Shown piece after piece: positions 1-64,000 of a stretch of DNA of 64,000 nt. The DNA lies in contig BFEA01000016.1 of the NCBI GenBank assembly GCA_003427395.1, positions 1,829,311 through 1,893,310 of the forward strand, in the 5' to 3' direction. A model generated the notes under the pieces. That model did not search any database, had not been told where the DNA came from, and was given only the letters and a program-made list of their open reading frames with translations. Position 1 is the first letter of the stretch. Every line of letters starts with the position of its first letter. This stretch comes from Chara braunii. Its lineage: Eukaryota; Plantae; Charophyceae. A program made the translations under genes and the position numbers.

Positions 1-1793
1 GTGCCCCAGGCCTAGCGTCCACCCGCTTGTCACCCACCCATTTGGGAGACCCTGGCCTAACATTGACCCGCCCGTCACCCACCCAGGCTTGCTCGCCTTG
101 ACCCACCCTCATCCTACCCATGCCAGCTTATCAAGACCCACACCTGACCCAATGCCTCGTGGGTGGGGTGGGTGCGGGTGGGTGTGGGTCTGGGTATCCG
201 TTGCTCATCTCTGTTCTGGAGTCCCCGTGGCCACACAAAACAGAAGTTGGGTTCTTTCCTCTCGCTGAACAATGCACTTCCTCTTGCTGAACAATGCACG
301 GGTGCAGAATAGAGAGCTGCTACACTCCTGCACAGCTCCCAATGCAAAAGCCTGCAAAGAGATAATGCGATTCCATTGCAACTCAAATGAAAGAGATTGG
401 AAGAAGAAGCGAGACAAGGGAGGAANNNNNNNNNNNNNNNNNNNNNNNNNNNNNNNNNNNNNNNNNNNNNNNNNNNNNNNNNNNNNNNNNNNNNNNNNNN
501 NNNNNNNNNNNNNNNNNNNNNNNNNNNNNNNNNNNNNNNNNNNNNNNNNNNNNNNNNNNNNNNNNNNNNNNNNNNNNNNNNNNNNNNNNNNNNNNNNNNN
601 NNNNNNNNNNNNNNNNNNNNNNNNNNNNNNNNNNNNNNNNNNNNNNNNNNNNNNNNNNNNNNNNNNNNNNNNNNNNNNNNNNNNNNNNNNNNNNNNNNNN
701 NNNNNNNNNNNNNNNNNNNNNNNNNNNNNNNNNNNNNNNNNNNNNNNNNNNNNNNNNNNNNNNNNNNNNNNNNNNNNNNNNNNNNNNNNNNNNNNNNNNN
801 NNNNNNNNNNNNNNNNNNNNNNNNNNNNNNNNNNNNNNNNNNNNNNNNNNNNNNNNNNNNNNNNNNNNNNNNNNNNNNNNNNNNNNNNNNNNNNNNNNNN
901 NNNNNNNNNNNNNNNNNNNNNNNNNNNNNNNNNNNNNNNNNNNNNNNNNNNNNNNNNNNNNNNNNNNNNNNNNNNNNNNNNNNNNNNNNNNNNNNNNNNN
1001 NNNNNNNNNNNNNNNNNNNNNNNNNNNNNNNNNNNNNNNNNNNNNNNNNNNNNNNNNNNNNNNNNNNNNNNNNNNNNNNNNNNNNNNNNNNNNNNNNNNN
1101 NNNNNNNNNNNNNNNNNNNNNNNNNNNNNNNNNNNNNNNNNNNNNNNNNNNNNNNNNNNNNNNNNNNNNNNNNNNNNNNNNNNNNNNNNNNNNNNNNNNN
1201 NNNNNNNNNNNNNNNNNNNNNNNNNNNNNNNNNNNNNNNNNNNNNNNNNNNNNNNNNNNNNNNNNNNNNNNNNNNNNNNNNNNNNNNNNNNNNNNNNNNN
1301 NNNNNNNNNNNNNNNNNNNNNNNNNCCATAGCTTGGCTCACCTTTACAGCCTAGGTCTACCTCTACCTCCTTCCGACTGCAACTCCATAGCCATGGAGGT
1401 CTTCACCATCCACCGTCCAGGTCCACCTTGTCCTCGAAGTGCTCCAACTTCCCCCTCCGGGTGGAGCAGCATAGTGCCCACTTGTAGAATGAACCGAAGA
1501 GAGCTTCTCTGACCTCGTGCACTGAATGATACACACTCTTTTCTTACCCGAGCTGCGTTAACTTTTGGCCGAATTTCACTGTAACTCGGCCTCCCCGTGG
1601 TGCTCTGGACCTATTGGAAGTTTCCTGCCTTTTGGCAGGAACGTGATTGCAGTCTGCAGCTACCCTCAGGGCCTCAATCCAACCTAATTTTCTGTCTATA
1701 CACAGGCGCTGGACCTTTGTGTTTTTGAGAGCTACTGGACCTACCTCGGCCTACCCGAGTTGTTCAAAAAGGCCTACTGGGTTCACAGTGACA

Positions 1794-3100
1794 TAGCCCC
1801 TAGACGTTCGGAGGACCTGCAACAGAGGTCTAGAGAAACATACCAGAAAGACCCCAAGATGCTCCTAGTGAAGTAATTAGAAGAATAAATGAAGAACAGG
1901 CCCGAAGATGATCCGGGGTATAGGCTAACAGGCCCAAAGATGTTCTTGGGTATAGGCTAACAGGCCCGAAGATGTTCCAGGGTATAGGATAACTGACGAA
2001 TTGCTATTTCTGACAATGCGGCATGAATAGACTGTATGCCCCGAACGATGAACAGATCCTTGGCACTATTCGAGGAGAATGCCATGATGTAAATGGACCC
2101 TTTGGCTGGCAGAAAACCTTATGCGAATCTGCCATGTTCATTCTTGTGGTCAGGCACGAAGTCTGACTGTATCAGGTACATTGGGGGATGTGAAGTATGT
2201 CAAAGAAACAAGAGCGCCACTCGAGCACCACTCAAGCACCACTCGAGCACCACTCAAGCACCGCTCAAGCACCACTCAAGCACCACTCAAGCATCACGCA
2301 AGCACCTTCAAGCCTATTCGGACTACTCCCTAGGAGAGTCATAATGGACTTCGTGGACACCAGAGCTGAAGAGCAGAGGGAGAAACAACCAAGTATTGGT
2401 AGCGAGTATGCTGAGCTCATCCCTTTGCCTGCAGAAGCGAAAACAGAGTTGGTCATTGAGAAGTTGATTGCTCATTGGGTAAGGATAACGGTAAATGTAG
2501 TTAGTGACAGAGACATCAGGGTCACTTGTGAAACCTGGCGGAAACTGATGAAGGCACGTGGATCAGAGCTGACCATGTCATCCGGCAGACACCCTGAGAC
2601 AAGCGGTCAGGCTGCTACAACAGGCATTCCCCATGTACATCAGACCAGATGAGATTGATTGCGATACAAAGCTACCTAGGGTAGCAAGTGCCTATAAGTA
2701 ACTCAGTGCATCTATCAACAGCCAGAACACCTTCTGAACTGCACAAGGGGTGGAGACCGCACAAGACGCATAGCCCCCATAGACTGTCTAAACCCGGACC
2801 AAATAAAATGACAGCTACCTGGATCACACGAATTTGCACTGGTGTATGCAAAAGATATAAAAAGAGTAGCAGACAACCAGGCCAGCATGCATCGGAGACC
2901 ATCACAGTTTGCTGTTGGTGACGTGGTCTGGGTTAAGTCTAAAGAGTTTTTACCTGAAGCTACCCGCATACTGTGCACCCTGGAAAGTGTTAGACATACT
3001 AGGGACCGATGTCGGACCGTCATATATCATTGACACGCCTCCACTCTCAGGGACCTATCTGGTTTTCCATACTTCGAATTTACAGCCTTGTGGGTCTTAA
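1794..3100 (+). pseudogene. Decayed Ty3/gypsy pol fragment (RNase H-integrase linker, integrase Zn finger, core, GPY/F region)
   Basis: Broken frames give GECHDVNGPFGWQKTL, DCIRYIGGCEVCQRNK (HHCC zinc finger), VVSDRD...LTMSSGRHPETSGQ (integrase core), QFAVGDVVWVK and VFHTSNLQP. Homologous to the pol end at 13400-13700 (ILGECHDTEGHFGWQKTL). Confidence 0.85.
2212..2312 (+). repeat. 11-bp minisatellite (CACCACTCAAG) x ~9 inside the dead integrase
   Basis: Directly visible tandem units with variants. Confidence 0.9.
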
Positions 3101-5357
3101 CCTGGTAACTAGTAACTACATCTGAGCCTGAACCGACAGGGACTTATCCGTAAATTCCCTGAACTACAGGGAAAAAGGGTAACTACATCTAACCATAAAC
3201 TCGTTTTTGGCCGACACCGACTGCTGCACAATTCTGCCTCAGACTGACCCATGACTGTTGGGATGTTAGGTCCTAGGTGAGTCCACTCCGGCAGGTTACC
3301 CACACACGACTGACAGGTGAACTCTCTTTGGTTAGCTCTCTTTGTTTGGCAATGGCGATACTTGTGGATGCTGCCGGGCGGCTGGAGCAGCGACCTATCT
3401 GGGAAAGCTGCTGCTGTGTTTTGGAGTGCCATCTGGGGTTTAATCGACCAGTCCGGGTGTTTGGATAGGGCAGTGAAGACTGTGCTTGACCGCTGGATGG
3501 CGACAACCATATCTGTGCTATTCGGGTTAGGCACTGCCATAACCTCTTCTTCAAGCTGGAGGTCCCTCCTTCATCCTGGGACTGGGGCTGTGTCTTCTGA
3601 GTGGGTTCTGAGGTGGCGCTGATGGGCCCCAGAAGGCTGTGCATGGAATTCTGAACGGGGGCCATAGCCATACAGGCTGGCAGTGATGCGTGTGATGTTG
3701 TGAGGATGGAGGAGGAAGGAGGCTTGGTGGTGTTGCATGTTTGTTCGAGGCAGTTTACTTGGTTGTGATTCTTTGCTACTTTGTGGATTCTGATTGGACT
3801 TGGAGAGCTGGCGAGAGATTGTGAATTGTTCATGTTCAATTCTTCTTGGGTTGGTGGTTCTGATGTGTATATTTCTCTCCGGTTTGGAGTGTATCTCTCT
3901 ACATATCAGTTTTGTACTCTTTCTTGACAGGGCGGAGAGGCCCGGCGACATGGGCGCACCTCACTCTCTCACCCTTTGCGCTCTTTGTCTGGTGTTATTC
4001 TGCTGAGGGGCTTTGTTTTGCACCTGCTGATTTGTGTGTTCTGAGCGATGTGAAGGATGTGCTGTTGTGCTGTGTAGTGTTTGTGCATCCTTTTCCCTAG
4101 CATATTTCGGAGAACCGGAAAACTCAAGTCGCATAATAGTATAATAAAATACGGTAAATTCGCTGCCTAACAACCAATTCAGGTGCCAACCAGCCTTACA
4201 TTTGTGGCCGTACACGAGCAGGCCGCGGAAGGTCGCATGGGCCTACTAGAATCGAGGGGGATACCCAGGGGTGCACAATGTTTTGAGTGCCCCGAGGGGC
4301 GTACCCAGGGGTGCATAAAATCTATCGCTGTTTATAAAAGAATCCGAAAAGTCGGGGAGGTAGGGCAGGTTCTGCTGTATCAGTGAGGTATATTAGAAAA
4401 CTCAGGTAACACAGTTTTGGCACCGAAAAAGAATTAGGTGTAAACCAAATGTCGACTCGATAGGCCTGACCTTTGAGGCCGTGCAGGGCTGGTCGCGTTT
4501 TGTTAATGCTGAAATTGTCGTCTGCTTGATTGGACAGTGTGTGAGTGAGGTAGTTGTTGATTAGTGGGGTGATTTCTAGGGCTTTCAGATGGTGTTGCAA
4601 ACGTGTGGTTGTTCGCCATGGTTGATGGGCCGGATGGTGGACAGAAAGCCATGCAGGTGGGCCGGTGGGGGATTGAATGTTCCAGGTGCACCTTGGTGGG
4701 CGCGTCAGCAGGCAGACGGGGAGGCACACCAGCGGCCAGAGGCATGGCACAGCGGCACTCAGGTGTGCTTCTCGGCAGGTAGGCTGGTATATGGATAGGC
4801 AGGTGCACTGGTGGACCACCGTGTAATGTATGGGAGGGCATGTGGGTGTGGCTTCACGGTGTGGGTGAGCATACGTGGATGGCCAGACAGATGGGTCTGC
4901 GTGTTAGTGGGTGGATCGGCCGACAGATGGGTGGTGCCTTGGCAGGGGGACCAGCAGATGCACCAGTGAGTGGATGGGCTGGGCAGACAGTTGAGTGCAC
5001 CTGCGAGCGAACTCTAGGGATCCAATTGCTGCGATTGATTGCTTGATTGCTTGATTGGCTGATTGAAGGATGTGATGTGATGTGATGTGATGTGATGGGA
5101 TGGGATTTATTTATTGATTCTCTTTTTTTCCTCCTCCATGCAGGTGCAGGGGGCCTTGGAGGTGGCAATATCCCAAAGAGGAGCCGGATGGTGATAGGGT
5201 GGTGGAGAGGGGGGTGAGGTGATGGAGGTCAGAGGGGGGCGCGAACGTTTGGCACAAAGGGATGGAACCGTCAGGGAGGGAGAGGGTTGTCGCTGATCAT
5301 GCCAAGGGAAGCCTCGAAGAGAACCCGACAGAGTTTCTCAGCTTGAGCAGCGCAAAA

Positions 5358-5748
5358 GCATCTGTCTGTAGTGGGCAGCTCCTGTTCGTTCTTGTTGTAC
5401 CCGCAAGGTTGAGATTGCATACCGATGCCTTTGCGTAATGGTACGGGAGAGCAAGCAGGAAGGTAACAACCATGAATGGGAAGAGCGTGTGGAGGGAAAC
5501 CCACTGATTGTGTATATGATGTTGGCCTTATTATTGGTGGAACAGTCAGGAGCATCTGTGTGTAGTGGGCAGCTCCTCTTCGTTCTTGTTGCACCCACTA
5601 GGTTGAGATTGCATGCTGATGCCTTTGCATAATGGTACGGGAGAGCAAGCAAGAAATCAACAGCCATGAATGGGAAGAGTGTGTGGAGGTAAACCCACTG
5701 ATTGCGTGTATGATGTTGGCCTTGCCATGGGTGGAACAGCCAGCAGCA
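5358..5748. repeat. Tandem duplication, two ~195-bp units
   Basis: catctgt(c/g)tgtagtgggcagctcct...ggtggaacag occurs at ~5358 and ~5553. Confidence 0.85.
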
Positions 5749-6485
5749 TCAACCAGTTGGTGACATGAGTGGTAACAGTTGGAGCATCACCAGAATCATT
5801 TGAGAGCGGCCCCTTTCCCCATGCATTTGGTCCTCGGCCTTCTTGGCCATGCTCGTTCCAGTCCTTTTGCTGACAATGTTGACCTGCCGTTTCACCCGCC
5901 TATGTGGTGCCGGTCTCCTCAGGTGATGGCAATTTAAGGGCTCCCATTGATCAGTAGTAGCAGCGAATGGTGGAGTGAAGGGATACCCTTTCCACTGCTT
6001 CCCACCTGTGTGTCATCAATTGATTGATTAGTGCACATTGGGCATGTTTCATGTATCCGCTGCTGGTCTGCCCTTGTCGTGTGCCATCAGGCGACATCCT
6101 GTCGTGTCACCACCTCTCTCAACGCCACCTCTCTTTCAGTCTTTGGCCTTTTCCGCTTCTGGTGCATGCCTAAAGGAGCAGATAGAAAATCCTTAGTGCC
6201 CTTGATTCACTCTCTCCCTTCTCTTTGATCTCCTTCTGCACTGAGTAAAAGTGCTATATCACAATTTGCGGATGAGTGCTGTCCAGGAGGCCGCCCTTTC
6301 TTCTCTGCCCACAATGCTATAACTAACAGCTTCAGGTGTCTGAGCGTGGCGAGTTCTTCACCTTCACCTCCCGCCTCCGTCTGCCGAGCATCGCATGTCG
6401 AGTCCTGTTTTTCCTTTCAGGCGTGTGGACATTTTTGCCAAGCTTTCTGTGTGTCCTCTTATAACTCAACACATTTGATAGGGTG

Positions 6486-7556
6486 ATGGCTTGCTTGGGA
6501 ACGGTCTTCAGTCTGACGGGCCTCATCGAGACCCGTTATGCGAACCTGTGCCGGTCATGTGGACTAGAGTCCCACCTGGTAGCACTTGATGACGATACTA
6601 CCATGCATTGCTGGGCACCCAGGGAACGGTTTGCAGATGACCCAAGACCAGCACTGCAGGCGGGGGATGCTCCAGTAGCAGCGGAGGGAGGAGCAGGAGG
6701 ACTGCTGGGGGAAGGTGGGGAACGTCTGAGGGTGCACTCACAAACGTTGAAGACAGTGGCAACATATAAGAAGAAGAGTAAGGGAGGTGGGTTCCCTCTT
6801 GTTCTCATCCACGGTTTTGGAGCAACTGCTCTTTTCCAGTGGCCCGAGCAGGTGAAAGAGCTCTCTTCCGTCTTTGATCTATATGTGCCAGACCTCCTTT
6901 TCTTTGGGAAATCGACAACGAGGAGACCCGAGCGTTCAGAGACGTTTCAGGCAGAGTGTCTCCTGAAACTTCTCACAAAACTCTCTGTTGGTCAGTTCAA
7001 CATTGTAGGTCTTAGTTATGGCGGTTTTGTTGCTTTCCGTATGGCAGCACTCGAGCCTGATCGTGTGAAGAAGGTGGTGGTGACAGACTGCCCTGGGGCG
7101 GTGATGACAAAGGACGATTACCAAGAGTTGTTGAAAAGATGCGGCGTCAAAAACATCACAGATCTCTTACTTCCTAAGAGGCCGAAGGATCTGAGACGCC
7201 TCTTAGAGCTCGCCTATCACCGTCCAAGGTGGTTGCCCGTCTGCGTGCTGATGGACGCTTATCATGCGCTATTCACCGACATGGTGGACGAGAAAAGGGA
7301 GCTCTTGCAAGCTGTCATGACCTATCTAGATGACCCACCTGTAAAAGATTTGGAAGGTCTGTCGCAGCAGTTCTTGATAGTTTGGGGTGAGAGGGATGTG
7401 GTGTTTCCAGTGGAATTGGCCACGAGACTAGCCCAGTCTTTGGGGTCGACAAGGGCAAGGATAGCAATTCTGGAGGACAGCGGGCATGTTCCCCAGCTAG
7501 AACACCCTAAGGAATATAATCAGCTTCTGAAGAATTTTCTCCTTGCACAAGAATAG
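6486..7556 (+). CDS. Alpha/beta-fold hydrolase (plant lipase/esterase-like), single coding exon
   Basis: 356-codon ORF from ATG 6486. Motifs: LVLIHGFG oxyanion region, YVPDLLFFGKS, nucleophile elbow GLSYGG, acid in IVWGERD, catalytic His in SGHVPQLEHP. Candidate 5'UTR acceptor ttttcctttcag ends at 6420. Confidence 0.9.
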   Translation: MACLGTVFSLTGLIETRYANLCRSCGLESHLVALDDDTTMHCWAPRERFADDPRPALQAGDAPVAAEGGAGGLLGEGGERLRVHSQTLKTVATYKKKSKGGGFPLVLIHGFGATALFQWPEQVKELSSVFDLYVPDLLFFGKSTTRRPERSETFQAECLLKLLTKLSVGQFNIVGLSYGGFVAFRMAALEPDRVKKVVVTDCPGAVMTKDDYQELLKRCGVKNITDLLLPKRPKDLRRLLELAYHRPRWLPVCVLMDAYHALFTDMVDEKRELLQAVMTYLDDPPVKDLEGLSQQFLIVWGERDVVFPVELATRLAQSLGSTRARIAILEDSGHVPQLEHPKEYNQLLKNFLLAQE

Positions 7557-7822
7557 CAATAGGTAGAGTGTTCACGACAACTGGTTTACGTAATTGGCAC
7601 GCTTCAAGAGATCTCCCGGTGTGTGTTAGTAAATCATTATTGTTTCAGTACCATAACACCCTAAGGAACATAATCAGTTTGTGAATAATTTTCTCCTTGC
7701 ACAAGAAGATAGCAGTAGCTTGTAGGTAGAGTATTCACGACAACTGGTTTACGTAATTGGCACGCTTCAGGAGATCTCCTGGTGTGCGTTAATAACTTAG
7801 TCATTACTGTTTCAGAACCATT
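7501..7822 (+). repeat. Tandem duplication of the hydrolase 3' CDS end plus 3'UTR (7501-7654 / 7655-7822)
   Basis: aacaccctaaggaa...ttctccttgcacaagaa...ttcacgacaactggtttacgtaattggcacgcttca...tgtttcag.accat occurs twice. Confidence 0.9.
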
Positions 7823-8715
7823 GACACTTTTGCGCCATTCCTCAGCCACTAACTACCGAGATGAACGAGGCAAGAGATGCTGCTGATGTGGCTGCTTGAT
7901 GTCATTATATTCTGAACGGCAGAGGGATCAGGGAAGACACTGAGGATGAGGGAGAAGAGGCTCCACTCACTGAGGTGATGCTTACACATATGTCTGTTGG
8001 TGCTAAGGAACTGTCAAACCGATTTATTGGACTGTGGATGAGAGGATGGCCGTGAGCTAGGCACGCGCTGATGACCCTGCTCGTCACACCACACCGTTTT
8101 TGCAAGTCGGTGGGTCGGAGGTTCTCAATCAGTAGGGGGAATGAGATGACAGAAAACGAAATGATGCTGCTGCGGATGTTTGCTAGTCCTTGTGGGTGCT
8201 CAAATTGGGAGGCCTGTGCATTGGGATGGGCAAAAACAGGTGATTGCTACAAGGTGAGTGTAACTCTGCTGCTGCTGCTGCTGCTTGCAACCACTGGTCA
8301 TCGCACTGACATTGCTGCTGGTGCTGGTGCTGCCAGTGCGAGTGTCAATTTGTGGGCCCCTTGATCTGGATTCGTTGAGAGAGAGAGGGAGTCTTGTTGT
8401 CTCTGATTAGTGTGATGCTCTGACTATCCGTAATCTATCAGTTTTTCCTTGATATTTAGTTTCAGTATGTGTCCGTGTGTTGCTCGGCATTGTGCAAGTC
8501 TCTGTTCATTGGAGCGAGCAGGCATTATTCATCAGTGAGTTGGAGGACAATTTATGCACTGATCTAACGACATCAGTTCATGATTTTGTGATCTCAAGCT
8601 ACTTCGGCAGACGTCGTTCGACACTTGTCCGGATGGTCCTTGTGCACATTATTGCTGGCCCTGTGGTTCTTATTGCCTTCCTCCCAAGGGCCCCAACACG
8701 TTTGCTGTGATATTC

Positions 8716-8775
8716 TCTTGTCTTGTCTTGTCTTGTCTTGTCTTGTCTTGTCTTGTCTTGTCTTGTCTTGTCTTG
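8716..8775. repeat. (TCTTG)n microsatellite
   Basis: About 12 perfect units. Confidence 0.95.
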
Positions 8776-8808
8776 ATTTATTATAGCCCCCGTCCTATTA
8801 ATCGTTTG

Positions 8809-8914
8809 TTTTTTTTTTGGGACCCTTTCTCGATTTATGTGTCATCCTTGCGCGGGGGCCATGCTAATATTCTTTCTTTGTATCATTCCAATTTTAACGG
8901 ATGTCTCGAAGAAC
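8809..8914 (-). pseudogene. U6: Processed U6 snRNA pseudogene with poly(A) tail and TSD
   Basis: The minus strand reads gacatccgttaaaattggaatgatacaaagaaagaatattagcatggcccccgcgcaaggatgacacataaatcgagaaagggtccc-A10, matching plant U6. The ACAGAGA box is mutated. Flanking direct repeats are ctattaatcgtttgt (8795-8809) and ctatcaatcgttgt (8917-8930). Confidence 0.9.
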
Positions 8915-9916
8915 ATCTATCAATCGTTGTTAGGGTATGATGAAACATCATTTCAGTCATTCCGGCTCCGCAGTGTGAAGGGTTGGAAGATTCTCCCCCC
9001 CCCCCCCCCATCTTTTTGGACTCTAACACAAGTAAACTCTGACGTACTGGTTGCGCACACGTATGTCATTGGCGGGTAGTGAATCTAGTAATGGCAAAGA
9101 ACCACCTGTGTTTTCTATCTCACGCCTGTCCAGATTATCCGATTCAGCTGGTGCTTAGGATGGCTGTGAGCTAAGGGCGCGCTGATGATCTGCCTGGCCA
9201 GATTATCTGATTCAACTGGTTTTGTGGTGATTGTGAGGTTGGCTTGATCTGTGCAGTTGGAAGAATAGTTGACCTTATAGAGTTGTTTTCGGGCGAAATG
9301 AAGTGTACCTTTGCCTTCTTTGCAACACTAACCATCTACCTTTAACCATCTGGCACAACCACATTCCTGAATCTCAAACAAAATATTTCTCGGGCCCGTC
9401 GATAGTTTCCATCTAGCTTTATCACCTATCGAAGCCATCTCTACCCTAACCATGTAGACTAATCATCCAATTTTAGTGTGCTGTTTAGGAGGGATTTTCT
9501 TTGAGGTGTGTTGGGTTCTATATGTGCAGTATCCCCCTTCATGCCCAATGTTTTCCTCCTGTTCTCTCCCCTAGCCTGTCCCGGCTGTCTAGTCTGTGGG
9601 CTGCAGACTGGGGTTTATTACCCAGTGCCTGCCTGGCTCGTGATGCTCTCAACTACATCTTTGTCGGCCAAGTGTGCTTGTGTCCTTTCTCTTTGCAGTT
9701 TTGCCGCTACAGTTGGCACCCTAAATGTTTTTGTAAATAACCTTTGCTGAGCAATGAACATGCTTGCTCGTCCTTACCAGTTCCCGAACGAACATAATTT
9801 TGCATATGCAGAGCCTCAAGTTGTTTTCTTAATGGTTTGCACTTTTTTGTACAGGATCTTGAGGCCCCTTTGGGTACTCGGATACTCTGCTGTCCTTTGT
9901 TTGTCTTGATACCTGT

Positions 9917-9969
<53 letters not shown>

Positions 9970-9970
<1 letters not shown>

Positions 9971-11583
9971 ACATGAGACGCGTGAGTACGACACGTCAGA
10001 CTCGCGCTGCTCCGACCAGCAACGTCAGCACACTGTGAGCAGCATGTGTGTGTCACATGAGTCGCGTGAGTACGACACGTCATACTCGCGCTGCTCCGAC
10101 CAGCAACGTCGGCACACTGTGAGCAAGGTGCAAGTTGCGGAGGTGATTCTCAACGAGGCAGGGTAAAACCATATTGTGTCCATTTGTGGTGCGGGTACTT
10201 GTTTAAAGGGCCGTAAAGTCGAAAGCAGCCAAATATGCGAAAGCAGTAAGACAAAGTGAGGGGGGTGGGTGGCACCTCCTCCTTTTCAGACAGACCAGAA
10301 CACACGCAATAACACCCCACAAACAAAACGGAGGGAAGAGGGGAAGGCAAAGGACAGTGACGCAAAGGGCAGGGAACTAACACCGTAGGATGACAAACCA
10401 CAACACGACACGTGAACTTAAGAGGCACGAGAGGAGGAACAAACAGCGAGGCAGCACCTAGGTTGAAAAGCATCGGGGAGGCACATGAACTTAAGAGGCA
10501 TGAAAAGAGGAACAAGCAGTGAAGCAGCACATAAGCTGAAACACATGGGGGAGGCAGGAGGGCATAAGTACAAGTATAAAAAAACAGCAAAGCGGCCAGA
10601 AGAATAGAAAACAGCAAAGGACAGGCTGGAGGGTAGAGGGAAGGAGGGTGGGCAGACAAACAACACAAGGCAGGAAACAAAGACCGAAAAAAATAAAATA
10701 AAAATTGATGATGATAGATTGTTTCGTCGGAGTTGCACCGACTCATCAGGAGGCTGAACCTTCAACAATCTGCCGAATCTCGGTATTTGATGGTTTGGGT
10801 CATGATCCCTTTGACCCTTGTTGAAGGCAGACTGTCCCAAGTGGAACATAGCTGCGGGCAGCAACCCTGTGGAGCACCAGGCAACACAGTAGAGGCAACA
10901 TGGCTGCACAACGCCAAAAACGACTGCAAGGAACGGCATGGCACGCACGACATGCAGCGCGGCAACCATGTAGTGAAGCACAAGGCAACACAAGCAGGGC
11001 AGCCACACTGCAAGGGACGGCAGGGCAAGTGGACCAGCAGCTCGACAACCGTGGAGCAGAGCACAAGGCACCAGCACCAAGGCAACCAACCTACAGGGCA
11101 CAAAAGCAGCAAACACAGAAGGCACGACCAGTGGATGAGCAGCACAGCAGCGAAGCAGCGAAGCGCAAGGCAACACCAACAACATGGCCATACCATGCAG
11201 CGAACACAGCAATTCGCAAAGAGCCACACGCGAAGCAAGCGGGACAGGCAGCAGGGCAGCGGCGGAGCGCAGACGAGGACGTCCACACATCCAACACGAA
11301 GCAAAGCAGCACATGAGCTACTCACATCACGGTTGAACCCCGCAGACTGTCGATTCCCACCACCCACTGAGCCAGGGAGTCACTCCGACGAACATCCTCC
11401 ATCACGACAGCCAATACAAACAACCCGAACCGAGCGGCCCCCATAAGAGTGCAGTAGGCACTCCAAACGAGGAACCACCGACTGTTTGGCACTACTTAAG
11501 GGTGTTCAGTTGAGCATATAGAAATACATGGAAAAAATCAAGGGAGGACATACAACAGACGGAAGACTGACAAACATAAAACT

Positions 11584-11586
<3 letters not shown>
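9970..11586 (-). mobile_element. Non-coding hammerhead-bearing repeat, copy 1, embedded in (GT)n
   Basis: Bounded by (GT)n at ~9919-9969 and 11587-11640. About 10620-11586 aligns with 20225-21046 plus 22248-22306. Contains a hammerhead. No credible ORF. Confidence 0.8.
10716..10771 (-). ncRNA. Type III hammerhead ribozyme (copy 1)
   Basis: AGAUUGU-U / GAAG-GUUCAG-CCUC / CUGAUGA / GUCGG-UGCAACU-CCGAC / GAA / ACAAUCU. Core, stem II and stem III are perfect; GUU triplet; one stem I mismatch. Confidence 0.9.
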
Positions 11587-11638
<52 letters not shown>

Positions 11639-11680
11639 TGTGTTTATTGAGACATAAGACCACCGCGATGCAAGTCGCGG

Positions 11681-12116
11681 TGTCGAGCGCATCGGCTCCC
11701 GCCTTTTTCCGCAAAGGCGAGAGCCCTCCCGGCCATGTCACGCAGGAGTAAAACAAAACAAAATCAGAGACAACTTAGGAACGACGCATAATAACCACGC
11801 GAACTGCCGAGACGGTCGCAGTCGCAACGTCCCTTCGCCGCTCTAGCCGGGTGCGCCAGCTGTACATCCCGCAGTCCCCTACGACAGGATAGGTTCCCGC
11901 GGGGCCTAAGCTTTCCTTGGGGACCGCGGGATGTATAGCTGGCACACCCGGCTAGAGCGGCGAAGGAACGATGCAACTGCGTCCGTTTCGGCCGCTCACG
12001 GAATGCTATATGTCGTCCCTAAGTTGTCTCTGTTTTTTTCGAGTGTTTTACTCCTGCGTGACATGGGCGGGAGGGCTCTCGCCTTGTGAAAAAGGCGGGA
12101 GCCGATGCGCTCGACA
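11681..12116. mobile_element. Foldback/MITE-like element with ~200-bp inverted arms
   Basis: tgtcgagcgcatcggctcccgccttttt...cccgcagtcccc (11681-~11879) is the reverse complement of ggggaccgcggg...aaaaggcgggagccgatgcgctcgaca (~11919-12116), with a ~40-nt spacer. Confidence 0.85.
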
Positions 12117-12187
12117 ACGGCGAGCTGAGTTTGCTCTGCAGGTGTTTAAAAGAAGACCAGCAACATGATCATTATGGTCACGGTTGT

Positions 12188-12249
<62 letters not shown>

Positions 12250-12639
12250 AGATAGTGAATTAAAGAGGAAAAATGGGAAGGAATATAAGTAGAAGCATAT
12301 TTCCAGACATACTTGACTCAAGTACAATGTTGAAGGTAGCCATCAAGATTACACCCCCCATAAGTAGGAAACATTCGCATAACTACCATTTCATCATGGC
12401 AACCCCATTCCTCAGTAACTCGATAACAAACGGGAGAAGGTAACACACATCGTAATCCCACATCTCATCTAGAAGTATATAAGTGGAGACTTTGAGCGTG
12501 GCACTCAGAGACACAAGATTATCACTAACCATTCATTGATCCAATTCAACCCTCCACCGTGTGTAAGAGTTCCACATTTCCTCCAGAGCCTCTTTTACTG
12601 CCGATCACACTCGGCAATATGCTGATATCCAAAACCACC

Positions 12640-12815
12640 ATCCGTCGTGGGTGTCTGTCCATGCCCTATCTTTGCTTCCATGTCTAGGGCCTTCTTGCTA
12701 AACGAGGGAAAGTTGTGCATGTTGATGTTGGCCTCACCTGCCAACTGATTCCTGAGAGGCATAGGAAAGCATCTCAGGTAGGAGGTGAGTAGAACCTGGG
12801 CGTCAGGTAGGGCTT
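12640..12815 (-). pseudogene. Possible retrotransposon gag-like fragment
   Basis: LPDAQVLLTSYLRCFPMPLRNQLAGEANINMHNFPSFSKKALDMEAKIG resembles the C-terminal helices of retrotransposon Gag. Short and isolated. Confidence 0.35.
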
Positions 12816-12949
12816 TATTTTTGTTATTTTTTATTATTGTTTTCATTTATTTCGTTCTTGTTGTTAAGTATGATAGTGTCTGATAGTGTGTGTGTGTGTT
12901 TGTATGATCTTGTGTGTGTGTGTTTGTATGATCTTGTTTGTGTGTGCAT

Positions 12950-12998
<49 letters not shown>

Positions 12999-13399
12999 AG
13001 AGAGAGAGAGAGGTGCACAAACATTATGAACTTGATGGCGGTACTAGTCTTCAATACAACAGCTGATGTTGTAACTGTGATGAAGAGTTGCTCGGTGAAT
13101 ACATGCCTGTCTCCATCCTCTCTCTATTCTACCTTGTCTCCTGAGTCTCAATTCTCTTCTTTGTAATGAACCCAGTCTGGCAGATACTCAGAAGTCGTCG
13201 AACATCAGTAATCTCATTAATTGCATCAAAGTCTCCAAATCGTGAAGTGATATCTTCAAACAGTGTCTCATTATCATCAAAAGAAGAGAGTGGAGGGGGA
13301 GTAGACAAAGGAGAAGATGAAAGATCACACAAATAATCCTTTCAGATCCCTCTCCTTCTCCGGGCTTCTTCCCTCTTCAAGTCAACAATGATAATAAGT

Positions 13400-15864
13400 A
13401 TATTCCTGACCATGTGTACTCGTGCATCAGATTGGCTAACGTCTTTTGCCAACCGAAGTGTCCCTCTGTATCATGGCATTCCCCTAGGATCAGACTGCTG
13501 ATCTCCTCACTGTTGGGGACACGTAGACGGTCTACTACGTTAGTCTTCTTAAATAGTAACCCTCTGTAGTGCGGTAATCTGGTTCACTCTCTGGGGCCTC
13601 CTTGACTCTCTTGAGGACGTCACTATAGATAGGGTCCTGCGCATATGCTTGTCTAACTTTCTCTTGCAGGTCACTCCCTATATCCAAATAGTGAACTATG
13701 GCTCCAAAGTAGTCTGATCTCCTACTTTGAGCATCCGCAACTACATTGTACTTGCCCTTCACTAGCTTGAGCTCAAAGTCATATTGGTCTATTTCAGTGG
13801 TCCACCTAGTCAACTTAGGTGTCATCTTGGCCTGTGTCTTCAACCATCTAAGCGTCTCATGGTCTGAATACACCTTGAAGTGCCTCCCAAGCAGATAATG
13901 ATTCCAGCGCTCTAAAGCCTGCCTGAGAGCGTAGAGTTCTCTCTCGTACGTCGAGGTAGCAACCTTCTCTGAGGGCATCCTCGCTGACATGAACTCTACT
14001 GGTTTATAACCATTGCCGTCGTCTTGCTGTAACACGGCGCCTATGCCATACTGACTCACGTCTGTGGTGACGACAAATGGCAAGGACGGATCTGCTACCT
14101 TGAGGACAGGGTACTCTATCAAGGCGCGCTTTAACTTCTTTAGCGCAGACGTACAGTCTTTATCCCACTGCCAAATTGCCTCTTTCTTGAGCAACCTGCG
14201 CAAGGGAGCGACGATGGTAGAGAAGTTCCTCACGAACTTCCTGTAGTAATTAGCTAGGCCCAGAAACAACCGCAACTCTATCAATGTGCAGGGTGTCGGC
14301 CAGTCTCTAATTGCCGCTATCTTGCTGTCCTCTGGCTTAATCCCATCTCCGTCTAACACGTGGACCAAGTACAGGGCTTGTGTCTTGGCCCACTCGCACT
14401 TCTTCGCATTGATCTTGAAGTTAGCTTCTCTCAGCTTCTCCAAGACTTGCCTCAAATGACCCTGGTGTTCTTGGAGGGTCCTACTGAAAACTAAAATGTC
14501 GTCTAGATACACTACGACAAATCTATCTAACCAAGGCCTAAACAAATCATTCATACATCGCTGAAATGTCGCTGGCGCGTTAGTCAGTCCAAAGGGCATT
14601 ACTATGAACTCATAATGCCCATATCTCGTCCGGAACGCAGTCTTTTACTGGTCATCAGGATGGACTTCTATCTGATGATAGCCGGACTTCAAATCTATCT
14701 TTGAGAAATACTTGCACCCCTGCACCCGATCTAAGAGATCGTCTATCCTGGGCAATGGTTCAACATTCTTGACTGTAATAGCATTCAGACCCCTATAGTC
14801 TATACACATGCGCAACTCTCCTTCCTTCTTGGGGACAAATAACACTGGTGCTCCAAAGGGAGACGAACTGGGTCTAATCCAACCTTTCTCCAGGAGCTCG
14901 TCTAATTGCTTGCGCAGCTCCTCTAATTCTCTAGGGGACATCCTGTAGACTGCACCCTTAGGAGTTCTACTGCCAGGCTCTATCTCTATCCTGTGCTGGG
15001 TTGGCCGCGACACTACTCGTGTCGGCGACTCTGAGAGGTCTTTAAACTCTTCCAGCAGCTTGGCAATAGCTGGATCCGTGGAACTGTCCTCTTGATTCGT
15101 CTATGTGACAGGTTTAACATATGCTACAAAGACCTGATCTTCCAATTGCTCCTTTCTCACTAGTCGTGCGAACGCGGGAGCACTGAGACAGCAATGTGCC
15201 AGTGAGTTATCTACTCCTGACACATGAAACAGACGGGCCGTCTTAACCTCGCCTGACGGACTAGGGAGCCTACACTCATGCTCTCTCAGGGGAGTGTGGC
15301 CCCTGGTGCCTCTGCCCAGTCCATGCCTAGGACTATGTCAAATGGAAGGTCATCCTGTATGAGGAGAGTCAGGGAATGGAGAACTTTCTCCACCTTCCCA
15401 TCTTTCTCTAGGTGAAAATACGCTTGGACTCCCTCTACGTAGTTCTCAACTCGCATCGTGCGGTTGTCTATGGGGTTTGCTAACTTTTGGACTTTCAATC
15501 CTAGCCTCAACTTTTTCAGCACTTTGCGGCTAATGTAACTGCGGGTGGCCCCTGAATCTATAAGGGCCCCTACTCTACTTCTAAACACCTCTACTAGCTG
15601 CCCTTTACTGTCTTTCTTCATCTTGGCCCAGGCATGCATCCTCTCCTTCAACTCCTCTGCCACGCCTGTGAGGGACGTGCCTAGAGAGACGCTGACACAA
15701 GCGGTCTCTGGACAACTAACTAGGCACGGGCCTGCAACCTCTGCCGAAGGCGCAGGTGGTGTGGGAGTTTCCTCTACGCTTGCGCTCACTTCTCCACATG
15801 GCCTAAAAGTAGGGGCAGTTGCGACCCCTACCGGCGGCTGCCTTTTGACTCCTGGGCAGCCCAA
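13400..15864 (-). pseudogene. pol: gypsy pol: aspartic protease, RT, RNase H, integrase N-terminus
   Basis: ALIDSGATRSYIS; [30 protein letters not shown]; in-frame TAA at 14645; MPFGLTNAPATFQ; VVVYLDDILVFS; VVTTDVSQYGIGAVLQQ; HDTEGHFGWQKT. Several stops and frameshifts. Confidence 0.93.
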
Positions 15865-15879
15865 CGGGCCTGTCTATAC

Positions 15880-17055
15880 TTAGGACAATATTTTATGATA
15901 TGGGCAGGGTCACCACAATAAATGCACTGCCCTTGCTCCATCGGTTGCTGCCACACTTTCTGATCTAGGCCCAAATCTTCCCAGGGCTGGCCTTGTGGCC
16001 AGCCTGGGTGCCAACCTCCTGACCTTTGAGGTGATCTGCCACCTCATCGCTGTGGGGACCGACAGGGACCTTGACGATTCGGCAGGGGACCTTGACCCCT
16101 ACCTCCTGCTTGGCGGTTCCCTTGACCGCCAACCCCCTGAGCGCTCGATCCTCGGCCTCCCATGGCCTGGCCCCTTTGGCCCTGGCCTCCTCCCCTACCT
16201 TGCGGCCTCCCTCCAGCCGCGACAGCAGCATAGGACCTCCCTTGACCTATGCTACTGTCCTCCTTCTCGAGGCCCCACTCAATCTGACTATAGGGGACCT
16301 CGTCAGTACCACATTCTTCCAATGTAAGGATCATGTGATCCTTAGCCCTAACCTGACCTGAGATGGTACGCCCTTTCCACTTCTTTCCCTTGTCTAAGTC
16401 CTTATGCCAGAAAGTGGAAATTGGCATGGACTTGGCCTCAAACAAGACCACCTCCCTACTCAACGTATCGTACGTAATGTTGGGCTGTTGGGTCTTGTCA
16501 AAAAAGTGCCCTCGTAAGGGCTCTGGCATGGCTTGATAAAACAGCTGAATCAACTGGGTCTCAGTGACCCCGTGGTCCGGGACGGCTACCAAGTGGTCCA
16601 TGACAGCTTTGAGTGCTCTCGCACTCCTCCACTGCCACGAATGGATGGTTTGGAGCTTATCAGAGGCCCTGACGCCTCTAGTGACGTCAGCAAACCTCTC
16701 GCGCAGGAGTTTGAGGAAAGTAGTGAGGGGGGTAAGTCTAGAGTATGCGATCATGTTGTGCTCGCAATCTGCGGCACGTGCGAGAGACCTGGCGAAGCTG
16801 GCTGCTTCGTCTTTCAACGCATGGAAGGCGACGAGGACTTGCTCCTCGGGGGCGATATGTTGTAAAAAGACATAGGTGTTTATGCTGGCCTCCCAGTTAT
16901 CGAAACTCTCCTCCTTCTTCCCGCTGTATGGGTCACGGATCGCATCGCTTGCAGGCCTGATGCTCTTCTAGCCAGGCCTCACTCAAAATTTCTAGGAAGC
17001 CCATCACCTTATCCAGTTTGGCAGAGACCTCTGTTTGGGCCTGCAATTCCTGCCT
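15880..17055 (-). pseudogene. gag: gypsy gag (disrupted, runs into an N gap)
   Basis: ORF 16044-16817 (FLKLLRERF..., LIQLFYQAMPEPLR, RG-rich tail) lies directly upstream of the protease. Confidence 0.75.
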
Positions 17056-18959
17056 NNNNNNNNNNNNNNNNNNNNNNNNNNNNNNNNNNNNNNNNNNNNN
17101 NNNNNNNNNNNNNNNNNNNNNNNNNNNNNNNNNNNNNNNNNNNNNNNNNNNNNNNNNNNNNNNNNNNNNNNNNNNNNNNNNNNNNNNNNNNNNNNNNNNN
17201 NNNNNNNNNNNNNNNNNNNNNNNNNNNNNNNNNNNNNNNNNNNNNNNNNNNNNNNNNNNNNNNNNNNNNNNNNNNNNNNNNNNNNNNNNNNNNNNNNNNN
17301 NNNNNNNNNNNNNNNNNNNNNNNNNNNNNNNNNNNNNNNNNNNNNNNNNNNNNNNNNNNNNNNNNNNNNNNNNNNNNNNNNNNNNNNNNNNNNNNNNNNN
17401 NNNNNNNNNNNNNNNNNNNNNNNNNNNNNNNNNNNNNNNNNNNNNNNNNNNNNNNNNNNNNNNNNNNNNNNNNNNNNNNNNNNNNNNNNNNNNNNNNNNN
17501 NNNNNNNNNNNNNNNNNNNNNNNNNNNNNNNNNNNNNNNNNNNNNNNNNNNNNNNNNNNNNNNNNNNNNNNNNNNNNNNNNNNNNNNNNNNNNNNNNNNN
17601 NNNNNNNNNNNNNNNNNNNNNNNNNNNNNNNNNNNNNNNNNNNNNNNNNNNNNNNNNNNNNNNNNNNNNNNNNNNNNNNNNNNNNNNNNNNNNNNNNNNN
17701 NNNNNNNNNNNNNNNNNNNNNNNNNNNNNNNNNNNNNNNNNNNNNNNNNNNNNNNNNNNNNNNNNNNNNNNNNNNNNNNNNNNNNNNNNNNNNNNNNNNN
17801 NNNNNNNNNNNNNNNNNNNNNNNNNNNNNNNNNNNNNNNNNNNNNNNNNNNNNNNNNNNNGACAGGACGACGTGATCAGCAGGTCTCTCAACACTTAGAC
17901 GGCCTGTTGTGCAGCCCACAACTCGGATTTTGGGCCTACCGTGCCACACCGAGCAACCCGCCGGTCAGTACCGGTCCTTGGGAGGGTTCGTGTCCTCCGG
18001 GACAGTCGAGTCGTCAGACATAGTCTTTAGCCCTACTCAGCCCGTGTGGGTTTGGTCAACAAGGCCCTATCCTTCATCCACAGAGTTCCTACACCTGGAC
18101 AAAAGAGACTCGATGCAGAAAGAAGAGACAGACAGACTTGACTCAGCAAGTACCACAGGGTGTGTGCACATCCATAGGGCGAGGGGATAGGCTGAAGGCT
18201 TGGCGAGTTTATACCGGCTCCAAACTCGTGGTCAACGGTCTTGGTCAACGCCTTGGTCAACGCTTGGTCAATGCTGCATCAACCCCCGGTCAACTTCGGT
18301 CAACGTTGGTCAACACCTCGGTCAGCTCCCGGTCAACCCGGTCAACGCCCGGTCACTCTCCCGGTCAACTCCTCCGGTCAACAGTCGGCTATGGCGGCCG
18401 GCTTCACTTTCATCGCCACCTTTCTCTTTCCTTTCTCCCTTCTTCGCCTCCTTTCTCTTCACCCCGGCTGTCTTCTTTCGCTCTTTTTTTTTTTTTTTTT
18501 TTTTTTATCGTCTCTCTCCCTTCACCTCCTCGGCTATGGTTTCTTTCACCTTCCTCAGTCTCCTCCTCCGCCCTCTCTCTCAACCTCCTTCGTTCTCTGT
18601 GGTCGAGCTCCGCGGCTATGGCCGCCTCTCGCTTCCTGGGACTGCATGGCACACTTCGCAGGTAAGTGACAACCAAACTTGTATCGCTCATCTCTCTCCT
18701 CTCTCTCTCTCTCGCGCGCGCGCCGTAGCGATGTCTTCAACGCAGGTACATGGTAAGCCAATCTTGTATCGCTCAACCTTTCTCTCCCTCTCTCTCTCTC
18801 TGTCTTCTTCTTTGTCGTGGTCTTCTCGGCAGGTGTGCGCGGCGGCTTCTTCAACCTCCAGGTCCGCTATGGCGGACTTCTTCTGTCGGCGGCCACCTCA
18901 GCTATGGCGCATCACTCTCCCTGCGACACACAACGCTGCGCGTGGAATAGCGGGTACGA

Positions 18960-18971
18960 GCTCCGGTACCA
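18960..18971 (-). promoter_or_regulatory. Primer-binding site (tRNA-iMet-like)
   Basis: The minus strand reads ...ATTGCA-T-TGGTACCGGAGC, a 10/12 match to the canonical TGGTATCAGAGC, immediately after the LTR CA end. Confidence 0.75.
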
Positions 18972-18972
18972 A

Positions 18973-19943
18973 TGCAATCAGACTCGTTTTCATTCACACT
19001 TTACATGCATGCAAACAGTAACGCAGCAGAATGGCGACCTGCGCCCACTCAGTACTCAGAGATATGGCAACCCAGATATGAGTTCACTTCCAATGGTTAT
19101 GGCGACACAGCGCCCATACAACTCTCTGTTCGCATACAATGGATCACCCTGGATATCCCACATGCGACTCTCTGAACACTCACGCACACACACACACTGA
19201 ACCCCAACTACAGCTATGGCGGCTATGGCCGCCGCTACTCTATCGCTATGGCTAAGCGTCTCTCTCGCCCACTTCGTCTACGGGCTCTCTGCAGAGCACC
19301 TCGCACAAGTCGCTGTGGCAGCGCTTCTGCATGGCTCACGCAGGAATGAATGAATGGCTGGGCGCTGCCTCTTGATTTATACTTCTGCAGTGCGTTGGTC
19401 TGGCCCTTTCCCATGCCCGAAGTGCACACAGTCCCATGCGGTACTTGCTTGACTGGACCAGGACTGCCTAGGACTGGGACTGCTGACTCAGCACGGGTAG
19501 ACTCCACCACTTGCCCACTTGCCTCGCCACTTGCCCACTTGCCTCAGTCTAAACGTGGGCAACTTCGGAAGGCCACTACTGGGACCTTCCGGAAGGCCGT
19601 GGACCTGGCCTTTCGTGACTGTAGCAGCTACAACGTTGACCCTTCTGGACTGTAGCAGCTACAACCTTGACCTTTCGGGAAAGCTACAGCTACGACTCCT
19701 AGACCTGACTAAGACTCCTACTCGACAGGTCTACAGATCGAACCCTTGCGACCTCTGGACCCTACGGCAGTCTACCACTGTTACAAATACACAGGTCATG
19801 GGTTCAACTCTAGGGGTCGACACAGGTACTGTACACAGGTAAGCTGGGGACTAGGGATCGAATCCTGAGATCTGCATCAGCTACTGCGACTGGTGAATAC
19901 CGTTTCACTTGGCTCTATGTACATCACTCGACTGAGCCTGTAT

Positions 19944-19945
<2 letters not shown>
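18973..19945 (-). repeat. 5' LTR (~970 bp)
   Basis: TG...CA termini and an adjacent PBS. The left boundary is supported by a second copy starting tgtaatcagactcg at 59646. The right boundary (gtatca|gtgtgt) is inferred. Confidence 0.75.
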
Positions 19946-19991
<46 letters not shown>

Positions 19992-20367
19992 TGATGTGTG
20001 TGAAAACACATGGAGGACATCCTCGGCACAGAGACTGTGCACGTAATCGACACAATACTTCATGAGGAGACACACATCTGAGTGAGTCGAGTCGACAGGC
20101 AATCCTTAAAGTAGCGTTGCAGGTCCACTTGACAAAAAAGTCGAAAAGAAATACTACAAGTACAAGGCGAAAAGGTAGACAAATGACACAAGGCAACGAG
20201 GCACGAAAGACAGTGAAGCGAAGGACATAGGCTGGAGGGCACAGGGTAGGCGGGTGGGCAGACAAACGACACAAGGCCAGCCAACGAAAAGGCAAGTGGA
20301 AGAGCAACAGGCAAACAAAAAGAGAAAGGACCAAAAAACAGAAAGTGAAAAAAATGAAACTGATGAT

Positions 20368-20423
20368 AGATTGTTTCATCGGAGTCACACCAGCTCATCA
20401 GGAGGCTGAACCCTCGACAATCT
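20368..20423 (-). ncRNA. Type III hammerhead ribozyme (copy 2)
   Basis: AGAUUGU-C / GAGG-GUUCAG-CCUC / CUGAUGA / GCUGG-UGUGACU-CCGAU / GAA / ACAAUCU. Canonical GUC; stems I and III perfect; stem II damaged. Confidence 0.88.
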
Positions 20424-21046
20424 GCAGAATGTCCGTATTTGATGGTTTGGGTCATGAACCCATGTTGAAAGCAGGCTGTCCGCAAGCGGAACACACCAGC
20501 GGGCAGCAACTCTGCAGAGCACCAGGCAACGCAGTAGAGGCAACACGGCTGCACAACGCCAAAAACGACTGCAAGGAACGATGTGACACGCAGGGCACAC
20601 AGCACGGCGACGACGTAGTGAAGCACAAGGCAACATCATCAAGGCAACCACACTGCCAGGGACGGCAGGGCAAGCGGGTGAGCAGCACAACAACCATGCG
20701 GTGAAGCACAAGGCAGCGCCAACAACCCGGGCACACCACACAGCGAAGACAGCAGCTTGCCAAGAACGACCTGCAAGCAAGCGGAACGGGCAGCAAGGCA
20801 GCGGCAGAGCGCAAACGAGGAAGTCAACACATCCAACACGGAGCAAAGCAGCACATCACCTACTCATATCACTGGTGAACCCCGCAGACTGTTGGTTCCC
20901 ACCACCCACTGAGCCAGGGAGTCACTCCGGCGAGCATCCGTCATCATCCACAGGCAACACAGGCATCCCGAACCGAGCGGGCCCCCTAAGAGTGCTGTAG
21001 GCACTCCAGACGAGGAATGACCGACTGTTTGGCATTACTTGAAGGT

Positions 21047-22247
21047 TGTTACGATCCTGGCCAATTTCGAAGTATACATTCATCAGAAAGTACAATGCCG
21101 TCCAATTGCAAAAATAAATGAATGAACTTGAGAGGAGAGGAGGGAAAGAAGAAGAAGACGAAGAAAGAAAGAAGAAGAAGATGATGTACTCCAGCATAGA
21201 CCAAAGTTAATGCTCTCCTTCTTTGCCAACCAATCTCCTCCTCCTTATCTCCTCCCCTCTTATTCAAACAAGAAATAACAATAATAATGTTGAATGGCTG
21301 AACCAGAATCAATTTCCGAATCCCTCTTCTACTGCAGGCACAACATGAGGTCCACCATAGCCATGGCTACCCTTCCTCTTCCTCTTCATGTAGGCCGAGG
21401 CTATGGCAGAGTACTGAGGGCTCTACCCTCCTGTCCAAAGGACAACCCAAAGCAGCTATGTCGCTGCTCTCCCGTCCTAAGGTCAACACAAGGCTGCTAT
21501 GCCGCTGCCCATTCAGCCACCATGCCTGACTCTGTCCCGAAGCCAAGGTGGAAGCTCCCGGGCTTCTTCCTCCCAGAAGCGCTGCAGTAGCCAGCGCTCC
21601 AACAGCGTGTCGCCAAACTTGCACAATGAACAATGAGGCTGGGCTCTTCGCTCAGCCTCTAGATATAGCGGCCTACTTGCCTCCTGGGCGGTGACTTCCA
21701 GGCCGCTCGGCCTCCCAAGCAACCGGTACCTCCTCCGAAAGGGAAACATCATTGCAGACTCTGATATTGCCCGCACAGGCCCTAGACTCAGACTGGATGG
21801 ACTGGTACCGGCCTAGACCTAGCCTACCACTATTGGGCCTCTAAAAATGCCAACTTTGTCTTCTTCTGCTCGGCCTTGAGGACCCGGCACATCTACTTCT
21901 ACTGGGTGCGGTACCGGCCTACCTGCTACTTGATTGTTTTTCCTCGGCTCTAAGTGCCGCGAGCCTCTGGCTCTGCTACTTGAGTGTTTTCCCTGCTGCA
22001 ACCCTCGATATCGCGGCCCCAGGTAAGTACCGGCCCTACGGGCCACCCAAACAAGCAAGTACCCTTGCGGGTCACACACACACTCATGCTGACAAGCACT
22101 CAGACAGGCACGCAGGTCAACAAGCACGCACACATACAGACTTAGAAAACTCAGCAGAATGCGGGAATCTCAGCCAGGCATCCATTCCATCGGCAGAACT
22201 TCAGAAATCAGCAGTGTTCTCAGTCTGTGTTATGGCGGGTCATTACA
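21047..22247. mobile_element. Solo LTR (1201 bp) with 4-bp TSD AGGT
   Basis: TGTTACGAT...GTCATTACA termini; aggt at 21043-21046 and 22248-22251. Absent from the matching position in copy 1 of the host repeat. Confidence 0.85.
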
Positions 22248-22302
22248 AGGTGCTCAGTTGGGCATTACAAACAGCCGGAGGAAGACACGTATGCATGAAA
22301 CT

Positions 22303-22336
<34 letters not shown>

Positions 22337-22339
22337 NNN

Positions 22340-22418
<79 letters not shown>

Positions 22419-24001
22419 GTTGTCAGAGTTTGGCATAAGCAATGCCACGGTCATGCTTTATGCTGGGAAGCGTATGCAGTTGAAGTATAAGATGTATTGA
22501 GTGTTGAACCGCCAGTACATCGCCCATGCAGACTTTGAGAATCGAAATCGAGCCAATCCGAAATTTCGGGGGCTCGGGGCTACTGGACGACAATGGCTGG
22601 CACTGCTAGGCAAAGAAGGAAAAAAAGTGTGCTGCTGGCGTTTCGGCAAAGCTTGGCGTGCAGTGGGAATCTGCCGTGGCAAAAGGAGGCTTGGATGTAC
22701 TGGCCCTTCAAGAGGCATCAGTAGCAGTAGCAGCAGCAGGGGTAGGAGAAGGACGCACAGGAAGTGGAACTGTAGCGTGTGGGTCCAGAGACAACTGACT
22801 TGAAGTCATGGCTATGATGGTATACCATCTGTTGTAGATGTCTTTTGTGCAGGTTAAACCACCAGCACCTCTGGGCGTCTTCTGCCCCCCCTCTGACGCG
22901 AACAAATACAGACCCTCGCGGCACACCGATTCATCCACCGCATTAACGCCTAAGAACATGGTGGGTACAGGTGGGTTAATTGTTTGCAGGGTGAACTGAG
23001 TACAAGTAATGGAAAGCCAGCACCGACAGAGACAGAGAATGTACATCTCTGTGCAGATGAGATGGAGTTTTTCTCTTCCCCGACATTTTAGGGGCCTTGA
23101 GATGAGATGGGAGGGGAAAAATGAGAGTCTGCATTCCATTCTATAATGGTGGTGCTTTGGTTTTGTTCCGCTTGATCTGATTTGATGGTAAACCATGTCC
23201 ATGCTTGTCTTTGCAGAGAAGGAGGCGGGATTAGCTCAAGAGTCGAGAGCGGAGAAAATGCTGCGTGAACCAATCAGGCCATTGGGTGTGAAAAACTGGA
23301 CCGACCATCTTTGTGAGGTCTTGGGAAGGAAGGGCTTAGGTCAGCCAATGTCTGTACCTCCCTTCGCGGCAGTGGGAGGGAAGTAGAATGCTACTACTGT
23401 CTTGTTAAGAGACGGTCCGGCTCTTTGTTGTCATTATGACCGTAGGAAGTAGAACTCTGATGTTGATTTGAGGACGGCTACTGTGTCTGGTTGGGGACAA
23501 ATTGGACAACTCATTTTCTGTTTTTTTTGCGTGTGTGTTTGATTGTAATGTTACTGTCGCAGTCGTCGTCGCTTCTTTCTGCTGACAACTTTTCAAGAAT
23601 AGGACAGGATTGTTCATCTGTGAATGGTAAACACTGAACAGTAAGTACCTTCAGGGAAAGTGATTGATTGCTGTTTGTCTCGCAGAAAAGGAGAAAGGAG
23701 AACCTTTTGCTGACGGCAGGAGGATCTCTCTGTTAGAAGGCCAAATAATCCTTCGACTGGAAACATCCTTCCTCTCACAAAGAGGCAGGTGAGAAAGCAT
23801 TTCTCTCCTGCCTCTGTGTGTGGCTCTCTTTCCGTTAATTGTATATCAAGTTATCAACAATACAATACCCATTGCATGCTTTGACCGAGTTTTTTGCATC
23901 CTGCCGTATGTGTGACCAACCGATACCACGGTCGGTGGAGGTGGAATCTTCTCCCCCTCCTTCTCCTCCTCCTCCTCCTGCTGCCCCTCTCATATACACT
24001 G

Positions 24002-24179
24002 TTTTTTTTTTTTTTTTTCAAACGGCGACAGCCTTGAGTTATCATCATCATCGATCTGGCGGCCCTAGGTAATTCAGAATTGGAGTATTTTACTATTTTC
24101 AATTTTTCAGTGGAATTCGAACTCCAGTCTGTATTTCAACAGTTCAGTGGTGTACCACTGACCTAGGCCACTGGTCTCG
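24002..24179 (-). mobile_element. tRNA-derived SINE, copy A
   Basis: Minus strand: A box tggcctaggtcagtgg, B box gagttcgaattcc, A17 tail. TSD tatacactgt (23993) / tatacacggt (24180). Confidence 0.8.
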
Positions 24180-24197
24180 TATACACGGTAAAACACC

Positions 24198-24358
24198 TGT
24201 TTCTTTTTTCTGTTTGAAGTGCAGCGGCCTTTAGATATCATCCTTGAACTGATCGCCCCCCGCCAATTCACAATGATCTTCTTCTGCCTCTGAAGATATC
24301 TGGTTTCCATGTCGAGTCTGTATTTCATATGTTCAGCGGTGTACGAACTGTACGCCGG
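24198..24358 (-). mobile_element. tRNA-derived SINE, copy B (more diverged)
   Basis: Shares agtctgtatttca...gttcagcggtgtac and agatatcatccttgaactga with copies A and C; short A-rich tail. Confidence 0.65.
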
Positions 24359-24527
24359 TTATTAATTTGACAGGTTGTTTGCCTTACCGTTGTTCCACAC
24401 AGAGCTGCTGCAGAGGGAAGGTGGTGTCCACAGTATTTCACAACACCACAAAGAGGTGCGCTCAGCCCTGTCCTTTGCAGCACGAAGCCAGTTGTGCAAC
24501 GGCGTGTGGAAAGAGAAAAGGGTCAAT

Positions 24528-25514
24528 ATGGTCCTATCTTGGTCTCAGATTGGAGGATGTTTGGCTGTCCTGCAATGGTGGTTCTTCAATGTGGTGACAA
24601 TTATCATGAACAAATGGATTTATCAGGAGTACCATTTCAATTTCCCACTTACTCTGTCGACTGTCCACTTCATCGTGTCCAGTCTGGGCGCCCATGTGGC
24701 GCTGAAGCTGCTGGAACTGAAGCCGATTGTGGAGGTCAGCCCTCAGGACAGGTGGCGAAGGATTATCCCGATGTCCTTCGTCTTCTGTACAAACATTGTG
24801 ATGGGTAACGTGAGTCTGCGTTGGATCCCTGTCTCTTTCTTTCAGACAATAAAGTCGTTCACACCCGCAACGACAGTTGTGCTGCAGTGGCTTGTATGGG
24901 GCCGACATTTCGATGTGCGAATCTGGCTCTCCCTCCTGCCAATTGTCGGAGGGATTTTGCTAACGAGTGTGACGGAGCAGACATTTCAATGGTATGGGTT
25001 TCTGGCTGCTTTCTTTGGCTGCCTGGTCACGTCGACGAAGACGATTCTGGCTGAGTCTCTTCTGCATGGGTACAAGTTCGATTCGCTCAATACAGTCTAC
25101 TACATGGCTCCATACGCAACCCTCATTCTCTTCTTGCCCGCCACCGTTCTAGAGGGTGAAGGCGTCGTCACTTGGCTTAGCCAGGATGCCCCCAAAATAA
25201 CCATACCACTGTTTGCGATTGTTCTCAGCGGCGTCCTCGCATTCTGTCTCAATTTCTCCATTTTCTACGTCATCCAAGTCACAACAGCTGTCACCTTCAA
25301 CGTTGCAGGGAATATGAAGGTAGCTGTAGCCATTCTCGTCTCGTGGCTTATTTTCCGGAACCCAATGTCGGCCCTGAATGTGCTTGGTTGTGCCATTACT
25401 CTCCTAGGGTGCACATTTTATGGCTATGTCCGCCAAGGGCTGTCCAAGGCAGCTGAAGCTGATGTGGCAAAGGAGGAGCAGCCTCAGCCACATCTCAATC
25501 GACCACATGCATGA
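24528..25514 (+). CDS. Golgi nucleotide-sugar transporter (TPT/NST family; UDP-galactose transporter 1 / GONST5-like), single coding exon
   Basis: 328 aa from ATG 24528 with WWFFNVVTIIMNKWI, FNFPLTLSTVHF, GNVSLRWIPVSFFQTIKSFTPATTV, STKTILAESLLHGYKFDSLNTVYYMAP and TTAVTFNVAGNMKVAVA; about 10 hydrophobic helices. Confidence 0.93.
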   Translation: MVLSWSQIGGCLAVLQWWFFNVVTIIMNKWIYQEYHFNFPLTLSTVHFIVSSLGAHVALKLLELKPIVEVSPQDRWRRIIPMSFVFCTNIVMGNVSLRWIPVSFFQTIKSFTPATTVVLQWLVWGRHFDVRIWLSLLPIVGGILLTSVTEQTFQWYGFLAAFFGCLVTSTKTILAESLLHGYKFDSLNTVYYMAPYATLILFLPATVLEGEGVVTWLSQDAPKITIPLFAIVLSGVLAFCLNFSIFYVIQVTTAVTFNVAGNMKVAVAILVSWLIFRNPMSALNVLGCAITLLGCTFYGYVRQGLSKAAEADVAKEEQPQPHLNRPHA

Positions 25515-25531
25515 CAGTAGCTGTCATATGT

Positions 25532-25621
<90 letters not shown>

Positions 25622-26605
25622 NNNNNNNNNNNNNNNNNNNNNNNNNNNNNNNNNNNNNNNNNNNNNNNNNNNNNNNNNNNNNNNNNNNNNNNNNNNNNNN
25701 NNNNNNNNNNNNNNNNNNNNNNNNNNNNNNNNNNNNNNNNNNNNNNNNNNNNNNNNNNNNNNNNNNNNNNNNNNNNNNNNNNNNNNNNNNNNNNNNNNNN
25801 NNNNNNNNNNNNNNNNNNNNNNNNNNNNNNNNNNNNNNNNNNNNNNNNNNNNNNNNNNNNNNNNNNNNNNNNNNNNNNNNNNNNNNNNNNNNNNNNNNNN
25901 NNNNNNNNNNNNNNNNNNNNNNNNNNNNNNNNNNNNNNNNNNNNNNNNNNNNNNNNNNNNNNNNNNNNNNNNNNNNNNNNNNNNNNNNNNNNNNNNNNNN
26001 NNNNNNNNNNNNNNNNNNNNNNNNNNNNNNNNNNNNNNNNNNNNNNNNNNNNNNNNNNNNNNNNNNNNNNNNNNNNNNNNNNNNNNNNNNNNNNNNNNNN
26101 NNNNNNNNNNNNNNNNNNNNNNNNNNNNNNNNNNNNNNNNNNNNNNNNNNNNNNNNNNNNNNNNNNNNNNNNNNNNNNNNNNNNNNNNNNNNNNNNNNNN
26201 NNNNNNNNNNNNNNNNNNNNNNNNNNNNNNNNNNNNNNNNNNNNNNNNNNNNNNNNNNNNNNNNNNNNNNNNNNNNNNNNNNNNNNNNNNNNNNNNNNNN
26301 NNNNNNNNNNNNNNNNNNNNNNNNNNNNNNNNNNNNNNNNNNNNNNNNNNNNNNNNNNNNNNNNNNNNNNNNNNNNNNNNNNNNNNNNNNNNNNNNNNNN
26401 NNNNNNNNNNNNNNNNNNNNNNNNNNNNNNNNNNNNNNNNNNNNNNNNNNNNNNNNNNNNNNNNNNNNNNNNNNNNNNNNNNNNNNNNNNNNNNNNNNNN
26501 NNNNNNNNNNNNNNNNNNNNNNNNNNNNNNNNNNNNNNNNNNNNNNNNNNNNNNNNNNNNNNNNNNNNNNNNNNNNNNNNNNNNNNNNNNNNNNNNNNNN
26601 NNNNN

Positions 26606-26662
<57 letters not shown>

Positions 26663-26903
26663 CCCCTTCTATTCTGGGGGGCACCGCTCCGGTTGCTTAT
26701 CACCGGCAAGCAGAAAACAAGGGGTTCTCCCTACTTTTTGAGGTGCTCAGTTTTTTTTAACTATTAATGGTGTTCCTCTGCAAGTCCTTTACGGCTGGTT
26801 TTGACACCAAGCGTGCAGTTGTCATCGGGCGCGCGCTGACCATCGGTGGAGGGTTCCAACTGCTGGAGCATTCTGGAGAAATTTCTGCTCTTTTTTTTTT
26901 TTT

Positions 26904-26940
<37 letters not shown>

Positions 26941-28039
26941 TGTGTGCGTGTGTGCCTTAAAAAATGGTGGCAGGCTTTCTGCCAATGCTTTGATCAGTTA
27001 TGATCAGTACTAGCATTAGGAAAACAACGCGATAAATCATACATGATGATAATGTGTTAATCCCGACATTCTTTGGCACCCTTCCCTAGCTAGCTAACAG
27101 CAGAAAGAACGCCGATAAAAAAATAATGTGCTCTGTATTTGGGAGTGAGAGTTCAGTGAACGTATAGCAGCTTAGCCCATCTGCACAGAGTGGATTATTT
27201 TTTTACCAAAATGACTTTAAAATTTAAATGAGCGAAAAAGCTGTGTGTCATTCTAGTGTGGACCCACGTGGTGGTATCGTCTCTCAGGCAGCGTCAATGC
27301 AGTCAATCCGGGAAGAGCATGTCATTCTGTGCTCCAGGGCATCCTAACCTTTTCCGTGCTCAATAGTCGGGACTTAAACCACGCGTCCGTTCTTTCCTTG
27401 GAACCTTGTTAGGGTGCACTGGTTAACATGGCGAGAAATTGTGATGCAGCACTGCCAGACTAGAGTGTGAGGGAGGGCTGGTGTTACCTGACAAGATCAT
27501 GGGGACACAGTTCATTTTTTAAAGGGCTGCACAGCACAGCACAGAACAGCACAGCGTATCAGGAAAAGAGGCTCTGCTGTGATGGGCCAGTGGTTTAGGG
27601 GTAGTCAGCGCACATGTACAGGCTGTCGTTTTGGATTAAGCCCTCCCCTTCTCTTCTTCACGCCGTCTGCTCCAAGCCTGCAAAGCCACACAGAGTTCCC
27701 CCCTCAGCAAACACGAAGAAGAAGAAACCTATTCCTTTCTATTCCTGGTGGATGGACAAAAGGAAAACAAAGAGAAGGTCAGGGAAAAAGGTCACCGCAC
27801 CTCACCTCGGGGGGAGGAGGTGGACTGTTTCTGCAGCTCTAGGAGGCAACTGTGAACATTCTTGGAGCCAAATGCCTGACAGTCAGTGGTCAGTGAGCAG
27901 TGGCAGCGAATTCAGTGATTGCTCAAGCCGTAGCAGCACCTCTGGCCTCTTCTGCTGTTGATGTAATCATGTCCTCACCGACTGTCCAAGTTATTTAATC
28001 CATTTTCTTACTGCTCCCTTCCTCGTCTTCCAATGACCA

Positions 28040-28122
<83 letters not shown>

Positions 28123-28298
28123 CTCTCTCTCTCTCTCTCGGAGTATATTAGATTGCTTTGGCCTTGAGAGATCGATCGTCAAAAGCTCCGTAAAAAAAAA
28201 GAGAATTCATAATAGCACAATTTGCTATTATTCCATTGATTCCTTTTCATATAGGAAACTTGTATCTTTCTTTTACTAATTCATCTTTGTTTATGCTA

Positions 28299-29107
28299 CT
28301 CACTATTGTGTGGGCTCAAGATGGGTCCCTCTCATGTTTAAGTGGGACGTTGCAGATGTCCGCAACGAGATGGACACGACTTATTTCATGCGTGGAGCAT
28401 GCATGAAAGACACCTGGAATGACGAACTCATTCCGGGCACCATAGCCTGTCGTGAAAGGAGATCACTGGATTTAGCCAGTCCTTGGAAGATCTCCGACCG
28501 CGTCTCCGAGATATAACCTCATGCATGATGGATGGCTCCAATCAGGAAGTCGCCCGATATCATACAGTTACGACTCTGGCGAGTCTCTTCGAGTGTCTCC
28601 CACCACTCTGGCCAGACCTTTCTGCTCGAGTGAGCCAATGCGAAGAAATGTGGCTCGAAAGAGCGAGCTGGGAGTCTGGATTTCGGAACCTGGTTACCAG
28701 CCATTGCGTGGTTTCTTTAGGTCTTTGCCTGCTATACTGTAACCGGAATCTGGGCAGACCTTTGGTCTCAGGCAGAGCGTCTCGGGTCTGAGTTCAGCCC
28801 GAACTTACAGTAACCAGGTGGACTACCCCAGGTTTGCAGTAGACAAAGATTCCGAGAGAGCAGACTCAGGGAAGGCAACCAGACGCAGAGCGGTGACCAG
28901 ATCCAAAACCTAGACCAAAAGCAGAATGGAGATTGCTGGCTCAGAAACTCAGATCCAGAACACATTTCTCTGACGGTCGGACTCAGCACGGGCTCTATAT
29001 CAAACATCCTCTCAGAATCAGACCATGAGCACTTTGCGTACCTTGCGCGGAAATCTGATCAGTAACTATGCGGTCTTCTGAAAAGGGATGTAGTCACACA
29101 TCAGTGA
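28299..29107. mobile_element. Non-autonomous element bounded by imperfect terminal inverted repeats
   Basis: ctcactattgtgtgggct ... agtcacacatcagtgag (CACTA/CACTG-like ends). No clean TSD. Confidence 0.4.
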
Positions 29108-29127
29108 GAATGTCCAGGAAGAAAAGC

Positions 29128-29372
29128 AAAACTGTAACATAGTCTAAAAGCAAACTGTAACATAGTCTCTCTTCTCAACAAACTGTAACATAGTCTCTCT
29201 TCTTAACAAACTGTAACGTAGTCTCTCTTCTCAACAAACTGTAACAAACTGTAACATAGTCTCTCTTCTTAACAAACTGTAACATAGTCTCCCTTCTCAA
29301 CAAACTGTAACATAGACTGTAACATAGTCTCCCTTCTCAACAAACTGTAACATAGTCTCTCTTCTCGACAAA
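29128..29372. repeat. 28-bp minisatellite (AAACTGTAACATAGTCTCTCTTCTCAAC) x ~8
   Basis: Directly visible, with partial units. Confidence 0.92.
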
Positions 29373-29613
29373 AGAAGAGCACACTTGTTGTACCGCTTTT
29401 CTTTTCAAGAAAAGGAAAAGCACAATTGCAGTTGCATGCATTGTTCTGGTTGATAGTCGCAACTCAGACCCCATGCAGCTATCGGGGTGGATTTACCAGG
29501 GCTTTGACAGTAGCCCCCTCAAACTTCAGACCCCATGCAGCTATCGGGGTGGCATAACCAGGGCTTTGAGGTCACTTGCGACAACAGTAATGCTGTTTGC
29601 ATGCTGCTGAGAG

Positions 29614-30018
29614 TTAGGTTACCAGTCATCCATCCGATGGGCGGACGTCCTGGGTGGGAGTTGTCCGGGATCTCGGGCAACTCATTTTCTCCAAAATTAG
29701 AAGCGGGAAAAAGAAGGGGGGGCGCTCTGCACTACATGAGGTGACCCCATAAAACGAAAATTTCAGCTCGTTTAGAGCAAAAAATTATATAATGCAAAAC
29801 ATGGGGAAAGGGGGTTGAAGGGGGGGGAGGGGAGGGGGTGCGTGATTGAAATTGACCCCAATGAGATAGTCTGATAAACCTGTTTGGTTAAAAAAACTTA
29901 AAATTGACAAAGACATCTTTGATTCTTTGGCGATTTTTATCTTTTTTTCTACTGGCTCAAATGACCGAAATGTGTTTTGGCATATATCTCATCCTGATTC
30001 TCATGTGAGGGGGAACCC

Positions 30019-30052
<34 letters not shown>

Positions 30053-30149
30053 GGCCGGACATACTGTATCCGGCAGACGTCTCCCCAGTTGTCCGATCGG
30101 ACAAGTCGAACATCCAGGGGGCTCTCGGACATCCGCCCTGGTAACATAG
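29614..30149. mobile_element. Non-autonomous hAT-like element
   Basis: Ends ttaggttaccag..gggcggacgtcc and ggacatccgccctggtaacatag. 8-bp flanks gctgagag / gctcagac match at 6/8. Confidence 0.5.
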
Positions 30150-31162
30150 GCTCAGACCCTGTGTTCTGTTTAAAGAGTGACTATGTTTTATACCAGGTTT
30201 CATTCACTTTTCCGGATTGGACGCAGAGTTTTAATCTTGATCAAACAAGTTCTGATCTTGAGCGCAAATGACGCAGTAGTATCCCGATTGCTGTATTCAT
30301 TGGAAAAAAAAACTGACAAAGACAAACCGGTTCTAAGAATGTCCACAAGAGAGACCTATTGCAGTAGATGACAAAACTTTCGAGCAAATTGATTCGCGTC
30401 TGAGGCGCATGAGAGAGCACGCTCTGAGTCTCTCGAGGGACCCGACAATGATCGAATACACGATCTACTTCAAGAACTCTGATGTCAAGCTCTAAGCACT
30501 TCCATAAAGTTCATCTTCCATTGAGACTGTCGACCAGGCCAGAGAGATTGCTTGGGGTCACTGGAGTGTGTTTGCTGATTTTCTCCATGAGCTCGGTCCG
30601 TTCAGTCCTAAGGGACGAATGTATCTTCCAGTCTGTCAACGGGATCACGTCCAAAAAAATGGTTTCTTACGTTTACCTCAGCGGAACCGGGTTCAGAGAC
30701 TATGGGCGTTGCCGCACGGCATACGAAACGAATGAATCTTCCCACAGAAAATGGCCAGGTTCATCGGTTTGCTATAAATGGTAACGAGTGTATTTTGCCA
30801 CCTTTGTTGGGCAGATGCACTCGTTTCGTTTTCGTTTCGTGTGCCGTGCGGCGAGACCCTATATGTGTTGTTCTAACTCAGTTCATTCAAACTTCAGATT
30901 ACTGATTGAGACCTTCACATGAAATGCGGGAAGGAAGATCATTTGTGATTAACTCCTGCCCTTGGACTGCAGCACCCATTTACATTGGTCAGAGGGTAAT
31001 ATCTCGTCAAAGGGAAGGGATCAGGATCACTTGCAGCTTTGGACCTTTTAAGATCCACAGACATGTCAAGACTACCCATTCCTATCTGTAGTTGTGATGA
31101 TACCTACTACTGTCTTCACCCGAATAGAACGTCCGGTCATTATAGCTGGATGATACCTACTA

Positions 31163-31265
31163 CCGTCTTCATCCGAATAGAACGCCAGTCATTATAGCTG
31201 TATCTGGACCAAAAGTTGTACCAAGTAGGGTTATAATGACTGGGTGTTCTATTGGGGTGAGACGG
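31163..31265. mobile_element. ~105-bp Tc1/mariner(pogo)-type MITE, copy 1
   Basis: TA|ccgtcttcatccgaatagaacgccagtcattatagc...gttataatgactgggtgttctattggggtgagacgg|CA. Preceded by a partial duplicate at ~31095-31147. Confidence 0.8.
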
Positions 31266-31383
31266 CAGGGAGACTTTGTGTGTGTGCTTTTTTTGTTTTT
31301 TTTTTAAATTATTAAAGCCCAGGTTGTTGTAGAGGTGGGATACTAGACGGATGGCAGTCACCCACAGTACTCAGCCACTCGGT

Positions 31384-33054
31384 TGTCCAGATGAACCCCT
31401 TCTGAAGACTCCACCCACCCTTCCTCTCATCTTTTTTCCCTGGCGCACCCCCACCCCCTCTGTCCTACCCTAGTGTTAACCACTCAGGACCATCACCCAT
31501 TGCCATCTTGGCGGGGTGACCTGACCAGACAGTGGTTGCAGGCACTGGGGCTAAGCAGAGACTCCTACCCCCTGCTCAGCCCCGGTTGAAGCAGACGCCG
31601 TGCAAGCCTGATTGCACGGGAACTTCGGGAGCTAGGTATGAACATGCTACTACAGGTCTTCATGAGGGTGCACATTGAATCCCGTCTAGCTTAGTTGTGT
31701 GGTGATGATAGAGAGCTGGGTATCCCCCGTTCCCTTGTATGTTCTTGGAGCCCGTTCCGGCCCCGCGGTAAGTTGCAGTATTTCCTGACATCCCCGACAT
31801 CCCGCACTAAGGAACTCTATGCCGGCCTCAACCTATGCTACGTACTAGGAGGATAGCCAACCCTAGTAGGTCATGAGTTATGGACTGAGTTTCTTATCCT
31901 TATGTTGTCTTACTACAGTGTTCTAGTGTTGATGGTAGAGAGATGGGGGCCCTCCGTTCCCTCGTATATCCCTGGAACCCGTTCCGGCCCCGCGGTAAGG
32001 TGCAGTATCTCCTGACACCCACGACATCCCGTACTAAGGACTGCTATGCCAGCCTCAACTCTAAGCTACGTACTAGGAGGATAGCCCACCCTCAATCGTG
32101 AATCATGGACTGTATGTATTGAGTGAGCCTGGATGATCTATTAGCCCTGTGCTGTATGGTAATCTGAGAGCAGACAATCCTCCATTCCCTCGTATTTCCC
32201 TGGAGCCCGTTCCAGCCCTGCGGTAAAGTGCAGTATCTCCTGACACTCCCGACATCCCGTACTAAGGAACGGCTATGCCAGCCTCAATCCGTTGACCACG
32301 TACTAAGAGGATGACCAGCCCTAAGATACAGTCTGGTATCGAATACAGGACCTTATGTGGATCGTTTAAATGACCTAACCTATTGACCTACATTGTGAAA
32401 TAGTCTGTACCTGTGCTCTGCTATCGTCTTCACCCGAATAGAACACCCGGTCATTATAGCCGTATCTGGACTCGAAGTTCTACCAGAAACGGCTATAATG
32501 ACCGGGCGTTCTATTCGGGTGAAGACGGTAGGCTCGAGTAAACCGGACTATGCATACCACCCGGCAGTCTCACTAAGGAACTGCTATGCCAGCCTCAATC
32601 CGTTGACCACGTACTAAGAGGATGACCAGCCCTAAGATACAGTCTGGTATCGAACACAGGACCTTACGTGAATCGTGCAAATGACCTAACCTATTGACCT
32701 ACACTGTGAAATAGTCTGTACCTGTGCTCTGCTGGGCTCGAGTAAACCGGACTATGCATGCCACCCAGCAATCTCATGACAACCCCGTAGACCAAGAACA
32801 TCAGGATACCCACCATCGCCCAGTCCCCACATACAACAACCATGGACTACCCCTTGGGTGGTGCACAGGCAGTGTCTGTAATAACTTACCTGCGTCATCC
32901 CAAGGGGGTGTGTGTCCAGCCGTGCGTCATTCTAACCCCCTGCCAGTGTCCATGCACAAGGCTGCGGAGTTTTGAACCCGCAACTCCGCAACCTCATACC
33001 ACAATGCGCATTTCCAACCGGTGCTCTTGACCACTGAGCTACATCAACTGGACA
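31384..33054. mobile_element. LTR-like element with ~237-bp internal subrepeats and a tRNA-like terminus
   Basis: TGTCCAGATGA...TCAACTGGACA inverted termini. Three diverged subrepeats (~31700, 31927, 32165) plus the duplication 32261-32570 / 32572-32770. No TSD seen. Confidence 0.55.
32424..32528. mobile_element. 105-bp Tc1/mariner(pogo)-type MITE, copy 2, TA TSD
   Basis: ~38-bp near-perfect TIRs flanked by TA on both sides. The empty site is visible in the duplicate at ~32724 (tgctctgctgggctcgag). Confidence 0.88.
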
Positions 33055-33467
33055 GCAGGGCAGGGAGACATTGTTGACTTGGCCAAGAGATTCATTTCTG
33101 CAGAGATTGATAACGAGGCCTTGATAGAATCAGGGGTTGGTAACTTGAGGGGGGGGATCTGCTTGGGAAGAATTCTGCCAATGTATCAACTCCAAGGTAC
33201 GCTTCGGTGATTGATCATTTTCAGACATCCGGAGACTCAGATCCTCAACTTCCAAGGACATCTCGAGTTGCACTGAAACATGGTTCAAGACGCTCTGGGA
33301 GGGTGAGATAGATTGAGAGAGGGAGGAGAATGAGTGCTAGAACTAAGAGCATCGATCATGTTTCATTATGATGTACGCTAGAGATGATATGAGCTCTCTT
33401 CTTCTCTCGTCCAATTGTTGATGTGTTGGGTCCAGTCAGTCTTGTGCATCGTCTTCATTATTCTCTT

Positions 33468-33645
33468 TGTTTTTTTTTTCTTTGTTTTTTTTGTTTGAAG
33501 GGCAACCTTGAGATATCATCTTTAAACTGACCGGCGCCAGGAAATGCTGAGTTATTTACTCATCTCAGTTCATTGGGATTCAAACTGAGGCTTGTATTTC
33601 AACAGTTCATGGGTGTGCCACCTGAGCTACGCCCATTCGTTTATT
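33468..33645 (-). mobile_element. tRNA-derived SINE, copy C
   Basis: A box tagctcaggtgg, B box cagtttgaatccc, A-rich tail. Perfect 11-bp TSD attattctctt at 33457 and 33646. Confidence 0.82.
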
Positions 33646-34238
33646 ATTATTCTCTTCTATATGCTCTTACTAAATTGTAAACCGGGTATCGTGTGATGCT
33701 TATGCGAGGCCGGACTTGCAGTCTTGGGAAAACAGCCGGGACCGGGAGGGGCGGACCCAGCAGAAACCGCTACCCGCACGACTTGCTCTTGCACATGTTG
33801 GAATACAAGTGCATAGCAGGCAGCACAGTGCTGGAAGTGATCTCTCAAAGCTTCACCCCTCTACTCTCCACATGCACCCCTCTACATAGCAGGAGTGATC
33901 TCTCGAAGCCTCACCCCTCTACTTTCCATATTCTAGCGGAGGATTCGCTCTCGCTTTGCACAGTTGCGGTGAGCAGAAATTGTTTCTCTTTTTCTGTCGT
34001 TTTTTTTGTTGTTGTTGTTTTCTTGGCTCGTGGAGGGGCCAGGGCTTCGCTCCACGACTCTCCACACGCACAAAAGACAATTAGAATGAATTTTTTTCAG
34101 AACATGGAAAGATACAACGCCAATTTCGTTTTTTGTGTTTTGTGCATGTGGAGAGTTGTGGAGCGAGGTCTTGGAGCAACTTCTGCTCACCACGAACGTG
34201 CAACGCTTGGGTCCACAACTCTTCATATGCACAAAACA

Positions 34239-35061
34239 CAAAAACTTCTATATGCAGTCACATAGATAGATCGACCGAGGAAGTTTGCTCGTTCGTTGCA
34301 GTATAGGTACGCTTGGTTAAAACATCGTCTGAATCCGAACGCCGTTCGTTTCCTATGACGTTGATATCCTAAGTACGAACAATTGTTCGTCTATTAGGAC
34401 GGGTTCAACCGATACCCGGTGAATAGGTTCTCGCGAGGCACAACTTACCTTCCCTAAGGTGTTATCACCATCCTTAGGGGCGAATCCTTACCGATCTACT
34501 GACCCATATACAAAAACTTTTATATGCAGTCACATAGATAGATCGACCGAGGAAGTTTGCTCGTTCATTGCAGTATAGGTACGCTTGGTTAAAACGTCGT
34601 CTGAACCCGAACGCCGTTCGTTTCCTATGACGTTGATATCCTAACTACGAACTGATGTTGGTCTACTATGACGGTTTCAACCAAGCATAAAACTCACAAA
34701 ATGATCCTCGTCCCTTGGACAAATAACTTAGAGAGGAAATTGTCGCAATACTCAAACGCAACTCTATCAGATGGGATCGATCGTAGCCGATAAGAATCTA
34801 TCCGTAGTAAAAGATAATCCATACAACAAACCAGATAGTCGTAAATCCAAGGACAAGTATAAGTATTTAAGTATCATAAGATAAAACTTATATCACAAGA
34901 TTGAAACAATGTCCATAAACTCGGGTTAGTCTCAATAAAATTAAGTACTGTATAAATTAGGTAAACAAAATGTCGACCTTAATTGAAACAATGTCCATAA
35001 ACTCGGGTTAGTCTCAATAAAATTAAGTACTGTATAAATTAGGCAAACAAAATGTCGACCT
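34239..35061. repeat. Two local duplications (~170 bp at 34239/34511; ~82 bp at 34900/34982)
   Basis: caaaaactt.tatatgcagtcacatagatagatcgacc... occurs twice; attgaaacaatgtccataaactcggg...aaatgtcgacctta occurs twice. Confidence 0.85.
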
Positions 35062-37001
35062 TATAGGATAGTTTTAATGAAGCTGATCAAGTAGTTGGAC
35101 CGTCCCAGTTTTGACTGAAGCTGCCAAGTTATGCATTTCATTCCTATATTGACCGATAACACATTAGTTTTAATCCAATGATTACTCTTTTTTGTTGTGC
35201 AAATGACAAAGTATCCATCTTCATGATAAGGAGTCGAGGACATTCGCAGCATCGTCATAGTCATTGTGTTTTCTCAAAAGTGTCGCCACCTCATTTTTTT
35301 AACCCAGGCCCACACTTCTTATACCGCAAATCTCATTCGCGAGAGTGGTGTTTACGTGTGTCCACTTTAAACTATATTTTTATCAGACAAGGCTTCTTAA
35401 GGTGTCAATTTATTTAGCGATGGCACGTAAGGAGGTCACCTTTGATTGTTAAGTCAGCTCCTCCTGCTCGTAATTAGGGGAGAGTCCACATCCCTCCTTA
35501 GTCGTCACGCGTCCAACCCTCTAGGAAGTAGTCTTGGGTACCCCTCCTCCTCAGTTGAGTACAAGTTTTGGATCTCATAAGTCGGGTCGTCTCCTCCAAA
35601 TCGGCAGAGTACTCCCCTAAAAAGTGGTCCACTCTGGGTCGATAACAGGGTTGGCTCCTAAAGCAACGAACCCCCGCCGCATATGTTTCCTAGAGTGAGC
35701 TCTTAGACTCCAAGTGAAATCGTTCATCCCTTGCTCTCTCGCAAAATGTCCCTCAAAGTGGTGCAACAACCATCTAACACTCAAATACTAGTGCGGGGGG
35801 GCATCACCACCTCAAATGTGAGGTTGTTAGTGGTGTTGCTGCCCTTTTATACTTGTTGGAGGGTTGTGGGCAGTAACTTAGCCCACAGGCAAAAACCTTG
35901 GCTCAACCTGGACCCTTGATATGAACCCAAGATCAAGGGTCACAATCATTGATTTCCCCCTAGAGTAAACAAGGGCTTTCAAACTTTAACGTACCTGGGT
36001 CTTTCCAAGGCTGCGTGCGTCAAGAAAAGGTTGCACCAAACCATTCCTTGTGGGACTGCTCTACCCCCACATACTTCCTTCAACTATGCACCTTTCCAAC
36101 CTTGTGGTCACGTTCAGGCTATCCCCATACTACCCCTTTCTAGAAAGGGTTCAATGAATCTGGCAAAAAACATGTCAAAGTTAAAAGAAAAAACAGAAGG
36201 AGAAAAAGGAAGAGAAAAAAAAAGAAAGGAAACATACCTCGTTCTTCCCCATCCCTGCTTTATTAGCAGGGCGTGTTGGAGGTGCCCGTTGGGCCACCCC
36301 AAACGTTTTTTTTTTTTTTTGAATAAAACCAGAACATCTTGACTAAAGAAAGTGATATGAGGAGCCTCCCCTAGTACGACCTCCGGTTTATCTAATCTAT
36401 TTGTGGGGAACCGCACCTGCTGGAAAGCGGGTCCCACGACCCTTCGATACAATAAGGCTGTGTATACCCCTGTAAAACAATGGGTTGTTCGTACGTTCGT
36501 ACGGCCTTCTCCTCCTTCGTACGACCTGTAAGAACAGCCGTTCGAGCCCAAATGGAGGCCTTCCAGGGGGGGGGGAGCGGATGCATGTCTAGGGCCACCC
36601 CCCAGATGAAAAAAAAAAAAAATTATTATTATTATTTTGGGGGTCGGGGGTGGGGTCGGGATAAACAAAAAAAAAAACAAAAGAATGATTGATGGGGGGA
36701 GGTTCGCCCTCCCAGCCGGACGCCCCCCCCACCCCACCCCCCGCCCACGCACACACACACAAATGTTTAGTGTATATTTCCGTGTTCTAGTGGAAGATAC
36801 ATTCGATTTTGCTCATCCGATCAATGGAAGTANNNNNNNNNNNNNNNNNNNNNNNNNNNNNNNNNNNNNNNNNNNNNNNNNNNNNNNNNNNNNNNNNNNN
36901 NNNNNNNNNNNNNNNNNNNNNNNNNNNNNNNNNNNNNNNNNNNNNNNNNNNNNNNNNNNNNNNNNNNNNNNNNNNNNNNNNNNNNNNNNNNNNNNNNNNN
37001 N

Positions 37002-40000
37002 TTTTTTTAATGTCAGAACCTCTCGGTTCTGGCTCCTGCCATTCTGGGGAGCGACAGTCCGGTTCCTATTCCCCCGGCAAGTCAAAACTGAGTACAACAA
37101 ACCCACACACGCTCCTCCCCATTCTGGTTGAGAGGTCCGAGTAGACGACATTGATTACTTCCCTAGGGAAGGATATACCACCCCTCACCCCTGCCTAAGT
37201 TAGCCTGCTTGACTTAAATTCTGACTGTTGAGAACCAGTCTGTACGGTAGACTTGTATACGATGGTTCAGCTAGCTCACTCCTCTCAGCTACACTGCTGT
37301 CTGATCTGACTTTAAGCGCTGGAGTTGATTGCCTACTTCGTGATCTGAATGATGTACTGGTGAAGGTGGTATCCACTATTTTTATACCATAACATCCCTG
37401 GTCCTTCAGAGTACATCGTCAATCCCATACCAATGCAGGTCTACTATTGCTAACTGATGGGGCGGGAAGGGATCCGGGAACTCAGTGGCTGGTCGCAGCG
37501 GGAACTCCTGTTCTACCACAGTCCAGTCTTTGAAACAAATACCGTAGTCTCTCCTAAACGCACCCTGCTGATCCCCCTGGGCAGGTCTACCTTCCCATCG
37601 GACGGAGGCAATCCAGCCCCCGCTCTCACTGCCCAACCAGTCTCTTGAGAATTGCTGGATTGATTGTGCTATGTCCTTGGCTGAGTGGAACAAGTCCAAT
37701 TGGTTCTTTATTCGTTGCCACTGCAGCATTAATTCTTGTTGAACATATTGCTTTATTGTGTCTAATACCTCTCCTTCCTCCATACGGGCGCCTTCAATGG
37801 CATATACATAGCGTCTCCTCCAGAGAGCCCACATGACAGCTCTCCGTCCTATTTTAAACACTGTTCTCGAAGGCGCTATTTGTGGGGGGGGACCAGGTTT
37901 CACACAGTATGGCTCTCCAATCCTAACGCCATTTTGATCCTGTGCCCAGGCGGGACCAAATTGTATCCCATCATCGCCATGTGAGGACAGCGCCTGGACA
38001 TTGCATGAATATATGCTCAATGGTTTCTGGGATTCTGCGGGAGGGGAAGACAGTGTGGCTCGATTTGCACCATGGCAATGCCTGCCCTCGCTGCTCCAGG
38101 CGGGTCCGATCAATCAACCAGTCATTGGTGGGTAAGCAACGATGTTCAATCTGCCATTGCAGTGAGGCCATCTTTGCTGGTCTGGCTCTGGTGGCAGTGA
38201 ACCAACGAATAGGACGGATCGGCGCAGCCCCTACATTCAGTTGGGATCTCCATCTCTCTCTTACCTTTTCCTTAATGTTTACTTTGGGGCGCAGCAGCCG
38301 GTACGCTGCCTTCACAGTGAGGTTTTGTAGTTTAATCTTCCCCCAGACTTTGCTTTGCCGTAATTGTGGCCACTGCCATTTCTCGGGGTCGAAGGGGAGA
38401 TCATCCATGGAGGTGTTTGGCTGGTATGCAGTCCATACTTCCTTATCCCGTAGCACTCGGACCCTTTGTAAATCCTCACTTTTTCTCCATCTCGCCACAT
38501 CCGGAGAGTATCGGGTAAGGACGTTATCTTTGCCTATGTGGAACAGATTAATCAGAATTTCATCCGACCGTACGACCACCACATTTCCTACACTTTTTGA
38601 GTCGTCTGGTACTGATACCCAGTCCCCTTCTTCCAGTCGTGGCCCTTTGCGCAAAATGCGCACCCAGTCCAGGGGAATCCCAAATATCAGCCTTTCTAGG
38701 TTTTCCTCAATATTATGGCAGTATTTAAGTGTCTCTCTCAGTTGTTGTATTGTTTTTCAATCCCTCGTCTCGGAGTTCCAAATATCTTTTATTCGTAAGA
38801 TACCTTTTTTTACCCAGCTACACCACGGGGTGGCCGAACTGCAATACACCCTGCTATATCGGTCGGTGATCCTCCTATTGCCAAACAGGGGCTGGCGCAT
38901 CACCTCCTCCCACCTCGAGGGAGGGGGGGTGTCTGGAAGAGGGAGTTGGCGCCAGGCTTTCAGGATCCTGGCCCAGAAGTCGTCCCGGACCAAATCCGTC
39001 CGGATCGTTCCTTTAGTCTGCTCGCCATTCCCTCGAGTGCTTCGTGGCACCATCCAATAACGGTCTTCCAGCCAGGTCAACGGATGGACGTGTTGTGGGG
39101 CTTGTGGGGCAAGTCTGGCCATCTGTTCTAGTCTCAGGGCTTGCCATGGAAGCTGCTGTACAAACAATAGCCTCTTAGCCCATTGAAGCATTATTGCCAT
39201 GACCTGAGTTTCTGGGTCGAGAATCCCGAGCCCCCCTTTAGTTTTGGGTTGGATCACCGAGGACCAGGCTACCCTGCTGATAACATTCGTAAGCTCAACA
39301 TTGCCTCGCCACAGCTGAGCCGTTACCTGACGCTTTAATGATCGGATGGTTGTCTTGCTAAGAGCCCAGATTGCAAATTTGTACCAAAGAGCTGCCAACA
39401 CCACACTGTTAATCGCCAGTACCCTACCAAAAAGGGAGGTGTGTTGCTCTTTCCAACTGGCTAGTTTTTCCAAGGCGGGTTTCAATATCCACTCATCATT
39501 CGATGCTGGCCGGCCTAGAGATGTTAGCATGATTCCGAGTACCCTAACCGGGGCCTCTTCGGGGAGCCACTTAACCCGTGGAAGATCCGGGGGGCGGGCT
39601 CCTTGATGGTGGATCCACCAATCCAAAGTTTTATTTCCCCAGTTGATAGTCATATCTGAGATTGCCGCAAATCGATCGAATAATCTTCGGATCTCCTCTA
39701 TGTTTGTTGTGGTAGCATCTACCATAATTGTCAGGTCATCTGCGAATAGCGAATAGATGGGGATAGCGTAGTCCAGGATGGCCGAAATCTGCAACTTCCG
39801 CAGATTTATGTTGGCACGGAGGTTTGCGGCCAGTGCCTCCATCACGATTATGAACAGGAAGGGTGCCAAAGGGTCACCCTGTCTGACTGACCGTTGGAGC
39901 GGAAAGGTCAGTGCCACGCTGTCATTGACCTGGACCCTCGTCGTGGCGTTATGATGTAAGATTTCAGTCCAGCGCCGAAAGGACGGTCCAATGTTCATTT

Positions 40001-42545
40001 TCTCCATGTAGCTATCCATAAATTGTCAATCTACATGATCATAGGCCTTTTCAAAATCAATGAAAACCACCGCCACATTCTGTTTGTCTTGTCGTGTGAG
40101 TTTGAGGAGCTCATTAACCAGCAGGACGTTGTCGTGGATCCTGCGCCCTTTGACGAATCCAGTCTGTGTAGGGTGAATCAGGCGATTCGCGAGGGCTTTC
40201 GCGAGCATCTTGTACACCACCGTCAACAAAGTTATTGGTCTATAGTTCCTAATGTCCATTTTGTCTCCCTTTTTGAACAGGAGGGTGAGGACGCTCTGTC
40301 CCACTAGCTCGCCCATCTGCCCTGTCTCCCACACCTGATTATAGAAGTCGATGAGGTCTGAGGCCATATGGGTCCAGAGGGTCTCCCAAAACTCTTTAGG
40401 GAATCCGTCTATTCCCGGCGTCTTCTCTTCCTCCATCTGCATCATTGCCGTCCAGATTTCCTCCTTGGACAAGGGGCGATCCAGGTCCGTTTTTTGTTGG
40501 TCTGTCAGGGTCTTTTCGAGGGGCCTCAGGAATTCTTCGATTTCTTTCTCCCTGGTCTCTTTCTCCCTTCGTGTGCAGCGGGAAGTGAAGAGATCGTTAA
40601 AGAAGGATCTTGCTATCTGCACACATTGGGGGGTGGAGGTGACGATATCCTGTTGACCGGTTTGCGGATCATAAAGTGTTTGTATGGTGGATCTGTGTAC
40701 ACATACTCGGGCCATGCTAAAGAACCTTTTGTCCATGGTTCCCTCTGTTTGGTATCGTGCTAGTCGCCCCCGAATGCGTGCACCCTCCCATCGTTGTGCG
40801 GCAAACTTCTGCAGTTGTTCTTTCAAGGACTGTATATTTGGATCCCTTTGTCGAGTCTGGTGAGGTTCGTGTGAGTTGTGTTGATGTGTCTGCAGAATTT
40901 CATGTGGATTATGCGGGTCGTGGGTCTGGTTAACAAATTAATTTTTTTGTGTGGTCCGGAATTTTCTTTAATTCGTTTAATCCATCTGCGCTGTTGATTT
41001 TCAAGTTACTGCAGCCGTTGGTGAATCTCCATCTCTTGCTGGTATCTCTTGGTTGCTAACAATTTAGAGTATTCCTGACATTTCCTACCCAGATAGAATA
41101 AACGATTATTAAACCAGTCAATTTCATTCTGAATATGTGGTTTTTGTGTATGCCAATACGTCCAACAGTCTGTGATATATCTCTGAAAAGTTTGTTGTTG
41201 AAGGATGGAAGTATTAAGTTTTTAGAATCCAGGGCCGTGATCTGGTTTCTTATGGAAAGAGAAAACAGCTGTACACATTTTGTGATCCAGTCCCGGGTAG
41301 GTGCTGGCTGGTAAGATTGCTGCAAGGAGCAGCGAGCCTTCCAGATCTTCTGAGGTCAATATTAAGTCAATCCTAGATCTCGTCTGGTGCTCCGTACCAG
41401 TTTTACGCAGACATTAGTAATATCGTGTGTCTGGGTTAAGTCTTCGAAAGGTGTCGAATACCTTTAGGGACAGACAAAGTTCGCTGATCATTCGCTCATC
41501 CTCCTCTACATACCATGGAGCAGGGGAGGGTGTTCGCCATCTATCCTTCCATCGATCTGGGGCTGCATTGCAATCCCCTGCAATAATGATCGGGACCCCG
41601 TTTGGGATGTGCTGTTTAATATTTTCAAAAAAAAAATTCCTTTCATTCACAGCATTGGGGGCGTAGATGCATAGTATGCACACAATTTCCAATTCCAGGG
41701 TAACCAAAATTGACACCCAGCGGCCTTCCTCCTGATCCATTGCCCAGTACACCGGATCAGCCCGGGATCCAGGGGGGATCCAAATAGCCACCCCTGCGCT
41801 CCCTGGTTTTGGGGCATGTGCCCTGAAGGCCTTATATGGCCAGACTAATTTATGTATGCGGTTATGCTCCGGAGTGTCCATCAAGTGCGTTTCTTGGACA
41901 CATACGATGTCTGGCCAATCTCTGCCCCCCACCCCTCTCATCAGGTCCCAAATTGCGTTGTGTTTTTCCGGTTTGCTCGAGGCGAGACCATTGACATTCA
42001 ATGATCGCAGGTCCAGGTCCGCCGCCCTCTTGAATTGGTTCCAGATGCGGTCTTTCCCATATACTGCTTTAACAGGGTCCATTTAGTTGTCTTGCTGTTA
42101 TCCCCTGGTCCAAAAGTGCTCACAACCTAGTCCATGACAACTGTTCCCATTCCCAATCTGTGGCTCCCGCCGGCATCCTGAGAAGCGCACACAGGCTTTT
42201 TTGGACGTCGCACTCGGACCATATGTTGCTATGCTTAATCCTGACCGTCTGCAGGTTTAGCAATTGACTGTAAGTGTACCATCTCAGCCTGGCGGGATCG
42301 AAGCGTATGTATATGTCTCTCTGTGCAATCTTGGCGGGGCCTGTCACAATCGAGGCCAGGGCTTGAGCCCCGGGCGGTAAGGATTCTGCAATGCAGGATT
42401 CCAGCTGCATTTGCAGAATCCCTGCCGCTGCCTCCGTGGTGCAGTTTTGTGGGCTAGCCCAGAACGATGACCAACCTTGTAGCGTGACGTCTCCCTGATG
42501 ACACACGGCACCCACAGCGTTGTTGATCACCTTCCGCTCAGTACC
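37002..42545 (-). mobile_element. L1/Tx1-type LINE, 5'-truncated, inactivated
   Basis: The ORF1 C-terminal remnant (42120-~42540) precedes ORF2. A ~400-nt 3'UTR and A-tail start lie next to the gap at 37002. Confidence 0.9.
37406..42082 (-). pseudogene. LINE ORF2: AP endonuclease, RT and C-terminal zinc-finger-like region, frameshifted
   Basis: SLNVNGL, DIVCVQETH, IYAPN, IIAGDCN (EN); KTPGIDG, NYRPITLL, DFEKAYD, VRQGDPLAPFLF, LFADD (RT); PWC...ETIEHIFMQCP. Split over at least six ORFs. Confidence 0.93.
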
Positions 42546-42689
42546 CACAACGTTCTCCTCCTCTCCCCTGTTCTGTCTCTCCGCACGGTACCCACAGCGT
42601 CGTTCATCACCCTTCACACGCAATGACTTCGTTAGCACGACCCTCACCACGGACCCTTAAAGATGCGCGCCCAAATCTTTCCATGTTGA

Positions 42690-43201
42690 TGGACTGATCG
42701 ATCGAGTGTTTGATTGCTTGATTCATTGAGCGATTGATTGTTTGATTGTTCCGTTGATTGGTTGATTGGTTGATTGGTTGATTGGTTGATTGGTTGATTG
42801 GTTGATTGGTCGATTGGTTGATTGGTTGATTGGTTGATTGATTGCTTGATTGGTTGGTTGAGCGGTTGATCGATCGATTTGATTGTTCTGTTGATTGGTT
42901 GATTGGTTGATTGATTGCTTGATTGGTTGGTTGAGCGGTTGATCGATCGATTGATTGCTCGATCGTCGATTGATTATATGTTTGGTCGCTTGACGGAGTG
43001 AGTGATCCATCACTCGGTCGATCTGTCGGCTGGGCGATCGTCCAACTGATTGATTGGTCGTTTGGTTGGTTGATCGATTGCCCTATTGAAGGAGTGATTG
43101 TTCGATCGATTGGAAAGTGGAAAAACCGGCACCCAACACATGCGCGCGCACAAACAACTTGAAACAAATGCGCGGACACACACACACACACACACACACG
43201 A

Positions 43202-43232
<31 letters not shown>

Positions 43233-43488
43233 TGGTCGCGAATATTCCTGTATTCCAAGGGACGAATCGATTGATCCGAGGGGAAGGGATTGCCACATTT
43301 CGTCATCGATTGATTGTTTTTTGCTCGACTGACCGATTGGCTGTTTTGTTCCCTCGGCTTTCCCATTTTCTTGATTGTTCTAGTGTTTGACTGATTGACT
43401 GGTAGATCGGCGGGGCAGGGGTCGCCCCACACCACCCGCCACCTCCCTTGCGCCCGCGTGCACACAGAAACGCACAAACGCACACACA

Positions 43489-43536
<48 letters not shown>

Positions 43537-43718
43537 CGTGCACACATGTGCAGTAGCGAATTTCTCGACGCTCCTCGGGAAGGGTACATCGATTGGGAGG
43601 CGTCGCCCCACACCGTCATCGATTGCTCGATCATTCGTTAGTCAACAGATCGATTGTTCCAATCATTGATTTTCTCTTTGTCTGTTTTGTCGATTGATTG
43701 ATTGATTGATCGATTGAA

Positions 43719-43749
<31 letters not shown>

Positions 43750-43866
43750 CTGATTGTTCGGTGGGATGGGGATCGCCCACCCCGCAGCCATCCAGCACCC
43801 GCCCGCCCTCACACACACACGCACACACGCAAACACACACACGTGAACACACAAACACACACATCA

Positions 43867-43907
<41 letters not shown>

Positions 43908-44063
43908 AACGCACATGCGAAGTAGTGAATATTCCGACTTTCCAGCGGAAGCTTTGGTCGATTCTGCCCATTTCTCGGATGGAAGTCGTGAGAGCCCAAA
44001 CGTGGCCTTGGAGAGTAACCTATTGCCCGATGTGACTGGATCGACACACTCTCTCTCTCTTCT

Positions 44064-44150
<87 letters not shown>

Positions 44151-44170
44151 CTCCGGCGCACACGCACACA
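42690..44170. repeat. Compound low-complexity block: (GATT)n/(GATTGGTT)n, (CA)n, (CT)n
   Basis: Directly visible. A similar block occurs at 61600-63240. Confidence 0.85.
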
Positions 44171-44597
44171 CACACACCCACGCATCACTTTGACAGCGGT
44201 CGCAGGTTATCCCTTGTGCGAGGTAAGGAACGGGAGGAGTGCCTGGCTGCCGAAAGCGCTCATCGGAATCATGAGTGGTTTTTCAACAAAACCATCCATG
44301 ACTTCGACGGACTGTCTCGTCAATCGAACAAGCGGAAAAAACTAATCAATCTGCCAGAATTGCGAGCACATACAACCCGCATTCACGTGGCTTGCGTGAA
44401 CCCTCCCTGGCAGGCCACTGCCGTGTTCACGGAATCCCGGGAGTTGCGGACAGGCACTCGATCTGTAGACAGGATTCCCNCGACTTGTGACGACGCAGCC
44501 CGACGACGACCGACATGGCGTCATTTGNCTGCNACAAACNCGNNGCNGGTGNGGAACGAGACAGCACAACATGAAACGGCNCANCACCCGACACAAT

Positions 44598-45200
44598 CTC
44601 GACGGCTGCATGGCTGAAGTCCGCCNGCATCCGGACTTCATCCCGGCAGCGTGGAACACAGGGCACCTGTATGACAGCATCCAAGTCCTGAAGGCGGCGC
44701 CGCCGAACGCACTCACCCCCGAGGGCTTCAACCCGCATAGAGTACTGCTTTGTTTTTTTCTCGCAGTGCCGCAGTGACAAGTCCGGATGCCAGCGGACTT
44801 CGACGGCTGCATGGCTGAAGTTCGCCGGCATCCGGACTTCATCCCGGCAGCATGGAACACAGGGCACCTATATGACAGCATCCAAGTCCTGAAGGCGGCG
44901 CGGCCGAACGCAATCACCCCTGAGGGCTTCAGGCCGCATAGAGTGCTGCTTTGTTTTTTCTCGCAGTGCCGCAGTGACTAGTCCGGATGCCCGCGGACTT
45001 CGACGACTGCATGGCTGAAGTCCGCCGGCATCTGGACTTCATCCCGGCAGCATGGAACACAGGGCAGCTGTATGACAGCATCCAAGTCCTGAAGGCAGCG
45101 CCGCCGAACGCACTCACCCCTGAGGGCTTCAAGCCACATAGAGTGTTGCTTTGTTTTTTCTCGCATTGCCGCAGTGACAAGTCCGGATACCGGCGGACTT
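44598..45200. repeat. 200-bp GC-rich tandem repeat x3 with a ~24-bp stem hairpin at unit junctions
   Basis: Units start at ~44600, 44801 and 45001. aagtccggatgccagcggacttc pairs with gaagttcgccggcatccggactt. Confidence 0.92.
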
Positions 45201-48085
45201 TGATGCACAACACGAATCGTCCCCCAGCAGTCGCTTGCGCTAGTTTGGTTTATCTGCTTGTTTTTACCTTCTTCTTTTTCCATTTTTGCTTCTAATATCC
45301 TTTTCCTGGTTTTGTCCCTTATGTGCCCGTGCGTTGAGGCATGATGTGAATGACTGATTGGCTGGCACGGGGTGTGTGTTGCTCATCATAGGGTTCTTGG
45401 TCGTTGATGCTATGGGCACTATATACACTCTTCGCATAATGGTGGGTCGATTGCTACGTGGACATGCTGCCTCTGTCTTGTGATGTCGCTATGCAAATTT
45501 CCTAAATGAAGGCGTTNGTGTTCTCGCGTGTCTTGCCATCCCTCAATGACGTCCGGATTCCTGGCACGCATGATGGTGGGCATGACGCTGCGCGCTATGT
45601 AGCACCCATAAGAGCACTGCCAGGAAGCTTAATCTGCCCGACCTCGTTCAGGGCAGGCGCACTATGTGCCACCCTTGACAGCACTCGCTGCTCTTATGGG
45701 TGCCAGGGTTGGAAGGGTCATTTCCACTGGCTAGAGACGCGAGAGTCATCTCCTGTCCTGCTCGGGCACTGCCACCAGGGACTGCGATATTCCGACAATC
45801 TAATAAAATAAGGACTCGACGAGACTAGAAACACCTGGTTGTGCGGCTTTGGCCACGGCCTGTCCTGCACGGCAGTGGTGCCTGGTGGCAGGCTCCCGCT
45901 TGTCGTGGCCAATCAGGCATAAACTGGAGGCCGCCTGCCACACGCCACCCATTGAGTGTGGATGTAAGCACAATTCCCTGTCGTCATAAACTCTATGTTC
46001 AACAAGTATGGATGTACACTTCCCTGCTATCCGAGTTTCGCATCCAAGATAGACCGTTTGCACAGTACGCGAATTGAATGAAATAAACTTGAAGTGTATC
46101 ATACTGGGGACGTGTGCTGACGGTGTGTACAATTCTCCAATCACATTTGGTTCTGAATCGGGTTCAACAAGTATGGATGTCATAAACTTCAGGCTAAACA
46201 AGTATGGATGTCAGCACAAAAGTGTGTAGGCCTGTCTACGAGTACACTTTTAAATAACTCCACATCTCATTAAACATCCAAAAGAATGTCTCGACGGAGA
46301 GGATGGGTATGCCTACATTGATTACGCCTTAGAACGGGGGCATTAAATGTTTGCCCGGATCCTGACTTCAACATCTGGGGTGAGTGGATGGGCAAGCCTG
46401 AAATTGCACCTCGAAATAAAGTTCGGATCCCGACAAACATCCAACAACATGTCTGAGGGGAGATAATGGGCATGGGTACATTGAGTCAACTGAAGCCGAA
46501 AGTGGATTCGTTCAAAACATGACAAATATAATGTCCAGTTTTAACGAATAACATGTTTATTATTATTATTATCATCATCATAATTACTACTGTTGATATT
46601 GATTTTCGGTAGACTGTGACTCCAGCCAAGCACGTATCCACCCTAAGTGAAGGCAGGGTTGAACATCCGCTAAGGGCACTTGCCCCAACATTCCAGTAAG
46701 GGTCTCAGATAGTTGCTGCAAACTAGTTGATTGAAGTGCAATCTGGGCCTTGCTTTATGCCTTGGGGCATGCGTAGCATGGGGACGACACATTACGAAGT
46801 GGTTGCGGACTACTAGGAACGCAACGTTGACGCCACACACGTGCGCAGGAATGAGGTGGCGTGAGCCGCAGCCGGACAGCAGGGCGCCTATGGCCAGGCC
46901 AAAGCGTGTGCAACATCAAGCGGGAATGCAAATGCATGTGTATATGTGCAAGCACTTAAGTAAAAGAGGCGGATCCTAGTTGGATGGGAGTGTGTTGTGT
47001 GTATATACAAACAACTTATTGGTGTGTAGCGAATGGGGAGATACCCTGTTAAGAGCGGCATGTCACAACCACTGTCAAAAGAAAGTTGAATCTGGCTATA
47101 TTCCTGGTCAGGTTCAAAATGTCGTTACTTCAGTCATTTCGATATTTACTAAATGTTCTGTTATTATTATTAATATGATTATTAATAATTATTTTGTGCC
47201 GTTATTTGGATTATCATCACTTAGCCTCATATAGGGCCAAAATAAAGATAAAGCATGGCGCATGGAAAGGGAGGTGACGCTATCCTTCGCGATAGGTACC
47301 AGCCTCCTTCATCCTTCTCCGTACTTGTCTTTGTTTGGTCCTCTCGAATGCCTGCCTCCTCGGCTTAATTGTTTGATGACATGATTCCCGTTGAGTTAAC
47401 CCTGACCTCAACTAACCCTAAGAGCCAGCAATCGATTGCATGAGTTGTATATGATCAATGACAGGGCGATTGCGGGAGCTCTGCCGAAGTTCAGGCGGAA
47501 CTCTGGAGGCAGGGAACAGTGAGGTATATGTGCATCAACATAAACCCTAAACCTATAACCTCAGGGGACTGCCTATGATAACACTGAAGGAGTGAATACT
47601 TTGAGTCCGGGATCCTTCAGGGTTAAACCCGGGGACAGGAAGGCAAACAATAATGCTTGGGTTAGGGAAGGGAAGTATGATTTGTCTGAGGTGTGTCTAA
47701 CTGATGTTGGTAAACGCAGTGAGAACAAGAAGTGTTGAGCTGATTGTCTCACTACGTGAATGTTTCTTTTGAGATGTGATGGACAGGGAGAGCGGTGTAC
47801 TTCTGACAGTATTCCCTCGCTTATAGGTCACCTGACCAAGAGAGTAAGAGTTGGGGGATCATGAGTGTTGTCAAGCTGTGAGTGATAAAACCTTCTGGTA
47901 TTATGAGTTGCCTCAACCGACCTTAACCTGATGACTAACCCATATTTATGTACTAAAAAGATTCAGACTAACTCAGCTTAGGATCAGTCAGATGGATTTA
48001 AGACACAAGGTGCAAGTCTCGTGTGATCCACCTACGTGATCCTAAAGGCTTTCCGGATGGTTTAGGTGCTCGAACGGGCGTCAAT

Positions 48086-49269
48086 CTATATCTATATACG
48101 TACTAGGCGATCGAGAGGAGCGGGGCTCTAGGAAGCCTGCCTCATCGCCATATCTATATATATATATATATATACTAGGCGATCGAGAGGAGCGAGGCTC
48201 TATGAAGCCTGCCTCATCGCCACATATCTATCTATATGTATACTATGCGATCGAGAGGAGCGAGANNNNNNNNNNNNNNNNNNNNNNNNNNNNNNNNNNN
48301 NNNNNNNNNNNNNNNNNNNNNNNNNNNNNNNNNNNNNNNNNNNNNNNNNNNNNNNNNNNNNNNNNNNNNNNNNNNNNNNNNNNNNNNNNNNNNNNNNNNN
48401 NNNNNNNNNNNNNNNNNNNNNNNNNNNNNNNNNNNNNNNNNNNNNNNNNNNNNNNNNNNNNNNNNNNNNNNNNNNNNNNNNNNNNNNNNNNNNNNNNNNN
48501 NNNNNNNNNNNNNNNNNNNNNNNNNNNNNNNNNNNNNNNNNNNNNNNNNNNNNNNNNNNNNNNNNNNNNNNNNNNNNNNNNNNNNNNNNNNNNNNNNNNN
48601 NNNNNNNNNNNNNNNNNNNNNNNNNNNNNNNNNNNNNNNNNNNNNNNNNNNNNNNNNNNNNNNNNNNNNNNNNNNNNNNNNNNNNNNNNNNNNNNNNNNN
48701 NNNNNNNNNNNNNNNNNNNNNNNNNNNNNNNNNNNNNNNNNNNNNNNNNNNNNNNNNNNNNNNNNNNNNNNNNNNNNNNNNNNNNNNNNNNNNNNNNNNN
48801 NNNNNNNNNNNNNNNNNNNNNNNNNNNNNNNNNNNNNNNNNNNNNNNNNNNNNNNNNNNNNNNNNNNNNNNNNNNNNNNNNNNNNNNNNNNNNNNNNNNN
48901 NNNNNNNNNNNNNNNNNNNNNNNNNNNNNNNNNNNNNNNNNNNNNNNNNNNNNNNNNNNNNNNNNNNNNNNNNNNNNNNNNNNNNNNNNNNNNNNNNNNN
49001 NNNNNNNNNNNNNNNNNNNNNNNNNNNNNNNNNNNNNNNNNNNNNNNNNNNNNNNNNNNNNNNNNNNNNNNNNNNNNNNNNNNNNNNNNNNNNNNNNNNN
49101 NNNNNNNNNNNNNNNNNNNNNNNNNNNNNNNNNNNNNNNNNNNNNNNNNNNNNNNNNNNNNNNNNNNNNNNNNNNTCTAAGAAGCCTGCCTCATCGCCAT
49201 ATCTATATCTATATGTATATTAGGCGATCGAAAGGAGCGAGGCTCTAAGAAGCCTGCCTCATCGCCATA
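48086..49269. repeat. ~68-71-bp tandem repeat spanning an assembly gap
   Basis: tactaggcgatcgagaggagcgaggctctaagaagcctgcctcatcgcca(TA-rich) is present on both sides of the N gap. Confidence 0.9.
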
Positions 49270-52200
49270 TTAACTTATACTCTACACGCCAGATACCCAC
49301 AAAGTTTGAATGAGTCTTGATCAATCCACTGCCAGATGCCTGTTTGCATATAACTAATTCGACCCATTACTAACTCGCTGATACCAGTGAGGAAGGATAA
49401 GTGAGATCTTGACTCAGAGAGACTTATGAACCTTGAGATTATGAATTGATCTCTATCATATGATTTCCTTTCTGAATTGAATGAATGGTATTGCTTGAGG
49501 TCATTATGTACATGGGACTCATAATTAACTTTGAAGAGGGGAGAAACATAGTGGAACCGTTGGGACAAACAGACTGGGAATTGGTTCTGTTCATTACCTA
49601 GACCAATTAAGCGAGCAAATTGATAGTGAGGATAGGAGTTAGGCAGTAGGTCGACGGTGAGCACCAAACACTGGTCACAAGGCTAGAAGAGATTTTCTAG
49701 ATCCCAACGTCGAAGAAAAGACGTTAAGATTCTTTCGGATTGTGTTGTGTCTACAGGGCTCAGCGCTCTTGGAGAGGACTACGGAAGAAATCCGTAGGGG
49801 AACTATAAATTCTGTTATCATTGGATAAGAGGTTGGTATAACTCCGACCCAACTTTCACCATGGCTTGATACCCACACCTAAGACAAAACCTAAGAAGGA
49901 AACAGATATATTTTCCCCCTCTATCTACACCTAAATTTGTCCAAATCACACTCAGAGGTCTTTGAAAATGTGAAGGGCTGGAGTAAAAGGAGTCAGGTTA
50001 GGAAGGAATGTTGTCTTCAAGGTTTCGGGCGTGAGTGGCTTGCTATGAATGGGTTAAAGGTTGACTCTTGTAGTGCATCCTGTGTCTGCATCTGTATGCG
50101 TGTATGTGATGTCTTGCATCTGCACAGATGTTGGACGTATGTGCTGTCTTCAGAATTTGGGATAATTTGGGATAGTATTCGGACAATGGGCACAACAACT
50201 GTGAAAAGTGAGGTTCACCTCTCATTGAGCTCCCCTAATTTACATACATACATACATACATATATATATATGTGTGTGTGAAAGAGATCGTAGTTGGTCG
50301 AGGCTCAGAAAGTCATTTGTCTAGGTTCTGTTCGAGAGAAAGAGGGATTACAAAGTGTTCGACTCTGGCTTGTCATAAGATCAACAGAAGAAACATAGAG
50401 TCATTGTCATAGTTAGCTAAGCGTGCAAGACTGTCCGAGAAGTCGACCTGATCAGATAGTCGGTCCGGAGAGTTAACACCTCGGGGCTCGACATACGGGT
50501 CAGCCTTAAGGCGTTCTACCGCGCGTATGTCTATGCTACGGCGATCGAGAAAACACCCTCGACTGGCCTACCTCTTCGATTGCATGTAAAAGCCTTTGCA
50601 CGTGGGTCAGTAGCTCAACAGGGATACGCCCACCTAAGGGATGGTGATAGCTCCCGCAGGTGGAGGTATTGTTGTACCTCGTGGGACCCTAACCTGTCGT
50701 AGGGAGTCGCGAGAGGTATAACACGCGTGCACGGTCAGAGTTGGTATTGCGTAAAGTGACAAATAAACTCTTGTGTGACACGACCGTGAGGTTCGACACA
50801 AAACTTACTTTGCGTCTGGGTGTGGGACCGCCGCGCGCGACAGGTGGCGTCGTTGCCGGGGATCTCGCTTCCTAGCCGAGGTCCTCGGTGAACGAACTCG
50901 GGTATGGTAAGTTGATGATCTAGGTAAAACGACAACTCCAATCTACTTACCGGGATATAGTTTGACCAAGGATTCTGAGTGAGGAGTACGCAAGGGTGGT
51001 CATAGCGTATTAACCACTTGAAGATTTATAAAACGAAATAGATACTAAGAGAGAATAGGTGATACAATTAAGGCGACAGTCAACGACAACTTGTGAGGAG
51101 GGTCGCCCTAGAAAGTGAAAGGAGAAGTATTTCATTGATAGTAATTAGAGGTTATGTAGAATCTCTCGAAAACCGACGGTATTGGGTCAGATAACTTTAA
51201 AGGCTCTATTGTCTAACTATTGTCCTTACATTAATATGACACCCAAAGGCCATGAGACTGGTACTGGGAGAGGAAGAAGCAGAAGGTAAGGTAAGGCCGC
51301 CGAGAGGCCTATAGAGTTGACCAAAGAGCAGGAGGATTGGAAAAGGGAAGATGAAGGGCTAGAAGAGAAGGAAGGGGGGGTAGAGGCTCGTAGGCTTCAG
51401 GACGAGTGGAATGAGCGTACCCTGTCTCCGGGGAAGATGGCGTATTACAAATGTGAGAGGCATTACGGCACCTCACCTCTGCGTTGTGAGCCATCAAGCA
51501 ACCGTCGCTTCGGGTCTTATCCGCCACCTTCTTTCTCTGCTCAAGAACGAAACAATTGACAATCCTTCCTCACTCCTTCCAACCAGAGTTCCAGTCAACG
51601 CCTCATGTTCTAGATCCTTCTGTTGTCTCTCAATCCGCGTCATCCGACAGAAGATTATGCATCTCCCTTGTGATGATCTTGCTATGTCAACCAGGGATTT
51701 ACAAGTTGATCTCCTACTTGCTGTACAAGAGAATTATATGAAGCATTGAGTGAGCATTTAAGAAAGTCAGGGAATGACATGGAGAAGGAGTTAAAGATAG
51801 GCAGGTGTAGTAAGAAAGGATGTCAGGATTTCTAGGGGAGTGACCCTAGGAGGTGAGGATAGGTGAAAGTTGCATATGGTACCTATTGTCAATAAGTAGA
51901 GTCCGGTGATTTAGCTAGGAGATAAAAGTTGAAGAAGGTGGTAATGTGTTAATTTAAGCATGTATTAAACTAGAAACTTGAGGTGTAAGACAAGTGAGAT
52001 GAGGGGATAGTTGAACGATAGAGGTGGATTGAGTATGTGACTCGTGCACGTGAGTTGACTCATTTAGACTTTGTTAGTCTAAGGGTTGTACTTGCGAGCA
52101 GAGTTACGGGTGGAGGCCTGTTTAGTCAGAATTTGGCAGATCCACAAAAGGGGGGCGAACAGAATGGGTAGAACAACTTATTATGCCAACTGTAGTTGCT

Positions 52201-55200
52201 TGCAAGAAGAGGCACATAATCCTAAGTGTAGTCAGTAAGGCAGTGAGGAAATATGTGTCAAACCATCTTGTTTATGTTCAACTTGATGACTATATTTAGT
52301 CATGAGTATAGTTGCGTAAACTCATCCACTCTGGACTATTTACTTGAACATACCTAGTTGAATCTGAGCGCTTAAACCCATTCTCTTAAGATCATTCATT
52401 TGAGGTTATCCATTTAAAATTATTCATTCATGTCAGTCTATTTTATGCATGGTTAATTGCTTAAGTTGTCCATATGAGTTTATTCATTCTTGATTGTGCA
52501 CTTAAATTCATCCGTCTGAGCTAATCAAATTTTGCTATTCATCTATGTTTATTTCACTTGAGATCGTTTGTCTGGATTGCTCTCCTTATAAGGAATAGAG
52601 AAGCTACGCAAAATCCACGTCCGACACGGGGTCGGGGGTGAATGGAGTGACCGACTCCTTGGGAAAAGAAATTCTCTCAAGAGGTGGTCAATGTGTAGAG
52701 TCTATCCTTGAGGAAGTTACAATCCTAAGTTATCCTTTCCCTGATAGATGGTTTGAAGGAGCTATAAATTCGTCTTCTAAGGTAGTAGTGAGACCCGCGC
52801 CGGAACTATGTTCCTCGTCCATAGAGGGGTGTTGTCACATGACCCTCTGAGGAATGATTACTACATTACTACTGAGAAGGAGGAAAGTGTTTGAACCTTG
52901 TTAGACTATGGTCTATGATTAAGGCAACTATTGCATGCCACAAGGAGATAGGGGGTGATTCCCCAACTATCTTTGTGTCAATTGGGTTCATCATTACGAG
53001 AAAGGATATGTCATCCTTGATTGTGTACGGTGAGGTTATCTACTAATGGACAAGAGTTTGCAAGGAACGGATACTGGAATCAGAGGGTGAAGGAGTGAGG
53101 CTTGGTCCTTGAGCGGGGCTCGGGAGCTTAAGGTGTTATCCCTTTAGGGGATTACACTGCCCCTTGACACAATATACTCCTGTCAAAGCCGAGGGAGTAG
53201 AATGTAGTACTCTCGTTATTTTTGCATCCAAAAACATTTATCATTAAAAATTATATTTACTACAACATGACTGTTGTCTATGATCGTAACAGATGTCATA
53301 AGTTTTCGTCATCACCAATGCATGCATATGCTTATTAGGTTTGTCTCTTCGCTACTTAAACTATTTAAATACTCAACTATTATAATTTTAACTATTGTGA
53401 TTACTATTACAGTATATCCCCACTATGGGTAACAATCATTATAATAATTATGACCTTTAAAAATTGCAAATGCATTACTATCGTAATATACTATTATGAC
53501 CTGCTTATTGAATGATCTTAGGCATTTGAAAGTTAGCAATGGTTATAAGGTATGATTGAATATTACCTTTCGGAAAAAGTACAGTAGGAAGGAGAGACTC
53601 TGTAAAGTGATGAGAGGTTTTACTAGGCATTTGTTTATGTGAGCAGGACCTAGGGGTAGCAGAAGAAGGACACTTCAGGGACGATTGTAAGATTTTGCCA
53701 GATACATTAAGGCAGGGATGACTGAGTTTGATGCACAAGGGAGGTTGGTTGCCAGCACTAGACAAACAATCCCCAGGACATCCAAGGGTGACAGGGTAGA
53801 ACTCATCAGATACTGGGGTTGGATAACACCTTCCTGGTTTAGAAAGAAGTGGAGATATGAACTCCTTGATAAAATTGAAGTTTTGTTGGGTAAGAGGGAA
53901 CGTGGGTGAGTAGAGTGCAATCTGGGAAGGGAGCGAGTTCTTTCCTTAAGTTTTGATAGACTAAAGGTTAGAATAATATAAGGAAACACATAAACATTTG
54001 AAGATAGACAATGATGATGGGAGAGATGAGTCGCAAGTCTGACTCGTTGTAACATATTTTATATTTATATATGTATCCAAAGGGGATGAGCTGGTGACCA
54101 CAAACACTTTCACATTGTGAGTGAATCCTTGTCTATGGTTGAGTCTTTTGTGAGTCAGTATCTCCCTTTGTCTATCACTATTGGACTCGTCTGAGGCCTA
54201 AAGATGATGGTAGAGGAACGGGCGGATCAGTACCTTGTGTGAAAGTCAGTAAAAGGTTGTATGACCAACATGTTGGAATAATTGATTATATGTACATGTT
54301 TGAGAAACCATGCTACGGCATGGACAAACTCTTTCAATGAGTTGAAAGGTTTTGCGATCATTTTTGAATGAGATGTTCGTTTTGGTGGTTTCAGACAAAC
54401 AAAGAGTCAACAATTATTTATTTCATTTAAAAATAATGGTTTTTTTGTATACATAATACAAATGACCCCGAGGTGCGTCCCTCACCGAGCTATGATCAAA
54501 GACTTGGAGGGCACAACCCTGAGTGGCAACCTGACGATTGCTCAATTTATTGAAAAATCTTATTTATTTGGTTTATTTAAAAAACATCGTTCATCCATCT
54601 CAAGGGTTAACCTGAGGGCATAAATTACCAAGCCTATGGTGGAAAATTGGCATCGTTGGGACGTAACTCCCAACGTGGACTGCTGACCTAGCATAACCAG
54701 GCAGCGGACCCTTCGACTATGGCCTCGAAAAAAAACTAGAGGGGTGGTCACCCCAATGAAAGGATCTATTAAGGTGGATGTCGAAGAGGTCGAGATTAGT
54801 CTTGAAATCTATAATTTTAAAGATAGGATGAATATCCCATCGTTGCGCAACCAACGAGGGTAACCACCGATAAGCAACAACGCGGTGGGCCGAAGCTCCG
54901 GCCCGATCAGCAGGACTGTGGTGGGTCATGATGGAGACCGTTGTCCTTCTGTATTAGACTTCGGGCAGGACGACAGACATCTTTGGATTGTGATATCAAG
55001 AGTTGAACACCCAAGGTCTCGGTTAGGACCCGCCTTTGACAGGATGAGTTCGTACGCGAACACCAACCCTGAAAACAACCAACGAATACCTGGGTCAAAA
55101 GTCTAAGGGTGTGGGGAAAGGAAAGGCGCGTTGTCATACTTAACTATTTCATATACTGTAGTACTGATCAAGTATCCCACTTCAAGTCATTCAGTTATTT

Positions 55201-55847
55201 TAGAACGTGGGAGACCCGGCTTAGAATCCCGGCAGTAATAATGAAAAGTGATGTGACGACGTCAATCCTGAACCACATCTCATTCCAGGATCCGGATTTG
55301 ACGATTTGCTTATCAGAAAACATCTTTTGTTTGCATATAGTTCTCCAAGCGACGGGGACGTCGCTTAATGAGGTCAAGGATACTGTCGGACCAACTACCC
55401 TTAGAAGGGTATTTGGCCATACTTTTGCATTCGACACGGTGACGGCGTCGGCTACCATGACGGAGCCAATCTGGAATGGAAAAGGTGTGCACGCTTGAGC
55501 GTGACACTCGAAACGAATTCCTCGGCCATTGAGGCCGGGGCAAAATGGTGAGAAAATTTTGTTAAGTATGCGCGCGCGTTGTTATGACGCACGCCGTGAA
55601 GGTTGAGATCTGCAGTAATACCCTTCCACCAAAGAGGTTGAGGGGTCGATAGGGTTGATGTTATGACAAGTAGATCTACGATGTACGCTGAGACTTAATC
55701 GTCAGTACATCAGTCAGAATAAATTAATACGCGCCCCGGTCGTACGACCGGAGCAATTATTAGTGTATGATCATCGGGGTTAAAGTAGCAGCCCGATCGT
55801 TGACGCTTGCTCGAGCGGTACCTTTATCCCTACTAGTGTACCGTAAG

Positions 55848-56421
55848 CGAGGTTGAGGCTCTAGCTCAGCCTCCCGTAGGTAGAAGGGGAGTCGCCCCTT
55901 GCTTAGTGACTTCCTGGCCACATGACTACCCGAGCGACCGGTGCCTTCGTCCCTCTGCAGAGGGAGACACCGTTGCAAGTTCTGATATCGTTCGCACGGG
56001 GTCTAGACTAAGACTACTTGACCTAGTACCCGCCTACCTAACGATACTGGGCCTCTAAAAATGCCAACTTTTGTGTTCTCCTGCTCGGCCTCGAGTATCC
56101 GGCACGTCCACCTCCACTTGGTGTGGCACCGGCCTAACTGCTGCCTGAGTGTTTTTCTGTTGCAGCCCTAAAAAACCGCGGCCATAGGTAAACACCGTCG
56201 TGTCAGGCCGCTCAAACAATCAGGTGTCCCTACGGGACACACGCACAGACCTGCGGGACATGCACGGACCTGCGGGACACACGCAGACTGCAGGTCACAC
56301 ACACACACGCTCCGGTCGACAGACACTCGGACAGGCACGCTGACTTGCAAGCGTGTACACACACGCAGACTAAGAAATTCGGGCCAACTACATCTACTTA
56401 TAGAAAGGCGGCTCTTTACCA
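55848..56421. mobile_element. LTR fragment related to the solo LTR at 21047-22247
   Basis: Shares tgggcctctaaaaatgccaactt...ctgctcggcct and a similar end (ggcggctctttacca vs ggcgggtcattaca). Confidence 0.75.
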
Positions 56422-56733
56422 TATTGTGGTAAGAGCTAGCCCAGTAGGTATAGGTATAGATTGATATGTCACAAATCCTAGGATTGAGTTTGATCTGACT
56501 CCGGGCCAGCTTTTTTGTTAGCTGCGGGGGCGGGGCCTGCCTTTTCCACCCGCCCTCAGACAGGCAGGATTCGAACCCGCGACCTTAGAGTTAAAATTAG
56601 TTCAAGATAGGTTGTTAGTTAGGGCTTGGGTGTCTACCCGACACTTGACACGTACAGAAACTTTCTAGTTAGATTCTGCTCTTTTGTCTTTTGTTTATTT
56701 ATTTATTTTTGTTATAGTTGGATTCTCATTTTA

Positions 56734-56795
<62 letters not shown>

Positions 56796-57505
56796 TTGGT
56801 TTATTTCTTTCCCCCCCCCCGATTCTCGTACGAAAAATTGGTGAATTAATGATTAGAACCGGGGCAGATTCATTTCCTCGCACTTTCCGACATCCAACCT
56901 TCGACGACTTCTGGGCGGGACTATCTCGTTGGAGTACGGCAGGAAAGGAGCATCGAGGCGGAAAGGGCGAGCACGGATTAGCAAGCAGAAGGGACTGCGC
57001 GCGGGTGGAGGACGAGGCAGCGCAGGGAGAGAGAAGAGAACGCGCGAGGACGGAGCTCGCCACCTCGAAGCCTAGGCGGAGGGGAACTCTGAACGGAACC
57101 AAGAAGGGTCGCGCGGAAGCAGGGCGACACACGAAAGAGTAACGTGAGGAGTAGTGGTAGGAGAAGACTGAAGGAGAAGAAGAAGTAGGTGGGAAGGAGG
57201 AGGAGAAGAAGGAGATGGAGAGAAGGGGAAGAAGGAGAGAGGAGGTGGCAAGCAAGAAGCGGGCGAGTTAGCAAGTGGGGAAGTTCGGAAAGTAGATGAC
57301 CTGGCGATAGAAGGAGGGCGCGAGGGGCGGTAGCGCAAACAGGGAGCGAAGAGGGGAGCAGCGGAGGAGACGGGGAGAAAGGGAGAAGTCGCGCGAAGAT
57401 GGTAGCGCACACGAGCGGGGGAAACAAATAGCCGCGCAAGTAGAAGAAGAAGAAGAAGAAAAAGAAGAAAAAGAAGAAGAAAGGAGAAGACGAGGAAGAA
57501 GGAGG

Positions 57506-57537
<32 letters not shown>

Positions 57538-57583
57538 AGAAGAAGAAGCGGGAGAAGGAAAGGAGGTTCATCGCGACGGGAAG

Positions 57584-57725
57584 GATGTTGTAATTATCGA
57601 TCTTGAACGGGGAATGCCTAGTAAATGTGAGTCATCAGCTCGCGCTGACTACGTCCCTACCCTTTGTACACACCGACGTCGCTCCTACCGATTGAATGGT
57701 TCGGTGAGGTATCTGGATCGCGGAG
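57584..57725 (+). pseudogene. 18S rRNA 3'-region fragment (degenerate)
   Basis: ggaatgcctagtaa..gagtcatcagctcgcgctgactacgtccct.ccctttgtacacaccg.cgtcgctcctaccgattgaatggt matches the conserved eukaryotic SSU region, with substitutions at universal sites. Confidence 0.9.
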
Positions 57726-57964
57726 ATCTCGACGGGTTGCCGTTGGGGAGTGCGGTCGAACAACATCGACCGACGACGACGACATCGGCCGCTACGACGA
57801 CGACGATGGGGAGAGAGTAAAGAGGTAAGTTTCCGATCTTGCGGCTTACCTCATGATACATCGATAAGATAAATAAAATAGAATAAATAAATAAAATAGA
57901 TTAATAAATGAGAACAAAATCGATTAAATCTACCACTACGATTTGGATACATATATTACTGTGC

Positions 57965-58005
<41 letters not shown>

Positions 58006-59106
58006 TTCTTCTTCTTCTCTTCTAAGTCCACCATCTCTCCTTCTCCCTCTCCCTATCTGACTTCTCGGTCTCTGCGGACTACATGAGAGAGAGAGAGAGA
58101 GAGAGGGGGGGGGGATGGAGACAGGTGGCATCTGTGTGTGGGGCCGAGTCTGTGAGTGTAGCGCGAGACATACCTGATGATGGAAGCATGCGACATTGGT
58201 CGCCATGCGCTCGTACTTTGGGAATGTTGTTAATGTCATCTTTCTACTTCGTAGTATAGGGTAGATAGGGTCTGTTACGTGTAGTCTGGGCACCGAGCGC
58301 CAGGTAGGATACCAACATTGATTATTCGTTGATGATGCTGGGACTGTTCCAGCATTGTCACTTCTGAGTTGTTGCTATGTTCTTATCTGGTGAATCTCGG
58401 GATGCAATTCTGTTGTTGGTTCGGGGTCAAGACTATCTGTGTATATGATGCTGTTGGATTGCTGAAGTTCGCTATTGCTCATATTGCATTTTTTTTTTTT
58501 TTTTTTTTTATTATTATTATTATTTGCATGGTGAGTTGGGGTGCACGTGGCATCTGTGTGAGGGGGATCGAGGTGGAAAGTGATATGAGATACATACCTG
58601 CTATGGGAAACGTGCGGCATTAGACGCTATCTGGTAATATTTCTGCGCAACTAATTTCGTCGTCATTCGGTATTTTTGTAGGACCAGATCGGATCTGTCA
58701 TTAGTAGTGTGGTCGCCGAGAGCCACGTAGGATGCTGACACTGAGTCGGATGATGATGATGATGATGATGGGAGGGAACTTACCTTGTATTGACGATGGG
58801 CTGCATGGGCGACATCTCCAAGTACTTCGGATTGTCATTGATGTCAACAGTCGCATTGTCAATTCGTAGGTAGTAGTAGCTGTGTAGGGAGTAGGCTGGG
58901 CACCGAGCGCCAGGTAGGGAGATAGGGCTTGGATACTCGTGTTGGTGGTAGCAAGAGCAAGCTCTCATTGACATTGGTTTTCAGAGTTACAAATCTCCAT
59001 TGGTGTATTATCGGTGCAATGCTGCTCTCTGGATACAGTCGGACCATCTGGTTTCAGAGTGATGATGTAATCAGGAATTGTCATCTCGCTGTTGTGATTT
59101 TTTCCT

Positions 59107-59159
<53 letters not shown>

Positions 59160-59577
59160 GTTATTATTATTATTAGATGTACGGAAGTTCTTGGGTCCGA
59201 GTGGCATCTGTGAGTTGGGGAACGAGGTTGTGAATGAGGAGAGAGACGTACCCGGTGGAGAGGAGGTCGGCATTGGTGTTGACGTCATCACTCGCTGGTC
59301 GTCAAGTTGTCTGGTTGCTTCCATGCTATAGTTGTAACATTAGGCTGTAGAGTAGATAGAGCGTCTGGTGTCATTCAAGAGAAAGAGCTGCATTGGGTTA
59401 TGCTGATGGTGTTGCCCAATTGGGCTTGGACATTGACTCACGATTCTGCTGTATCGTTCTCAAATGGATGGTTACTTGGTTCCATTGGCTATCTACTCTT
59501 GCTTTGACTACTTGGACTTCAGTGTGATTTTGCGATTTGGATTTCTTTGCTTCGTCCACATTCATGTTCCATGCATT

Positions 59578-59644
<67 letters not shown>

Positions 59645-59645
59645 T

Positions 59646-59900
59646 GTGTAATCAGACTCGCTCTCATTCACACCTTTCATGCATGCGAACAGTTGTGCAA
59701 CAAACAGGCGACATGCACACACTCAATACTCAGAGATATGGCATCCAGATGAGAGTTCACTTTCACTGGCTATAGAGACTCAGTGCCCAAAACAACTCAC
59801 TGTTGACATACATCGGATCACCCCGGGACGCCCCACGAGCAACACCCCGTTGACAAACACACTCCCACACTATACCTCACATTGTACTACACCTACAACA
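59646..59900 (-). mobile_element. LTR fragment of the family at 18973-19945
   Basis: tgtaatcagactcg..cattcacac..catgcatgc..tactcagagatatggca..gagttcactt aligns with 18973-19200. Confidence 0.8.
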
Positions 59901-60017
59901 TTGGCTTAGCTCTCCTTCAGTCGTTGCACTCCCAGGCATAAACAGACCATTGTTGTGCGTTGCGTCCTGAACTGCTGCCACGTGCTCCGCGTGAGGGCGG
60001 CTGCCCGGTTCGGGGAG

Positions 60018-61057
60018 GAACGGGACACACGCGTGATTACGGCGCCACTGGCCACGCTGAGCCCTCTGCTGCGGTGCGTTTCGGGGTGGCGGAAAGCAAC
60101 GCGGATGACGGTCGTGAGTTCCACGTGTGCGGGGACGGAGCGCGAGCATCGGACAGCCGACGACGTGTGTTTGTTCCCCGATAGCAGGGGCGGTGCGAGA
60201 GCAGGACGACGGGCCAGCAATGGCGGTGTTTCCTGCGCGAGCACGGCCAACACTCTTTTCGGTTGTCGTCTACTCCTGGCTCCCAGTGTCATGCAAGAAA
60301 CGAAAACAAAAATCGAAAATCGCGCGGCAAAATTTGGGGGGNNNNNNNNNNNNNNNNNNNNNNNNNNNNNNNNNNNNNNNNNNNNNNNNNNNNNNNNNNN
60401 NNNNNNNNNNNNNNNNNNNNNNNNNNNNNNNNNNNNNNNNNNNNNNNNNNNNNNNNNNNNNNNNNNNNNNNNNNNNNNNNNNNNNNNNNNNNNNNNNNNN
60501 NNNNNNNNNNNNNNNNNNNNNNNNNNNNNNNNNNNNNNNNNNNNNNNNNNNNNNNNNNNNNNNNNNNNNNNNNNNNNNNNNNNNNNNNNNNNNNNNNNNN
60601 NNNNNNNNNNNNNNNNNNNNNNNNNNNNNNNNNNNNNNNNNNNNNNNNNNNNNNNNNNNNNNNNNNNNNNNNNNNNNNNNNNNNNNNNNNNNNNNNNNNN
60701 NNNNNNNNNNNNNNNNNNNNNNNNNNNNNCGCCCCCCCAAATTTTGCCACGCGATTTTCGATTTTTGTTTTCGTTTCTTGCATGACGCTGGGAGCCAGGA
60801 GTAGACGATAACCGAAAAGAGTGCTGGCCGTGCTCGCGAGGGAAACACCGCCATCGCTGGCCCGTCTTCCTGCTCTCGCACCGCCCCTGCTATCGGGGAA
60901 CAAACACACGTCGCCGGCTGTCTGATGCTCGCGCTCCATCCCAGCACGCGTGGAACTCACGACTGTCATCGGTGCTGCGTTCCGCCACCCCGAAACGCAC
61001 CGCAGCAGAGGGCTCAGCGTGGCCAGTGGCGCCATAATCACGCGTGTGTCCCGTTCC
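60018..61057. repeat. Long inverted repeat (~325-bp arms) around an N gap
   Basis: 60018-60341 is the reverse complement of 60731-61057, with scattered substitutions. Confidence 0.9.
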
Positions 61058-61599
61058 CTGGCCGGGGAAAAACCGCCATCGCTGGCCCGTCGTCCTGCTC
61101 GCGCACCACCCCTGCTATCGGCAAACACCGCCATCACTGGCCCGTCGCCCTGCTCACACAACGTTGTTGATTGGCCTTCCGCCTGGTTGGGGGATGCGCA
61201 AGGGCCAGTTGCCTGCGCCGACATTCTGCGACTCGTGGCCCAGCGACACCACCAAGGTGCGCTCTGGATGCCGAAGACTGGTTGGTGATCCGGGGATCAT
61301 GGACAGGTTCCCTGCCGGCGCTACACGTTACGGCTGACGTGTGGACGTCTTGTTCAAAGTGGGTGTACCCTCCACACCATCGCGCCTCTCGTCTGCTCCG
61401 CGACTCCGGACATCGCCGACGCGAATACATGACACTCCAGGTGCGTGTGACACCTCGCTCGCTGCACGGCGCTCGACCGTCGCTCCTTTGATATGCATGT
61501 GGTTGTTCTCCCCCACTCAATATGTCCGTCTTTCCTACAATCTTGGTCGCTCGACCGTCCACCCGAACGAAACCATGTCGAGTTCATGAAACGAAACCG

Positions 61600-61772
61600 C
61601 CGCACTTTTAAACGGACACACACACACACACAACCGAACACACACGCACAAACACACACACACACACACACAAGCACACGCACACACACACACACACTCA
61701 CAAACAACGCACACATACGCACACATATTCACACGCACACATTCACGTGCACACACACAGACACACGCAAAT

Positions 61773-61806
<34 letters not shown>

Positions 61807-63240
61807 GCACACACACACACACACATTCACACGCACACATTCGCGTGCACACACACACTAGCACACAAGCACGCGCGTTTGCTGACCCGCACGGATGCCG
61901 AAACTGGTCTGACCGTGTGCTGTGTTTTTCTTTTTCGACCCTTGCAACCAGATGATTAACCCTCCGATCTATTGATTGGCGGTCTGGCTCACGCGATCCC
62001 CACCCAAGTGCAAACTGTCGAACACGCACATCCCCTACAAGTTGCCCGTCCTGTGCGAACTTCTTTCCTTGGCTTTTGTTATTGACTGGTTGACAGATTG
62101 GTTGAATGACTGGTTGAATGTTTGGTCGATTGATTGGTTCTTTGATTGTTTGTTTCATTGATTGACAGTTTGATTGGTGGGGGGGGGAAGGTAGCCCGCC
62201 GTGCCCTTCCCCCCCCACTCCCCCCTTACCCCCCTAACACAAACAGACATAAAACAAGCACACACAAACACACACAACATCGCACACACACGCACTCACA
62301 GAAACACATTCACACGCACACGCGTCGCACGCGGTGCCCCCGCCGTACGCTCATCGGGTCCTTCGATCAGTCGCTTGCGCGAGGTGTTATTGGCCGCGTT
62401 TTTTTCGTTTACGTGCGTGTCCGACGTTATCACCAACTGTAGTTGTCGCTCACGAAACAAATAACTAGAAGCCATTGCGATCGGTGCATCTCTAGTTGAT
62501 TGACATTGAATCCATTATTCATTGGCGGGCCGATGGATTCTTTCGGTCATGCAATCAAACAATCACGCGCGCTCGAGACAAGCCCTGGTCGGGCGGCCGA
62601 TTGGTGCAATGCAGCAGCGAACGACAATGCGCCACATCACCGATTGATCCCCTCTCCCTAGTTATGGCACATCCTGCTCGACTGACGGGTTGCCGGACCG
62701 AAGGAACCAGTCGACCTTTCAACAATGCGTTACTTGCTGTCGAACGACTGTGGTTTGTCTGATCGTTTCGTGCGGCGGGCTTCTCGCACAAGAATCCCCC
62801 ATGCGCCGATCCTGTCCGAAGACCGATCCCCCGCGCATGTTTCGACAAATCAATCAATCACTGCCTCCTCAATGAATGAATGAATGAATCAATCAATCAA
62901 TTAATCACGCAATCAATCAATCAGTCGATTACTCAATTAAGCAATCAATCAATTGTTAAATCAACCAATCAATTAATCAATCAATTAATCAATCGATCAA
63001 TCAACCGAGCAATCAATTAATCAATTACTCAAATAAACAATCGGTTAATCGCGCAATCTCAGCCTGCGCAATCGATCATTCAATCAATTAAACACGCAGC
63101 CAATAAATTAATCACATAATCGCTGCCTGCTCAGTCGATCAACCAATCGATTACTCAATTATTCAATCCATCAATCAATCAACCAATTAATCAACCCATC
63201 AATGAAATTAATCAACCAATCAACGACCCAATCAATCCCT
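61600..63240. repeat. Compound (CA)n and (AATC)n low-complexity block
   Basis: Directly visible. Confidence 0.85.
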
Positions 63241-64000
63241 GCCTGCAAGATTTGAGGGACATTCAATTACCTCGTCGGGTGCGTGGCCGGATCGTTTGTT
63301 TTCTCTTTTACGCGAACGACGCACTTCGCAAAACCGCCCACACCTGCGGGGCGGCGTGCGGGGGGTGGTCGCCTCCTCAAGGAATGCTCTCAAGTCCTCC
63401 CCGATGTGGCCGCCTAGTGAACCCGTCAGACAAATCTTATGGGCGTGGGCAGGGCGAGCTTCGGTTGCGGGCGAAATTAAACAACGTATGCCTCTCCCGT
63501 CCATGAGTTTCTTCCACGTCAAATCATTGAGGACACCGGTGCACGGGCGGCGCTAGAGCCTCGCAAGTGTGGCTTTCACATCATCCTCCGTGGTTGAAGT
63601 GAGGACACCACACCGACGAAGGTGGATGACGCACGCCTTCAATCTGCCTGGCGCGTGTGCAGTGGCCACTCGCCGATCACTCGCAAATTCTGGCGACTCA
63701 GCGACGCTGCAACAAACCTTCTATAATCGATGACTGATCGCTGGCATACAGTCGAAGTTCGGATGCCGGTGAACTAAGCAAATTGTGTGGGGAGTGTGCG
63801 CACGCTCGCTTCGTGTGTTTCGCTCTTTGCACTGCATTCCTGACGATGGGTGAACATGCGTTTTCCGTAAGATACACCGATGGTTTTGACGCTCGATGGC
63901 AACTTAGCGAGCATCTTCAGGGCTGCCTGGGATAGTCATAGCAACGCCATGCTGCCCTGCGCAAACGAGCCCCCAATAGTTTCGAGGGGCATTCGATTTC

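Follow-up and report, generated by a model that had tools for sequence, protein, structure and literature searches.

A high-copy non-coding repeat family of Chara braunii with a type III hammerhead motif and microsatellite flanks

In plants, type III hammerhead ribozymes are known from viroid-like RNAs and from the LTR retrozymes of flowering plants, and the motifs of Penelope-like elements are of the minimal type I. A ribozyme that processes retroelement RNA is also present in L1Tc, and CORE-SINE and V-SINE are SINE superfamilies that combine a conserved core with variable LINE-derived tails. Microsatellite-specific elements of the R1 clade, Mino in (AC)n and Waldo in (ACAY)n, were reportedly described by Kojima and Fujiwara in 2003, and animal non-LTR retrozymes are said to have been treated by Cervera and de la Peña in 2020. 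The latter have been proposed to be Penelope-like pseudo-LTR derivatives (Li, Clavereau & Pollet 2026 preprint, 10.64898/2026.07.22.740005). Plant LTR retrozymes contain two 300-400-bp LTRs, each with a ribozyme, a tRNA-Met PBS and a PPT, are bounded by 4-bp duplications, have Ty3/gypsy partners and give rise to circular RNA (Cervera, Urbina & de la Peña 2016, PMC4918200). According to another proposal, Penelope-like elements gave rise to retrozymes and, by way of these, to viroid-like RNAs (de la Peña & Cervera 2017, PMC5680766); the same paper cites the HDV-like ribozyme of R2 as one that processes retroelement RNA. For C. braunii, Craig et al. 2021 (PMC8557442) describe hammerheads in Chlamys and PLE-X elements as well as targeting of (CA)n. 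They place canonical hammerheads in two C. braunii subclades and note that copy numbers are very high, that truncation is frequent and that partial tandems occur.

Anatomy and abundance of the repeat family

The window analyzed was a stretch of 64,000 nucleotides of C. braunii DNA, in which a preliminary description had placed two copies of one non-coding repeat of ~1.1-1.6 kb. Both copies were recovered (Table 1), but they are not homologous over their full length. As observed by BLAST and alignment, only a conserved unit of ~960 nt is shared, with 76-83% identity (10626-11586, and 20230-22306 minus a solo LTR), and no likeness was detected when the left parts of copies 1 and 2 (9970-10625 and 20003-20229) were compared. 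The right end of the unit, AAACTGATT, adjoins (GT)n. The (GT)n on both sides and the common right junction, aaactgatt followed by (GT)n, were present at both copies as described, and the 1.19-kb solo LTR in copy 2, part of which is similar to window positions 55906-56377, was rightly regarded as a later insertion; it has TG..CA ends and a 5-bp target duplication. A gap of 3 N (22337-22339) separates the (TG)15 of copy 2 from (GA)38; beside the L009 copy the same compound array, (GT)n(GA)n, was sequenced gap-free. Another assembly gap (17056-17860) falls within a Ty3/gypsy-like remnant located between copies 1 and 2 and reaches into neither copy, so that only their spacing and adjacency are uncertain, and no claim made here rests on these.

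Table 1. Features of the two repeat copies and their flanks in the window.
Feature	Position	Strand	Basis
(GT)25 microsatellite, left of copy 1	9920-9969		TRF, sequence
Copy 1, extra 84-nt copy of the left terminus, then (TG)4	9970-10053	-	TRF period 84, 96% identity; direct-repeat family D3
Copy 1, variable left module (3' module on the ribozyme strand)	10054-10625	-	Lower-copy repeat
Copy 1, conserved unit	10626-11586	-	BLAST, alignment, read depth
Copy 1, type III hammerhead	10716-10771	-	Rfam RF00008, 37.5 bits, E 4e-5
(TG)28 microsatellite, right of copy 1	11587-11643		TRF
(GT)n microsatellite, left of copy 2, ends GATGATGTGTGTG	19946-20002		TRF, sequence
Copy 2, variable left module	20003-20229	-	71% identity over ~390 nt to L004
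Copy 2, conserved unit, larger part	20230-21049	-	BLAST, alignment
Copy 2, type III hammerhead	20368-20423	-	Rfam RF00008, 30 bits, E 5e-3
Solo LTR, later insertion in copy 2, not part of the element	21050-22234		TG..CA ends, 5-bp duplication AAGGT
Copy 2, conserved unit, last ~70 nt, ends ...GAAACTGATT	22235-22305	-	Sequence
(TG)15, right of copy 2, then 3-N gap and (GA)38	22306-22336		TRF, sequence

Eleven further copies were collected from C. braunii DNA, giving a sample of 13 copies on 10 contigs. DNA read depth was 40,000-134,000 over the body of the unit and 474,036 over the ribozyme, compared with 8.4 in the single-copy flank. This depth, thousands-fold over single copy, suggests a family of thousands of copies, and the repeat is thus a dispersed family and not a local duplication; both window copies are old, decayed and dead members of this abundant non-coding family of C. 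braunii. The proposed association with (GT)n/(CA)n was also borne out. The right end ...ACTGATT is followed by 0-6 nt and (GT)n in 11 of the 13 copies, the extra letters at the junction being variable (GA, CT, TTCT), and (GT)n is found 250-780 nt to the left of the ribozyme in 10 of 12 copies. The orientation of the hammerhead relative to (CA)n is constant across copies. The background frequency is one (GT/CA)n array of at least 8 units per ~6 kb; about 20 of the 53 arrays in the sample, which was itself chosen for holding copies, border a copy. Some of the repeats in the genome that are flanked by (GT)n are copies of this element.

Read on the minus strand, the unit of copy 1 consists of the AATCAG end, the body, the hammerhead, a T-rich run and a conserved block ending in CCAGCCT. 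The body (~820 nt) is non-coding and T/G-rich and contains internal repeats of ~85-105 nt, and each copy has a single ribozyme located ~820 nt inside it. A repeat search revealed neither terminal inverted repeats nor long direct repeats in the elements, and the 13 copies contain no LTRs and no poly(A) tail. No conserved ORF was found in the unit, whose ORFs are composition artefacts that differ between copies. In five full copies, the best match to the tRNA-Met PBS 12-mer still had 3-5 mismatches. No target-site duplication is discernible, the ends lying within (GT)n, and the Rfam search revealed no tRNA-like or other match in the unit except the hammerhead. The preliminary description, which had noted no LTR ends, PBS, poly(A) or credible ORF, therefore applies to every copy.

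These observations bear on the possibility that the repeat is a plant-type LTR retrozyme, or the remnant of one, moved by Ty3/gypsy elements. The family has a plant lineage, a type III hammerhead, a length of ~1 kb and a non-coding, non-autonomous character in common with LTR retrozymes (PMC4918200), and Ty3/gypsy elements are located nearby in this streptophyte genome. However, it has a single internal ribozyme, no terminal direct repeats, no PBS and no 4-bp duplication, its ends lie within microsatellites, and no circle was seen. The anatomy, lacking the defining features given by Cervera et al. 2016 (PMC4918200), refutes this interpretation, which we consider extremely improbable.

To the left of the ribozyme the copies differ. 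At least 5 types of left module were distinguished among them, and the right ends are constant in all 11 intact cases. The left-module type of copy 2 recurs in the L004 copy (25322-25663). The left module of copy 1, whose DNA depth is 50-170 times that of the single-copy flank, has a second copy at L011 (13927-14158) that ends at (CA)26. The terminal duplication layout of copy 1 is repeated at L005 (9054-9137 and 9321-9405), where the 85-nt terminus is unrelated. Where the left module meets the ribozyme there is an A-rich tract of variable length (at most A24, in L005). In L009 the ribozyme segment is inverted in place, and in L001 a left-truncated copy is followed by (GT)20 and a full copy, the two being 90% identical.

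The hammerhead ribozyme

Type III hammerheads had been proposed at the same position on the minus strand of both window copies, and Rfam Hammerhead_3 (RF00008) did match at homologous places, although below its gathering score of 48.5 bits. The scores were 46.0 bits for L003, 45.0 for L001, 37.5 for copy 1 and 30 for copy 2, and the E-values of the matches ranged from 2e-8 to 5e-3. The core (CUGAUGA ... GAAA), the NUH triplet and three stems with stem III open were observed in copy 1, copy 2 (with a damaged stem II), L001, L003, L006 and L007; the motif at L003 56239-56294 is the family consensus. As judged from sequence, the ribozyme is intact in the family consensus and in some copies. In copy 1 the core is intact, the triplet is GUU, the minimum-energy fold is a three-way junction and the cut is predicted between 10764 and 10763; its stem I mismatch is private, position 10761 being C in 97% of family reads. 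In copy 2 the triplet is GUC and stem I is intact, and substitutions disrupt stem II. The earlier statement of one internal type III hammerhead without the hallmarks of LTR retrozymes is a valid summary of the copies. The family falls under the Rfam threshold.

The hammerhead is the sole piece kept across families that are otherwise unalignable. Stem III has 7 bp, and one of its pairs switches between families, from U-A by way of U-G to C-G. Pairing was observed in 92% of the stem cells, compared with 37-55% in slid controls; the covariation in the stems is weak, and the one "compensatory" pair may reflect CpG decay on both strands. The conservation across unalignable families, together with the compensatory change in stem III, points to selection on RNA of the ribozyme strand. 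The check suggested earlier, for RNA 5' ends at the cleavage site or circular junctions, gave a negative result in oligo-dT-selected RNA-seq: read ends did not accumulate at 10764|10763, and no circular junctions were seen in a search of end-to-end joints that skipped the microsatellite ends.

Template strand and mode of insertion

The explanation that we prefer, and hold to be moderately probable, is that the two repeats are inactive members of a high-copy retroposon family of C. braunii, non-autonomous and LTR-less, that would have entered (CA)n·(GT)n by target-primed reverse transcription (TPRT) with the ribozyme strand as RNA. On this strand the putative element would have a fixed 5' end AATCAG..., a leader of ~820 nt, the type III hammerhead, a T-rich run with a short block, and a variable 3' module ending at (CA)n. 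The enzyme that copies this RNA into (CA)n·(GT)n microsatellites would act in trans, and its likeliest source would be a microsatellite-associated Chlamys-type Penelope-like element of this genome. The hammerhead may represent a conserved core common to sister families with other tails, inserting in (TA)n or (CA)n, and its job may be RNA trimming, a role demonstrated for the R2 ribozyme and suggested for Penelope-like elements.

The ribozyme strand is the favoured template for several reasons. The left-terminal 84-85 nt are duplicated past a short microsatellite at two loci with unrelated modules, a pattern expected where priming at a 3' end was abandoned and then resumed, and the extra 84 nt of copy 1 read as a second, severely 5'-truncated insertion on the ribozyme strand. 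The variable extra letters at the right junction resemble the behaviour of a 5' junction, which fits the same template. In the sister families, the 3' end on the ribozyme strand is fixed at the microsatellite and the 5' ends are truncated, and many sister-family reads enter (TA)n at most 3 nt from the cleavage site. The constant orientation of the hammerhead with respect to (CA)n is a further argument for this strand.

RNA from the family is present, and stranded oligo-dT RNA-seq over the body showed a ratio of ~10:1 in favour of first-mate-on-minus. Given the usual library design and the flanking transcript, which is T-rich on the plus strand and has UGUAA/AAUAA ~25 nt before its contig end at 9762, this indicates RNA of the plus strand, antisense to the ribozyme. 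The polarity could accordingly be the opposite one: the transposed RNA would be the plus strand, its 3' ...ACTGATT and (GU)n tail would prime on (CA)n, the left part would be a variable or chimeric 5' region, and the antisense hammerhead would be an inherited or captured relic without a role. We consider this unlikely, although several observations agree with it. Besides the strand of the body RNA, the constant right 960 nt beside variable left modules also fit a plus-strand element with a conserved 3' end, and the missing cleavage-end pile-up and circles speak against the preferred explanation. The left-truncated L001 copy, lying upstream of its neighbour, resembles a Penelope-type partial tandem on the plus strand; the Penelope-like element in L011 has (TG)n instead of (CA)n at the end of its sense strand; the A-rich tract is like a tail gained by template switching; and the ribozyme segment is invertible in place (L009). 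On the other hand, this polarity does not account for the conserved hammerhead with its compensatory stem III change, nor for the 5' truncation of sister families on the ribozyme strand. It would also turn the 84-85-nt duplications into 3'-truncated 5' fragments, which target-primed copying does not make, and oligo-dT capture prefers the A-rich plus strand whichever strand is functional.

Relationship to Penelope-like and other elements

Penelope-like elements are abundant in the same genome, and four of their loci were sampled (L007, L011, L012 and L013), PLE-X being outside the sample. The unit could be a non-coding terminus, a UTR or pseudo-LTR, belonging to a Chara element that is autonomous and already described (Chlamys-2_cBra or PLE-X, Craig et al. 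2021), with the copies as truncated or internally deleted forms. The hammerheads, copy numbers, (CA)n targeting, truncation and partial tandems reported for C. braunii (PMC8557442) are in line with such an origin, and Penelope-like traits do occur in the family, namely microsatellite insertion bias, the L001 partial tandem and terminal extensions or duplications (L005, copy 1). Yet no RT or GIY-YIG endonuclease ORF lies next to any of the 13 copies; longer copies with such ORFs, which the preliminary description suggested looking for, were not among them. Most copies, ~1.1-1.6 kb long, have a microsatellite at either end. The conserved unit shares no sequence with the L011, L012 and L013 elements and is thus not the tail of these; the 3' end of the L007 element is lost in a gap. 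The L012 element, of the zinc-knuckle type, has a type I hammerhead instead of type III (14685-14733, 35.1 bits with a cut-off of 34), the only ribozyme found among these three Penelope-like elements. We therefore regard this origin as improbable.

No partner joined to the conserved unit, or sharing sequence with it, was found in the sampled loci. The L011 element, a candidate source of the enzyme, is of the Chlamys type: it has an RT, a CxC motif and a GIY-YIG remnant at the N-terminus, and it ends at (TG)18. The only homology seen was the copy of the copy 1 left module, ~250 nt past the end of this element and across an assembly artefact. Given Craig et al. 2021, the term "undescribed" for the family needs care.

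The family resembles both plant retrozymes and Penelope-like elements and appears to belong to neither. Hammerheads at non-coding ends, (CA)n or microsatellite bias, partial tandems and terminal extensions are shared with Chlamys Penelope-like elements (PMC8557442; Cervera & de la Peña 2014); Penelope-like hammerheads, however, are minimal type I, whereas the Chara family has a full type III motif and no RT/GIY-YIG ORF. Animal non-LTR retrozymes are likewise non-autonomous, LTR-less and ribozyme-bearing, but they form tandem 170-400-nt units with type I motifs and small circles, in contrast to the single, dispersed 1.1-1.6-kb Chara copies with type III. A simple-repeat target, and hence repeat on both flanks, is shared with Mino and Waldo, and a central domain conserved among families with different tails is shared with CORE-SINE and V-SINE; none of these is known to have a ribozyme, and SINEs have Pol III heads, whereas the T5 to T7 runs inside the Chara unit on the ribozyme strand would stop Pol III. 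As in R2 and L1Tc, a self-cleaving RNA motif that would define an RNA end is found in a putative non-LTR element, and sister-family copies start at about the cleavage site; the Chara ribozyme is nevertheless of a different class and lies ~820 nt inside the copy, not at the 5' end.

A streptophyte alga whose microsatellite-seeking, LTR-less retroposons hold type III hammerheads by the tens of thousands would occupy a place between the retrozyme and Penelope-like worlds, and the family bears on the proposed Penelope-like origin of retrozymes and viroid-like RNAs. More tentatively, it is possible that C. braunii harbors a SINE-like superfamily in which an active type III hammerhead core is combined with 3' tails that choose (CA)n or (TA)n and the ribozyme defines the end of the copied RNA. 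Such a superfamily, LTR-less and Penelope-dependent, would be an ancestor of plant retrozymes or a cousin to them, and the viroid-style type III hammerhead in mobile elements would then predate land plants. In addition, the T-poor strand of the element gives rise to long false ORFs, and these have entered the annotation as parts of Chara gene models (P0001-P0009).

The conserved unit and its microsatellite flanks

The features of the window and of the other loci are collected in the table below. As stated in the preliminary description, both non-coding repeats of the window have (GT)n on both sides. They had also been taken as copies of one ~1.1-1.6 kb repeat, which holds for a conserved unit of ~960 nt: the homology, as determined with BLAST and MAFFT, is confined to positions 10626-11586 of copy 1 and 20230-22306 of copy 2 (76-83% identity), whereas the left modules, i.e. 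the variable parts to the left of this unit (656 nt long in copy 1, 227 nt in copy 2), resemble each other no better than shuffled sequences do, and their homology was rejected on that ground.

Features located in the window and in the other Chara loci (positions without a locus name refer to the window)
Feature	Position	Strand	Remarks
Alpha/beta hydrolase ORF	6483-7556	+	uninterrupted
U6 snRNA-like sequence	8812-8914	minus	58 bits
Copy 1	9970-11586		between (GT)25 and (TG)28
Hammerhead_3, copy 1	10716-10771	minus	Rfam with E-value reporting, 37.5 bits, E 4e-5
Palindromic (foldback) repeat, ~440 nt	11678-12119		arms 83% alike; between (TG)28 and (GA)27
Ty3/gypsy-like remnant, pol ORFs	13535-16817	minus
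Assembly gap	17056-17860		between the copies, inside the Ty3/gypsy-like remnant; touches neither copy
Copy 2	20003-22306		between (GT)n and (TG)15
Hammerhead_3, copy 2	20368-20423	minus	Rfam with E-value reporting, 30 bits, E 5e-3
Solo LTR inserted in copy 2	21050-22234		TG..CA ends, 5-bp duplication AAGGT; distantly similar to 55906-56377
3-N gap	22337-22339		separates (TG)15 of copy 2 from (GA)38
Triose-phosphate-transporter-family ORF	24375-25514	+	uninterrupted
L1-like LINE, APE and RT ORFs	37002-42082	minus	poly(A) end at gap 36833-37001
Three (CA)n arrays	43176-43906		on 5' side of the L1-like LINE
Type I hammerhead	L012 14685-14733	+	Rfam, 35.1 bits (cut-off 34)
U6 snRNA sequences	L006 14107-14207, 16993-17093, 25510-25608
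U6 snRNA sequence	L003 30934-31034
U6 snRNA sequences	L013 2372-2429, 25536-25636

Neither terminal inverted repeats nor long terminal direct repeats were found in the copies, and no PBS was detected; ORFs occur in all frames of the conserved unit, because one of its strands is T-poor, and none is conserved between copy 1 and copy 2. The lack of LTRs, PBS and credible ORF described previously was thus borne out. A protein search with a 298-aa minus-strand ORF gave no matches. A plus-strand ORF query did match, and pseudo-proteins translated from the conserved unit match annotated gene models of GCA_003427395.1. In the gene models P0001-P0009 of loci L003-L010 (L-PSP/RidA-like, trypsin-like, LRR and gypsy pol models), exons are translations of the non-coding repeat; these exons are probably artefacts of annotation that result from the scarcity of stop codons on one strand of the repeat. 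The large assembly gap leaves uncertain only the distance and the scaffold adjacency of the two copies, to which none of the results presented here is sensitive; an LTR pair flanking the gypsy remnant that holds it was looked for and not found. At L009, the compound (GT)n(GA)n array found at the right of copy 2 stands beside another copy and is read through without a gap.

Nine further copies were found in eight Chara loci (L003-L010, 250 kb) and two on the metagenome-labelled contig L001 (BFBZ01003173.1), giving a total of 13 copies on 10 contigs. As had been proposed, the repeat is thus a dispersed family and not a local duplication; L002 was rejected because it holds only a 22-24-nt chance match without a ribozyme. 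The (CA)n/(GT)n flanks expected outside the window were also recovered: in 11 of the 13 copies the right end reads ...CATAAAACTGATT, exactly or nearly so, and passes into (GT)n after 0-6 additional letters, and in 10 of 12 there is (GT)n on the left, at a distance of 250-780 nt from the ribozyme. As the sampled DNA has roughly one (GT/CA)n array of at least 8 units per 6 kb, chance does not explain these flanks.

The left modules are of at least five types. One is common to copy 2 and to L004, whose modules are 71% identical over ~390 nt; part of another is common to L003 and L005b, and the type of copy 1 also stands alone in L011, ending at (CA)26. In L009, a segment of ~320 nt that holds the hammerhead (9839-10158) is inverted in an otherwise complete copy; twin priming was rejected, since the left module lies upstream in normal orientation, which indicates an in-place inversion. 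At L004, a 5'-truncated copy of the sister hammerhead family T (26559-26660), oriented like the L004 copy, directly follows the (GT)29 at the end of the latter; this microsatellite has been struck repeatedly by insertions.

Word depth, calculated at 85% likeness in the DNA contigs of run X1, gives values that are not copy numbers: 8.4 in the single-copy flank, 440-1400 in the left module of copy 1, ~2000 at 10626-10713, 40,000-134,000 in the body (10815-11521) and 474,036 in the 100-nt bin with the ribozyme. In order of magnitude they nevertheless correspond to body copies in the thousands and ribozymes in the tens of thousands, and the loose ends show the ~40-60-nt ribozyme alone to be common to many other families. 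The feature is real and its first description was accurate; in the window, this large family is represented by two decayed members. Our analysis contributes the description of a (CA)n-associated family of ~1 kb and of the modular makeup of its left end, a comparison with the type I ribozyme carried by a Chara Penelope-like element, and a conflict over the strand copied.

Conservation of the hammerhead ribozyme

The type III hammerhead had been placed at the same minus-strand position in both repeats, and the two Hammerhead_3 matches do occupy homologous places, with scores below the Rfam gathering score, at which nothing was reported in the window copies. The 48.5-bit cut-off was reached by none of the family ribozymes scored, the best being that of L003 (56239-56294; 46 bits), which is identical to the family consensus; the L006 ribozyme departs from it at a single loop position, and that of L001 scores 45 bits. 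CUGAUGA and GAAA are retained in both window ribozymes, and the predicted fold of that of copy 1 is a three-way junction. Its stem I mismatch is private to this copy, 97% of the family reads having C at 10761. Most other copies have a mutated ribozyme core or stems, as expected for dead copies.

In families S and T, two sister hammerhead families that adjoin (TA)n and (CA)n, respectively, stem III has C-G in place of U-A, with one U-G intermediate. Overall, covariation of the aligned stems is modest (score 0.096, a value matched or surpassed in 20 of 500 shuffles), and CpG decay on the two strands could account for the double change in L005b. What chiefly argues for selection on the ribozyme is that it is the sole segment alignable between this family and families S and T. 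The proposed search for RNA ends at the cleavage site and for circular junctions was negative: in poly(A)-selected (oligo-dT) RNA-seq we found neither a pile-up of read ends at the predicted site nor circular joints, microsatellite ends being skipped in the latter search.

Relationship to known element classes

The Chara family resembles plant retrozymes in its type III ribozyme and its non-coding nature, but it has no paired LTRs, PBS or 4-bp duplication, which are defining features of retrozymes (PMC4918200). With Penelope-like and site-specific non-LTR elements it shares the absence of LTRs, the microsatellite targets and the partial tandems, and it thus unites traits of both groups. The L1-like LINE of the window was rejected as a partner, since it ends in poly(A) and not in (GT)n.

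Chlamys-type elements were located in Chara by means of an RT ORF in L007. In the protein model P0010 (L011), a GIY-YIG remnant at the N-terminus is accompanied by a CxC motif and an RT, and the sense-strand 3' end of its element abuts (TG)18. The type I hammerhead of L012 belongs to a Chlamys-type Penelope-like element for which a zinc-knuckle gene model is annotated; it is located ~970 nt past the RT ORF and ~230 nt ahead of a T16 run. In this small sample, the Penelope-type ribozyme found in Chara differs in topology from that of the family. The conserved unit has no sequence in common with the L011-L013 elements, the only overlap being the separate left-module copy (copy 1 type) that lies close to the L011 element on the far side of an assembly artefact: right after (TG)18, the public scaffold contains a Nextera mate-pair junction adapter (13682-13720; two inverted transposase mosaic ends), so that the DNA on its two sides is possibly non-contiguous.

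The template strand

The evidence on the template strand points both ways, and we regard the ribozyme (minus) strand as the probable template, in preference to the plus strand. The conservation of the ribozyme across families counts in its favor. In copy 1 and L005a, whose left modules are unrelated, the left-terminal 84-85 nt are repeated beyond a short microsatellite; read on the ribozyme strand, this is a full copy and then a mini-copy of the 3' end, the product expected of an early template switch in target-primed copying. The extra letters at the right junction vary, as is usual at 5' junctions. On the ribozyme strand, the 3' ends of families S and T are fixed at the microsatellite, whereas their 5' ends are truncated; one family T copy, flanked by (CA)4 and (AC)29, is cut within the ribozyme, and hundreds of sister-family reads enter (TA)n no more than 3 nt from the cleavage site.

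Against the ribozyme strand we counted an excess of plus-strand RNA. Stranded oligo-dT RNA-seq over the body gave ~10:1 first-mate-on-minus, which was read as plus-strand RNA because the one flanking transcript used for calibration has the look of a plus-strand 3' UTR, its end being preceded by a UGUAA/AAUAA signal, and because first mates generally give the opposite strand; this argument is weakened by oligo-dT capture, which favors the A-rich plus strand. Also counted against it were the right end being the constant end of the copies, the (TG)n at the sense 3' end of the L011 element, and the L001 arrangement, which resembles a plus-strand partial tandem, although truncation of the neighboring repeat at this very joint makes a deletion possible instead. 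Two further models were rejected for this family: circular-RNA shuffling, which predicts module breakpoints at the cleavage site, because the shared sequence extends ~150 nt beyond the ribozyme; and a Pol III transcript ending at the T-run after the ribozyme, because conserved T5-T7 runs lie upstream.

It is worth mentioning that the foldback repeat, with a depth of up to 108,000, is very abundant and a source of false Rfam matches (snaR-A and miRNA); a truncated copy of it abuts the partial element in L001 (5640-5855). The transcript at ~9012-9762 may represent either a 3' UTR or an independent non-coding RNA. U6 snRNA sequences occur frequently, and several of those outside the window, scoring 82-103 bits, may be genes. 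The window U6 copy has internal changes and then an A-run in place of the U-tail, and looks like a LINE-made retropseudogene.
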